Source: Macrostomum lignano (taxonomy: Eukaryota). Taken from it: DNA of 64,000 nucleotides. This document shows, one piece after another, positions 1 to 64,000 of the stretch. The DNA lies in assembly GCA_002269645.1 (NCBI GenBank), contig NIVC01001131.1:140979-204978 (forward strand), given 5' to 3'. The notes under the pieces were generated by a model. That model had not been told where the DNA came from and made no database searches. It saw nothing but the letters and a program-made list of their open reading frames with translations. How positions within the stretch are numbered: the stretch's first letter is position 1; each line of letters opens with the position of its first letter. The position numbers and the translations under genes were made by a program.

Positions 1-3000
1 AACACTCAGGATTCATTGGTTAGGGTTAGGGTTAGAGCTGCACACAGCTGCGTGCTGAAAAGCGCCGATAAAAAGATTTAATTGATTGATCAATTGATTG
101 CGCAATGTATTTCTCAGTCAGTCAGTCAGTATCAGTCTCAGTTAAAGTTAACAAAAAGATTGCGCAATCAAAATCAACCCTCCAGTACACAGTGACCGCC
201 CCCCCCACTAAAGCACACTGAGCAATTAGAAATTCAACCCTCGAACTTTATCTATTATGTCTCGCAAAAATGAGCACAATCTTTAAAAAAAGTTAAAAGT
301 ATGAAAATAGTCTTTCGAATGCTGCGCCTTTTCTTTTCACATTTAAAGCAAACAAATTATATTCCCTAACTCAGCGTTGCAAGATCTTTCCAGCAATATA
401 AGTGTCTTCCTTTAAAGTTTAAAACTCGAGGAACAGTTAACGTTTAAATTTTTCTGATTTAGAGCATTGAATTTTTAAGAGTACATTCACTGCCTGCTAC
501 AGTGGGAGGCTCGCACGTTTATTCATTGAATTTCACTGCCGCCTCAACACCCCTAACACGGGGGGGGTTCTATTTGCTCCATTGCTCAGTGCACACAGCG
601 CAATCGCTAAAAAACAGTGCACACAGTTGTGGCGCAATCACTAAAAAAAATTGTCAACCGGCCCGGCTACACCCCCTCAGTTAAAAGAATACACTACACA
701 AATAGGCCAGCTGTTGTGGCGTAATCATTAAGAGTTGCGCAAGGTGATCGTAATCCCTATTGTTATACTATTTCTGCTTTTTTAGGGATCTTAAAATATG
801 AAAATGCAAAATTTTAATAGCCTAAAGCTATCCTCGGACAATTTGCAGTTTTCCCATATAAGTTTCAACACTGACTTGCGAGTAGTCTGGGAGGAGTTAT
901 GCAACAAACGGACGCACAAACATCGCACCAACTTTAGTATTAGGAGAGAAGAGTGGAACTCCTCCTCTGGAGGAGAAAGGGGAAGAACTCCCATCACCGG
1001 AATTCTGAAGGGGAAGAACTCCCATCAGCTGAAATTCCATGACTTGAATCCCATCTTCCAAATCATCTCCAAATCCTCTACAATGCATTTCAATTACCGG
1101 ATATCTTGTTTTCCCTATTTGCAAAAACTCACTGGCATTGTCCAGACTCGGACTCTCATGTCTCTGCTCTCATTTCTCATATCTCATATCTTTCATATCA
1201 CCCTCTCCTTTCTTATCTTCCATCTTTCTGCCCTCCTTACTACCGTCTCTTGTCACCTCTCTTTTCTCTCCTCTCCATTCTCTCTTCTCTCCTTTCCTTT
1301 CTCGTCTCATCTTCTCCCCTCTCTTCTCAAATATCTCTCTCTCTTTTCTCACTAATCTCTTTTCTATTTGCATCTCTCATCTCTCTCCTCTCATCTGTAC
1401 TATCTTATTTATCTCTTCTCCCAGGTCTTTCAAATTTACTCTCTCCTGTCTCCTCTCTCCCCTCGTCTCTCCTCTCTCATATCTCTCCTCTACTCACTTA
1501 TCTATTCTCTCTACTCTGCTCCCCTTTTACACTTTCCTATATGCTCTCACTCTCACCCTCTCCTTTCTTATCTTATGCTCTCACTCTCACCCTCTCCTTT
1601 CTTATCTCCTGTTTTTTACACTCCTTTCTACCACCTGTCTCCTCTCGTTTCTCTCCTCTCTGCACTCTCATCTTTACCCTCTTCTTTTTCCTCACTACTT
1701 TCTTCTCTTAAATCTCTGATCTCTGATCTTTCATCTCTCTCCTCTCAACTCTCACCTCTCTCCTCTCTTTCCTCTCTTCTATTGCCTCTGTGCGCTCTTA
1801 TCCCTCTTTTCTTCTCTGTCCTGTCTCCTCTCTGCTATCTCATATCTCCTCTCTCATATCCTCTCCCTTCATCTCCTCTCTCCTCTTCTCTTCTCTCTCC
1901 TTCGTTCCCGCCTTACTCCCCTCTTCTCTCCCATCTGTCATGTCTAATCTCTCCACTCATTTCTACTCTGTTTTCTATCATCTCATCTCTCTTCTCTTTT
2001 CATTCTTCTCTTTACTCTCTTCTCTGACTGATTGAAGATGCCAAATCCATCAAGATCCTCTCCGCGCGAAGCAGAAATCCTATCCGTGCAACTGAAAACC
2101 ATCGAAATCCTCTCCGTGAAACTGGACTCCTTCGAAATCCTCTCCTTGAAACTTAAATCCATCAAAATCGTCTCCATAAAACAGAAATCAATCATAAATT
2201 ATCTCCGCGAAACAGAAATCCTCTCCGTGAAGCTGAACATCATCGAAATCCTCTCCGTGAAACTGAACACCATCGAAATCCTCTCCACGAAACAGAAATC
2301 CTCTCCGTCAAAATTAAAACATTGAAATAGTCTCTGCTAAACTGGACTCAATCGATTTTTTCCGTCAAACAACTCAACTCTCTGGATTCATTGGTTAGGT
2401 TTAGGGTTAGGGTTAGAACTACGCACAGCATAGTGTTAAAAGGCACTGATAAAAATATTGAACTAATTGAATCAATTCATTGCGCAACCGATTTCACAGT
2501 CAGTCAGTCAGTATCAGTCTCAGTTAAGGTTAAAAAAAACATTGCGCAATCTAAATCAACCTTCTAATACACAGCAGCAGTGAGAAGTTGAACCCTCCCC
2601 CCCAACTTTATCTATTACGTCTCGCAAAACTGAGTACAATCTTTGCAGAAAGTTAAAATTATGGAAATAGTTTTTCAAATGCTGTGCTTTTTCTTTGTAT
2701 ATTTAAAGCAAACAACTTATATCCCCGAACTCAGCGTTGCAAGATCTTTCCAGCAATATAAGTCTCTCCTCTCAAAGTTTAAAACTCGAGGAACAGTTAG
2801 CGTTTGTAATTTCCCAATTTCCCGACTGCTTGACTGAGAGGCTCGCAAGTTTATTCATTGAATTTCACTGCCCAGCTAATACACAGGGCCGATAATAAAA
2901 CCAAATGAATCTCGACACAGTCTATTTACACTGTACAACTGCTATGTACACTCAGCCCAAGCCCAACCCCCGTTCTGGGGGAAGCATTAACTTTAACTCA

Positions 3001-3306
3001 ACCCCCCAACACGCGGGGGGTTTTATTTGAATTGAACCCAGAACACGCGCACCCACCACCCCTCAATACACAGCGGCCCGCGGGCGGAGGTTGGGGTGGC
3101 TATTTTTACAAACTGGCTGCAGCCCCAGTCAGAGTGACAAAAGAAGGTTATTGGGGGTCAAAAAATCAGTTTTCTGCTTTTTTGAGGATGTTAGAAATTA
3201 AAATTTCAGAATTAAAATAGCCTATAGCCGACCTCCGATAATTTCCAATCTTCCCATATAAGTTTCAACGCTGAGTTGCCACTATTCAAGGAGGAGTTGT
3301 CGAAAT

Positions 3307-3348
<42 letters not shown>

Positions 3349-6300
3349 GACAGACAAACAACACGTCAACTTTAGTATATATAGATAGACGAGTGGAACT
3401 CCTCCTCTGGAGGAGAACGGGGAAGAACTCTCATCACCGGAATTCTGAAGGGGAAGAACTCCCATCAGCTGAAATTCCATGACTTGAATCCCATCTTCCA
3501 AATAATCTCCAAATCCTCTACAATGCATTTCAATTACCGGATATCTTGTTTTCCCTAGTTGCAAAAACTCACTGGCATTGTCCAGACTCGGACTCTCATG
3601 TCTCTGCTCTCATTTCTCATATCTCATATCTTTCATATCACCCTCTCCTTTCTTATCTTCCATCTTTCTGCCCTCCTTACTACCGTCTCTTGTCACCTCT
3701 CTTTTCTCTCCTCGCCATTCTCTCTTCTCTCCTTTCCTTTTTCCTCTCATCTTCTCCCCTCTCTTCTCAAATCTCTCTCTCTCTCTTTTCTCACTTATCT
3801 CTTTTCTATTTGCATCTCTCATCTCTCATCTCTCTCCTCTCATCTGTACTATCTTATTTATCTCTTCTCCCAGGTCTTTCAAATTTACTCTCTCCTGTCT
3901 CCTTTCTCCCCTCGTCTCTCCTCTCTCATATCTCTTCTCTACTCACTTATCTATTCTCTCTACTCTGCTCCCCTTTTACACTTTCCTATATGCTCTTACT
4001 CTCACCCTCTCCTTTCTTATCTCCTGTTTTTTACACTCCTTTCTACCACCTGTCTCCTCTCGTTTCTCTCCTCTCTGCACTCTCATCTTTACCCTCTTCT
4101 TTCTCCTCACTACTTTCTTCTCTTAAATCTCTGATCTCTGATCTTTCATCTCTCTCCTCTCAACTCTCACCTCTCTCCTCTCTTTCCTCTCTTCTATTGC
4201 CTATGTGCGCTCTTATCCCTCTTTTCTTCTCTGTCCTGTCTCCTCTCTGCTATCTCATATCTCCTCTCTCATATCCTCTCCCTTCATCTCCTCTCTCCTC
4301 TTCTCTTCTCTCTCCTTTGTTCCCGCCTTACTCCCCTCTTCTCTCCCATCTGTCATGTCTAATCTCTCCACTCATTTCTACTCTGTTTTCTATCATCTCA
4401 TCTCTCTTCTCTTTTCATTCTTCTCTTTACTCTCTTCTCTGACTGATTGAAGATGCCAAATCCATCAAGATCCTCTCCGCGAAGCAGAAATCCTGTCCGT
4501 GCAACTGAAAACCATCGAAATCCTCTCCGTGAAACTGGACTCCTTCGAAATCCTCTCCTTGAAACTTAAATTCATCAAAATCGTCTCCATAAAACAGAAA
4601 TCAATCATAAATTATCTCCACGAAACAGAAATCCTCTCCGTGAAGCTGAACACCATCGAAATCCTCTCCACGAAACAGAAATCCTCTCCGTCAAAATTAA
4701 AACATTGAAATCGTCTCCGCTAAACTGGACTCAATCAATTTTTTTCCGTCAAACAACTCAACTCTCCGGATTCATTGGTTAGGGTTAGGGTTAGGGTTAG
4801 AACTACGCACAGCTTCGTGTTAAAAGGCAATGATAAAAATATTGAACTAATTGAATCAATTCACTGCGCAACCGATTTCACAGTCAGTCAGTATCAGTCT
4901 CAGTTAAAGTTAACAAAAGCATTGCGCAATCTAATCAACCCTCCAATACACAGCAGCAGTGAGAAGTTGAACCCTCCCCCCAACTTTATCTATTCGTCTC
5001 GCAAAACTGAGTACAATTTTTGCAAAGTTAAAAGTATGCAAATAGTTTTTTAAATGCTGTGCTTTTTCTTTTCATATTTAAAGCAAACAACTTATATCCC
5101 CGAACTCAGCGTTGCAAGATCTTTCCAGCAATATAAGTTTCTCCTCTCAAAGTTTAAAACTCGAGGAACAGTTAGCGTTTGAAATATCCCAATTTAAAGC
5201 ATTGAACTATCGAGTGTACGCATACGTGCACTGCCTGCTAAAAAGGCTTGCAAGTTTATTCATTGAATTCCACTGCCGCCCCAGCACCCTCAACACAGGG
5301 GGGGTTTGGTTAAGTTCTCAGTGCACACAGTTGTGGCGCAATCGCTAAAAATTGATGTCAACCGGCCCAGCTTACCCCCTTCAGTTGAAAGAATACACGG
5401 CACAGATATGCCGGCTGTTGTGGCGCAATAATTGTAAATTACGCAAGATGTTCATATTCCCCTATTGTTTTACTACTTCTGCTTTTTTAGTGATCTTAAG
5501 ACGTGAAAATAAAAAAATTGAAATAGCTTACTGCCATCCTCGGAAAATTTGCAGTTTTCCCAAATAAGTTTCAACGCTGACTTGCAAGTCGTCTAGGAGG
5601 AGATATGTATCACACAAACAGACAAACAACGCACCAACTTTAGTATTAACGAGGCCAACTCCTCCTCTGGAGGAGAAAGGGGAAGAACTCCCATCACCGG
5701 AATTCCATTCCCTGATCTCCATCAGCTGAATCCCATCATCTAACTGTTCTCCAAATCCATTAAAATCCTCTCCGTGAAACTGAACACCATCGAAATCCTC
5801 TCCGCGAAACAGAAATCCTCTCCGCGAAACTGGACCCAATCGAAATTTTCTCCGTCAAACAGAACTCAACTCTCAGGATTCATTAGTTAGGGTTAGGGTT
5901 AGAGCTGCACAGAGCTGCGGGTTGAAAGGCGCCGATAAAAATATGAATTAATTGAATCAATTTATTGCGCAACCGTTTTCTCATTCAGTCAGTATCAGGC
6001 TCAGGTAAAGTTAACGAAATGATTGCGCAATCTAAATCAACCCTCCAATACACAGCGACTGACCCCCTTCCGCAGTGGCAATTAAAAGTTGAACCGCCCC
6101 CCCCCTCCTACCAACTGTTGGGGGGTTGGTCGAACCCCCATTGAACCCCAAAATGAGTACAATATTTCCAGAAAGTAAAAGGTATGGAAGTTGTTTTCGA
6201 TCGCTGTGTTTTTTCTTTTCGCATTTAAAACAAACAACTTATATCCCCGAACTCAGTGTTGCGAGATCTTTCCAGCAATATAAGTTGAGTTTAGAACTCG

Positions 6301-9300
6301 AAGAACAGTTTGCGTTTGAAATGTCCCGATTTAAAGCATTGAAGTATCGAGTGTACGTTCACCTGCCTGCTAAAAAGGCTCGCAAGTTGATGCATTGAAT
6401 TTCAGTGTGCAAAAAATACACCGGGCTGCCTAATTGAAAATCAGAGCACATATCGTTGCGCGATTGTCTATACAGTCAGCCCGTGCGCCAAGGTCCAAGT
6501 GTACACACGCCGCCACTGAGAACGCAAGCACCCCCCACTGGAGAGAAAATACACTGCAGAGATAGGAGAAAGTTATGGCGCAATCGCTCAAAATTCATGC
6601 AAGTTTTCAGCTCCAAGCAGAAAGAGGGGACAAATAAGATTATCAAAGGTCAATATTGCAGTTTTTTGCTTTTTTCGGGATCTTAAAATGCAAAAATAAA
6701 AAATTGAAATAGCCCACTGCCATCCTCGGAAAATTTGCAGTTTTCCCATATAAGTTTCGACGCTGACTTGCAAGTCGTCTAGGAGGAGATATGTATCACA
6801 CAGACAAACAACGCACCACTTTTAGTATTTACGAGGCCAACTCCTCCTTCGGAGAAGAAAGGGGAAGAACTCCAATCAGCGGAATTCCATTCCCTGAACT
6901 CCATCAGCGGAATCCCATTTTCCAACACCTCTCCGCGCAACAGAAATCGTCTCCGTGAAACTGAACACTATCGAAATCCTCTCCGTGAAACTGGACTAAA
7001 TCGAAATTTCTCCGTCAAACAGCCCAGCTCTCAGAATTCATTGGTTAGGGTTAGGGTTAGGGTTAGAGCTACACACAGCTGCGTGTTGAAAGGCGCCGTA
7101 AAAACATTGAACCAATTAAATTGCGCAACTTATTTCTCAGGCAGTCACTATCAGCGTCGGTTAAAGTTAACAAAAAGATTGCGCAATCTAAATCAGCCCT
7201 CCAATACACAGCAACCGACCCCCTTCCAATACGCAGTGCAGCTAGAAATTGAACCCCCCTACCAACTATTGGGGGGGGGGGGTCGGTCGAACCCCCATTG
7301 AACTCCAAAATGAGCAAAATCTTTGCAGAAAGCTAAAAGTATGAAAATCTTTTCTTGAATGCTGTGAATTTAATTTTCATATTTAAAGCAAAAAACTTAT
7401 ATCCCCGAACTCATTGCAGCAAGATCTTTCCAGCAATATAAGTCTCTCCTCTCTAAGTTCAAAACTCGAGCAACAGTTAGTGTTTGAAACTTTCTGATTT
7501 TAAGCATTGAAATATCGAGTGTACGTTCACTGCCTGCTAAAGATGCTCGCAAGTTTATGCATTAAAATGCACTGAATTTCACTGTGCAAAAAATACACAG
7601 GGCTTCCTGTTAAAAAACAGAACACAAATAGTTGCGCAATTGTCTATAAAGTCAGCCAGTGAGCCAGGGTCCAATTGTACACACGCCGCCAATGAGAACG
7701 CGCCCATTCCCCCACAGGAGAGAAAATGCACTGGCGACATAGGAAAAAGTTGTGGCGTAATCACTCAAAATTTATGCCAATTTTCAGCTCCGAGCAGAAA
7801 GAGGGGACAATTAAGATTATCAAAGGTCAGAATTGCTGCTTTCTGCTTTTTTAGGGATCTTAAAATTTAAAAATGAAAGATTAAAATAGCCTAAAGCCAT
7901 CGTCGGAAAATTTGCAGTTTTCCCATATAAGTTTCAACGCTGAGTTGCAAGTATTCTAGGAGGAGTTATCGAACTGACATACATACAGACAAACAACGCA
8001 CCACTTTTAGTATTAAGACGAGTGGAACTCCTCCTTCGGAGGAGAAAGGGGAAGAACTCCCATCACCGGAATTCCATTCCCTGAATTATCCATCAACTGA
8101 AATTCCATGTCTTGAACCCAATCTTCCAAATAGTCTCCAAATTCTTTACAAAACCTTTCAAAGACCATAGCTTAAAGACTCTTACGTCTCTCATATCTAC
8201 TCTCTCCTCTCTTCGCTATTATCGTGACTCGCTTCTCTCTCCTCTCTCTCATCTCATCTCTACCCCTACTCTCTTATTTATCTCTACTCCCTTATTTATC
8301 TCTACTCCCTTATTTATCCCTTATTTATTCTCCCTCTCCTGTCTACTCTCCTATCTTCTATCTTATCTCTCCCCTTTTCTCTCCTCTCTCATATCTCATC
8401 TCTAATCACTTATCTATCGTCTCCGCTCTACTTTCCCTCATCCCTTTTCTCTCTTCTCTCTGCTCTCATTTCTCGTATCTCTTATACGCTCTCAACCTCT
8501 CCTTTCTTATCTCCCATTTTTCTTCCCTCCTTTCTACTGCATCACCTGTCTCCTCTCCTCTCTTTTTTCTCCTCTCCATTCTCTCTTCTCTCCTCTCATC
8601 TCCCCTCATCTCTTATCTAATCTCTAATCTCTTCTCCCTCATATCTCTTCTCTACTCACTTATCTATTCTCTCTCTTTGCTCCCCTTTTACACTTTCCTA
8701 TATGCTCTCACACTCACCCTCTCCTTTCTTATCTCCTGTTTTTTACACTCCTTTCTACTACCTGTCTCCTCTCGTTTCTCTCCTCTCTGCACTCTCATCT
8801 TTACCCTCTTCTTTCTCCTCACTACTTTCTTCTCTTAAATCTCTGATCTCTGATCTTTCATCTCTCTTCTCTCACCTCTCTCCTCTCTTGCCTCTCTTCT
8901 ATTGCCTCTGTACGCTCTTATCCCTCCTTTCTTTTCTCTCCTGTCTCCTCTCTGCTATCTCATATCTCCTCTCTCATATCCTCTCCCTTCATCTCCTCTC
9001 TCCTCTTCTCTTCTCTCTCCTTTGTTCCCGCCTTACTCCCCTCTTCTCTCCCATCTGTCATGTCTAATCTCTCCACTCATTTCTACTCTGTTTACTATCA
9101 TCTCATCTCTCTCCTCTCTCCTCTCTCTCTTCTCCTTTCGCTTCTCTCTCCTCTCTCTCCTCTCATCTCTACTACCTTGTTTATATCTTCTCCCTGGTCT
9201 TTTGTCTCTACTCTCTCTCTTGTCTCCTTTCTCCCCTCTTTTCTCCTCTCTTCTCTCTCCTCTCTCCCCTCCTCTCTCATCTCTCATCTCCTCATCTCAC

Positions 9301-11600
9301 TCTTTCTTTCTCCTCTACTCTCCCCTCTCTTCTATTACCTCTGTACGCTCTTATCCCTCATCTATTCTCTCTCCTATCATCTCTCTTGTCTCTCTCTGCT
9401 ATCTCATATCTCCCATCTCATCTCCTCTCTCCTCTTCTCTTCTCTCTCCTCCGTTCCCGCCTTACTCCCCTTTTCCCTCCCATCTGTCATGTCTAATCTC
9501 TCCACTCATTTCTACTCTGTTTTCTATCATCTCATCTCTCTTCTCTTTTCAGTCTTCTCTTTACTCTCTTCTCTGACTGATTGAAGATGCAAAATCCATC
9601 AAGATCCTCTCCGCGAAGCAAAAATCCTGTCTGTGCAACTAAAAACCATCGAAATCCTCTCCGTGAAACTGGACTCCTTCGAAATCCTTTCCTTAAAACC
9701 TGAATCCATCAAAATTGTTTCCATAAAACAGAAATCAATCATAAATTATCTCAGCGAAACAGAAAGCCTCTCCGTGAAGCTGAACATGATCGAAATCCTC
9801 TCCGTGAAACTGAACACCATGGAAATCCTTTCGTGAAACTGAACATCATCGAAATCCTCTCCACGAAACAGAAATCTTCTCCGTCAGAATTTAAACATTG
9901 AAATCGTCTCCGCTAAACTTGACTTAATCGAATTGTTTCCGTCAAACAACTCAACTCGCCAGATTCATTAGGGTTAGGGTTAGGGTTACGGTTAGGGTTA
10001 GAACTACGCACAGCTTTGTGTTAAAAGGCACAGATAAAAATATTGAACTAATTGAATCAATTCATTGCGCAACCGATTTCTCAGTAAGTCAGTATCAGCC
10101 TCAGGTAAAGTTAACAAAAACATTGCGCAATCTAAATCAACACTCCAATACACAGCAGCAGTGAGAAGTTGAACCCTCCCCCCAGCTTTATCTATTACGT
10201 CTCGCAAAACTGAGTACAATCTTTGCAGCAAGTTAAAAGTATGGAAATAGTTTTTTCAAATTCTGTGCTTTTTCTTTTCATATTTAAAGCAAACAACTTA
10301 TATCCCCGAACTCAGCGTTGCAAGATCTTTCCAGCAATATAAGTTTCTCCTCTCAAAGTTTAAAACTCGAGGAACAGTTAGCGTTTGAAACTGTCTGATT
10401 TATAGCATTGAAGTATGGAGTGTACGTTCACTGCCTGCTTGCAAGTTGATGCATTGAATTTCAATGTCCAACAAATACACAGGGCTGCCCATTGAGAGGC
10501 AGGAAAACTTATCAGTAGCCATATCATTGCGCAATTATCTATACAGTCAGCCAGTGAGCCAGGGTCCAAGTGTACACACGCAGCCACTGAGAACGCTCCC
10601 ACCCCCCACTGGAAAGAAAATACACTACAGAGATAGGGAAAAGTTGTGGCGCAATCACTTGAAATTCATGCAAATTTTCAGCTCCAAGCAGAAAGAGGGG
10701 ACAATTAAGATTATCAAAGGTCAAGACCGCCGTTTTCTGCTTTTTTGAGGATCTTAGAAATTAAAATTTCAGAATTAAAATAGCCTATAGCCGACCTCGG
10801 ATAATTTCCAATCTTCCCATATAAGTTTCAACGCTGAGTTGCCACTATTCAAGGAGGAGTTGTCGAAATGACAGACACACAGACAGACATACAGACAAAC
10901 AACACGTCAACTTTAGTATAGAGACGAGTGGAACTCCTCCTTCGGAGGAGAAAGGGGAAGAACTCCCATCACCGGAATTCCATTCCTTGAAATCCATCAG
11001 CTGCATCCCATGACCCGAATCCCATCTTCCAAATTCTTTAAAAACATTTCAAAGACCATAGCTCAAAGACTCTCACGTCTCTCATATCTCCTCTCTTCTG
11101 TCTTTTCTATCCTTTCTATTCTTTCTTCTCTCCTCTCATTTTCTACCTTCTCTAATCTCTCATCTTTTCTCTCCTATTTTCTCACTCTCTTTTCTCATCG
11201 CATCTCTCATCTCTCCTCTCTGCACTATTATCTTTACCCTCTTCTTTCTCCTTACTGCTTATTTCTCATAACTCTCACATCTTTTCTGATCTTTTTTCTC
11301 TCTCCCTTCTCCTCTCTCTTCTCTCTCCTCTTTCTCTTCTCATCTCTACTCCCTTTATCTATCTCTTCTCCCTCGTCTTTCGTCTCTACTTTCTCCGCTC
11401 TCCTCTCCTCTCTCCTCTCTCCCTTCTCCTCTCATCTCTACTACCTTATTTATCTCTTCTCCCTGATTCCCTGGTAATTCGTCTCTACTCTTTCCTGTAT
11501 CTCCCCCCTCTTTTCTCATATCTTCTCTCTCCTCTCTCAACTCTCATCCCTCATCTCACTCTACTTTCACCTCTACTCTCTCCTATCTTTTATTTCCTTC
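1..11600. repeat. Tandem array of six composite 1.1-2.9 kb repeat units (heads near 1, 2375, 4755, 5865, 7025, 9950)
   Basis: Each unit repeats the same ordered blocks: ggattcattg-(TTAGGG)n-ttag head; block with cttatatccccgaactcagcgttgcaagatctttccagcaatataag; block ending acagacaaacaac..ctttagtat; hairpin ctcctcc-N3-ggaggag; optional CT-rich tract; ~30-bp atcgaaatcctctccgtgaaactgaacacc repeats. Confidence 0.9.
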
Positions 11601-12169
11601 CTATTGACTTTGACAATAAATTATCTCTTGTAGACATTCTGATCAATGCTTGGCAATTGGTTGCTTTGATGATTTCTTTGCATTAACTGGTTTTTCGTAC
11701 TCCATATTGCTTTCCCTGTGGAGCTTTGCAATATCCTCTTAAATCCTTGCACTCCTGTCACTCCCTCAGCATTTGAAATATCCCCTCAGAACTCTGCACC
11801 CCTGTCACGATCCCTCACCATTTGAATATCTCCAACGAAGATATTCTCATTCGCTAAGTAATTTCGTTTAAATGATTTAGGCAAGTTGGAAACGAAAGTT
11901 ATTAATTGAATTTTTTAGAAAAAGGCCTCAACACGTGTAAATTTCAAGATTTCCTTCCCTTCTGGGCCTCATTTTACGAAGCCACATGCGTTCAGTTATG
12001 ACTTAAAAGGCGTTTTAAGGCGTTTTGCATTGTGTAGAAGCAGGTTTAAAGTTAAAGTTTAGCAATTGATTTGAGATTTAGTATATAGTGATGATATAAG
12101 CTGTAATAATCATACATTGATGGAAATTTGTGAAGAAATTTGAGATAGATAGATAGAGAGATAAAGCCT

Positions 12170-12280
12170 GCTCCGGAAAATTTGCAGTTTTCCCATATAA
12201 GTTTCGACGCTGACTTGGCAGAATTGTAGGAGTTCACTTACAACATACAGACAAACAACACGTGAGTTTTAGTATTAAGA
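12170..12280. repeat. Orphan fragment of the array unit's terminal block
   Basis: gaaaatttgcagttttcccatataagtttcgacgctgactt...acagacaaacaacacgtgagtttttagtattaag matches the same block in the array units. Confidence 0.75.
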
Positions 12281-12590
12281 GAGAAGAGAAGAGGATTTTA
12301 AGATTGTTTAACATGTAGATCTAGCGGAAAAGTAGCTGTTTTCTCATTCATTATAGTTAATTGAATTAAATAATCTTACTTCATAGCTACGAGCGTAACA
12401 TCGGAAGTGATTTATAGGCGCTGACTACTTGAGATGGTAGTTTTTTAAGAAACTAGAAGTACAAGCCATTAAAATAGAGCAGGCAATACATCCACTCATA
12501 CATAATTAGAGATAACTGTGCACACAGTCCACATTGACCCACGTACATTGGCATATTCATTGTGCTACAACCAACTAAACCCATTGCAAG

Positions 12591-15500
12591 GCTCTCTTGG
12601 AAACGCCGGCTTACGTATCTAAAGTGGTAATTCACACCGCGCCGCTACCTGACGCGGCAATGCAAAGCGCTCTCAACCAATTTATTATTTATGCTGGCGG
12701 AAGAACTTGCTATAGTCATAATGCAGCATCTTCATTCTCCAGTCGATCGTTTCCGTGCGACACGTTCACCGATTACATCGAGTTGAGCAGCGATAGAAAG
12801 GATTCCGTAATGTCCCTGTGCGAAGTGGAAGTCTATGGAAAGGCGCTTGCGTTCCAGGAACTCGAAAATGGAGCTGCGTAAGTTTGGGAAATTGCTCACA
12901 ATTACGTAAAATAGTGGACCAAGGATGACTAACGTTTTTAGTATTAGCACATACTTTGTAGTATTGCGAAAATAATTGAGGCGTGAAACGCGGTGGTTCG
13001 TTTGCTTTAATTTTTCTTTAATTGTTTTCCGTATGGAAAAGAAGAGAGACTTGAGTAATTGCGTGTTAGGGTGCTGTATATTTATATACGTGTTGAAAGA
13101 ACATTCCGGAATCCGGAAAGTTCGAGAAGCAGTTTCAAGAAGGGGGTGCGCGGGAGTTCAAAATACCAAATATAGAAAGTGTGTGTTTACGCGGAAGTTT
13201 CTAGAATATAAGTATTGTACTTACTGTACGCTATCTTATACCGTATACACGCGTTGTTTAGTTGGAGAACTTTCTAGAATACGAAGATTTAAGCATGTTA
13301 TAGAATATTATAGAAAATAGAAATACGCTACAATACTTATAATATAGTAAATACGCTACAACTACACCATTTCTGTATATAATCTTTACGAAGTTGAAGT
13401 AACACTCGGCACAAGAACGTGTATCGCTTTTTATATTGATAGATTCACACTTTCTTTGAGTTTGATTCACATTCACACTATTAGAGCTTTTTCAAGAAAG
13501 TCTACTGAGGGCGCATAAATGACAGGAAAGTTTATGTTGTTCCTATCTACCTCGTACCTAGGGTTTTTTTCTTTCTTGTCTGTTTTTTGTCAATCAAAAT
13601 TCGCATATAGTGAGACGTCTACCGGTTTTAAAGTCGATGGATATGCAACGATGAACAGGTAAATTTATGCACAGCCATTTTGATCGCAGATCAGTATTAA
13701 ATAGTTAATACTGTTTGAAGGGCTCCTTGTTTTGGTTGTTTATATAAACTTTCAACTTCGAATTCGTCAAAAACTAGTTATAATTCGACGAAGTGAGTGA
13801 AATAGGTCACTTTTTATATACTCGAAGCCATGGGTGTGTATTAAAATGTAAAAATGAATGCACAGCGAAAAATGGAATGCAGATAAACCAAAAAAAAAAC
13901 TGAAGAACCGTTCCCTAAGTAAGTCAACGCTAGTCGAAATGATAAGTCTGTAGTATTTTGACACGAAGCATCAATCAAAAATGTCAGTGTAGGTCAAGCA
14001 GTGTGGGCTGTAGCGGAATTACTATTGTTACTCTACAACTAGACATTACGAGCTGCTCCACCATATAGCACTAGGATTAGCTGCGTGCATGCCTGACGAA
14101 CTCGAAGTTGAAAAATCATTTAACACTGCTTAGCTTAACAATACTACCACAGAAAATAATAGTAATTGCCACAATTGTTTAGTCACCCAGAGGCAATTCC
14201 TTCGGCGACATCGTTCCACAACCAACGGTGAGGGAATCCTGTCCTGAGCAAGCGAACCAATACACTCACTACACTCACCAATACTTCATAAACACGCTCG
14301 TACAGAGTGTACGGCAAATTATCAGTGTATATAGTTACGAGCGTATATATATTTTTTTGCACTCTAACATAAGTAGTAGGAAAGTGGTACCCTCTACCGC
14401 CATCGCACGGGATTGGCCGGGGCACCCGGCCAATGAGAGGAGAGCTAGGGCCCTTAAAGACGCCTACCCCGACCCCAGACCCACCACCGCCACGCACCCA
14501 CCCCCGACCCAAGACCCAACACCGCCACGCACCACCCCGACCCAAACCGGGCCCCCCAAAGATGCCCACCCCGACCCCAAACCGGGCCCGCCAAAGACGC
14601 CCACCCCGACTCCAAACCCACCACCGCCGCACCTACCTCCGACCCCAAACCGGGCCCCCCAAAGATGCCCACCCTGACCTCAAACCGGGCCCCCTCCTGT
14701 CCTGCACCCCATCCCATACCAAGGCCCCCTACTGTCCTGCGCCTTGCTCCATCCCATATAGCAAGGTCCTTCTATCCTGTACTCTAACCAAAACCAATTC
14801 CGCCCTCCTAATTCCTAAACCTAGTCTTATTACCTGTCTCACTTACCGCCTTTAAAGCTAGCCAAGGCAAAACCCTCATTCCATGCTTTGGTTGTACTCT
14901 ATCTTGCTGTGGCGGGTACAGCGTGAGGTCGTTAGACCTAGAACGCTACTTCTTGGCGGCCAGAGGGCCGCAAGAAGGTCCCGTCACCTCCTGTTACGTT
15001 GATGACTGAGACTTTGTTAAGGCCTGAGTTCCTGCGAAAGGACTGCTGTGTGGGAGTTGGATTCGGGGTTCGGATTGGTTATTGCTATGGAGCGCGAGCT
15101 GGTTTCTAAATGGCTGAGTGGTCCCCGGAAGGGCTCTTGATTTGCCAATAGTTCCTGCCAGAGGGCTGTTGTGTGGGGTTGGATTCGGGGTTCGGATTGG
15201 TTATTGCTATGGAGCAAGAGCTGGTGTTACTTACCAACTCCCGTCGTATATAATCTCGCGCACAGCCGGAAGGAAAGCTCACAGTTTTTGACAGTGAACA
15301 AAATGAACTTTAAGACATTATCGAACAGATTTCGAATCGGCGTCAGGTCGCACTCGAAGTGCATCAGCATCAGAAAGTGGTACAAATTTGCCGAAGAGTA
15401 TCGACCAGGTCTGCCTGGCATGGAGCTCACCATCCACCAGTTTTGCCACTTGGGCAGCCTGAAGGAACGACTGGAAGAGTTTGCAAGAAAGTGTATCGAT

Positions 15501-18500
15501 GCGCAATGCCTTCCTGGCGGCAACAGGCAAGTGGTTGTGCAAAATGGCGTAATCACACTCTGGCGCCTTCCAACTGTACTCGGACCGCCGGTGCACCTAA
15601 GGCACGCCTTACCGCTTCCTACAACACTTTGGCGCGAAGTCTGGGCTCAAAAGCAATGGGTCCTAGACAAAATTGACAAGCGAGAGCCTCCGGTCGAGCC
15701 ACCGATCGGCAATCCATGGTGGATGGGATACCACCCTACGGAGCCTGAAGAGTGTGCAGCATGGGCAGCAAGGCTTACACTCGACCAACTGATGCAAGTA
15801 CCTGACAGGCAGCCGGCAGAGTGGGACCACCACTGGGAGGCCTTCCAGGTAGTTCAGGCTGAATTTAGAAAGAGATTTACATTCGAAACTCTGGAAGAGC
15901 CACCAAAGCTGAGAAGAACCTACAGCCTTCATTCCACCAGCCACCAATGAAGCGACGCGCAATGCATGAAGCGACAACTGGTCATTTCGTCAATTAACTT
16001 TTTTTAAATATAGTTTTGAACCATAGTACTGATTATGCACTGTTGTATATATTGCTTTGTCAATACTGGCCATAATATTGCCCCATCATGCTTTGATTCC
16101 GGGCGATAATACTGTTTTTGTAAATACACGCGACGGGCCTTAATACTGCCCTTCCATTCTTCGTAAACTTTTTTGTGCTAAAACGAGCTTTAAACACGTA
16201 ATTTTATGCTTTGCAATCCATGGACCTGCCAATAAAATAAACAAAACAAAAAACATTTCATTTTCGTAAGCATTGTTGTACAAACACTATAGTCGCATTC
16301 CCGTTTATTTTTTCTTATCTTTTGTACACAAAAAATACAGAAGTAAAGTTATAGGAAAAATATTATTATTATTACTCAGTGCATAGGCAGATCTCACTAC
16401 TACTGTTATGCCGTAGAGGAGCTCAATCAGAGTCCAGCAAAGTAGGTTCGGATGCTTGGTCTGCATGCAAAATGCGGGAGAGGGCATCAGCTGCAGTCTG
16501 AGCCTCAACCACGCTGCGAGCGCCAGCTATTATACAACGATACGAATGAAACAAAATCAACTTTACAGAGGCATTAAACTTGAGCACAAGTCCGTTAAAC
16601 ATTTCCGGCTCGTAGGTGGCCCGATGCGGCCATTTAGACTTGACTTCCCCCAACCGGAGTGGATGCCGACCCGCGGAAAAGGCCGTCACAGAGGTAATAG
16701 TCTTGATGCAAATCTGGGGCAGACTGGTCAATCGCAAGAAGTCCGCACACAGCCTCACAATATTCTCCGTCTCTGCGAGAGCCTCCTCCATGCTTTTGGC
16801 TCCACAGACAGACACTTGTCCGGTCGGATACACCAGCGCGGTTACTCGATGCTGCCCGCTCTTCATCACCACTGCCAGTGTTCGAGGATGAACCAGGCGA
16901 TGGCGGATTGTGTGATACTGAGGCAGATGAAGTGTCAGGAAATTCGCTAGTTGTGGCAGACCCACCCGGGTCGCCAGGTCGGCTCCTGTCACGATGTTTG
17001 TCACGCGAATTGTTGCGACCATCTTTAGACAATCGAGAGAAACGCCAGTGCCTGCTGCAGATCGCTACTTTTATAGACCCGTAGCCGCGAGGCCGCAGCC
17101 AATCAGCGTACAGCGCCACTTTGGCCAGGGCGCAGGTTAGCACGTACTTTGAGGCACTCGGAAAGGCTAGGTGTGCTAGGTCGTAGACAGGCTGCAGCAG
17201 CAGACGCGACAGGAACTGGCACTTGACATCCCCCTTGCTAAATATCGGGCCTTGCAAGTGAGAGATATCGCTCCAGAGACAAGAGTAGGGTCGGAACCCA
17301 CTCCTGTCCCAGTCTAGACCGTGCCGCTTATTGGTGAGCCAGTAGCAGGTTCGTCGCTGTCCTCGATCAAAGAGCTCAAAGCTGTGCGGCGGTCGGTAGC
17401 AATAGTAATGAGCCGTCGTTTGACCGCATGCAAACTCAACCCATGCAATTTCTTAATCACAAAGTCCTCTGTTTTGTAGAGGTGCGGAAATCCTTCAAAA
17501 TCATTGACAATCATCTTGGCCACTTGATCCACTTGCCGTATCCTTTCTGAGACTGAGTCTTCTTATAGCCTTGCAGTCGAGGTTTTTTAGGACTGGAATT
17601 TTCTTCCCGAGGCTTTTCCAGCAATTTTGTAGTGTTCAGACCAACTGCAGACAGAGGCACGTGGTTTTCTTGAAGACACGTAACAAACTCATTAATCCCA
17701 TTCGGTGGCTGAAGGTACTTAGAGTACGTATCTTTAACTATGAAATGCAGCAGGTCCACGATTTTGAGTTGTACAACGGTTTACCATTGACAGAAACTCC
17801 ATACGTATCATCTATGCTAATCGACTTGCACTTTATGGTTATGAAGCTAATCAATGCCTGCAGACGATGATGCCATTTCTGATTCACCGTCAGATATAGC
17901 ACCTCCTTCCACTGCGGTTCTTTGTGAATTACTGGAGTTCTTGGGTCGCACTTGCCTGCAGCTGCTGCAGGCAACGCTCGTCCCTATTCTTGCGCAACTG
18001 TTTTTCCGCCTCTAGCTCGGGTTCACAGACTGTCTCCATGCCCCTCTGATTCACAAGTGCCTCATACTGCAACCGGGGTACCAGTATCATTTCCTTGTAC
18101 ATGTCTTTTTATACAGGTGAGAATCAGAGGAAGACAACGAAGGATGTGCGGGTGTGAGAGATTGCGCCGAGCCTTTTTCACACTTTTGCTTTGTGCAACA
18201 AGCCGGAGAGTATTTCGATATCGCCTGAGTCTCCGCTTCAAGCTATCTTCACAGCCAACTTTTCCTGCTAGTAAGTTGATAATACACTCGACCAAACAGC
18301 AAATGGTGCTTTTATTTGCATAGGTAAGTATGCAGCGACGCAAGGATATAGTGCCCTCACAAAAGACAGTTATTAGTGCAATGTGTTTATTCATGTTTAA
18401 CTCAGTGCAGATACTGAGCCATTCTTATAGATAAACTCGCTGCGGGGCCTCATCGGGGAGAAAATTGGCTCTCAGGCGCAGTTCATGGGGCGAAGCGGGG

Positions 18501-21500
18501 TGAAAATCAAGCAGCAGATAGCGCTGATCTCCATCTCGCACCAATCGATCCATCAGTTCTACTAGCAGAGTGCGCCGTTTGGGAAAGCATTGCTGACTTA
18601 AAGCTTGGACCGCAGAGGTGTCTCTGGGGTTATTGAACAACACCATGTAGGTGCAATTTATGCTAATTGTGCGCCACTCTCTGTCTTTGAAAAATAGATT
18701 TTGCGTGATGAGAATGACAAAGCAGGGCTTGTGGTGGGCCTCACCGGTGAACAGATGTCGTAGCTCTCGACTTGCAGCTGCTTCATCCAGTAAATCGTCA
18801 ATCACAATCAGGTCATGGGGCTGCAGATCCAAATTCGATAATCCTTCACATACTTGCACTCCTAGCCGCCGCAGAGTCGCGTGGAGTTCCGGCTGCGGGC
18901 ATCCGTGATACCAAATCATCCGCTTGGGAGGTTGGTCGAACAGAAGCAGTCGTTGGGACAGCAACCGCAAACAGAATGTTGATTTTCCCGCTCGAGAAGT
19001 GCCCGAAACCATCATGCAGCTGCCCATCCGCAGTCTGGAATCAAACACCTTGCAACTGATTTTTGAGTCTGAGTATGATTGCATCGTTTTGAGCCACAGC
19101 TGCCGGGTGCAAAACCTTGATGAACAAGGCATTATATGACATTCTCTTATGCAGTCGATGGATCAAGTAAAAAATGCAATACCAGCCGCATAGAGTTGAC
19201 GAACTGGGCTCAACAGGGCCCGTATTCCATTGTAGCACCATCCGCGTTGGTTTAGTTTTCTTTAACCAGCTCTTCATATTTTTACTCAAGCCTCCCAAAG
19301 AGTTGAAAATTTCACAATGCACTTTACTGGTTACTACTCCAGCAATCCAGTGACCGCACTCATCATTCCATGGCTCATACAAAATGAAGCAGCAGGGTCG
19401 GCAGGTTGAATCGAAAAATGGTGTCACTGTTCCAACTGTAAAAATTCCGCAATAGGCATTCCGCACAGATGTGGGGCAGCGAGAAATGAACGCTTCCAAC
19501 TCTTCGGAATTCATGCTCTGCGATAATCCAGCAGCACATCTCTCTCTTTAGTGATTTCCATGCATGAATCATACACGCACAAGCAGATGAGTGTGACTGG
19601 CTGTGCGAGAGCGTTGGAAAAGCGAATATCCAGTCGTAGTTGACCCTGCCTATGACCAAACCAGCTGCCTACTTCATCACCACTTGGACTAAGGTCAAAA
19701 GCAAGCAGATAGGCACTATCTCGATATTCATCAAAGCTCATGCAATAATTTCCACCGAGACTGCGAGCAAACTGCAAAAATTCGGATGAGTGCTGCTGCT
19801 GTGGTTCTATGGCTGCCCAGTAATTGGCTCTCCATTGACAAACAGGCTTAAACTATTCAATCCAAATGCTTGGAACCAAAACGGGTTGTGGTGCAGAGAT
19901 CCATTGAAAGCTGTCTGGCTGACCATTCCAAGGAGCACAAATTTTGGCAGCTGACCATGCGTGATTGAATCGAGACTCTTGTTTCTTGTCCTAACAGAAA
20001 ATGTGAATGTCTGTAGCTCTCTTCTATCAAAGTGGTATAGAGCATTACGTTGTGAGAGCCCCTGCTCATGTGCGAGAGCCACTGTTGAGTTTACTCGGAG
20101 ACGCCTCAAAAGCAGAATAGCATTGTCGACTTCAACACGGTATTGAACTCCATTATTGGGTACCATCAACGAAAAAGCGCTGCAATGCCGGGTCAGTTTG
20201 ACCTGCAGGCTGATTTGGTTTAGCAGATACTGCCGGATTGAGAAAATGTCTGAAAACAACGGGCCGGCATATTGCACAACAGCAGAAGCCTCATGCAATC
20301 TCGCACGATTTGTGAATCCATGATTTTGCTCCCCAATGGTGTCACTCTCTCCAGCGGTGTCTGGATAATAACCTGCGGCCGCCAGTTCTTGAAGCTGGTT
20401 GGCAGTGCTGCTGGTCAGCACTTGAAGCATTGCTCGATATGGGTAGAGCTCGTCCCCACCACTCACAACCCGCTGGTTGAGTTTTACAGTGACATCACGA
20501 AACAGGCTGGCAAGCGGGAGATTCGATAGTCCGACATGGGCATCATCTTCATTAGTCAGCTCTGCATTGTTTATCACACGAGTTATCCGGCAAGTGACTT
20601 GCAGCACTGTGGCGTGCAGATCGGTGTAGTCCTCAGAGGAGGCGTGGCAGTCGAATTCAATCGGTGCATCAGGAGTCGTGAGACTGCCGATGGGATGAAA
20701 GTCCATGAAGTGAGACCTATCCACTCCAATTTCATGCGTCTTTGGCTCAAACAGGTTGAGCCGTGGATTTGTCCGATACATTATGAGAGTGAATCGAGCA
20801 CTCGGTTGACTGTTTTGTATGATATCTTGCGCTTTTTTGTGGGCACTGGCTTGCTCTTCTTTGGTTTGATTTTTGGCGTTTTCTTATGTTTTTGCTGCGA
20901 TGGAGGTGGTATGCGGGAAAGGAGAACTGCATTTTCATGAGTCTCAGGGGGCAGTCAGGATAGCAGCGATGTGGGATATCCGTGCCCATGAGGAAGTTTG
21001 AAGCAACTGCCTCGATAAAACTCGGTCACTTGTCGAATGTCCATGACTCACGCAGCTCTCGGAACTGGGTGTTGCAAAACTCTTTTCCACGGTCGGTCCG
21101 AACTGCTCGTAGGCATCGAGGGTGAGCTCGATTTAGGATCGCTTCGAATCCGGCTGCAACCTCCTCGGCTGTCTTGCGGCGCACCGGCTGAGCCCAGGCA
21201 AACTTGCTGAGCACATCGATGCAGCATAAAATGTATCGCATGCCGCCATTGTACTTGGCGAACAGCAGCATTTCAACAAGGTCCAGTTCCCACTGGTCAT
21301 CCATGCCCCGCACCACAATCGGTGCTCGACGAAAGTTTTTGCGTTTATCTCTATGCAGTGCGTAGACATCTTGGTCTTGGAGCCACGTTTTTACCTTTAA
21401 TTGTAAAAACTGGAAATTACTAGCTAGTGGATAAAACTAAAAGCCTAAGCAGGAATTTTCTAGAAAATCATTGGTTCAGGAGTATATCGTATATGCATAC

Positions 21501-24500
21501 CTGCCCTACACTAAACTTGGGTCCGTGCTGTTTGTGAAACTCTTGTTTTAATGCCTGATAGCCGCCATAGCTGCCCGGTCTACTGCAGTCAAAATAAATA
21601 CCTGGCAGAATTTTGGAAATTGCCTTTTTCTTTTTCATTTTACCAAATTTCTAGTACCTATCATTTTCTTATGCCAAACACCTGGCTTGAAAAAAAAACT
21701 ACCCACTCCCACCCATTTCTGCGGATTTAGCGTTTCTAGCCTCTGTTGTGCACGAAAAATCATGCATTTTTGCATAAAATACATACATTTCAATGGGAAT
21801 TTTTACCCGAATGTGTGCACGAAAAACCTCGACACTTTGCATACTTTTTAACACTGTGCACGAAAACTTGCATACTTGTGCACAAGATACATGTATTTCA
21901 ATAGGGATTTTTACTCGAACCTGTGCATGAAAATTGACGCATGTTGTCAAAAAAGTCACGTCATATTGCGCACTTTTAATCACTGTGCACGAAAACTTAC
22001 ATACTCGTGTACAAAATACATACATTTCAATGAGAATTTTAACCCAGAGATGTGCACAAAAATGACTCATTATGGTAAAAATACTAATGTGAAAGAACAA
22101 TTTTCTCTCCTGCAGTGTATCAAATATCATTAAGTAAAGGATGGATTTATTATTATTCAAAATATAGTATATTCGCATTAAATTCACATGCATATAGTTA
22201 AAAATTAAAGATATGTGAAAAGAATGTTATTGTGAGAAAAAGAGCTTGCTAGTGTCCAGATCGCACTGGCCGACACTGGCTTGTCATCTTGAGAACGTGC
22301 ACCAGAACTAAATCCCGGTTGAAAATCTTCTGGTCGCGGAATGCTGACTTGGCCACAGGCTTTGAATTGACCAGTCGGTAGCTCACTTGCTTGCGAACAT
22401 TCTCGATGGTCTACAGGGAGTTGTTTAGCGGCCCGTTGTCTTTCTTGAACTCATTCTTGGCCTTTTGCACGACGCTCCATGCGGTAGATAATAAACAGCG
22501 GTCGACACGTCAACACACCGAGTGGTCCTGATTTCCCAGCAACTGGCATTGCGTAGGTACTTCTCTATCCGGTTGAGGATAGTCTGCATGTCGTCAGAGA
22601 AGTATTGCTCCTCCTCACTCCGAATAAGAGAGTGGACCTTGGCAGCAAACCAGGCGGTGTTCTCGGCGGCGCAGCGGCCATTAATGATGCGCTGCGTCAG
22701 GACCCCGAGGCGCAGCTGAACCTTGATGGCGGTTCCTGGCTGAAGTTGATGCTGGGTGATCAAGTCAATGAAAGCTTGACGAGTGCTTTCCAACAAATTC
22801 CTCGGGTCGCCGCATGCACTGGCCCGGTAAAGTCGGGACCTGCCATTAAACGCCTCCTTGATCAGTTGAAAATGAATCGTTGGGGAGTCATCTGACTCAA
22901 ACAGTGCTGGTATCGCAGGGCATACCGCATAGTGCTCCTCAATGCCCCCGGTTACTGATGACTCGCAGAAGTCGCAAGTTATTTGCATTTTTGTTGTATG
23001 TTAAATTTGATATAAAATAAAAAAATCTATGGGGTCTACTGAGTCCCGCGTGCTTTGTTTATAAAGGGTACTGGACCCCGGCTCCTGCGGGTTGTGTTGA
23101 CCAACCAAATCGTGCATCAGGGACCACTCGACCAATAGAATTCCTTCTCGACCAATAGAATTCTTTCCCCACATTATACTCGGAAATCACTTCAAATGCT
23201 TGCTCGACCAATAGAATCCCTTCCCCTCTCTACTCGGAAATTCCAAGCAATTGGACCCTCTACCCGTTGACCGATCACATTGAAACTCTGTGTTGCGTGT
23301 CACCACATGCGGTAGAGGATACTCAACAATGGACACTCATTCACATCTCAAAACTCACCCTTGAACACTCACTTAACTCACCCTTGGACACTCAACAGAC
23401 ACTCAGCTGCCCAACCCGTCATCTGGCCTGCTCAACCGGCCTGCCCGACCCCACCCTTGGCCTGATTGACCCCCTCATTCGGCCTGCCCGACCCCACCTC
23501 TGTGCCTGCTCGACCCTACTTCTAGGCTTGCTCGACCCCACTCCTGGGCTTGCCCGACCCCAACCTGGGCTTGCCCGACCCCTTTCTCCGGCCTCCGGTA
23601 TGGGATGGTGTGCTGGACAGAAAGGGGCCTTGGTATGGGATGGGGTGCAGGACAGGAGGGGGCCCGGTTTGGGGTCGGAGGTAGGTGCGGCGGTGGTGGA
23701 TTTGGGGTCGGGTGGGCGTCTTTGGGGGCCCGGTTTGGGGTCGGGGTGGGTGCGTGGTGGTAGTGGGTTTGGGGTTGGGATTGGGTGCGTGGCGGTGGTG
23801 GGTTTGGGGGTCTGGATTGGGTGCGTGGCGGTGTTGGGTTTGGGTCGGGGTGGGTTTGGGGTCGGGGTGGGTTTGGCGTCGGGGTGGGCGTCTTCGGGGG
23901 CGCCGTCTCCCCTCATTGGCCGGGTGCCCCGGCCAATCCCGTGCGATGGCGGTAGAGGGTACCACTTTCCTACTACTAACATGAAATGAGCACAACTTTT
24001 AGAGAATAAGTATAGGATTGAATCTTCGAGTATATATGTATTTGATGCAAAATGAGAATCATTACTCTTCATAGTTTATCATTTCAACGAGTTGCTTTCT
24101 AAGATTTGTCGTCTATTTGAAACAGTAGACACCCGCAATAATCTTTTTAGCGAAATTCCGATCCGCAGTTGCTCAACATCAGTAGACAGACATTTAGGCA
24201 TCTGTGGATACGCTTTTGACCGCAACTTTGCCGTATTCAATGGCGAACATGGTAAAAAGTGCCTTGACATCCCGAGCGACAAATCTGCAGAAGGCGCTTG
24301 GATGCACGTTTTCTTGAGAGGGTCGGCCCTTGTAAAGCACGTCAAGCTCTTCAACCGGATGGACAAATGCTGTAAAAATAGTCTGAACCACTTTACTCTT
24401 TACATTAGTTACTATAAATGCGCAGAACACATTGATGCAAATCCATTTGTTACGAAAATCTTTAATTGCATGCGGTTCGGCCATCACGTGAAAGTGGTCT

Positions 24501-25134
24501 CGGTACCCGGTGCGGGCCTACATCTGTGCCAATTGCAGATTTTCGGCTACTTAACATTGCTGCGTCCGACTGAGCTACAAAGTGAGTTCTGCTTTACAAG
24601 TAGCTCGTGTTTTGCATGTGTCGCAGAGTATGGTGCGGATCCACAACTGGACTCTTGGGGCTTGGGGAAAAGCGCCCTTACAGGGTAGAGACCTCTTACA
24701 GAAAAGTGTCAACTTATTTAAGGTTGACCAGTCTAACTGCGGTCTCAGTGATGGCAAACAAGCGCAGACATTTACATTTATTCAGTATTTAATTAATTAA
24801 GTAAAACAAAGTTTTTATTTGTTATTTTATGATATCCAAACTAACTTCCCAATCAGAATATCTAGGGTGCTACAAGGACAATCCAAAGCAGCCGGACCTT
24901 GAGCAATTGGTATCGCTAACGTTTATGTCGATTTCAAAATGCCATAGGATGTGTAAACGCCTAAACAAGCTCTATTTTGGACTGCAAAATGGTCGACTGT
25001 GCTATTGCGGCAACAAGTTTGGCAGATATGGCGAATCAAAGGAACCGCAAGCCTGCGATAAACGGTGCATCTATAGCAAGTCCAAACGGTGCGGCGGTCA
25101 CTATCAGAATAGCGTCTACGAGATTATTCTGTAA
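12591..25134 (+). CDS. Lectin gene G1 (5' exons not found in window): F-type lectin-fold domain x2 + WSC domain; exons 12591-12877, 24151-24581, 24857-25134
   Basis: Exon ends in LCEVEVYG then GC|GTAAGT (phase 2). Phase-2 acceptor tttttag|C at 24151. NRMDKCC and LCQLQIFG in the second FTP domain. Phase-1 intron to the WSC exon (YLGCYKD...C..C...YFGLQNG..CYCGN...CGG...VY). Structure matches the complete paralog G3. Confidence 0.8.
14372..14728 (+). repeat. Left terminal inverted repeat of the Polinton, with C-rich internal tandem repeats
   Basis: Reverse complement of 23624-23977. Shared internal blocks gcacctacctccgaccccaaaccgggcccc and cctcctgtcctgcaccccatcccataccaaggcccc. Confidence 0.92.
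15047..15253 (+). promoter_or_regulatory. Putative Pol II promoter of the PC4-like gene: duplicated ~60-bp block with ATTGG boxes plus TATA
   Basis: ggattcggggttcggattggttattgctatggagc occurs twice (ATTGG at 15074 and 15196). TATATAA at 15247-15253, ~50 nt upstream of ATG 15303. Confidence 0.5.
15303..15950 (+). CDS. PC4/Sub1-like (transcriptional coactivator p15, ssDNA-binding) domain protein with ~150-aa Trp/Pro-rich C-terminal extension
   Basis: ISIRKWY...EYRPGLPGMELTIHQFCHL...LEEFARK aligns by eye with PC4 IDIREYW...EMKPGRKGISLNPEQWSQL...IDDAVRK. First ATG at 15303. AATAAA at ~16230. Confidence 0.7.
   Translation: MNFKTLSNRFRIGVRSHSKCISIRKWYKFAEEYRPGLPGMELTIHQFCHLGSLKERLEEFARKCIDAQCLPGGNRQVVVQNGVITLWRLPTVLGPPVHLRHALPLPTTLWREVWAQKQWVLDKIDKREPPVEPPIGNPWWMGYHPTEPEECAAWAARLTLDQLMQVPDRQPAEWDHHWEAFQVVQAEFRKRFTFETLEEPPKLRRTYSLHSTSHQ
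16423..17022 (-). CDS. Divergent TATA-box-binding-protein (TBP)-fold protein, 199 aa, two pseudo-repeats, no N-terminal tail
   Basis: Repeat 1: TNIV..ADL...TALVYPTGQVSVCGAKSMEEA. Repeat 2: TYEPEMFNGL...LILFHSYRCIIAGAR. Compare TBP NIV.T..L, TALIF.SGK.V.TGAKSEE, SYEPELFPGL, LLIF.SGK.V.TGAK. AATAAA on the minus strand at 16304-16309. Confidence 0.88.
   Translation of the reverse strand: MVATIRVTNIVTGADLATRVGLPQLANFLTLHLPQYHTIRHRLVHPRTLAVVMKSGQHRVTALVYPTGQVSVCGAKSMEEALAETENIVRLCADFLRLTSLPQICIKTITSVTAFSAGRHPLRLGEVKSKWPHRATYEPEMFNGLVLKFNASVKLILFHSYRCIIAGARSVVEAQTAADALSRILHADQASEPTLLDSD
17314..17514 (-). CDS. Small hypothetical Polinton ORF (66 aa)
   Basis: ATG overlaps the TGA of the upstream gene (ATGA, 17514-17511), as in the rest of the cluster. 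No recognised domain. Confidence 0.4.
   Translation of the reverse strand: MIVNDFEGFPHLYKTEDFVIKKLHGLSLHAVKRRLITIATDRRTALSSLIEDSDEPATGSPISGTV
17511..18090 (-). pseudogene. Conserved Polinton-type hypothetical protein, split over three frames by two frameshifts
   Basis: MILVPRLQYEAL start. Later GVSVNGKPLYNSK[fs]IVDLLHF...QPPNGINEFVTCLQENHVPLSAVG resembles the G..I.GSNI.DL...P.GW..F...L...NVP...IG pattern I recall from Polinton ORFs. Second frameshift lies in an A4 run at ~17765. Confidence 0.6.
18062..18394 (-). CDS. Conserved Polinton-type basic hypothetical protein (110 aa)
   Basis: RRCILTYANKSTICCLVECIINLLAGKV...LKRRLRRYRNTLRLVA resembles the R..IL..A....I..ICEC..N.L.G...L....K.KL...K..LR.L pattern I recall next to Polinton ATPases. 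Confidence 0.65.
   Translation of the reverse strand: MNKHIALITVFCEGTISLRRCILTYANKSTICCLVECIINLLAGKVGCEDSLKRRLRRYRNTLRLVAQSKSVKKARRNLSHPHILRCLPLILTCIKRHVQGNDTGTPVAV
18425..19084 (-). CDS. A32-like (FtsK/HerA superfamily) genome-packaging ATPase
   Basis: Walker A GTSRAGKST, Walker B LIVIDD, then HHKPCFVILITQNLF, RTISINCTYMVLFNNPRD and YLLLDFHP. Probable ATG at 19084. Confidence 0.93.
   Translation of the reverse strand: MQSYSDSKISCKVFDSRLRMGSCMMVSGTSRAGKSTFCLRLLSQRLLLFDQPPKRMIWYHGCPQPELHATLRRLGVQVCEGLSNLDLQPHDLIVIDDLLDEAAASRELRHLFTGEAHHKPCFVILITQNLFFKDREWRTISINCTYMVLFNNPRDTSAVQALSQQCFPKRRTLLVELMDRLVRDGDQRYLLLDFHPASPHELRLRANFLPDEAPQRVYL
19041..19514 (-). CDS. Adenain-like cysteine protease (capsid maturation)
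   Basis: GHWIA, EIFNSLG, WNTGPVEPSSSTLCGWYCIFY; 157 aa; located between MCP and ATPase. Confidence 0.85.
   Translation of the reverse strand: MNSEELEAFISRCPTSVRNAYCGIFTVGTVTPFFDSTCRPCCFILYEPWNDECGHWIAGVVTSKVHCEIFNSLGGLSKNMKSWLKKTKPTRMVLQWNTGPVEPSSSTLCGWYCIFYLIHRLHKRMSYNALFIKVLHPAAVAQNDAIILRLKNQLQGV
19511..20781 (-). CDS. Double jelly-roll major capsid protein, one frameshift at ~19815
   Basis: PIEF...DYTDL, SLFRDVTVKLN, YPYRA, GPLFSDIF, LLNQISLQVKL, QLPKFVLLGMV..AFNG...NPFWF, then in a second frame AFDLSP, G.LRLDIRF..AL, MEITKERDVLLDY. Adding one G to GGG gives an open ITGAAIEPQQQHSSEFLQF junction. Confidence 0.9.
20781..21044 (-). pseudogene. Small Lys-rich putative core/DNA-condensing protein with one in-frame TGA (20955-20957)
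   Basis: MDIRQVTEFYRGSCFKLPHGHG...*LPPE...QQKHKKTPKIKPKKSKPVPTKKRKISYKTVNRVLDSLS*. Its TAA overlaps the MCP ATG (TAATG). Confidence 0.5.
21026..21638 (-). pseudogene. Retroviral-like (RVE) Polinton integrase, spliced and C-terminally truncated; exon 21638-21501, intron 21500-21395, exon from 21394
   Basis: Spliced product MKKKKAISKILPGIYFDCSRPGSYGGYQAL...GQ|VKTWLQDQDVYALH...DQWELDLVEM...YILCCIDVLSKFAW...RTDRGKEF. The first two acidic residues of DDE are present; the ER.NRT region with the catalytic E is absent. Confidence 0.88.
21699..22193 (-). other. AT-rich triplicated ~110-130 bp repeat that stays open as a 164-aa ORF
   Basis: Three copies of VKI(L/P)IE..V....V.(K/D)FSCT spaced 43 and 36 codons apart; DNA unit contains tgtgcacgaaaa. 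Confidence 0.4.
22249..22988 (-). pseudogene. Protein-primed family B DNA polymerase remnant: N-terminal region joined to a degenerate motif-B fragment
   Basis: 22988-22470 encodes CxxC..H..C and IEKYLRNASCWEI...VDV...Y..PHGAS (compare the Polinton pPolB N-terminal IE.Y...GSGW...GSSY). A shifted frame from ~22467 reads KAKNEFKKDNGPLNNSL*TIENVRKQ..RLVN...KIFNRDLV (compare KNDFEKDF.KLMNNS.FGKT.ENVRK). Exonuclease, motif A and DTDS are absent. Confidence 0.8.
23058..23212 (-). promoter_or_regulatory. Putative Pol II promoter driving the minus-strand gene cluster
   Basis: TTTATAAA at 23058-23065, ~70 nt before the pPolB ATG. Three ctcgaCCAATagaat copies at 23132, 23152 and 23208. Confidence 0.5.
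23624..23977 (-). repeat. Right terminal inverted repeat of the Polinton
   Basis: Ends ...ccactttcctactact; G-rich mirror of 14372-14728. Confidence 0.92.
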
Positions 25135-25990
25135 ATTAGCAGCTATAATTTTTTCCTCTATTTTTATTTTTGAGAGTGTGTCGGTCCTTAACAGAAGAGT
25201 ACCAAGCTAACATAGAGAGCCAATATAGCTAATAGCTAAGCTGAAGCACAAAATCCCAAATCCTCGGGCTTCTAATTTTCGACCATAAGCCAAATTATAC
25301 AACTAGAAATGATCGCATGGTTGCTGATTTATAATGAGTATATATATATATATATATGATTATGATACAATATACATATAATATATATGCGATTTGAAAG
25401 CAACTAGCTGTTTATGAACGTGCCACAGAGAATGGATTTCGGCTTCCGCTTTAATACTAGTAGCAGTATTGGCTCTCTATATGTTAGATCCCGATACTAT
25501 TTGTCCGGACAGTGATGTTTTATTTTTGAGGCAAAACATACCTGCAATTAATAACTCGAAACAGCTGTAGGTTAACAGAAAATTCTGTACTCTTATTAAT
25601 GGCATTTGCTTACTGGAGATTATAAGTGAGCGGTCATTTTTTATTTAAATTCTGTATTATTCACTGTCTTCCCACGGTGTCCCATGACCTGCCTCCATGT
25701 ACATTTATTTATAAAGTGCTCATTATCATTAAAACAAAAATAATTTGTGACTAAGCACTACAGTCAGTTAAATAAATTTCTTTCCTAAGAGTTTCTAACT
25801 GGGCAACACTTCGTAAATGTACTTTCATTTTTAGTAGTACATACTGTACGTCTGAATGTGACTTTGAAAGTACACAAAAACTTGGTGATCTCTCAGTTCT
25901 TTGTAAGGTTTTTAAAATAAATAAATTAAAACAAGATGTTATAGTTTCCTTTCTTTTTTATTCATAATAATATTAATAATAATTTATTAG

Positions 25991-26270
25991 ACCTGCCCTA
26001 ATAACCAGATGTGCAACCGACAGCTCAGCCGCAGCTATTGCGCGGCGCATCTGAAGGCTGCGTACGGCTGTTCAGTCCAAGAACTGGGGGGGGGGGCGCC
26101 CCACACACCCTCAATTACCCCAGCTAATGCTGGCACCCATTTTACAGCTGGGTGAACCGAAGCAATGCGGAGTTAAGTTTCTTGCCCAATGACAAATTGT
26201 TTCAGTGGGGATCGGGAATCGAATCGTGTTTAAGTCGTGAGTCCTACGCTCTAACCACTAGGCTACAACC
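25991..26270 (-). mobile_element. tRNA-derived SINE
   Basis: On the minus strand: A-box-like tagcctagtggtt and B-box-like ttcgattcc head, ttcacccagctgtaaaatgggtgcc core and a conserved 3' tail ending attagggcaggt. Six related copies in the window. Confidence 0.85.
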
Positions 26271-26761
26271 CCGTTTTATTGAAGAATTGTATAGTAATAC
26301 CGACAGGTGATCCAGTCGAAAAATTTAACAATTTTAAACCGTGTGTGAAGTACATCGATTAATTGTTAATTTTGAGTGCCGGCGTTCTATGTTCGAACAG
26401 ATTTATACTTCATTCTGAAATAGCTGCACTAGCTGGGAATTGTACAAATATGAAAATTCGACAACTCTGTAGGACACAAGGATTTTAGCCGAGTAAACAA
26501 TGAAAAAAGATTGCTAAAACGAATTAAAATGTTATTTAAAACTTTGCGGGTTTTTGGTTTTAACAGTTTAATCCACCCACTTGTATGTGAAAGTAAGAGG
26601 AGTTTTTTGGAGTTATCCAAGTAATGGACGGAGTTGTCATTGAATATATGGATATCTTCAATAACACCCAGATATTCAAACTCTAAAGAATTTATTAAAT
26701 TAGATTCAAAGGCTTGATACACTACCTTTTTAATGTCTTCGCAGCAGGAGACAGTCTTTAT

Positions 26762-27040
26762 GGTTGTAGCCTAGTGGTTAGAACGTCGGTCGGGAGTTCG
26801 ATTCTCTACCTACTCGGAACTACGAGTATTTGTCCCGAAGCAAGACACTCAACTCTGCATTGCTTCAGTTCACCCACCTGTAAAATGGGTGCCGGCATTT
26901 TCTGGGGTAATTGAAGGTAATTGAGCTATGTTGGCGACCCCTCCAGTCCTTGGACTGAACAGCCGTACGCAGCCTTCAGATGCGCCGCGCAAAAGCTGCG
27001 GCTGAGCTGTCGGTTGCAAACAATTTAATTAGGGCAGGTG
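26762..27040 (+). mobile_element. tRNA-derived SINE, same family, opposite orientation
   Basis: ggttgtagcctagtggttag...gttcgattc head; cttggactgaacagccgtacgcagccttcagatgcgccgcgc tail. Confidence 0.85.
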
Positions 27041-27268
27041 CATTATATTCAAATTTTAGTATATTATTGCATTTCTTAAATTAGTTATGGTTATTATTGG
27101 TCGTAATATTCTTTTATATATATATGTCTATGTCTATACCTATCAAAATGCTAACATTCATTTTAAAAATGCAAAAATTGCACACTAACTTTTTTAGACA
27201 GCTTTTTAGTTGTTTCACAAAAACATTAAGCCAAAACATTGAATTGTGCTAACTAAACAGTTAGTACA

Positions 27269-28601
27269 ATGCAAATGAAATGGCTTTCAAGTCTACCAGA
27301 TCGAAATTGCGTATTTCTGGCAGTGCTACTTCAGATTTTATTTTTAGCCGATGTTGCTGGAATACAACTCTTTAAAACTCGCCAAGTGATGTACCGCATG
27401 CTTGGATCCGACGATTTCAACGAAGGTGAGTAGCTAAAGCCATTGAGACTTAGTGCTCTGTTTAAGCAACCTATTGTGAGGATTAGCATCATTATCTAGA
27501 TATTACAGAATCTCGATGGTGAAAGCATCAAAACTATTCTCTTTGATCCAGTGCACTCCCAAACGTACATTTATTTGAAGTTTAGCTATTAGAGCTGCAA
27601 TTTACCTTGAATTGTTTACAGAACGCCTACACCTGGAGCGCTGTCGCCAGAGCTCTTCATCCGGGAACTGCAATCTGGCTATTGACGGAAGCATTGTTCA
27701 AGAATGGACTCAATGCGTCTCGACTGTACCTGAAATCAGTAGCTTTTGGAAGGTGAGTACAATTGCACTCATTGTTATTGCAATTATTGATAACCAAGGT
27801 TGATATAAATTCCAGCAAATGGCATCTCAGAAACTCCTCCCATTGAGCCATGGCATCTCAGAAATTCCCCATTGAGCCATGGCATCTCAGCAACTCCCCA
27901 ATGAGCCATGACATCTCAGCAACTCCCCCATCGAGCCATGGCATCTCAGCAACTCATCCATTGAGCCAATTAGCATCTCAGCAACTCCCCAATGAGCCAT
28001 GGCATCTCAGCAACTCACTCATTGAGCCATGGCATCTCAGCAACTCCCCAATGAGCCATGGCATCTCAGCAACTCCACATTGAGCCATGGCATCAGGCGC
28101 TGCTGCAGTAGTTCACCGCTCAAGGCCGCTAAGAAGAGGCCATATTGTTATCGTGAAGTTTCAAAGGGCCCTCGGGCTGGATAGAGAGGATTTTCGAGGT
28201 GGAGTTCACGGGTCTAGACAATAACTGGGCAAATAATTTACTCCCCACTTCACTTTTACTCGTGCAGTCTTTAGAGAACTGACACGTCAATAGTTATTAT
28301 TTGCTCCGCTTAAGGCCGAACTTGAGACGCCTTCTTACATCGCTCGAGTTGTCATTCACACGGCGAAGCTGCCAGACGAGGCGATGCTCAACGCCATGCA
28401 CGATTTTGGCATATACGCCGGCGACACCACCTGCTATCGGCACATTTCGTCACAGTCGTTCATCACTCGATCGTTTCCTTGCGACGCAATGGCAGACAGA
28501 ATTTTAATTCGAAGCTTCCGTGTCAACAGCATCATGTCATTGTGCGAAATCGAAGTCTATGGAAAGCCTCTGACTTTCCAAGGGTTGGATAGCGGAGAGG
28601 C
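27269..28601 (+). CDS. Lectin gene G2, 3'-truncated: signal peptide + first FTP domain (exons 27269-27425, 27622-27752, 28315-28601)
   Basis: GT-AG junctions with matching phases 1 and 0; near-identical to G4 exons 1-3. Ends at a phase-2 donor GC|GTGAGT with no downstream FTP2/WSC exons before G3. Confidence 0.75.
27815..28093. repeat. ~30-bp minisatellite (ttgagccatggcatctcagcaactcccc) in G2 intron 2
   Basis: Visible tandem copies; orthologous array at 45622-45942. Confidence 0.9.
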
Positions 28602-28669
28602 GTGAGTTAAAAACGAGCTTGATCATCTGTGGCTAAGGTGGTTAATTTAGGCGAGCTTGAGTCTTTAGA

Positions 28670-29408
28670 TTGGCATATTCAGAATGGCAGATTCAGAATA
28701 GCATATTCAGAATAGCAGATTTAGAATGGCAGATTCAGAATGGCAGATTCAGAATAGCATATTCAGAATAGCAGATTTAGAATGGCAGATTCAGAATGGG
28801 CAGATTCAGAATGGCAGATTTAGGGCATATTCAGAATGGCAGATTCAGAATAGGCAGATTCAGAATGGCAGATTCAAAATGGGCAGATTCAGAATGAGCA
28901 GATTTAGAATGGCAGATTCAGAATGGCAGATTTAGGGCAGATTCAGAATGGCAGATTCAGAATGGCAGGTTCAGAATGGCAGATTCAGAATGGCAGATTC
29001 ATAATTGGTAAGGTTCAGAATGTCAGATTCAGAATGGCAGATTCATAATTGGTAGGTTCAGAATGTCAGATTCAGAATGGCAGATTCAGAATGGGTAGGT
29101 TCAGAATGAGCAGGTTCAGAACGGGCAGGTTCAGAATGGCAGATTAGGAATGGGCAGATTCAGAATGGCAGATTGAGACTTAGAGATTCGGAATGGCAGA
29201 TTAGGAATGGCAGATTCAGAATGGCAGATTCAGAATGGGCAGGTTCAGAATGAGCAGGTTCAGAACGGGCAGGTTCAGAATGGCAGATTAGGAATGGGCA
29301 GGTTCAGAATGGCAGATTAGGAATGGGCAGATTCAGAATGGCAGATTAGGAATGGCAGATTCAGAATGGCAGATTAGGAATGGCAGATTTAGAATGGCAG
29401 ATTCAGAC
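28670..29408. repeat. 14-bp satellite (cagaatggcagatt)n
   Basis: Tandem copies with variants; also at 46521-46975. Confidence 0.93.
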
Positions 29409-30359
29409 TGTATACTGAACCTGTCAAACTGATTGCCTCATGAGTCACTTTTCTGGGTATGTGTAGGAGAGAGAGGCCTGGGAGAGACAAGGGCTCGATT
29501 TGGTAAAAGATTGACTCGATTCTGTTGGGGGATCCTCTGGCCCCATTCGTATTGGCTAATTTGACGAATTGGCAAATCTACTGTACTTGCATGGGTTAAA
29601 TTATTGAATATGGTCAGATTTTAAGAATTTGGAGGATGAATCGAGATGTAAAGTTGGCAACAACGACACTGATTCACCACAACTAAAAGATGACTGCTAG
29701 GAGCTTCGGAAATAAGACTACTGTACACAGCAGCATCAACAAAAGGTATAAAATTGTCAATCGAAATCGACCCGTAGATGTGCGATTTTGCAGGGTTCTT
29801 AGTGTTCATATGTGCATCGAAAAATTTTGTTTCTTGCTAACTGCTCCTATGGGGAGGTGGATGACGTAATCAAGATAGGGTTTTGGTTGAAGGAGACTCA
29901 ATATATGAGTCTGTTCTGTGAAAATATCTGTTTGTACACTGAAATTGGAGAGGGGGGGTCGGAATTCCGTGACAGTTAGAAATGGTAAGGTCAGAGAGAC
30001 AGGGACGAGTGGTTCTGTTCGATGGGTCTGTGCTGTGAAGACGAGTCTAATGACAATTGGGTGTTGGGTGTTTTGCCAATTTCAGTATACTAAACTTGTC
30101 TAACTGATTGTCTCATAAGCCACTTTTCTCAGTGGGTTCAGAAGGAGAGAGAGAGTTTGGGAGAGACAGTTTAAATTTCAATTGAAATCAACGGGCCGCT
30201 TTACCGACTGTATATGTTAAAATTATTATAGCTAGGTTTATACAAACTGTACGTTTTAACCCAATATTCAAGAATAATCCCTTCCCTGACTTCTTGAGGG
30301 GCATTACACGTACCAAATACACACATTTGAATGATGAAACAGCATTTTGACGATTAATT

Positions 30360-31340
30360 TGTAAAAATTATGGTTTCTGCTGATGAAGTGATTGATTTTG
30401 TTCAAGAAAGTCTGCATTTTAATGTTAAAAAGATTAAAAACTGTGAAAATTGGCCTTTTTAAACGAAAATGTGCAATTTATAGTAATTTAGCTTTCAATG
30501 AAAATGTCTTGGGTGGAATTCCAACTTGGGCAGGGGTGTGCATATGGAGATCAGTGTGTGACTCATTCCTGCTCGAAAGCTGTCTCTTGCCAACTTTGAA
30601 ATCAGCATTTGGACAAATTAGCGGGTGAAATCATGGTTTTTGGGATGAAACTACAAAGTTTGATCAATTCGCATTTCGCATTTTAACGTTAGAAAATAAT
30701 AAAACTGTGAAAATTGGCCTTTATTAAACCAAAGAATGAGAAATTCTAAGAATTAGCTTTAAAAAACCATAGCTTTAGTGGAAATTGGACGGCTCGGGTA
30801 ATCCGTGTGCGATTATAATTCCTGCTCAAAGCTGTCTCAGAGTTCCAGAAGTAGCATTTGTGATCATTTTGTGTTAAAATTGTGGTTTTTAGTGATGAAA
30901 CTACTGATTTTGATCAATAAAGTCTGCATTTTAATGTAAAAAATGCGTAAAAACTGTGAAAAATTGTATTTTCTTATGAAAAATGCTCATTTCTAGCAAT
31001 TTAGGCTTCAATAGCCATTTCTTTGGTTGATTCTGGGCTGGCCCAGCTGGCTGGATGTTCGTGCGGGGTTCATTCTTGCTTCAAAGCTGTCTAAGGTCAA
31101 GTTGAAAACGACATTTGGACAAATTAGCTGTTGAAGTAGCTATGGTTTCTAATGATGAAACTACTGATTTGGATCAATAAAGTCTACATTTTAACGTTAA
31201 AATCGTTAAAAACTGTGAAAATTGTATTTTCTTATGAAAAATGCTCATTTCTAGTCATTTAGCTTTCAAAATAACCAAATTTCTTGTTTAAAATTCCAAC
31301 TTGACTTTGTATATGGAGAGGTCAGTGCATGATTCATTCC
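30360..31340. repeat. Degenerate tandem repeat, ~260-bp period, about four units
   Basis: gatgaaactac(t)gatt(t)tgatcaataaagtctgcatttt...aaaactgtgaaaattg recurs near 30380, 30645, 30895 and 31155. Confidence 0.7.
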
Positions 31341-34241
31341 TGCTTCGAACAGATTAAACCATCTCAGGACCAAGTGTAGTGTGAGCATCTTTTGCGATAG
31401 CCTTGTATTCTATTAGTTAGGTTTTGCATTATTGTTATTGAATTGTTATTTTGCTTTAGTTTAGTCATGCGTTTTTGGTGTACTTTTTTCTTGTTAGTTA
31501 GGGTTTATTTTGCGTAAACAGGCTAGAAGTCAGACGTGAGAAGTGAGACTCAGCGGAGGGTTGAGTTCTCTGCGAACCCCAGCTTTGCGCGGTCAGCCAA
31601 TCAGAACCGGCCTGGACCCTGGCACGCGGCAAGTTCCAGTTCTACCCGGCGCCGCGGGCACAGTGCAATTCGGCTTAAGCAAGCGGCCGGCCAGACGACC
31701 ACCGCCCGGCTTGAGGGGGGTTTCGAGGGGTTGTGACTCTGACTATATATGAAAGTGTGTTTGGCAATCAGATCTCACTTTTTCCCTTCTCTTTCCTGCT
31801 CCGTCCCCGGTTTTGGTTTGTGTTCCAGCTTCCCGGCCGGTGGCCTGTTCCCTTTGGTTCGCGCTTTGAGGCGTTTTGATTTCGTCACCCCGGTCCATAC
31901 TTTGTTCCCCGCCCAACCGCTTCAGTCTTGTGGCGTAACGTCTACGGCAAATTCCTGTCTGAAGTCGTCGCTGTCAAGCGCGGTAAGATAGAGACTGTCG
32001 GATCTGATCAAGTACGCGGCCTCGACCCCGAGGGCCTCAGTGTCACACTGAAGGGCAGTGCCGATAGAATTTAGTCGGTACTCCGTTGAACGGTCGGTTC
32101 GGCAGGGCTCTCGTTCGAGTGTAGGTTCTGGTTTAGGCCAGGGGTTAGGAGTCTTCTCCGTGGTCGTGTTCGGTTCTTCTTCCTCTTCTTCTTCAGCTGA
32201 GATGTGCTTGCCAGTTGCGTAATCTAATTATTATTATTATTAACCGTTATCGTCGTTTTGTCAACTCTAGTTATCTGCGCCGCTTTGAATTTGAATCTTG
32301 TAACTTGAAGAAATCAAATTAAATCGTCTAGCCAATTATCAGTTTGTATCATATAGGATCATCACTCTCTAAATCTTTCGGTTTGTGTTCCCTCGTGTTC
32401 TTTCTTTTCTTGTACTGTACCTGCGGCTATTGGAGAAAGACTGGTAGGACTCGCCGACCGGCGATAGGCGATTAGGATTAATAGCTTTAAAATCTCCGAA
32501 CGCTCCAAGTAGGTTTGTCTAGGGCCTAACTAATTGCTTACCGTGCATGCTATTTATCTAATTGCCTATTCATCACACAAGTCTGAAAGCTTGAAGTAAA
32601 TAAGGGCAGGAGAGGCGTGGCGGAGGTAGAATTGCATATTTAAATATGTGGACTTCACTACTTCTAGTATAACGCAAGGGTAAGAGACAATATGCAAAAG
32701 TGTTAGAATCAAGTATAATATCAGAATTGCATTGCGGTGGAGACACTGATTCATAGGCTGTGTACATTGACAGATGCAGGGGTATTGAGTCGATGCAGGT
32801 GGAGGTTGACTCGGATTTGCTCAGATTCGCGGGGTTGATATGTGCATTAAAAGTTAGTTTCTTGCTAACTGGGGCGGCATGGATGACGTAATTGGAGAAG
32901 AGGGGTTTTGCTGAATGAGGTTTAATATAGGGTCTGTGCTGTGAAAAGATCTGTTTGTACACTAAAAATGGGGAGAGGGGTCGGAAATCCGGCAATTTAG
33001 AAGGGTGACAGAGAGAACAGGGACGAGTGGTTCAATTCGATTTGCTATATAGGGTCTGCTGACCATTGAAGGGTGGCTGTTTTCGAACAGTCTTGGGGTT
33101 GATTTTGAATATGGCCGGAGATAAAGGGTGATTCAACATGCAACATATTCGATTCCATGGTGTACACCAGCGTCAGTGGCATATTTTGCGGATTAAAGCG
33201 CGACAAGGGGTCTTGGATCATCCGCCCTGTCAAATAGATATATTGTATAAAACATTGCTTTCACAGTCTTGAATTTAGAGGCCAACTAAATAAATATATA
33301 CGTATCAAAGCTCGGCCGGCTTTTTGTGTAAATATATATATATATATATATATACGTCTTTTGAAAACTTATTTGACTCGGGGAGAGGCGTTGGGAATGA
33401 CGGAATGACGTATTTGTCCTGGAGTGGTGACGAGGGCTGAATTCTAGAGGGATGAAGTATGGAAGGAGTGGATATAACAGTGTGGACAGCGATTTTTGGC
33501 TGACTCATGCCTCCTCCGCCAAGTTTGGGGGGGGGTGGGCGACGGTTTCTGCGTACTGTTTGCTTTTTGAGGGTCAGCAGAATATGAAGAATTAATTCTT
33601 GGATGTGCGGACCACTTTGCAAATTTTGGAGTATAATATGGGTGGGTGGGCGCTTCTGCATGTTCTCTGTTTCAACTATATAAATGAAAATAAAATAAAC
33701 ATGATATCAGCTTTTTCAATATAAAAAGGTAAAATTATGAATGCAAAAATTTTCAGTAAGAATCTCGACTTTTAAACTCTACTAACGGTAGTATAGCGTA
33801 ATCAGTTACATTTGGTTTTGGGTAATTGACATATAAATATGCATACATGACTCATTTGGCAGTAGATGATGTTGTACAGTTGGCGCACACACACCAACCC
33901 ACCTCTGCAATATATATACTGAGCTGTACACGTAACAATTAGTGTTTCGAGTTGGAATTGTACATATAATCTTGTGGGGTTGACGATTCAAATACGCAAG
34001 AGCGGAGGCCGTCGTGTAGATTGGGGATTCATGTAGACACTGTACATATACAATTTGAGATAGATAAGGATTAATGCAGTATATGGGATTAATGTACAAA
34101 TACGAGTACATATTGCTATGTATATCACGCTTAGGATAGCGTTTTCATATACTACTTACTTCATTTTCAGATAGTAGTATAATTTGCGTTTTTCGCGTCA
34201 AAATTCTGAAAACCCAGCTCTATCTACGCGTTACGTAGTAC

Positions 34242-34597
34242 CGGACGTTTCGTCAACCGGCATTTCGTCAACCGGCATTTCGTCAACCGGCATTTCGTCA
34301 ACCGGCATTTCGTCAACCGGCATTTCGTCAACCGGCATTTCGTCAAACAGACATTACGGCAACTTAGCAAATTGTAGCGGATTATTATTATAGCTGCACC
34401 AGCCAGAGAAGGCAATGAGTTGGTAATGCATGCGATTTCAAATTTGTTTAAAACGTGTACAATTCTTGGAAAGTAAATTTTCGTAGAAACGTTCGTTCCT
34501 CAATGGTGTCGCAATACTCGTACCATGGTGCGTGGATTGAATCGAATGTCCGGTTGCCGTAATGTCTCGTTGACGAAATACCAGTTGACGAAACGTC
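34242..34597. mobile_element. MITE-like foldback element with an expanded 15-mer in the left arm
   Basis: Left gacgtttcgtcaac(cggcatttcgtcaac)n..agacattacggcaac is inverted at the right end as gttgccgtaatgtctcgttgacgaaataccagttgacgaaacgtc. Confidence 0.7.
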
Positions 34598-36910
34598 TTG
34601 GAACCAAATGATTGCACTATCCATACGTTGCGTACACTGTGCATGTACATGTAACTGCATCCAAGGGCGTAAAAAACATTAATTAAGTACTTATAAGTCA
34701 CCCTTGACATGAATGGTATAGCTAATTTCTTCATATATATATATATATATATATCGGTACCTACGTAGGCATACATGTATGACAGCAGCGTCGATTGTAC
34801 AAATTATATAATTTACTCGTTTTACACGTACCTCTCTTCACCCTTGTCTGCATATACGAGTGTACGCTCTCTAGATAGGTTTGCCGGTACGAGACATGAT
34901 CTATAAATAAATAGGCGCCCAGCAGAAGTGTAAAAATACAGTATAATTTTTGCTAAAAATCGGCTGAAATTTGGCGTAGGTAAGTACTTACATAAATTAA
35001 ATTTACACTGCATCGACATCGTACGAATACTGCATGGCCGCGTCTGCCCAGACGACGAAATGTTTGTAGATAAATGCTTGTACTCGTATATATCCATATA
35101 CATGTACGTGAGCTACATGCATACGCGAGTATAGCTACAAGTACAAGTAACTCGATAATACTTTTATCTGCCTAAGCCAACGCAATAATTACATACATAA
35201 TGATGAAAGACTGACAGCAGATGTCCTATGTCATGCATTTAAATTACTCCCAATTATTTGGGTTTGGTGAACTTTCAATCACAGTAATGTTAAATTACAA
35301 AATAATTTAGGCTCGTTTGTGTTATAAAGTGGAGAACTTCAAGTAAGAAGCTTTCGATTATTTTAAAATTGCATCAAGGATCTGCTGTAGCAGTAACATC
35401 CCCACGCGCACTCAATGAACCGGAAATCTGTGTTCTGTCAGACAATAAATACACAGGCACAGCCGCCTTCTACTCCTCCACCTTTTTGAGTGGCTAACCA
35501 ACACTCGCAAACACCAGCTGGAGTTGCTCGCTACACTAGCTTTGTGCGAACTTTGATCTTGTATACGGGGTCAGGATCAAGCGAGTCAATTTATCAAACC
35601 AGAGCAGTTTAGTTATCAAAAATGTTTTCAGTTTAGTGTACTCCGTATAAACAATTTCCCATTCAATTAAAAAAACTCGCATTCTTCGGGTTCTTCGAAC
35701 ATCTCCTCGGTGCTCATTCTTCTTCTTATTTGTTATATTCTTTTAAAGATGAATTCAGTGTACGCACTCAGTTCAAAGAGGGATGCCATATAGAGAGCAC
35801 AGACAGTTGCTGTATTTTTTGTTAGCTTTAAAAGTGTCCGATAAAGGGGTCCGCTCTGTTACAGTACACTAGAAAAAATGCGCACCAACAATATTGTGCA
35901 GAAATTGAATGCAGCATGCCGAAATTGAATAGGAAGTCTGCATGCATGAACAAGTTTTATCCGTAGACAGAATGAACGCCCTTACTACAAAGAAAGGATA
36001 TCCGATTGCCGAAGTTGAATGGATCCATACCGAATTCATATGACGGTTGAAGTAGCTAAATTTGGAAGGATGAAATTAAATGTCATTTTTCCGAAACAGA
36101 ATGCGAGTTTTGTTGACATTGAACAGAAAAAAGTGTACTAGCAGTCAGAACTTGCTAAGGGCGAGGAAACGGAGGGTGAAAGAAAGGAACGCAAAGCATC
36201 TTCCTTTAAAGTCTTACGCGTGGGCTTGACTTGACTTGGCTCCGCGGGCATCCGGATACAGCGAGGAGGCGTTGCCGCCCATTCTGCTAACCCCTGGCGA
36301 CCACAGGCAGCTGCAGTGCTGCGGTGTCGCGCATGGAGACCCGGTGGTGCCGGTGTCCACAGCGTGGTCCCCCTCTTGAGAGTCCAGAAGTTGATGGTCG
36401 CTCACCCGCAGTAGCCCATAGGTAGTGTGGACGAGTTGGCTGAATTCTCGGAACTGAAAACGTCGTAAGGGCTGGGTTTGAGCCGAGTTAGGTGAGCCTG
36501 TCTTGAGTAATGACCGCGCATTTAAAGATGGCTTGCTCCATATTCTCAACTCAGGCGGAGATACAGAAAGCGAATTCCCTCGCCTAGAGGGGATATTTCC
36601 AAGCAGAGCTCTGCAGAGGGCGGGGGGGGAGGCGGAGACAGCCGCGCGGGAAACTGCCGTCAGTCGGGGGTGTTAGCCCAACTAGCTCGTACTTACAAGA
36701 GAGCTGATACTTTATTTGCAAATATCGATCGATCAGTCCATCAATCTTTCATTTGAATATCATGGCGCCTATTTCTGATCTATTTCTTTCAAAAATGCGG
36801 GCCATGTCTATGGCCAAGCCTACACGCCGCTCATTCAGCCAAGGCATTTCGATTTTCAGATACACACTTTGATTGTAACACATGCACTGAAGTTCAACGG
36901 ACATTGAAAA

Positions 36911-39900
36911 ATGCATCACGGTGGTTGGATGAGACTGTTAAGTCTTCGCATGCCAGGATCGCTGCTTCTACAACTTCTGTTACTGCTATTTTCCTGCGAA
37001 ATCCATGCAACACTTGAACGTGGTACATTTGTGTCACGGGAAGAATATTATCGTAGAATTAATGCAGATAACACAAACGAAGGTAAGATTCACACGTTGA
37101 TCTAGCTAATTAAATTCACATTTCCTATCTGTTCCAATGTATACGCTATGGCACTAGTGAGAGCATTTTGATACTAAAATTGTTTGTCCAACTGTCTGGC
37201 TCTGTTGCACAATAAGACTTATCAGATCCTCAGTTGCTTGGCCAGCCTCCCAGATCCTCAGTTGTTGGGCCAGCCTCCCAGATCCTCAGTTGCTGGGCCA
37301 GCCTCCTAGATCCTCAGTTGCTGGGCCAGCCTCCCAGATCCTCAGTTGCTGGGCCAGCCTCCCAGATCCTCAGTTGCTGGGCCAACCTCCCAGATCCTCA
37401 GTTGCCGGGCCAGCCTCCCAGATCCTCACTTTCGCCGAAAATACACTACGGAGATAGGAAGTTTTCATTTATTCGGAACAAAAATTGTTATTTCTTTCGA
37501 TAGGAGGCAGACCCAATGTTCATCTTTTGATATGTTGTACATTTCTTATAGCTCTATTGATATTGATCCTAAAGCTTCTTGTTTATAAAATTAGGATTCT
37601 ATGTTATTTTTTCATTCTACGTACATTATCTGGACCTAAAAATCATAAAAATGCACAGCTAGAATCTTTGGTTTTATGATTATCATCTCTGTTACACAAA
37701 TTGTTACACAATCAGCTAGGAATAACAAAATATATTCATAAAATCCATGAGCTAAGCCGTGCCTTTTTCTTTTCAATGGTTTTTAGGTACAGGACATGCA
37801 ATTGTACGTAGAATAAGAAATTAACACAGAATAAAAAAGCAAAAATCAAAATAGTAAAAAGGATGAACATTGGGTCCGTCTCCTATCGAAAGCAATAACA
37901 ACTTTTGTGCTAAAAAAACGAAAATTTCCCATTTCAGTCAGTGTTTTGTTCGGCGAAAAGTGGCCTTCAAAACATTTTACATAGATTTCCACAGAGGCCC
38001 ACCCTCCAGATCCTTGGGTAAAAAGTAATGATTAATTAAAAGTAGTAAATATTTTGTACATGTAGCAAAACCACTTGATCGCGCTTTGCAGAGCGTCTGT
38101 ATCTGGAGAATTGCGCTCAGAGCTCGGACACTGGCCACTGCAGTCTCGCTATTGACAACCAGATCATACAAGAGTGGACTCAGTGCTCGTCTACGGCTTC
38201 AGAGACGCAACCTTGGTGGAATGTAATAAATTTAATTATAGTTAGCCTATGCGTGTTGAAACGGGTTGAAACGCACGGCATCCCGCGCGCTGCGATTATC
38301 TATGGCCGACTTCCATAAGTAAAAAGCCTCGTATGCATTTAAGTATCTAGTTAATGTTTCTACAACTTGTAGATTTTGAATCAGGGGTCGGCAAACTTTT
38401 TTACCGTAAGGCCCAGATAGAGAACCTAGCGCATGACTGTGGGCTAGAGGATGGGACAGAGGAGAGACAATTGAGAAGAGAAATAGGAGAAAAGAGAAGA
38501 GGGAATAAAAGAGACGAGAGGAGAGAAGAGATAAAGTAGGAGAGAAGAGAGGAGAGGAGAGAAGGAGAGGAGAGGAGAGGAGAGGAGAGGAGAGGAGAGG
38601 AGAGGAGTGGAGAAGAGAGGAGAGGAAAGGAGAGGAGAGGAGAGGAGAGGAGAGGAGAGGAGAGGAGAGGAGAGGAGAGGAGAGGAGAGGAGAGGAGTGG
38701 AGAAGAGAGGAGAGGAGTGGAGAAGAGAGGAGAGGAAAGGAGAGGAGAGGAGAGGAGAGGAGAGGAGAGGAGAGGAGAGGAGAGGAGAGGAGAGGAGAGG
38801 AGAGGAGAGGAGAGGAGAGGAGAGGAGAGGAGAGGAGAGGAGAGGAGTGGAGAAGAGAGGAGAGGAAAGGAGAGGAGAGGAGAGGAGAGGAGAGGAGAGG
38901 AGAGGAGAGGAGAGGAGAGGAGAGGAGAGGAGAGGAGAGGAGAAGAAAGGAGAGGAGAGGAGAGGAGAGGAGAGGAGAGGAGAAGAGAGAGGTGACAGAG
39001 GAGAGCAGAAAAGAGACACAAACCCTGAGCATTGCTACTGTGAAGCTTCAAAGGACCCGAGGGCCGGAGTTGGCCGACCCCAGCTCTAAATAATGCTTAG
39101 TATTATCAGTTACTTTTTTCAATTCGCAAAATAAGGAGTTTTGGCCATAGAAATTTTTTAGATTTTGTTCTTTCTTTTTTTCTTTGTCTAGAGTGCTGGT
39201 GTGCTCAGCGCCCCCTCGACCCCGCTTTCTTTTGACTTTGCCATAGACATTTTCAGCGGGCCGTGAAACCAACTGAATGCATTGGAGTAAATGGGATTTT
39301 ACCATAGACAGTCTCAACGGGCCGTAAAACGCGGTTTCACGCCCGCTAACTACGAGTATAATACTAATATGGATGGGCCGCATCGGGGAGAAACGAGCTG
39401 ACACTCCTCGGTGTCATAGCTCGTTTCTGCCCTCTGCAGCCCATCAATATTGGTATATTATACTGTCCGTCAAAAGTTCCGGAACCCTTGCTACGATGTC
39501 TTCTAGCGGACATAATTTCAGTCCGTTTCAATTGTAACTTGATTCAAATGAAAGCTGCGGATCTCAGCTCCATGATGTGGTCAAGAAAAAGTTTATTCGA
39601 AGGAGCGCGTGTGAACAGGCCAGTGTTATGTACATAAAGGTTAGAGAAAAAAAGTGAGGAAAAGACAAACAAGCAATTGTCTATGGTTGCTGAGTCTATG
39701 GAGCAAACAAGTACAAGTACAAGTTATTAAGATAGAACAGGCAATTCATCTACATAAGAGATACCTGCGCACACCATCCGCATTGACTCATGTACTATAC
39801 ATTGGCTTCATTGTGCTACACCCAACAAAACCCATTTCCAGGCTTTCTTGGAAACGCCAGCTTACGTATCTAAAGTGGTAATTCACACCGCGCCTCTACC

Positions 39901-42434
39901 TGACGCGGCAATGCAAAGCGCTCTCAACCAATTTATCATTTATGCTGGCGGAACAGCTTGCTACAGGCATAATGCAGCTGCTTCATTCTCCAGTCGATCG
40001 TTTCCGTGCGACGTGTTCACCGATTTCATCGAGTTGAGCAGCGATAGAAAGGATGCCGTAATGTCCCTTTGCGAAGTTGAAGTCTATGGAAAGGCGCTTG
40101 CGTTCCAGGAACTCGAAAATGGAGCTGCGTAAGTTTAGGGAATTGCTCACGATTCCGTGAAATAGTGGACTATGGACGACTAAATTGCACGCCATACACT
40201 GGCAACTGGCAAGACAGAAAAATTCCATTCTAAGTCGGATATTTCACTCATGCAGTTTTTAGGATTAGCACATATACTCAGCAACATTGAAAAGTCGCCT
40301 CTCTATTGGCCTGTGAGAAATTTCTCTTAGACTATTCTGAAATAAAAGATGCGAGAAACTGATCGGGGTAGCTTTAATCCGTCCAACAAAACCCTCGCAC
40401 ACCGCTCCCCCCACGTCATTCCTCAACTCAAGTCTGCCGCGACGTAGCTAAGTTGCTTTCTTTCTTTCTTAGCTAAGAGTTTCTTTGAGTTTGATTCACA
40501 TTCACACTATAGAGCTTTTTTCAAGAAATTCTACTGAAGATGGGGAAGCACGTAAATGACATGAAAGTTTATGTTGTTCCTATCTACCTCGTACCTAGTG
40601 TATTTTTCTCTCTAGTCTGCTTTTCTTTATAAAATTCGCATATAGTGGGACGTCTACCTGTTGTAAAGTTGATGGATATAGCGATGAATAAATATTTATG
40701 TACAGCCTTTTGATCGCAGATCAGTATTAAATAGTTAGTGTTTTAACGGTTCCTTGTTTTGGCTGTTTATATACATTTTCAACTTCGAATTTCTCAAAAG
40801 TGTGAATTCGACGAAGTGAGTGAAATGTGTCACTTTGTATTTACTTGGAGCTTTGGGCGCTGTGTATTGAAAATGTAAAAATGCACACACAGCGGAAATG
40901 GGAATGAAGATCAACAAAAAAAACTGAAGAACCGTCACCTAAGTAAGTCAAGGCTAGTCGAAATGAAAAGTTTGTAGTACTCGTATTTTGACACGAAGCA
41001 TCAATCCAAAATGTCCGTGTCCATCATATACTCGTAGCACTAGGATTAGCTGCGTCCATGCCTGACGAATTCGAAGTTGAAAAGGTATTTACACTACTTA
41101 GCTTAACAATACTACACCTTTTCACGTTCAGTTTTGATCAAAGTCGGGTTCTAAAAAACTAGCGAAAATTCTATTCATGCTGGGGAAACGCTTGCGGAAA
41201 ATCAATAAAAAAATGCCAATTCAAAACAGACAGAGTTTGTTTTTAAAGATTATGCATTCGAACAAAAAATGAACACAACTTTTAGTGAATAAGTATATAG
41301 GATCGAATCTATTAGTACATGTACATTAGTACATTAGTACATTTGATGCAGAATGAGAATTATCACTCTTCATAGTTTATAATTTCAACGATTTGCTTTC
41401 TAAGATTTGTCGTCTATTTGAAACAGTAGACACCCGCAATAATCTTTTTAGCGAAATCGCGTTAAACTATTGCTCATCATCAGTCGACTGGCAGTTAAAC
41501 ATCTGTAAGCATGCTTTTGACCGCAACTTTGCCGTATTCAATGGCGAACATGGTAAAAAGTGCCTTGACATCCCGAGCGACAAATCTGCAGAAGAAGCTT
41601 GGATGCGCGCCTACTTCAAAGAGTCGGCCCTTGTAAAACACGTCAAGCTCTTCAACCGGATGGACAAATGCTGTAAAAATAGTCTGAACCACTTTACTCT
41701 TCACATTAATTACTATAAATGCTTAGAACACAATGATGCAAATCCATTTGTTACGAAGATCTTTAACTGCACGCGGTTCGGCCATCACGTGCAAGTGGTC
41801 TCGGTACCCGGTGCGGGCCTACATCTGTGCCAATTGCAGGTTTTCGGCTACTCAACATTGCTGCGTCCGACTGAGCTACAAAGTGAGTTCTGCTTTACAA
41901 GTAGCTCGTGTTTTGCGTGTGTCGCAGAGTATGGTGCGGATCCACAACTGGACTCTCGGGGCTTGAGAAAAGCGCCTTTACAGGGTAGAGACCTCTTACA
42001 GAAAAGTGTCAACTTATTTAAGGTTGACCAGCCAAACTGCAGTCTCAGTGATGGCAAACAAGCGCAGACATTTACATTTATTCAGTATTTAATTAATTAA
42101 GTAAAACAAAGTTTTTATTTGTTATTTTATGATATCCAAACCAACTTCCCAATCAGAATATATAGGGTGCTACAAGGACAATCCAAAGCAGCCGGACCTT
42201 GAGCAATTGGTATCGCTAACGTTTATGTCGATTTCAAAATGCCATAGGATGTGTAAACGCCTAAATAAGCTCTATTTTGGACTGCAAAATGGTCGATTGT
42301 GCTATTGCGGCAACAAGTTTGGCAGATATGGCGAAGCAAAGGAACCGAAAGCCTGCGATAAACGGTGCATCTATAGCAAGTCCAAACGGTGCGGCGGTCA
42401 CTATCAGAATAGCGTCTACGAGATTATTCTGTAA
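36911..42434 (+). CDS. Lectin gene G3, complete: signal peptide + FTP + FTP + WSC (exons 36911-37082, 38092-38222, 39842-40128, 41452-41882, 42157-42434)
   Basis: Hydrophobic leader LLLQLLLLLFSCEIHA. All introns GT-AG with compatible phases 1,0,2,1. QSS..C.LAID..C...PWW and LCEVEVYG FTP motifs; WSC cysteine pattern. Confidence 0.85.
37223..37430. repeat. 28-bp minisatellite (cagatcctcagttgctgggccagcctcc) in G3 intron 1
   Basis: About seven tandem copies. Confidence 0.9.
37431..37958. mobile_element. MITE-like element with ~90-bp imperfect inverted arms
   Basis: ttcgccgaaa...ttctttcgataggaggcagacccaatgttcatc is mirrored by gatgaacattgggtccgtctcctatcgaaag...ttcggcgaaa. A related half copy lies at ~49960-50220. 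Confidence 0.7.
38382..39083. mobile_element. hAT/Charlie-type non-autonomous element containing an (AGGAG)n tract (~38535-38985)
   Basis: TIRs CAGGGGTCGGCAAAC / GTTGGCCGACCCCAG (2 mismatches), as in MER58-like hAT MITEs. 8-bp flanks ttttgaat / ctctaaat match only partly. Confidence 0.65.
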
Positions 42435-43377
42435 ATTAGCAGCTATAATTTTTTTCCTCTATTTTGATTTTTGAGAGTGTGTCGGTCCTGAACAGAAGAG
42501 TACCAAGCTAACATAGAGAGCCAATATAGCTAATATAGCCAATATTAGCCAATATAGCCAATAGAGCCAAATCATCGGGCTCCTAATTTTCGACCATAGA
42601 CAAATGTGTCCGACTGGAAATGGATTTGTAATGAATATATATAGAGATGGTAATCATGATATCACTCGCGATCCCACAATACAATATATATAATAGAGTA
42701 TACAATATATTTATATTGTATCAGAATTACCATCTCTATATATAAATTCATTCCAAATCCATAGATATATAGTAGCTCGTGTTTATATATATGCGAGTTA
42801 TTTGAAAGTAACTAGCTGGTTATGAGCGTGCCACAGAGAATGGGTTTCGACTTCTGCTTTAATAGTAGTATTGGCTCTCTATGTTAGATCCTGATACTAT
42901 TTGTCCGGACAGTGCTGTTTTGTATTGGAGGCAAAACAAACATGTAGTTAGAACACGAGACAGCTATAGATTAGCAGAAAATGCTTTACTGTTATTATAT
43001 AATTAGCATTTTCTTATTGGACCTTATAAAAGTGCGGTCATTTTTTAATTTAAATTCCGTCTTTATCTGTCTTGTCCTGCCTTCATGTACGTGTATTTAT
43101 AGTGCTCATTATCATTAAAACTAAAAATCCTTTGTGACTAAGCACCATAGTCAGTTAAATATGTATGTAAATTTCTTCCCTAAGAGTTTTTCTCTGGGTA
43201 ACACCTCGTAAATGTAATTTCATTTTCTAGTAGTACATATATACTGTATGTCTGAATGACTGAAAGTACACAAAAGCTTGGTGATCTCTGAGTTCTTTGT
43301 AAGGTTTTTAAAATTAGTAAATTAAAACAAGGCGTTAGTTTCTTATGTTTTTTGTTGATAATATTAAAAATTGATTA

Positions 43378-43671
43378 CACCTGCCCTAATTAGCTAAAAC
43401 CTAATGGGCAGATGTGCAACCAACAGCTCAGCCGCAGCTATTGCGCGGCGCATCTGAAGGCTGCGTACGGCTGTTCAGTCCAAGGCTGGGGTCGCCACAC
43501 AAACCCTTAATTAGCCCAGTTAATGCTGGCACCCATTTTACCGCTAGATGAACTAAGGCAATGCAGAGTTAAGTGTCTTACTTAAGGATACAAATTGTTC
43601 CAGTGGGATCAGGAATCGAACCCCCGACCTTCAAGTCGTGAGTCCTACGCTCTGACCACTAGGCTACAACC
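43378..43671 (-). mobile_element. tRNA-derived SINE (counterpart of 25991-26270)
   Basis: Same head, core and tail. Confidence 0.85.
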
Positions 43672-44221
43672 CCCATTTCATTGAAGACTAGCTTGTAATA
43701 ATATAGACAGGTGATTCAGTTGAACAGTTTGAAATTTGAAACCGTGTCTAAAGTACATAGATTAATTGTTAATTTAGAGTACGGGCGTTCTCTGATCTCA
43801 CAGATTTTATACTGGAGTATAGCTGCACTTGGAATTTTACAAATATGAAAAATCACCAATTCTGTAGGCGCTTGATGTTTTCAGCCAAGTAAATAATACA
43901 AGTGTCGCTAAAATTGATTAAAACTATGCTAGCTATTTAAAATTTAGCGGGTCTCCGGTTTTGACAGTTTAATATACCCACGTACATGTACGAGTAGCTA
44001 GAAAGAGTTTTTGGAGTCATTTACATGTAAGTATAGAGGATCTGAGTTGTTGTAGAATATATATAGATATCTTCAATAGTACCCAGATATTTAGAACTCT
44101 ACAGAATTGAATAAATTAGATAAGGAGGCTTGATACAGTACCTTGTACCAAGGACCACTAGGAACACTTTGTTATATAAGGACGTTATCCTAGTAGTCCT
44201 TGCCTTGTACATGTCTTATTG

Positions 44222-44495
44222 AGTCTTCGCAGCAGGAGACCGAAGGTCGGGGGTTCGATTCTCATCCCACTTGGAACAATTTGGGTTCTTAAGCAAGAGA
44301 CTTAACTCTGCATTGCTTCTGTTCACCCTGCTGTAAAATTGGTGCCAGCATTTGCTGGGGTAATTGAGGATGCGTGTGGCGACCCCCCCCCACAGTCCTT
44401 GGACTGAACAGCCGTACGCAGCCTTCAGATGCACCGTGAATAGCTGCGGCTGAGGTGACGGCTGCATATCTGCTATTTAGGGCAAGTGTAATAAA
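44222..44495 (+). mobile_element. tRNA-derived SINE (counterpart of 26762-27040)
   Basis: ggggttcgattc B box, same core and tail. Confidence 0.8.
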
Positions 44496-44740
44496 TAATT
44501 ATTATAATACATTTCTTAAATTAGTTATGGTTATTGGTCGTGCTGACGTCACGTATACTTTTAATATTAATTTACATTCCCTCTGTTTAAATAAAAGGGA
44601 CCCCTAAGTAACAAAAGATATATATCTATGGTGCAAAAAGCCATCAAAAATGCTTACATTCTATTTAAAAAAATTCACACTGACTCTTGACTGCCTTTTA
44701 GTTGTTTCACAAAGAATTAAGCTAATAAACAGTTGGGGCA

Positions 44741-47700
44741 ATGCATTTAAAATGGTTTTCAAGTCTACCAGATCGAAATTGCGTATTTCTGGCACTGCTA
44801 CTACAGATTTTATTTTCAACCAATGTTGTGGGGCTTCAACTCTTTAAAACTCGGCAAGTGATGTACCGCATGCTTGGATACGACAACTTCAATGAAGGTG
44901 AGTAGCTAAAGCCATGGAGACTTAGTGCTCTTTTTAAGCAACCTATTGTGAGGATCGGTATCATTACAGAATCTCATGATGAAATCTTCCTTTATTACAG
45001 AATCTCATGATGAAATCTTCCTTTATTACAGAATCTCATGATGAAGTCTTCCTTTATTACAGAATCTCATGATGAAGGCATCCTTTATTACAGAATCTCA
45101 TGATGAAGGCATCCTTTATTACAGAATCTCATGATGAAGGCATCCTTTATTACAGAATCTCATGATGAAGGCATCCTTTATTACAGAATCTCATGATGAA
45201 GGCATCCTTTATTACAGAATCTCATGATGAAGGCATCCTTTATTACAGAATCTCATGATGAAGGCATCAACTCAGATTTTCAGACAAATCTATCCTCTTG
45301 GATCTAGTGCACTCTTAACCGTATTTGCAGATTTACAACAGTAAATCTGGACTTGCGTATCTGCAATTTACATTGAATTGCTTCCAGAACGCCTACACCT
45401 AGAGCGCTGTCGCCAGAGCTCCTCATCCGGGAACTGCAATCTGGCTATTGACGGCAGCATTGTTCAAGAATGGACTCAATGCGTTTCGACTGTACCTGAG
45501 CTCAGTAGCTTTTGGAAGGTGAGTTCAATTCTACTCATTGTTATTGCAATTATTGATAAGTGGGATTGATATGCATTCCAACTGATTTTAGAAATATATA
45601 GTCAACTATATCAGCATCCTATTTGAGCCATGGCATCTCAACAACTCCCCAATGAGCCATGGCATCTCAGCAACTCCACATTGAGCCAATTGGCATCTCA
45701 GCAACTCCACATTGAGCCAACTGGTATCTTAGCAACTCATCCATTGAGCTAATTATCATCTCAGCAACTCCCAATGAGCCAACTGGTATCTGAGCAACTC
45801 CCCCATTGAGCCAATTGGCATCTCAGCAACTCCACATTGAGCCAACTGGTATCTCAGCAACTCCCCCATTGAGCTAATTATCATCTCAGCAACTCCCCAA
45901 TGAGCCATGGCATCTCAGCAACTCCCCAATGAGCCATGGCATCAGGCGCTGCTGCAGTAGTTCACCGCTCAAGACCGCTAAGATGAGGCCGTATTGTTAT
46001 CGTGAAGTTTCAAAGGGCCCCCGGGCTGGATAGAGAGGATTTTCGAGTTGGAGTTCACGGGTCTAGACAATAACTGGGCAAACAATTTACTCCCCACTTC
46101 ACTTTTACTCGTGCAGTCTTTAGAGAACTGACACGTCAATAGTTATTATTTTCTCCGCTTAAGGCCGAACTTGAGACGCCTTCTTACATCGCTCGAGTTG
46201 TCATTCACACGGCGAAGCTGCCAGACGAGGCGATGCTCAACGCCATGCACGATTTCGGCATATACGCCGGTGACAGCACCTGCTATCGGCACATTTCGTC
46301 ACAGTCGTTCATCACTCGATCGTTTCCTTGCGACGCAATGGCAGACAGAATTTTAATTCGAAGCTTCCGTGTCAACAGCATCATGTCATTGTGCGAAATC
46401 GAAGTCTATGGAAAGCCTCTGACTTTCCAAGGGTTGGATAGCGGAGAGGCGTGAGTTAAAAACGAGCTTGATCATCTGTGGCTAAGGTGGTTAATTTAGG
46501 CGAGCTTGAGTCTTTAGATTGGCATATTCAGAATGGCAGATTCAGAATGGCAGATTCAGAATAGGCAGATTCAGAATGGCAGATTCAGAATAGGCAGATT
46601 CAGAATAGGCAGATTCAGTATGGCAGATTCAGAATAGGCAGATTCAGAATGGCAGATTCAGAATGGCAGATTCAGAATGGCAGATTCAGAATGGCAGATT
46701 CAGAATGGGCAAGTTCAGAATGGGTAGGTTCAGAATAGCAGATTCAGAATGGGCAAATTCAGAATGGCAGACTCAGAATAGGTAGATTCAGAATGGCAGA
46801 TTCAGAATGGCAGATTCAGAATGGCAGATTCAGAATGGCAGATTCAGAATGGCAGATTCAGAATGGCAGATTTAGAATGGCAGATTCAGAATGGCAGATT
46901 CAGAATGGCGGGTTCAGAATGGCAGGTTCAGAATAGGCAGATTCAGAATGGCAGGTTCAGAATGGCGGGTTCATAATATACTTCTGAACAAATTTTTCTA
47001 AACCAATTCAAGAGAGATTGGCTTCTCAGGTTGCTTAATGAGCTCATCGGCGGAGAACAGCAAATGCGAAGACGCCACCGACCGGAATTTCGCCGTTTTC
47101 CATGGCCAGAGCGGCAAAAAGTGTGCATTGACTCTGCCGGGAGAAGAGGAGTACTCGCGGTCCTGGTTGTCCGTTTATTTAATGACGCCGACGCTAATTA
47201 AACACGTGAAAGTTTACAATCGGATGGACAAGTGCTGCAACAATTTGCTAAATAAATTTGCCATCCTAGTTAATTCAGCTAGCTGCGCTGTACACGAGTC
47301 TATTGAACCGTTTATAAGCAAGGTATTTCGATGCACTCGATTTGGCAACAATGTCAAACTGGAGAGCCGAGTGTTGAAATCGGCCATCACAGTGTGCCAA
47401 ATACAGGTGTTTGGCTACAAAACGCTCTTGTATCCCGACGTAAGGCATGGTGAGTCCAACGTTTTGCTGTGTCTGCTTCAAAACAGTGATTGCTCTATGC
47501 TATGCATGTATAATGAAGCTAAAGCCCCTGGTGCCCCTGGTGCTAAAGTCCCTGGTGCTAAAGCCCCTGGTGCTGCTGTAGCGTGCAGGTTTATAACAAT
47601 TCTAACTACGCCTATGAAGATGTCTGATAAAAAGCACTGATCTGAAACCCTTCTGCAATATCCCCAGAGCATAAAGGATGCTTTCATGACGATCCGGATA

Positions 47701-47942
47701 ACCCGGAAATGGAACAAGTCATCAGCTACTCGTTTATGGAACCAAGAAAATGCCACCGAATGTGCAAACGCCTAAACAAGCTCTACTTCGGCTTGCAAAA
47801 TGGTCGAGCCTGCCTTTGCGGCAACAAGTACGGCCGGTATGGCAGCGCCGCAATAGAAAAGTGCAATCTCGGATGCGTGAGCGACGGAGGCATGGCCTGC
47901 GGAGGACGGAACTTCACCACAGTCTATGAGATTCTCGTGTGA
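44741..47942 (+). CDS. Lectin gene G4, complete: signal peptide + FTP + FTP + WSC (exons 44741-44897, 45388-45518, 46164-46450, 47013-47449, 47668-47942)
   Basis: Leader VFLALLLQILFSTNVVG. Phases 1,0,2,1 with GT-AG. NRMDKCC and VCQIQVFG; WSC HKGCFHD...C..C...YFGLQNG.AC.CGN..CGG. Confidence 0.85.
44964..45268. repeat. 31-bp minisatellite (tttattacagaatctcatgatgaaggcatcc), about 10 copies, in G4 intron 1
   Basis: Period 31 read directly (agaatctca at 45061 and 45092). Confidence 0.93.
45622..45942. repeat. ~30-bp minisatellite in G4 intron 2
   Basis: ttgagcca...gcatctcagcaactcc units. Confidence 0.9.
46521..46975. repeat. 14-bp satellite (cagaatggcagatt)n in G4 intron 3
   Basis: Tandem copies. 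Confidence 0.93.
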
Positions 47943-48249
47943 ACAGTTGCGGAACACAAAAGGGAACTGTTTGTACTATTAACAAACATTTTTTTATTTG
48001 TAGGCAAGACATATTTTTTGGCAATTTTTCTACCTCTACCTGTATTTTTTACTGCAAACAAAAATTAGGACTCTAGGCTTGTCTAACACGTTAGTTTAGT
48101 TTAAGCCGCGTCAACAGTTCAATATACACGTATCGATTGACCCAGCCCTTGCGCGCAGGGGACACGTCCTGTGCCGATTTCAAATTTGGTTGCTTTTTTA
48201 GTTTTACGCTCTTATCCTTAAAATATGATAGCATTGAAATTGAGCTATA

Positions 48250-49570
48250 AACAACAACAGCAAACTACAGCAACCCTGGACAAGCCAAGTTTGGGTTGCT
48301 GTCAAAAGCAGAGTTGCGCAGAATAGCGAGTTCGCGAGGATCAGAAATCTCAGCGGCTCTTAGAAGCAGGACGAAACGAAACGCAGACTTCCCGCCTGAC
48401 CAAGCCGCCGCGGCCCTTGAAGGGAGAGCAGCAGCGCGTCTTGAAGCGGCTCAGGGCAGCACTGCTCTGTCCGGATGACGTGGCCAACCAGTTGTAGGCG
48501 CCGTATGCGCAGCAGCTGGCTGGGTCGGGAAAGCTGGGCCTGTCGGTACAGCTCGTTATTGCTGGTGACTGTCGGCGAGTAGTGGACGCCCAAGGCGGCT
48601 CTCAGAAGTCCAGCATGAGCTGCGTCGATCAGTGTGCACTACCAGTCAGTGTCCACGTTTCAGCGTTGTAAAAGTGGACGGTTTCTATGACGGCCTGGAA
48701 CAGCCGCCCTCTCAGCCGATCCGGCAGCGCGGGGCTCTGCAGGACAGTCTGCAAGGTGCGGACTGCGCCCCAGTCAAGCGCACTGCGCCGTGCCATGTCG
48801 TCCGTGATGCTTGGCCTGCCCGTTCGTGCAGCGGCAGTCGATCTCAGCTGGGAGGTCCGGTCAGCACGGTCAGCACCATTGTCTTTTTGGTGTTTATGGA
48901 CAGTCCGATCACAACGGCCGCCGCCGTCAGCTGGTCTAGCAGGCGTTGAGCTCCTTCGGCTGAGCTGGACAGCAGCGCTAGGTCGTCCGCGTACGCTTAG
49001 ACGGAGAGTCACTTCTCAAGGTGTCGCGCCTGCTTGTTCTGCGGCAGAGCAAAGATCCGTGGGAGTCGTCAGGGAGGCCGATGCGCAGTGCCCAATCCAG
49101 GACCTGGACGAACAGAAATATGTCGCAGGTGCCTCCTTATAGAATGCCGGAGGACGTGTCGAAAAGTCGGAATTAGAGGCCACCCGGCGTCATAACTGCC
49201 GCCCTAGTCTCCTGGTACGGAGCCATTACAGCCGTGATACGCGCGCAGGATGTTTGCGATGACCCGCCTCGACACCGAGTCAAAGGCCTTCAGGAAGTCC
49301 ACGAAGATTCAGATGATGGCTGACTGGCGGACGCGGGCCTTTTCTAAATTTGGATCACCGTGCCTCTGCTTGTCCGGAATCTGTTTTGCTCGAGCTGGAG
49401 GAACGGGTCCAGCACCGGCTGCAGCCGCGACAGCAGAACCCTGTTGAGCAGCGCCGTGCAGGACATTAGTGAAATCCCGCGAAGCTCTTCGATCTTGACG
49501 GTACCTACTGGTTTCTTTGGGATCCTGGCGATATGCGCAGTCTGCTACTCGACAGCAGGGGCGGGGCCCC
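48250..49570 (-). pseudogene. Degraded non-LTR retrotransposon reverse transcriptase (RTE-like), 5'-truncated
   Basis: Minus-strand frames give IFVDFLKAFDSV, AYADDLALL...GLSINTKKT, LF.AVIETV..YNAETWTL and RRLQLVGHVIR, with stops and frameshifts. Short (TGT)n tail near 48255. Confidence 0.88.
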
Positions 49571-49784
49571 ATACAGCTGGCACGAAGTCCATCACTTCCG
49601 TGACTTCCAACATCACGCGACATGTGTGATAAATGTGATAACGTGTGATACGTGTGATAACATGTGATACGTGTGACACGCGTGATATGGGTGATACGTT
49701 TGAGCTATATAAACTGTATAAAATCATAATATCAAATTAATAATAAAGGCATCCTAGTTCTATAATATAATAATGATAGATTAC

Positions 49785-49925
49785 ACCCACCTGCCCTAAT
49801 GGTCAGATGTGCAACCGACAGCTCAGCCGCAGCTATTGCGCGGCGCATCTGAAGGCTGCGTACGGCTGTTCAGTCCAAGGACTGGGGGGGGGGGGGGTTC
49901 CACACACACCCTCAAGTACCCCATT
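49785..49925 (-). mobile_element. SINE 3' half (truncated)
   Basis: cctgccctaat...cagatgtgcaaccgacagctcagccgcagctattgcgcggcgcatctgaagg. Confidence 0.8.
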
Positions 49926-50661
49926 TACTCACTAATTAGAAATGAATTCAGAAAACCTGCAATGAGTCGAGCCGTGACATGCATTTTTATAATATTTAGG
50001 TACAGGAATTTACGTAGAATAAAATTAACCTACATGCAAAATCCGAGTTTCCTAAACAAAAAGATTTATGAATATCAATAGAGCTATATAAGAAAGACAC
50101 AACATATCAAACGACGGACATTGGGTCTGCTTCCTATCGAAAGTAATTTTTGTGCTGAAAAAATGGAAACTACCTTTCTAAGTAGTGTGTACTTTTCGAG
50201 AAAACCTGCCTCTAAAATTCTCCAAGAAACGTAGTTTGACCCCTGCTTCTACTTGAGTAGTTCTGCATTACAAATTGTACTAATTAAAATAATTAATTTA
50301 TCGTAAGCTGCAGCTAACTATATAGTTACAAAAAGGCTATCGGACCAATCTGTGTATTTATTAATTTAACAAAAAAGACAAAAACTTGGCTGTTAATTGA
50401 AATGACACAACTTAATAAAGATATGTCAGCTAAATACACTTAAATACACTTATGGTTCAAAATGACGAATAACTACGAGCGTATCACCTATTTATTAATT
50501 ATTCTAGCAAAAGAACATTAGCTAAGTCAATAATAGAAAACTAATGTACTCGTAAATAAATAAATATACGTACAAATATAAATAAAAATCTTTACTTTCT
50601 ACTTTAAGTAGACTACCGAAGTCCTGTATTTCATAGTTGTAGTTTCCTAGACAACAAACTA

Positions 50662-53600
50662 TTACAGCAGTTCAAATACAAGATTCCGATTATCGCCGCC
50701 GCAATACTGCAGATGCCGGCCTTCGCAGGGCATGCCGCACTCGGAGTCCGGGACTTTGCCGTGCTTGCCGAATTTGCTGCCGCACCAGCACTGCATCCCG
50801 CCTTGAATGCCGAAGTAGCGTTTGCCCAGTCTGCGGCAGATTCTGTCGCATTTGTTCACCTCCATGGCCGACAGCGACACTGGGTCTTTGAAGTCGCTTA
50901 GGTCCGGATCCTTTGGGCTGTCTTTGAAGCAGCCTTTATACTCTGCAAAATTGGGAATGTTAGGGTGCGTCAGTGAGTAAGAGCAAGTGTGACAGTGAGT
51001 CAGAACAGGTTCTCAGGTGAGTCAGAGTAGCTGTGTCAGGTGAGTCAGAGTATCTGTGTCAGGTGAGTCAGAGTAGCTGTGTCAGGTGAGTCAGAGTAGA
51101 GCTGTGTCAGGTCAGTCAGAGTAGCTGTGTCAGGTGAGTCAGAGTAGAGCTGTGTCAGGTGAGTCAGAGTAGCTGTGTCAGGTGAGTCAGAGTAGAAGCT
51201 GTGTCAGGTGAGTCAGAGTAGCTGTGTCAGGTGAGTCAGAGTAGCTGTGTCAGGTGAGTCAGAGTAGAGCTGTGTCAGGTGAGTCAGAGTAGCTGTGTCA
51301 GGTGAGTTATGGGAGCTGTGTCAGGTGAGTCAGAGTAGCTGTGTCAGGTGAGTCATAGGAGCTGTGTCAGGTGAGTCATAGGAGCTGTGTCAGGTGAGTC
51401 ATAGGAGCTGTGTCAGGTGAGTCATAAGAGCTGTGTCAGGTGAGTCAGAGTAGAAGCTGTGTCAGGTGAGTCAGAGTAGAGCTGTGTCAGGTGAGTCAGA
51501 GTAGCTGTGTCAGGTGAGTCAGAGTAGCTGTGTCAGGTGAGTCTGAGTAGAGCTGTGTCAGGTCAGTCAGAGTAGCTGTGTCAGGTGAGTCAGAGTAGAG
51601 CTGTGTCAGGTGAGTCAGATTAGCTGTGTCAGGTGAGTCAGAGTAGAAGCTGTGTCAGGTGACTCAGAGTAGAGCTGTGTCAGGTGAGTCAGAGTAGCTG
51701 TGTCAGGTGAGTCAGAGTAGCTGTGTCAGGTAAGTCAGAGTAGCTGTGTCAGGTGAGTCAGAGTAGCTGTGTCAGGTGAGTCAGAGTAGCTGTGTCAGGT
51801 GAGTCAGAGTAGCTGTGTCAGGTGAGTCAGAGTAGAGCTGTGTCAGGTGAGTCAGAGTAGAAGCTGTGTCAGGTGAGTCAGAGTAGAGCTGTGTCAGGTG
51901 AGTCAGAGTAGCTGTGTCAGGTGAGTCAGAGTAGAGCTGTGTCAGGTGAGTCAGCGTAGCTGTGTCAGGTGAGTCAGAGTAGAGCTGTGCCAGTTGAGTC
52001 AGGGTAGACGCCAGGTCAGGTCTTCAGTCATTATTCATTTACAATGCTCGTAGAACTACGAGTATTTGGCGATGTGCCTAGAAAAATCCCCCTTTTTACC
52101 CCTCAACTGCTCCGGTGTCAAGGCGGCGGTGTGACCGAGAACTTGCACTTCGCAAAGAGTCACGCGACCTGTTTTGCTCATGTGTTGAACCCGCACATTG
52201 CTGCCAAATAAGTTGCACCGAAACGACTTAATATTGAACGTAGCTGGACTGTTGTATCTGCAAATAAATATCAATTTTTTTAAGTTTAACTTTTCATTTC
52301 AAGGGCTCAGTTTGAAGTCAAATTAAAATTTAGTAGGCAAAACGCCAGAGACACTAATAAGACACAGAGAAGCTCAAAAGTGACGCGTTTATACTAAGAG
52401 ACACCTGTCCATCACATGAGACACCTGCTTTTCTCACCTAAGATATCTGTCTAAGATAAGACACCTGCTAATCACAGTAACACCACTTGTTCATCACACG
52501 GGACACCTATATATCACGTGAGATACCTGTCTACCTCATGAGACCCCTGTCCATCTAAGATAAGACACCTGTCTACCTCATGAGACATCTGTTTATCTAA
52601 CCTAAGACACCTATCCATTACATAAGACACCTGTCAATCACATCAGACACCTGTCCATCACATCAGACACCTGTCCATCACATCAGACACCTGTCCATCA
52701 CATCAGACACCTGTCCATCACATCAGACACCTGTCCATCACATCAGACACCTGTCCATCACATCAGACACCTGTCCATCACATCAGACACCTGTCCATCA
52801 CATCAGACACCTGTCCATCACATCAGACACCTGTCCATCACATCAGACACCTGTCCATCACATCAGACACCTGTCCATCACATCAGACACCTGTCCATCA
52901 CATCAGACACCTGTCCATCACATCAAACACCTGTCCATCACATCAGACACCTGTCCATCACATCAGACACCTGTCCATCACATCAGACACCTGTCCATCA
53001 CATCAAACACCTGTCCATCACATCAGACACCTGTCCATCACATCAGACACCTGTCCACCACATCAGACACCTGTCCATCACATCAGACACCTGTCCATCA
53101 CATCAGACACCTGTCCATCACATCAGACACCTGGCACCCGACTCACCTGCCGCACCGCTGCGCGCTAACGGTGACCGCAAAATTGGTCAAATCCTGCTGG
53201 CAACAGTCGATCCGATTGTAAAGAATAACTTGCTGCACTATCGCTGGCAGCTTAAATGAAGTGGACCACCATTCGTACTCTCCCAGCTGGCTCATGGCGC
53301 AGTAGCCTTTGTTAGCATGCTGATGCTGGGAGTTCCCGTCCACCGCGAACCAACAGTTGTTAGTACCCTTGACACTGCTCTGATCGCAATCGGAAAGCTC
53401 TATTTTCCTGAAATATTACACAGTAGAATAAATATTCCTGGTCAGGCATCTGATATCAAGCATCTGGGATCTGGGATCTGAGATTTGGGATCTAGGATCT
53501 GGGATCTAGGATCTGGGATCTAGGATCTGGGATCTAGGATCTGGGATCTAGGATCTGGGATCTAGGATCTGGGATCTAGGATCTGGGATCTAGGATCTGG

Positions 53601-55291
53601 GATCTAGGATCTGGGATCTAGGATCTGGGATCTAGGATCTGGGATCTAGGATCTGGGATCTAGGATCTGGGATCTAGGATCTGGGATCTAGGATCTGGGA
53701 TCTAGGATCTGGGATCTAGGATCTGGGATCTAGGATCTGGGATCTAGGATCTGGGATCTAGGATCTGGGATCTAGGATCTGGGATCTAGGATCTGGGATC
53801 TAGGATCTGGGATCTAGGATCTGGGATCTAGGATCTGGGATCTAGGATCTGGGATCTAGGATCTGGGATCTAGGATCTGGGATCTAGGATCTGGGATCTA
53901 GGATCTGGGATCTAGGATCTGGGATCTAGGATCTGGGATCTAGGATCTGGGATCTAGGATCTGGGATCTAGGATCTGGGATCTAGGATCTGGGATCTAGG
54001 ATCTGGGATCTAGGATCTGGGATCTAGGATCTGGGATCTAGGATCTGGGATCTAGGATCTGGGATCTAGGATCTGGGATCTAGGATCTGGGATCTAGGAT
54101 CTGGGATCTAGGATCTGGGATCTAGGATCTGGGATCTAGGATCTGGGATCTAGGATCTGGGATCTAGGATCTGGGATCTAGGATCTGGGATCTAGGATCT
54201 GGGATCTAGGATCTGGGATCTAGGATCTGGGATCTAGGATCTGGGATCTAGGATCTGGGATCTAGGATCTGGGATCTAGGATCTGGGATCTAGGATCTGG
54301 GATCTAGGATCTGGGATCTAGGATCTGGGATCTAGGATCTGGGATCTAGGATCTGGGATCTAGGATCTGGGATCTAGGATCTGGGATCTAGGATCTGGGA
54401 TCTAGGATCTGGGATCTAGGATCTGGGATCTAGGATCTGGGATCTAGGATCTGGGATCTAGGATCTGGGATCTAGGATCTGGGATCTAGGATCTGGGATC
54501 TAGGATCTGGGATCTAGGATCTGGGATCTAGGATCTGGGATCTAGGATCTGGGATCTAGGATCTGGGATCTAGGATCTGGGATCTAGGATCTGGGATCTA
54601 GGATCTGGATCTAGGATCTGGGATCTAGGATCTGGGATCTAGGATCTGGGATCTAGGATCTGGGATCTAGGATCTGGGATCTAGGATCTGGGATCTAGGA
54701 TCTGGGATCTAGGATCTGGGATCTAGGATCTGGGATCTAGGATCTGGGATCTAGGATCTGGGATCTAGGATCTGGGATCTAGGATCTGGGATCTAGGATC
54801 TGGGATCTAGGATCTGGGATCTAGGATCTGGGATCTAGGATCTGGGATCTAGGATCTGGGATCTAGGATCTGGGATCTAGGATCTGGGATCTAGGATCTG
54901 GGATCTAGGATCTGGGATCTAGGATCTGGGATCTAGGATCTGGGATCTAGGATCTGGGATCTAGGATCTGGGATCTAGGATCTGGGATCTAGGATCTGGG
55001 ATCTAGGATCTGGGTAATCACGATACTTACGGAGGCGGATACTGCAGTATGGTCGGAAATGACAGCGTGGCACCTCTCACTTGCACGTCGCACACAACAA
55101 TTGCCGCATCCTCCATTGTGCTCTTGATCTCTATATAGCTTGTCAGGATATCGCAGGGAAAGGTTTTAGTCAGAAATGACGTGTTAGATAAGTGCGTGTA
55201 GCAGACCTCACCACCGCCGCTGATTGTGAACTCCATCAGGCCGTCCTGTAAGCGAAATACAAAACGCTTTATGTTCTCTATGTATCTTGAG

Positions 55292-55346
<55 letters not shown>

Positions 55347-56371
55347 GTTTTACAAACCTTCATCCCGAGTCGTCTCCAGTCCGAGTTGATGATTCTCACG
55401 CTAGACACGTAGGCCGGGTTCTCAAGGTAGCCCTTCCAGCTAGCTTTGCTCTCGGTGTCCGTGTGGGCGCACTGGCTGAACTCGTCGCTAACAGAGTCGT
55501 CGATGGCCATGACGCAGGCGTCTGTGTTGCTGCTCTGCTCGCAGCTGCTGAAGTGCAGCTTGGCTAAATGGATTCGTAAATAAAAAAGCATTGCACAGTT
55601 ATTAAAAACATTGAAATTTTACAAAAATATTCCCAAGGTGAAATATCCCCAGGGTGAAATATCTTCAAGGTGAAATATCCCCAAGGTGAAATATCCCCAG
55701 GGTGAAATATCCTCAAGGTGAAATATCCCCAATGTGAAATATCCCCAAGGTGAAATATCCCCAATGTGAAATATCCCTATGTGAAATATCCCCAAGGTGA
55801 AATATCCCCAATGTGAAATATCCCCTATGTGAAATATCACCAAGGTGAAATATCCCCAAGGGGAAATACCCCCAAAGCGAAATGTCCTCAAGTTGAAATG
55901 TCTCCAAGGGGAAATATCCAAGGTGATATATCTCCAAGGTGAAATATCATCAAAGGGAAATATATCGAAGGTGAAATATCTCCAAGATAAAATATCGCCA
56001 AAGTGAAATATCTCCAAGATGAAGCATCCTCAAGGTGAAATATCCTCGGGTAAAAATATCCCAGAGGCGCAATATCCTCGATGTAAAATACTCAAACGGT
56101 GAGACAGCCGGAATGTTACCCAGAATCCTCAAGGACAAATGTCATCGGAGTGTGGAAAACCAAGTTCAAAGCCAAGAGCCATAAACAATAAAATCATGAA
56201 TTGTACATGTTAAGAAGGCAAAGTTGATAAAAAAACAAAGAGCTCACCCTCTCCTGTCCTGCCTCCCACCATGGCGATCACTTTTTTTCTACTCTTGTAG
56301 ATTCGAGTGCCAGCTGGAGCTTGAGTCAGGCTGCTCAAAATCAGGGCCGCAACGAGCCATTTTTGTTGCAT
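50662..56371 (-). CDS. Lectin gene G5, complete: signal peptide + FTP + FTP + WSC (exons 56371-56248, 55563-55358, 55245-55031, 53407-53147, 52257-52100, 50942-50662)
   Basis: Leader MQQKWLVAALILSSLTQAPA. GT-AG introns with phases 1,0,2,2,1. EQSS..AID..CAHT, VCDVQVRG, QSS..AVDG..EWW..YNRIDCC, LCEVQVLG; WSC YKGCFKD..C..C..YFGIQGG.QCWCG..CGG. Confidence 0.85.
50990..52010. repeat. 23-25-bp minisatellite (gctgtgtcaggtgagtcagagta), about 40 copies, in G5 intron 5
   Basis: Direct reading. Confidence 0.95.
52400..53132. repeat. 20-bp minisatellite (cacatcagacacctgtccat), degenerate at its left end, in G5 intron 4
   Basis: Near-perfect copies at ~52636-53132. Confidence 0.95.
53462..55014. repeat. 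14-bp satellite (ggatctaggatctg)n, about 110 copies, filling G5 intron 3
   Basis: Direct reading; essentially invariant. Confidence 0.97.
55287..55342. repeat. (GA)n microsatellite in G5 intron 2
   Basis: Direct reading. Confidence 0.95.
55620..56090. repeat. ~16-17-bp minisatellite (ggtgaaatatccccaa) in G5 intron 1
   Basis: Tandem copies degrading rightwards. Confidence 0.9.
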
Positions 56372-56655
56372 TACAACGATTACAACTGACTGATCCTAGG
56401 CTTAGTTTGGAGAGCTCGAAATTTCGATTTCAAACTTCGAATAAAAAAAGGCAATGATTATTTCCTGGGTGCTCTGGTCTCAGTTAGTTCACTTGTTGTT
56501 GTCAGTTCAAACTATGTATGTTCGAGATATGCAGCACAACTATCGGCCATAGACAAAACTAAATCGTTTGATTTTGAGTAGAAAATCATAAATCAATAAA
56601 ATTGTTACGTGTTCAAAGTGCATTGGACTTTCAGCATTAGCTGAGTCTGGTACTC

Positions 56656-57218
56656 TTGTTCTCAACTCTGGCAACACCTGTTCTCAACCCTGACAACACC
56701 TGCTCTCAACTCTGGCAACACCTGTTCGCAACCCTGACAACACCTGTTCTCAACCCTGAAAACACCTGTTCTCAACTCGAACAACACCTGTTCTCAACTC
56801 TGGCAACACCTGTTCTCAACTCTGGCAACACCTGTTCTCAACTCTGGCAACACCTGTTCTCAACTCTGGCAACACCTGTTCTCAACTCTGGCAACACCTG
56901 TTCTCAACTCTGGCAACACCTGTTCTCAACTCTGGCAACACCTGTTCTCAACTCTGGCAACACCTGTTCTCAACTCTGGCAACACCTGTTCTCAACTCTG
57001 GCAACACCTTTTCTCAACTCTGGCCACACCTGTTCTCAACTCTGGCAACATCTGTTCTCAACTCTGGCAACACCTGTTCTCAACTCTGGCAGCACCTGTT
57101 CTCAACTCTGGCAACACCTGTTCTCAACTCTGGCAACATCTGTTCTCAACTCTGGCAACACCTGTTCTCAACTCTGGCAACACCTGTTCTCAACTCTGGC
57201 AACACCTGTTCTCAACTC
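56656..57218. repeat. 22-bp minisatellite (ttctcaactctggcaacacctg), about 25 copies
   Basis: Direct reading; produces the spurious 227-aa ORF. Confidence 0.95.
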
Positions 57219-57519
57219 TTCAAAAATCCTCACTGAAAATTTTAGAACGTTACAAAAGCAAACAGAAACTTTTAGACGCTGCGACAATCCCATCAACTGC
57301 ATTCCTTTAGTCTGCATTGTAATGATAATTAATTTATGAATGCATGCCAACTCAGAGAACTTTAGAAAGCTTTGAACCAAACTTTGATCATAAGAGACCC
57401 AGATGGATTGTCTCAGAGCCTCTTGTACACTTGATCCACCAACTATCAAATGGAGTCGGTTTTTTTCAGAATCCTGTTTAATTCAATAATAATTGATTAC
57501 ACTGATGCCCAATGGCATG

Positions 57520-57790
57520 GGCAGATGTGCAACCGACAGCTCAGCCGAAGCCATTGTGCGGCGCATCTGAAGGCTGAGTACGGCTGTTCAGTCCAAGGAC
57601 TGGGGGGGGGGGGTCGCCACACACACCCTCAATTACCCCAGCTAATGCTGGCACCCATTTTACAGCTGGGTGAACTGAAGCAATGCAGAGTTAAGTGTCT
57701 TGCTCAAGGACACAAATTGTTCCAGTGGGATCGGGAATCGAACCCCCAACCTTCAAGTCGTGAGTCCGATGCTCTAACCGCTAGACTACA
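57520..57790 (-). mobile_element. tRNA-derived SINE
   Basis: Same family; ggttcgattcccgatccc B box on the minus strand. Confidence 0.85.
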
Positions 57791-58525
57791 ATTACAAGGT
57801 TTAATTCAGGTCGCGTCTTAAATAAGCAGAGCCCTAAAATATTTAACTTAGACATGTCAAAGCTCGACCTACTCCCAGCTCAAGCTCAAGCTATTCTACA
57901 GGTTCTAACCTCAGGAATAAAGTCAACCGCAGGCAGTTCTGTCCGAGGGCTACTCGCAATGTGTTTAAATCAATTCAGTAGATGCTCACTTTGATGGTCA
58001 CTCTGATTCTTACCTGAGAGCTGAGACTTCATGATTTAAAAGCTCTACTATAATCTCGGTGAACTAAGGTAAAATCGGTAAAATCAACTAAGGTCTTGGC
58101 CCCTAACAACTATCTCGCAGTTAAAACAAAATTCAAAAAACCTCAGCTATTGAACTTATCGATTTTTTTACCTGGTGCAGATATATGTCAGCTCTTTAAA
58201 ACACTGGTTCGCAATCAACGATCACCAAAGCTGACATGCCTAAAACAAGATGTGCTTTAGTGAACTCTTTACAACCCTTTTTTACCTTACTATGAATTAG
58301 CAATAAATAAATAGAAAAGGATCATGTCTTTTATTTTGCGTGTTTGCTATGCCAAAATAATTAAAACTTTCAAACTGATATCACGCGAGGAAGCTAATAA
58401 TCGTATATATTTATTGTATTAACTTTCCAACCCACATTTAGAAAAGCACCATGCACCAAAAGTCTGGGATAAGTTAAGCAGTCATGAGTCAGAACTGTCT
58501 GCTGAACAATACGAGCGCGGTAAGC

Positions 58526-59897
58526 TCAATAGCACTTGAACTTCATCAGAGTGCGCCGCATTGGAACGTATTTCCCGTTCACAGCGAAGCTGTTGTACGT
58601 TGGATTGTGAGTGATCTTTCTGTCGGTGGTGTAGGCTCCGTTCAGGTTTACATGGTGGCACGAGCCGTACCACCAACCACCGTAGCCAAACCTTCGAGAG
58701 CACGAATGCCTGTAGCTGTCGTGATCTCTGTCGAATGTGCTGAACCTCTTCTCTTTGTGGTAGAGAAACCCGTTGCCCAGTGCTGACCGGCCGACCTGCT
58801 GTCCGACGCGAAGGCGGTACTGCTGCTCAGGACCGAGCACTTGGAACATTCTGAACTCGGCTTTGTACTTCTTGCCTTTTAAGCTCTGAGCCTCGATTCT
58901 CAACCGGCACCGCGAAGTCAAGGCGTAGCCGTTCTTTTCACCAGTTTTCGTCATCTCCGACAGACGGTCCAAGCCTGTGGGTTGGAAATACAGAATAGTT
59001 AATCCCCCATTTAGGTATTTACGCAATTACTTCGTCACTGTAAAAAGCCGGTTCGCAATTTGTCAGAAAGGACTGAAAGTTACTTTGACCAACTGGAAGT
59101 TATTTTGACTAACTGGAAGCTACTTTGACTAACTGGAAGTTACTTTGACCAGGTATCTGAAGTTTTTTAGCTCCGCTTCTGCTCAACTCACCCATCCAGT
59201 AGTTGGAGCTGGGATTTCCGAATCCCTTCACATAGGAGTCCCAGTTCTGAGCGAACGAGAGGCTGCCGTCGACCCGCCTCTGAAACACGATCCAGCGGTG
59301 CCGGTTGCACCTCAGCCTCGGCAGGTTGGCGCTGCTCCTGCCGCCGAACCTCACCGGACTGCTGCCGACTCTGCCGAACGCTTCGAACTGCAGTGCCCGA
59401 CCGATGTCTGATGGGTTGCTCACGAGCTCGTCTCTGAGGTACCGGCACCTGCGGAACGAGCTGCACAGGAAGATGAGGTCGGCCCTCCTGCCCGAGTTTT
59501 TTACCCTCGCCATCACGGAGAGCCCGGACTGTCGGCTTGACAAGCCTTGATCCGCCTTCACATTCAGCCCGATGATTGACACGCGGCCGACTTTCTTCGA
59601 CGAGCCCTTGCGCGATCGGAGCGTGTTTGCATCGATGCGAACTGACAGAGTCAGCTGGTACTTCATGTAAACCCGGCTGAATTTCAGAGCACTGCATGAG
59701 GACTGGAAAGCAACTCTCGGCTCGGCAACGCGAACGCCATCGATTTCAAAGACGTCCAACTTCGATCCTTTGAATTTGGTGGTGCCGACTCGAGCGAAGC
59801 TGCCGACATCCATGTAACCCGACTGTCCGTTGATATCCGCAGATGTGCAGCAGGCGAGAGCCAGCAGAAGGCCGGTGATCAGAGTCCAGGACTGCAT
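58526..59897 (-). CDS. Secreted fibrinogen-related domain (FReD) protein; exons 59897-59192 and 58974-58526
   Basis: Signal peptide MQSWTLITGLLLALACCTSA. WIVFQRRVDGSLSF..NWDSYVKGFG....YWMG|LD, LRIE, YRLRV, FSTFDRDHD, GGWWYGSCHHVNLNG. Phase-1 GT-AG intron. Confidence 0.92.
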
Positions 59898-59972
59898 TTT
59901 GGCCGCAAGTTAAGCTAGTTAGAGTTATTGACTGAGTTCTGACCGAGGCGATGAGGGCCGCTGCAGGATTAG

Positions 59973-59986
59973 GGTTATATATAACC
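59973..59986 (-). promoter_or_regulatory. TATA box within the 14-bp palindrome GGTTATATATAACC upstream of the FReD gene
   Basis: ~80 nt upstream of ATG 59897; Inr-like tcagt near 59930. Confidence 0.5.
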
Positions 59987-62049
59987 GATTGATAAGGCTC
60001 TTAGAGGATCCCCACCTCCTCCAAATCGCCTGAAGTTGTCGAAACCGCCCTTCGGCTCAAAGCTTTTCTGAACAGGTGCGAAGCGTTTGAATCGGTTTCT
60101 GTCCGACAATATTTTTGGTCCGCCTTAGCAGCTGTTTGACAAAAATTTTCGAGGACTGCAATAACCCAAGAAAGTAACGCTTGAGAGTGTCTGAGCTACC
60201 GCTTAGCACATTTTTTGCGGGGTAATGGTGTTGGAAATATTTCCTAGTGAGCAGTAATGCGTCGAATATCTAAATAGGGAACGGACGAGAAATTTTGGAA
60301 TCCCAGAACCTAAGTGATCGATTGTCAATTCCTCACTGAGAAACGAGTTTTATTGGGCGTTTTCCATGTTTGAATATCTGCTGGACTGAAGGCGAAGCTA
60401 ATCGAGAGTGAAGACGACTCAAAATTTGCCTGACATAAGTCTCACTGACTTTGCAGTAGCCTATCGTTTTTTATTCAAATAGTTTTGAATATCGATAGTA
60501 ATATACGAAGCAATTTTATTTATAAGGTAGTCACTTGTTATTCCAACTTGCCTATAAAGAATCTATTGCAATCGTGAAAGTGTATATATTTTAGGGTCAG
60601 ATTGGTCAGGGAAATCAAAAAGTTCTGAACTAGGTGAATTTGATCCAATAAAATCAGCGTGACTCCTCTTTGTTCAAAGCAAGCCTAATCTAATTTTTCC
60701 TCTTTTTCCTTTATTTTCTCAAAGTTTCTCGAAAATTCATCTCATTTGATAAGAATCCAGCGCATCGGGGTGATGGGTTTCGACCTTTCGGCCCCTTGTG
60801 GGGAAGCCTTCGGGCCTCAGGTCTCAGAAATAAATCAATTAGAGTCCTGGCCCCCCACTCCTGTCAGATGGTCAGCTCCATGGTAGCTTGATCGTGTGGC
60901 GAGCAGTCTAGGTCCTATAGCTAAGAGAGGGACAGCGAGAGACAAGCAGGGAGAATTTTGAAGGTAGAAATTAGCTAATCCGTAGATTAACTAACCCGCT
61001 GCCACCAGCCCGTGCGTTCTGACTCACCAAACCGGTACTCTCGAAATCGGGCTTCCGACTAGAAGGGGCTTTGCACTTACCTGCCAACTAGTGTCTTTTT
61101 GCTGTCAATCTCGAAGTCATAGCCGGTGATAAGGGACACTGCTGGGACTAGATCGCATTGGCCATGCAGGTACAGAGGTGACTTGTGCAGGGGATTCTTG
61201 CAGTGGCGAGTCTATGGGGTAGCTACATGTACTATTACATTGCTAAATACGAAAATGTGTACTTTTGGCCTTCAACGCGCAAACTAGCCTCTCATAGCGC
61301 TGATGATAGACTAACTCGAACATCAGAGACCGCATGATTCATCACCCGAGCCGCTTGGCTAACCTAGAGTGCACAGAGTACGTCTCTTGAGCCGATTCTG
61401 CACTATTGGCAATTTCGCTAACTGATTTGATAGATTGATCGACTTAGAACTGCCTTGCCATTGGTCCACTGTGACCGGCGCCTACTAGCTTAGCTACTCA
61501 TCTGAGCCATCGGCGAACAAAGAAATAAAACCGATAAAAATAACTGTTAGATTTAACCTTCTCCTTAGATCACTTCACACTTCAGATTGAATTGGAGTTT
61601 TAGACTACTAATAGTATTATTAAGTGATTTCTGCCTCGATAACAGCACTGCTGAACAAAATAAGCAAAAGTGTGCGCCTAATCCAGCTACTGTAACATGG
61701 GACAGATAAGGAATCACCCAATCAAGCAAGTCTAGGCAGCTTCTCACCCAACCAATCAGAAACTCAACAGCCGGAGACCAGGTAATCCACAGTGACCGAA
61801 TCGGCTTAGTGCTTCGCAGCTGTAGTCCCGGGATGATGCTGATGTCACAATCTTTGCTGATAGCTAGCAGGTGATGCTCTTCACTTTGATGTTCACTGCT
61901 GATGACCGGGGGGATTCGTCCTTGATGATGATGAGGGAAGTCGCGATCCGGGGATGATCAAGAAACGACGGTCAATTCCTGGCCGGTGGAGCCAAGGGTG
62001 GCACCCGGTCGCAAGAAGATTGCCGTCTAAGCGGGCCAAAAACACCGGT

Positions 62050-62180
62050 TTAAATAGCCGCCAACTGGACCGCAGTTTGTTATAATGGAACACGTCGATT
62101 CTGATTGGCTGAGCCGATTTGTTAAAATGAGCGTCGAATTTTCTGATTGGATGAGCTAGTTGCTACCCAAAATCACGTGA
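62050..62180 (-). promoter_or_regulatory. Possible Pol II promoter (two CCAAT boxes, E-box TCACGTGA, TATTTAAA)
   Basis: ATTGG at 62104 and 62146, CACGTG at ~62174, tttaaata at ~62050. No downstream CDS identified. Confidence 0.3.
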
Positions 62181-63075
62181 CGGGAGATCCTATCAGTTCC
62201 CACAGGGTCGTAAAAAGATGACAGGTGCGGCCATAAATCAGTCAAAATCGCAACAAAATGATTTATGACATTTTGCGTAGAATCGACAAAAATGAATGAA
62301 AAATATACATTAGAAAGCTCTTATTAAATAGAAAGTGAAGATAATGAAGAGAAATTGCTAATCGCTAATCCCAAAGTACTTTTAGGGGTAAAACGCATAG
62401 CTGTCAAAACTGTCACACGCTTGAGTGAACACGAACAATAGGCTCTGACCTCATAAATCTTGATGGCCTGTCAAAATGATGAGAAAAAAGCTACCGCCCG
62501 CATCCTCTCAGACCATCTGGCGCCCGCTTCAACACTGAGTGAGGCGCAGGTGGCTGTCAGATCAGCTTCGAAAGCGATGATTTATGACCCAAAAAGCTGC
62601 GCCTATGTCATTATGACTACTAGTATGGCCAGACATTATATCTAGTATAGATTCTATGAAAATTCGCAGAAACAGGATAAAAATGCCCACTGCCCACTGT
62701 TAGTAGGCTAGTAGGTTTAGAGCCCATGTGCTAGCGCGGGATTTGGAAAAAAAGTGCGTCCTCATCAGGGGAATAAAAACAAGTAAAAACATTGGTGACG
62801 AAAATCAAGAAGATATAGAGGTGAAACTGAGCAAGCGTGGACAGATTAAATTATTCAATCAATTGAAACAAATTAAATCAAATTAATCTTATCCTTCCTA
62901 TATATTAAAAATATCTTTGAACCAAAGAAATCTATGGCTAATACTCAATTTAGACGCAACCATAACATATGGCACTGCAAAATCAACATGCACATGTCTT
63001 GTTAAAATATAAGCATGCTGTGCTGACTTCGTTCATATGTAACGAGGTCTGCTCAGCATTGAAGCAACTGACATC

Positions 63076-63926
63076 ATGAAAACGCTGCTACTTCTGCTGG
63101 TAAATACTCCGTCAAAATGGTTCACCTGTTCCACTTTTGCGTTCGGCTTCTCCTACTTTATCCTAACAAGTCGCTGTAAGCATTATTTATGATATTGATA
63201 AATGTGTTTTCTGTTGTTAGCTAGTACCAAACAAACAATAAAGCCTTGTTATTTGTTCAGCTTCCACAGATGCTGCCGTACTATTTAGAGGTCAGCGCAA
63301 CCTCCTTCAACCGGTTGGTCCTTCTCAGTTGGTGCTCATGCCCGATGGGAACGGCTCTAACAACATAGTAGCTTATAATGCTCGCCACCCTCCACGTAAC
63401 TCGAATAGAATTCAAAGTGACGATTCGAACCCCGCAGTCTGTGAGGTCACTCGGTCAGACGGCAGCTTGCATTACGTTGTCTGCAAGCAGTCTTCAAGCT
63501 ACGGAGACTCGTTCTGTTGCGGCAGACGGCCAGCTCAGTACTGCTGCAGCTTCGAAGAGTTCTACAAAAGCAAAAATCGAAAGAAGTCGGACAATTCTCA
63601 ATCTGGTTTGATCGAAAGAATTGGCGTGTTCGCCATCGGTTTTAGTCTGCTCCCTGCTGTTCTCCTGCTGTCTCTGCCTTATAGTCTGTCTGTGCATTGT
63701 GCAGCCGAAATGGCGTCAACGAACAGCGGTTGGCGCCATGCAGAGACGCACCGGTGGATCCGAGAAAAGCGGCTCTTCGGTGGCGTCTCAGAAAACTCTG
63801 TCGTCCATGCCGTCTCGTCCGGCGTCTCCGTCCCCGCCGCCGATGCAGCCTCCGCGGCAGCCTCAGATACCGCTTTCGCTGCAACTGCCTCCGCCGCCGC
63901 CGCCTTACTCACCTCCTGCTCAATAG
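63076..63926 (+). CDS. Shisa-like single-pass membrane protein (Cys-rich ectodomain, TM, Pro-rich PY tail), probable frameshift at 63640-63643
   Basis: C..C....FCCG....YCCSF ectodomain. The TM continues in the +1 frame as LVCSLLFSCCLCLIVCLCIV-QPKWRQR...PPPPPPY. Probable exon 1 at 63076-63175 and exon 2 from 63261. Confidence 0.65.
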
Positions 63927-64000
63927 CGGTAGCTGAATCAGTAGCAGCTTGTCAATGCGCACAAGCTTGATCTTTCAATTTACAGGTAAGAGTTGAAAAA

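Follow-up and report, generated by a model that had tools for sequence, protein, structure and literature searches.

To our knowledge, Mavericks (Polintons, adintoviruses) have no RNA polymerase. Baculoviruses use an RNA polymerase of their own, their late promoter, (A/G/T)TAAG, stands before structural genes, and transcription starts inside the TAAG. The Maverick described here has a TAAG core in common with that promoter, but its candidate boxes lie mostly 30–70 nt before the ATG, as a TATA box does. In beta- and gammaherpesviruses, a viral protein with the fold of the TATA-binding protein (TBP), namely ORF24, BcRF1 or UL87, steers host Pol II to non-canonical late promoters (PMC12529657; see also PMC4893493 and PMC7498053). 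The likeness to the Maverick protein is one of analogy, not membership. ORF24 has further domains, acts as part of a viral complex of six members and is predicted to be incompatible with TFIIB binding (PMC12529657, available sections), whereas the Maverick TBP is a bare 199-aa core with the TFIIB site kept and a TAAG-type rather than a TATT motif. Nucleocytoviruses likewise encode proteins with a TBP fold, in which the N-lobe regulatory patch is not conserved, as in one of the two Maverick families below (PMC7221094, in part; matches in BFVD). In the available part of that article, the TBPs of large viruses have diverged at the TFIIB contacts and are often accompanied by a TFIIB of viral origin; by contrast, the Maverick TBP keeps both glutamates, sits in a Maverick context and has no element-encoded TFIIB beside it in the frames scanned.

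For Mavericks themselves, "TBP" appears in the accessible text of Starrett et al. 2021 (PMC8502044; bioRxiv 697771) as a one-word figure label for related MELD viruses, in a part of the paper devoted to non-animal data sets and with no analysis there; a text search of one supplement of that paper found no TBP. An earlier note on this locus, which saw in the TBP and the PC4-like gene the best candidate for an undescribed element-encoded transcription system, was therefore too strong in the word "undescribed". These labels were the only ones found for a Polinton or Maverick TBP in the literature within our scope, which lay outside subscription journals and Repbase, and the TBP mention in the accessible part of PMC10675990 concerns mirusvirus-like repeats. 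As far as we found, there is one earlier instance of a gene labelled TBP in a Polinton-like virus, and no analysis of it. Here, as opposed to that label, two high-copy animal families carry the TBP as a fixed gene, and we report on its selection, surfaces and promoters. We found no description of a Polinton PC4 among the literature matches listed, and no paper that joins Polintons with TAAG late promoters or adintoviruses with TATA promoters and transcription.

The stretch of DNA that was analysed (the window) comprises 64,000 nt of a Macrostomum lignano contig and contains one internally deleted Maverick with AGTAGT ends, long terminal inverted repeats (TIRs) starting AGT, and a 6-bp target-site duplication (TSD) whose two flanks, AACATA and AACATG, agree at 5/6 positions (chance 0.005). 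The names of near-identical proteins (matches of 95% and 99%) likewise suggest this laboratory flatworm as the host. With the elements in the accessible part of Starrett et al. 2021 (PMC8502044) it has in common the AGT TIRs, the 6-bp TSD, a protein-primed polymerase B (pPolB), an rve integrase, an ATPase, a protease and a putative capsid. Its features are as follows.

14366..14371, + strand: left copy of the TSD, AACATA, 6 bp
14372..23977, no strand assigned: the internally deleted Maverick/Polinton (adintovirus-like), a member of what we call family A, 9,606 bp
14372..14730, + strand: left TIR, starting AGTAGTAG and continuing in C-rich sub-repeats; inner edge approximate
15247..15253, + strand: canonical TATA box TATATAA of the PC4-like gene, 56 nt before its ATG
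15303..15950, + strand: PC4-like open reading frame (ORF), 215 aa; PF02229, E 6.5e-4, 19.6 bits, under the cut-off of 25
16304..16309, − strand: AATAAA poly(A) signal of the TBP gene, about 115 nt beyond the stop
16423..17022, − strand: element TBP, 199 aa, intact (ORF, PF00352, PDB matches, AlphaFold2/Foldseek)
16634..17514, − strand: DEDD-nuclease-like ORF, called exo after its motif IDF[EQ]GF
17068..17075, − strand: canonical TATA box TATAAAAG of the TBP gene, 53 nt before the ATG
17099..17103, + strand: CCAAT box upstream of that TATA box, some 80 nt ahead of the TBP start codon
17560..17567, − strand: TATAAGAA, candidate element promoter of exo, 51 nt before its ATG
18062..18394, − strand: small ORF of 110 aa with no assigned function; TATAAGAA upstream at 18429–18422
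18425..19132, − strand: packaging ATPase, frame open; CATAAGAG upstream at 19151–19144
19041..19514, − strand: cysteine protease, frame open; weak PF02902 match
19511..20781, − strand: putative major capsid protein (MCP) in two frames, broken near 19807–19852
21026..21638, − strand: retroviral-like integrase (INT), fragmented and truncated; rve, E 6e-10; CATAAGAA upstream at 21673–21666
22425..22988, − strand: N-terminal remnant of pPolB, assigned by a homology chain to other copies
23600..23977, − strand: right TIR, its first 66 nt equal to the left TIR; inner edge approximate
23978..23983, + strand: right copy of the TSD, AACATG, matching the left copy at 5/6

The pPolB remnant can be aligned (45%) with the beginning of a frame of 838 aa from a different family-A copy, the later part of that frame matches the pPolB of a second family, family B (45%), and family-B pPolB matches at 33–38% a PF03175-positive pPolB of a third, family C. 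P-loop matches of the ATPase score below the cut-off, and the family-B homologue of the protease passes PF00770 (adenain-like). The putative capsid had no Pfam or PDB match and is assigned from its size, its position and its homology across the three families (29–46%). Family-B integrase combines rve with a chromodomain. Between INT and MCP, the window copy lacks a counterpart of the minor-capsid-like gene seen in family B, presumably through deletion. The exo ORF, which had no Pfam and no PHROG match, is frameshifted near 17450 in the window copy, and its tail overlaps the TBP promoter and the first TBP repeat in another reading frame. The PC4-like ORF, proposed earlier as a partner of the TBP, has family-B homologues at 27–34% and does travel with the TBP in both TBP-bearing families, but its profile match is weak, below the cut-off as listed. 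It may be a transcription cofactor or, equally, a single-strand-binding protein for replication.

The TBP frame runs uninterrupted from ATG to stop with no intron needed. PF00352 matched it in two stretches (E 2.1e-20; 72.8 bits, cut-off 22.9), bearing out the description of an intact, intronless 199-aa ORF with two TBP repeats and a poly(A) signal inside the TIRs. All 35 of 35 matches in a PDB sequence search were TBP-containing chains (best E 5e-10). An AlphaFold2 model built on a 114-row alignment reached a pLDDT of 92.5 and a pTM of 0.84, values to be read with the TBP rows in that alignment and with the pLDDT of 55.6 from single-sequence folding. The best Foldseek match of the model was yeast TBP (1tbp, E 6e-14, TM 0.71), which settles the fold check that the earlier note had proposed, and an ESM Atlas search returned generic TBP clusters only. 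The protein has no N-terminal extension and is a bare TBP core of 190–200 aa. These results confirm that 16423–17022 encodes a two-repeat, saddle-fold member of the TBP family that is not a canonical TBP.

A genome search with this protein, in which 150 of 193 candidates were scored and nine second pieces of one locus were removed, found at least 141 TBP loci in two Maverick families: 37 in family A (61–100% identity to the query) and 104 in family B (34–40%). These locus counts are not copy numbers, as host single-copy genes occur on three contigs. In an ATPase search (150 of 374 candidates scored, nine second pieces removed), no fewer than 25/37 family-A and 77/104 family-B TBP loci had an ATPase of the same family upstream, on their own strand and under 4 kb away; at least 102/141 TBP loci sit 1–2 kb behind a packaging ATPase. 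Viewed from the ATPases scored, a TBP follows 25/28 in family A, 84/99 in family B and 0/14 in family C. The order MCP-protease-ATPase-x-exo-TBP holds in the window and in 3/3 family-B stretches, with pPolB on the far side of the TBP in the two of these that retain it, and both families conserve the linkage of TBP to exo and the overlap of their reading frames. In six stretches of family C, which come from different copies and jointly span the part from pPolB to past the protease with the left ends outside, the TBP profile had no match below E 0.26, and neither exo nor a PC4-like gene was matched. The TBP gene is fixed in a Maverick lineage and ancient within it, not a one-off acquisition.

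Sixteen element TBPs (four A-like, one of them partial, and 12 B-like) were mapped on host TBP, using yeast residue numbers, which we take to be the host number plus 23, and the contact roles that we assume for TBP. The C-terminal intercalating Phe pair of the query is kept (F142, F158) and its N-terminal pair reads L49 (or T48) and Y65; in yeast numbering, F190 and F207 are kept, F99 is L in family A or P/W in family B, and F116 is Y, a pattern short of the canonical four-Phe set. The asymmetric change of the DNA-contacting surface reported before holds for this Phe pattern as stated, but the C-terminal repeat is altered as well, with 2/11 base-facing sites identical to host TBP against 5/10 in the N-terminal repeat. 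Families A and B share the non-host residues Q68T, F116Y, T124C, Q158K, N159T, V161T and V203K; V203 is among the three positions mutated in TBPm3, which has altered specificity. The protein thus resembles cellular TBP and TRF proteins (PF00352) in its two repeats, saddle fold, C-terminal Phe pair, N69, V71, T112 and L114, and TFIIB stirrup EPE, and differs from them in being 26% identical, in the replaced N-terminal Phe pair and in the changes at N159, V161, V203, T124 and T215. When A-like and B-like proteins were compared, 10/14 DNA-facing strand sites but only 1/14 core-facing sites were at least 90% identical (p 4e-4), in families that are only about 35% alike overall. A face that had lost binding would not outlast the core. 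Phosphate-contact residues are identical to host at 2/10 sites, changes that may weaken DNA binding.

By contrast with the host-like TBPs, whose canonical form carries a TFIIA stirrup, an N-terminal extension and a basic helix 2, the element TBP lacks the first two, and family A has lost the third. The TFIIA stirrup of the query is identical to host at 0/5 sites and the basic helix-2 (N-lobe) patch at 1/6; in family B, helix 2 retains basic residues. E186-P187-E188 is invariant in 16/16 element TBPs, and E186 and E188 are identified as the TFIIB contacts by Ravarani et al. (PMC7221094). The TFIIB family had no match among 15 window frames and 12 family-B and host frames. Collectively, the residue comparison shows a DNA-reading face that appears re-tooled, a TFIIB docking site predicted to be intact and a TFIIA surface that is to all appearance lost. 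The earlier expectation was of altered promoter specificity or of a decoy; the former remains the best reading, whereas a TFIIA decoy is at odds with the stirrup and helix-2 counts.

The TATA box of the TBP gene lies at the matching place in 26/30 family-A loci. A different box, [CT]ATAAGA[AG], occurs 33–65 nt upstream of the integrase, the ATPase, the 110-aa ORF and exo. TAAGA[AG] stands 20–85 nt before 4/9 starts in family A (P 6e-4) and 4/9 in family B (P 5e-3), figures for a motif picked by eye and post hoc from these two families, with start codons of our choosing and three lineages in all; sense to antisense occurrences number 7:1 and 10:0, respectively. No MCP or protease start of either family has the motif within 85 nt. 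At both family-B loci scored, the TBP gene itself lies behind TTAAGAA and has no canonical TATA box. In the TBP-less family C, TAAGA[AG] preceded 0/9 and 0/9 starts in two sets, and the family's own box, TTATAAG[CT], preceded 4/9 and 4/9. A TAAG box specific to the TBP-bearing families is thus rejected in this simple form; since family C has TTATAAG[CT], the element TBP is not required for a TAAG box. Host TBP can sit on TATAAGAG, because there is a structure, 1qn5 (a Foldseek match), which by its title is of plant TBP on the G(-26) TATA variant. Of the three lineages, the one without a TBP has preserved the TATA half of the box, whereas the TBP-bearing families have drifted from it (CATAAG, CTTAAG) with GA[AG] fixed behind.

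We think it reasonably probable that the element TBP is an early-made factor that would read element promoters and recruit host TFIIB and Pol II to the virion-module genes. Host TBP would transcribe the family-A TBP gene early; the evidence for this step comes from family A only, because the family-B gene stands behind TTAAGAA without a canonical TATA box. The element TBP would then bind TAAG-type boxes, dock host TFIIB and bring host Pol II to the later element genes, a recruitment that would bypass control by TFIIA and TFIID. The result would be an early-to-late switch resembling that of the herpesvirus TBP mimic, achieved with a bare TBP core. More tentative, at somewhat less than even odds, is the fuller form of a minimal switch of the element's own, in which a single captured TBP with a re-programmed saddle would read TAAGA promoters that host TBP reads poorly, borrow TFIIB and Pol II, and use the PC4-like protein as cofactor.

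The same surfaces could serve an anti-host or repressive factor that occupies TATA-like promoters, of the host or of the element's own early genes, or holds TFIIB, and so dampens transcription. Invariant TFIIB glutamates combined, in family A, with lost TFIIA and helix-2 surfaces might give unproductive complexes, and TAAG boxes also exist without a TBP. Nevertheless, we regard repression as unlikely: a pure protein decoy needs no DNA face fixed at 10/14 sites with new identities, a stirrup matching at 0/5 sites makes a TFIIA decoy implausible, and more than 100 open-frame copies persist in the host genome.

A DNA role outside Pol II initiation, such as bending of the TIRs for replication or integration, or ordering of the genome for packaging, perhaps together with the nuclease-like neighbour, would account for the conserved DNA face, for the tight and conserved linkage and frame overlap with exo in both families, and for TBP and exo both being unseen in the six family-C stretches. 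However, such a role would not demand invariant TFIIB-binding glutamates, and family C multiplies without a TBP; we give it a small chance.

That the protein is a general booster strikes us as improbable. It would read ordinary TATA boxes without special preference and either stand in for host TBP where this is limiting, germ cells being an example, or escape control by Mot1, NC2 or TAF1. The kept N69, V71, T112, L114, F190 and F207 fit this, as does the loss of the basic N-lobe patch, which has been proposed in viral TBPs to evade host regulators (PMC7221094, available part) and which family A has lost. Yet residues central to base reading have been replaced and the new ones fixed (N159T, V161T, V203K, T124C), and family B keeps the basic helix 2.

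As to origin, the host genome has a canonical TBP (PF00352, E 4e-71) and a TRF2-like gene. The query TBP is 26% identical to host TBP (56 bits) and lacks any meaningful match (26 bits) to the TRF2-like protein, so that it is no closer to TRF2/TBPL1 than to TBP. In a tree of 58 rows, which has long branches and whose rows are our own selection from search matches, A-like and B-like TBPs and seven public-sample proteins form one clade (98/87*) that lies outside the group of host TBP and TRF2. By AU tests, placing this clade with host TBP is rejected (p 0.011), but placing it with the host TRF2-like protein, in the sense of a deep link, is not (p 0.081). The gene may go back to an old capture from the TBP/TRF family.

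The environmental relatives came from public samples (P0002, P0003, P0005, P0006, P0048, P0166 and P0167). Two scans of viral contigs confirmed 0/7 and 0/54 candidate stretches. In JGI metagenomes, 6/191 were confirmed, all at 24–39% identity; of the two whose context was read, one was giant-virus-like and one prokaryote-like, neither of them a Maverick, and the giant-virus-like TBP L054 was placed elsewhere in the tree than the element TBPs. Of the listed entries that contain the TBP, none is recorded as RNA. Contigs of 4 of 24 listed runs, which we guess to be RNA, cover the TBP and most of a 6.4-kb stretch (16–30 of 30 bins), a pattern that DNA or read-through could also give.

The earlier note had argued for selection from the TBP having stayed intact while pPolB and INT decayed. 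That argument fails: the pPolB truncation is common to 16/54 pPolB matches and is therefore inherited, and in this copy the ATPase and the protease likewise have open frames, so intactness in one young copy is no evidence of selection. Nei-Gojobori dN/dS was 0.26 for family-B TBP (15 genes, 105 pairs) and 0.48 for family A (the 17 best-scoring genes, 136 pairs), the latter value being weak because dS is 0.047. By this codon measure, the element TBP is shown to be under purifying selection. Positive selection on the C-terminal repeat of family B was considered and rejected (dN/dS there 0.2, with 25/105 pairs saturated). The idea that host TBP or TRF2 was retroposed into the element recently and has evolved neutrally there, which the missing introns and the AU result for TRF2 might suggest, is refuted by the divergence from both host proteins, by the fixed position in two families, by dN/dS well below 1 and by the relatives in unrelated public samples, and we consider it extremely improbable; the further copies, selection estimate and phylogeny, named beforehand as checks on a single-copy neutral retrocopy, all speak against it.

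We found no paper on the timing of Maverick gene expression or on a virus-like early/late programme in animal copies. For this subject, the finding supplies a factor with a name, a putative promoter box and, in the family that lacks the factor, a natural control. Since few proteins are as strongly conserved as TBP, a variant with a fixed but different DNA face and an intact TFIIB site also bears on TBP evolution and on orthogonal promoters. If the fuller form of the switch proposed above is real, it would be the smallest viral late-transcription system known to us, its TBP would be a natural altered-specificity variant, and endogenous Mavericks would keep a timed programme for making virions.

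A nuclease-like ORF adjoining the TBP gene (exo, a name inferred from a motif) crosses the TBP promoter and the first TBP repeat in a separate reading frame, alike in families A and B, the TBP-bearing Mavericks of the host genome.

16634-17514, minus strand: exo of the family-A element in the window, running out of frame with the TBP gene through the promoter and first repeat of that gene.
L051:3264-4115, L052:5812-6657 and L053:3254-4099: exo ORFs of three family-B stretches, each overlapping the TBP gene in a different frame.

Where whole, exo is 281-300 aa long in both families. Within the TBP genes, its frame was open for 104-128 codons in 18/18 genes tested; simulation gave P = 0.004-0.02 per gene for an open frame, the genes of one family not being independent of each other. 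In family B, the exo frame ends at the border between the two TBP repeats. The family-B TBP genes (L033-L050) also include mosaic alleles: the N-terminal repeats of L037 and L038 differ by a dS of 0.08, their C-terminal repeats by a dS of 1.7, and the first half of L043 is nearest to L037 while its second half is nearer to L042. Recombination where the two repeats meet may play a part in this, and so may dual coding.

The closest Atlas clusters to the exo domain (L053:3620-4099) were unnamed arthropod proteins (score 0.95-0.97). A Maelstrom cluster scored 0.87 against the same domain, a likeness that we regard only as a lead, with a tie to piRNA defence as a possibility.

A third Maverick family, family C (L060-L065; ATPase identity 34-38%), has a gene order unlike that of the other families, a dUTPase, and a TTATAAG[CT] box upstream of several genes. 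TBP, exo and the PC4-like gene found no match in its six stretches, whose coverage stops short of the left ends.

Repeats and skewed stretches were also noted in the window, within and outside the element.

15040-15230: internal direct repeats with ATTGG (CCAAT) words, upstream of the PC4-like gene.
21700-22100: internal direct repeats, an AT-rich array between the integrase and the pPolB remnant.
25981-27049, 43415-44504, 49810-49894 and 57528-57754: copies of a dispersed host repeat, lying beyond the element in either orientation.
1001-5000, 8001-12000 and 38001-39000: stretches of strong skew whose ORFs look repeat-like.

The cores of host TBP (L031) and of the host TRF2-like gene (L032) each lie within one open frame, with equal scores on three contigs each. 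Because single loci occur up to three times in the assembly, the counts of elements may be too high, by a factor of up to about three. TBP-family counts for the host may likewise be inflated, because public host gene models include element TBPs (P0004, P0044, P0165, P0168 and P0169), named 'hypothetical protein' or 'TATA-box-binding protein', one of them fused to an ABC transporter.

In family A, many copies have a cut-down pPolB, an open frame 191-194 aa long.

22425-22988: pPolB remnant of the element, with the same shortened form in 16/54 pPolB matches.

The family-A copies with the shortened pPolB are a non-autonomous sub-lineage that spread after loss of the polymerase.
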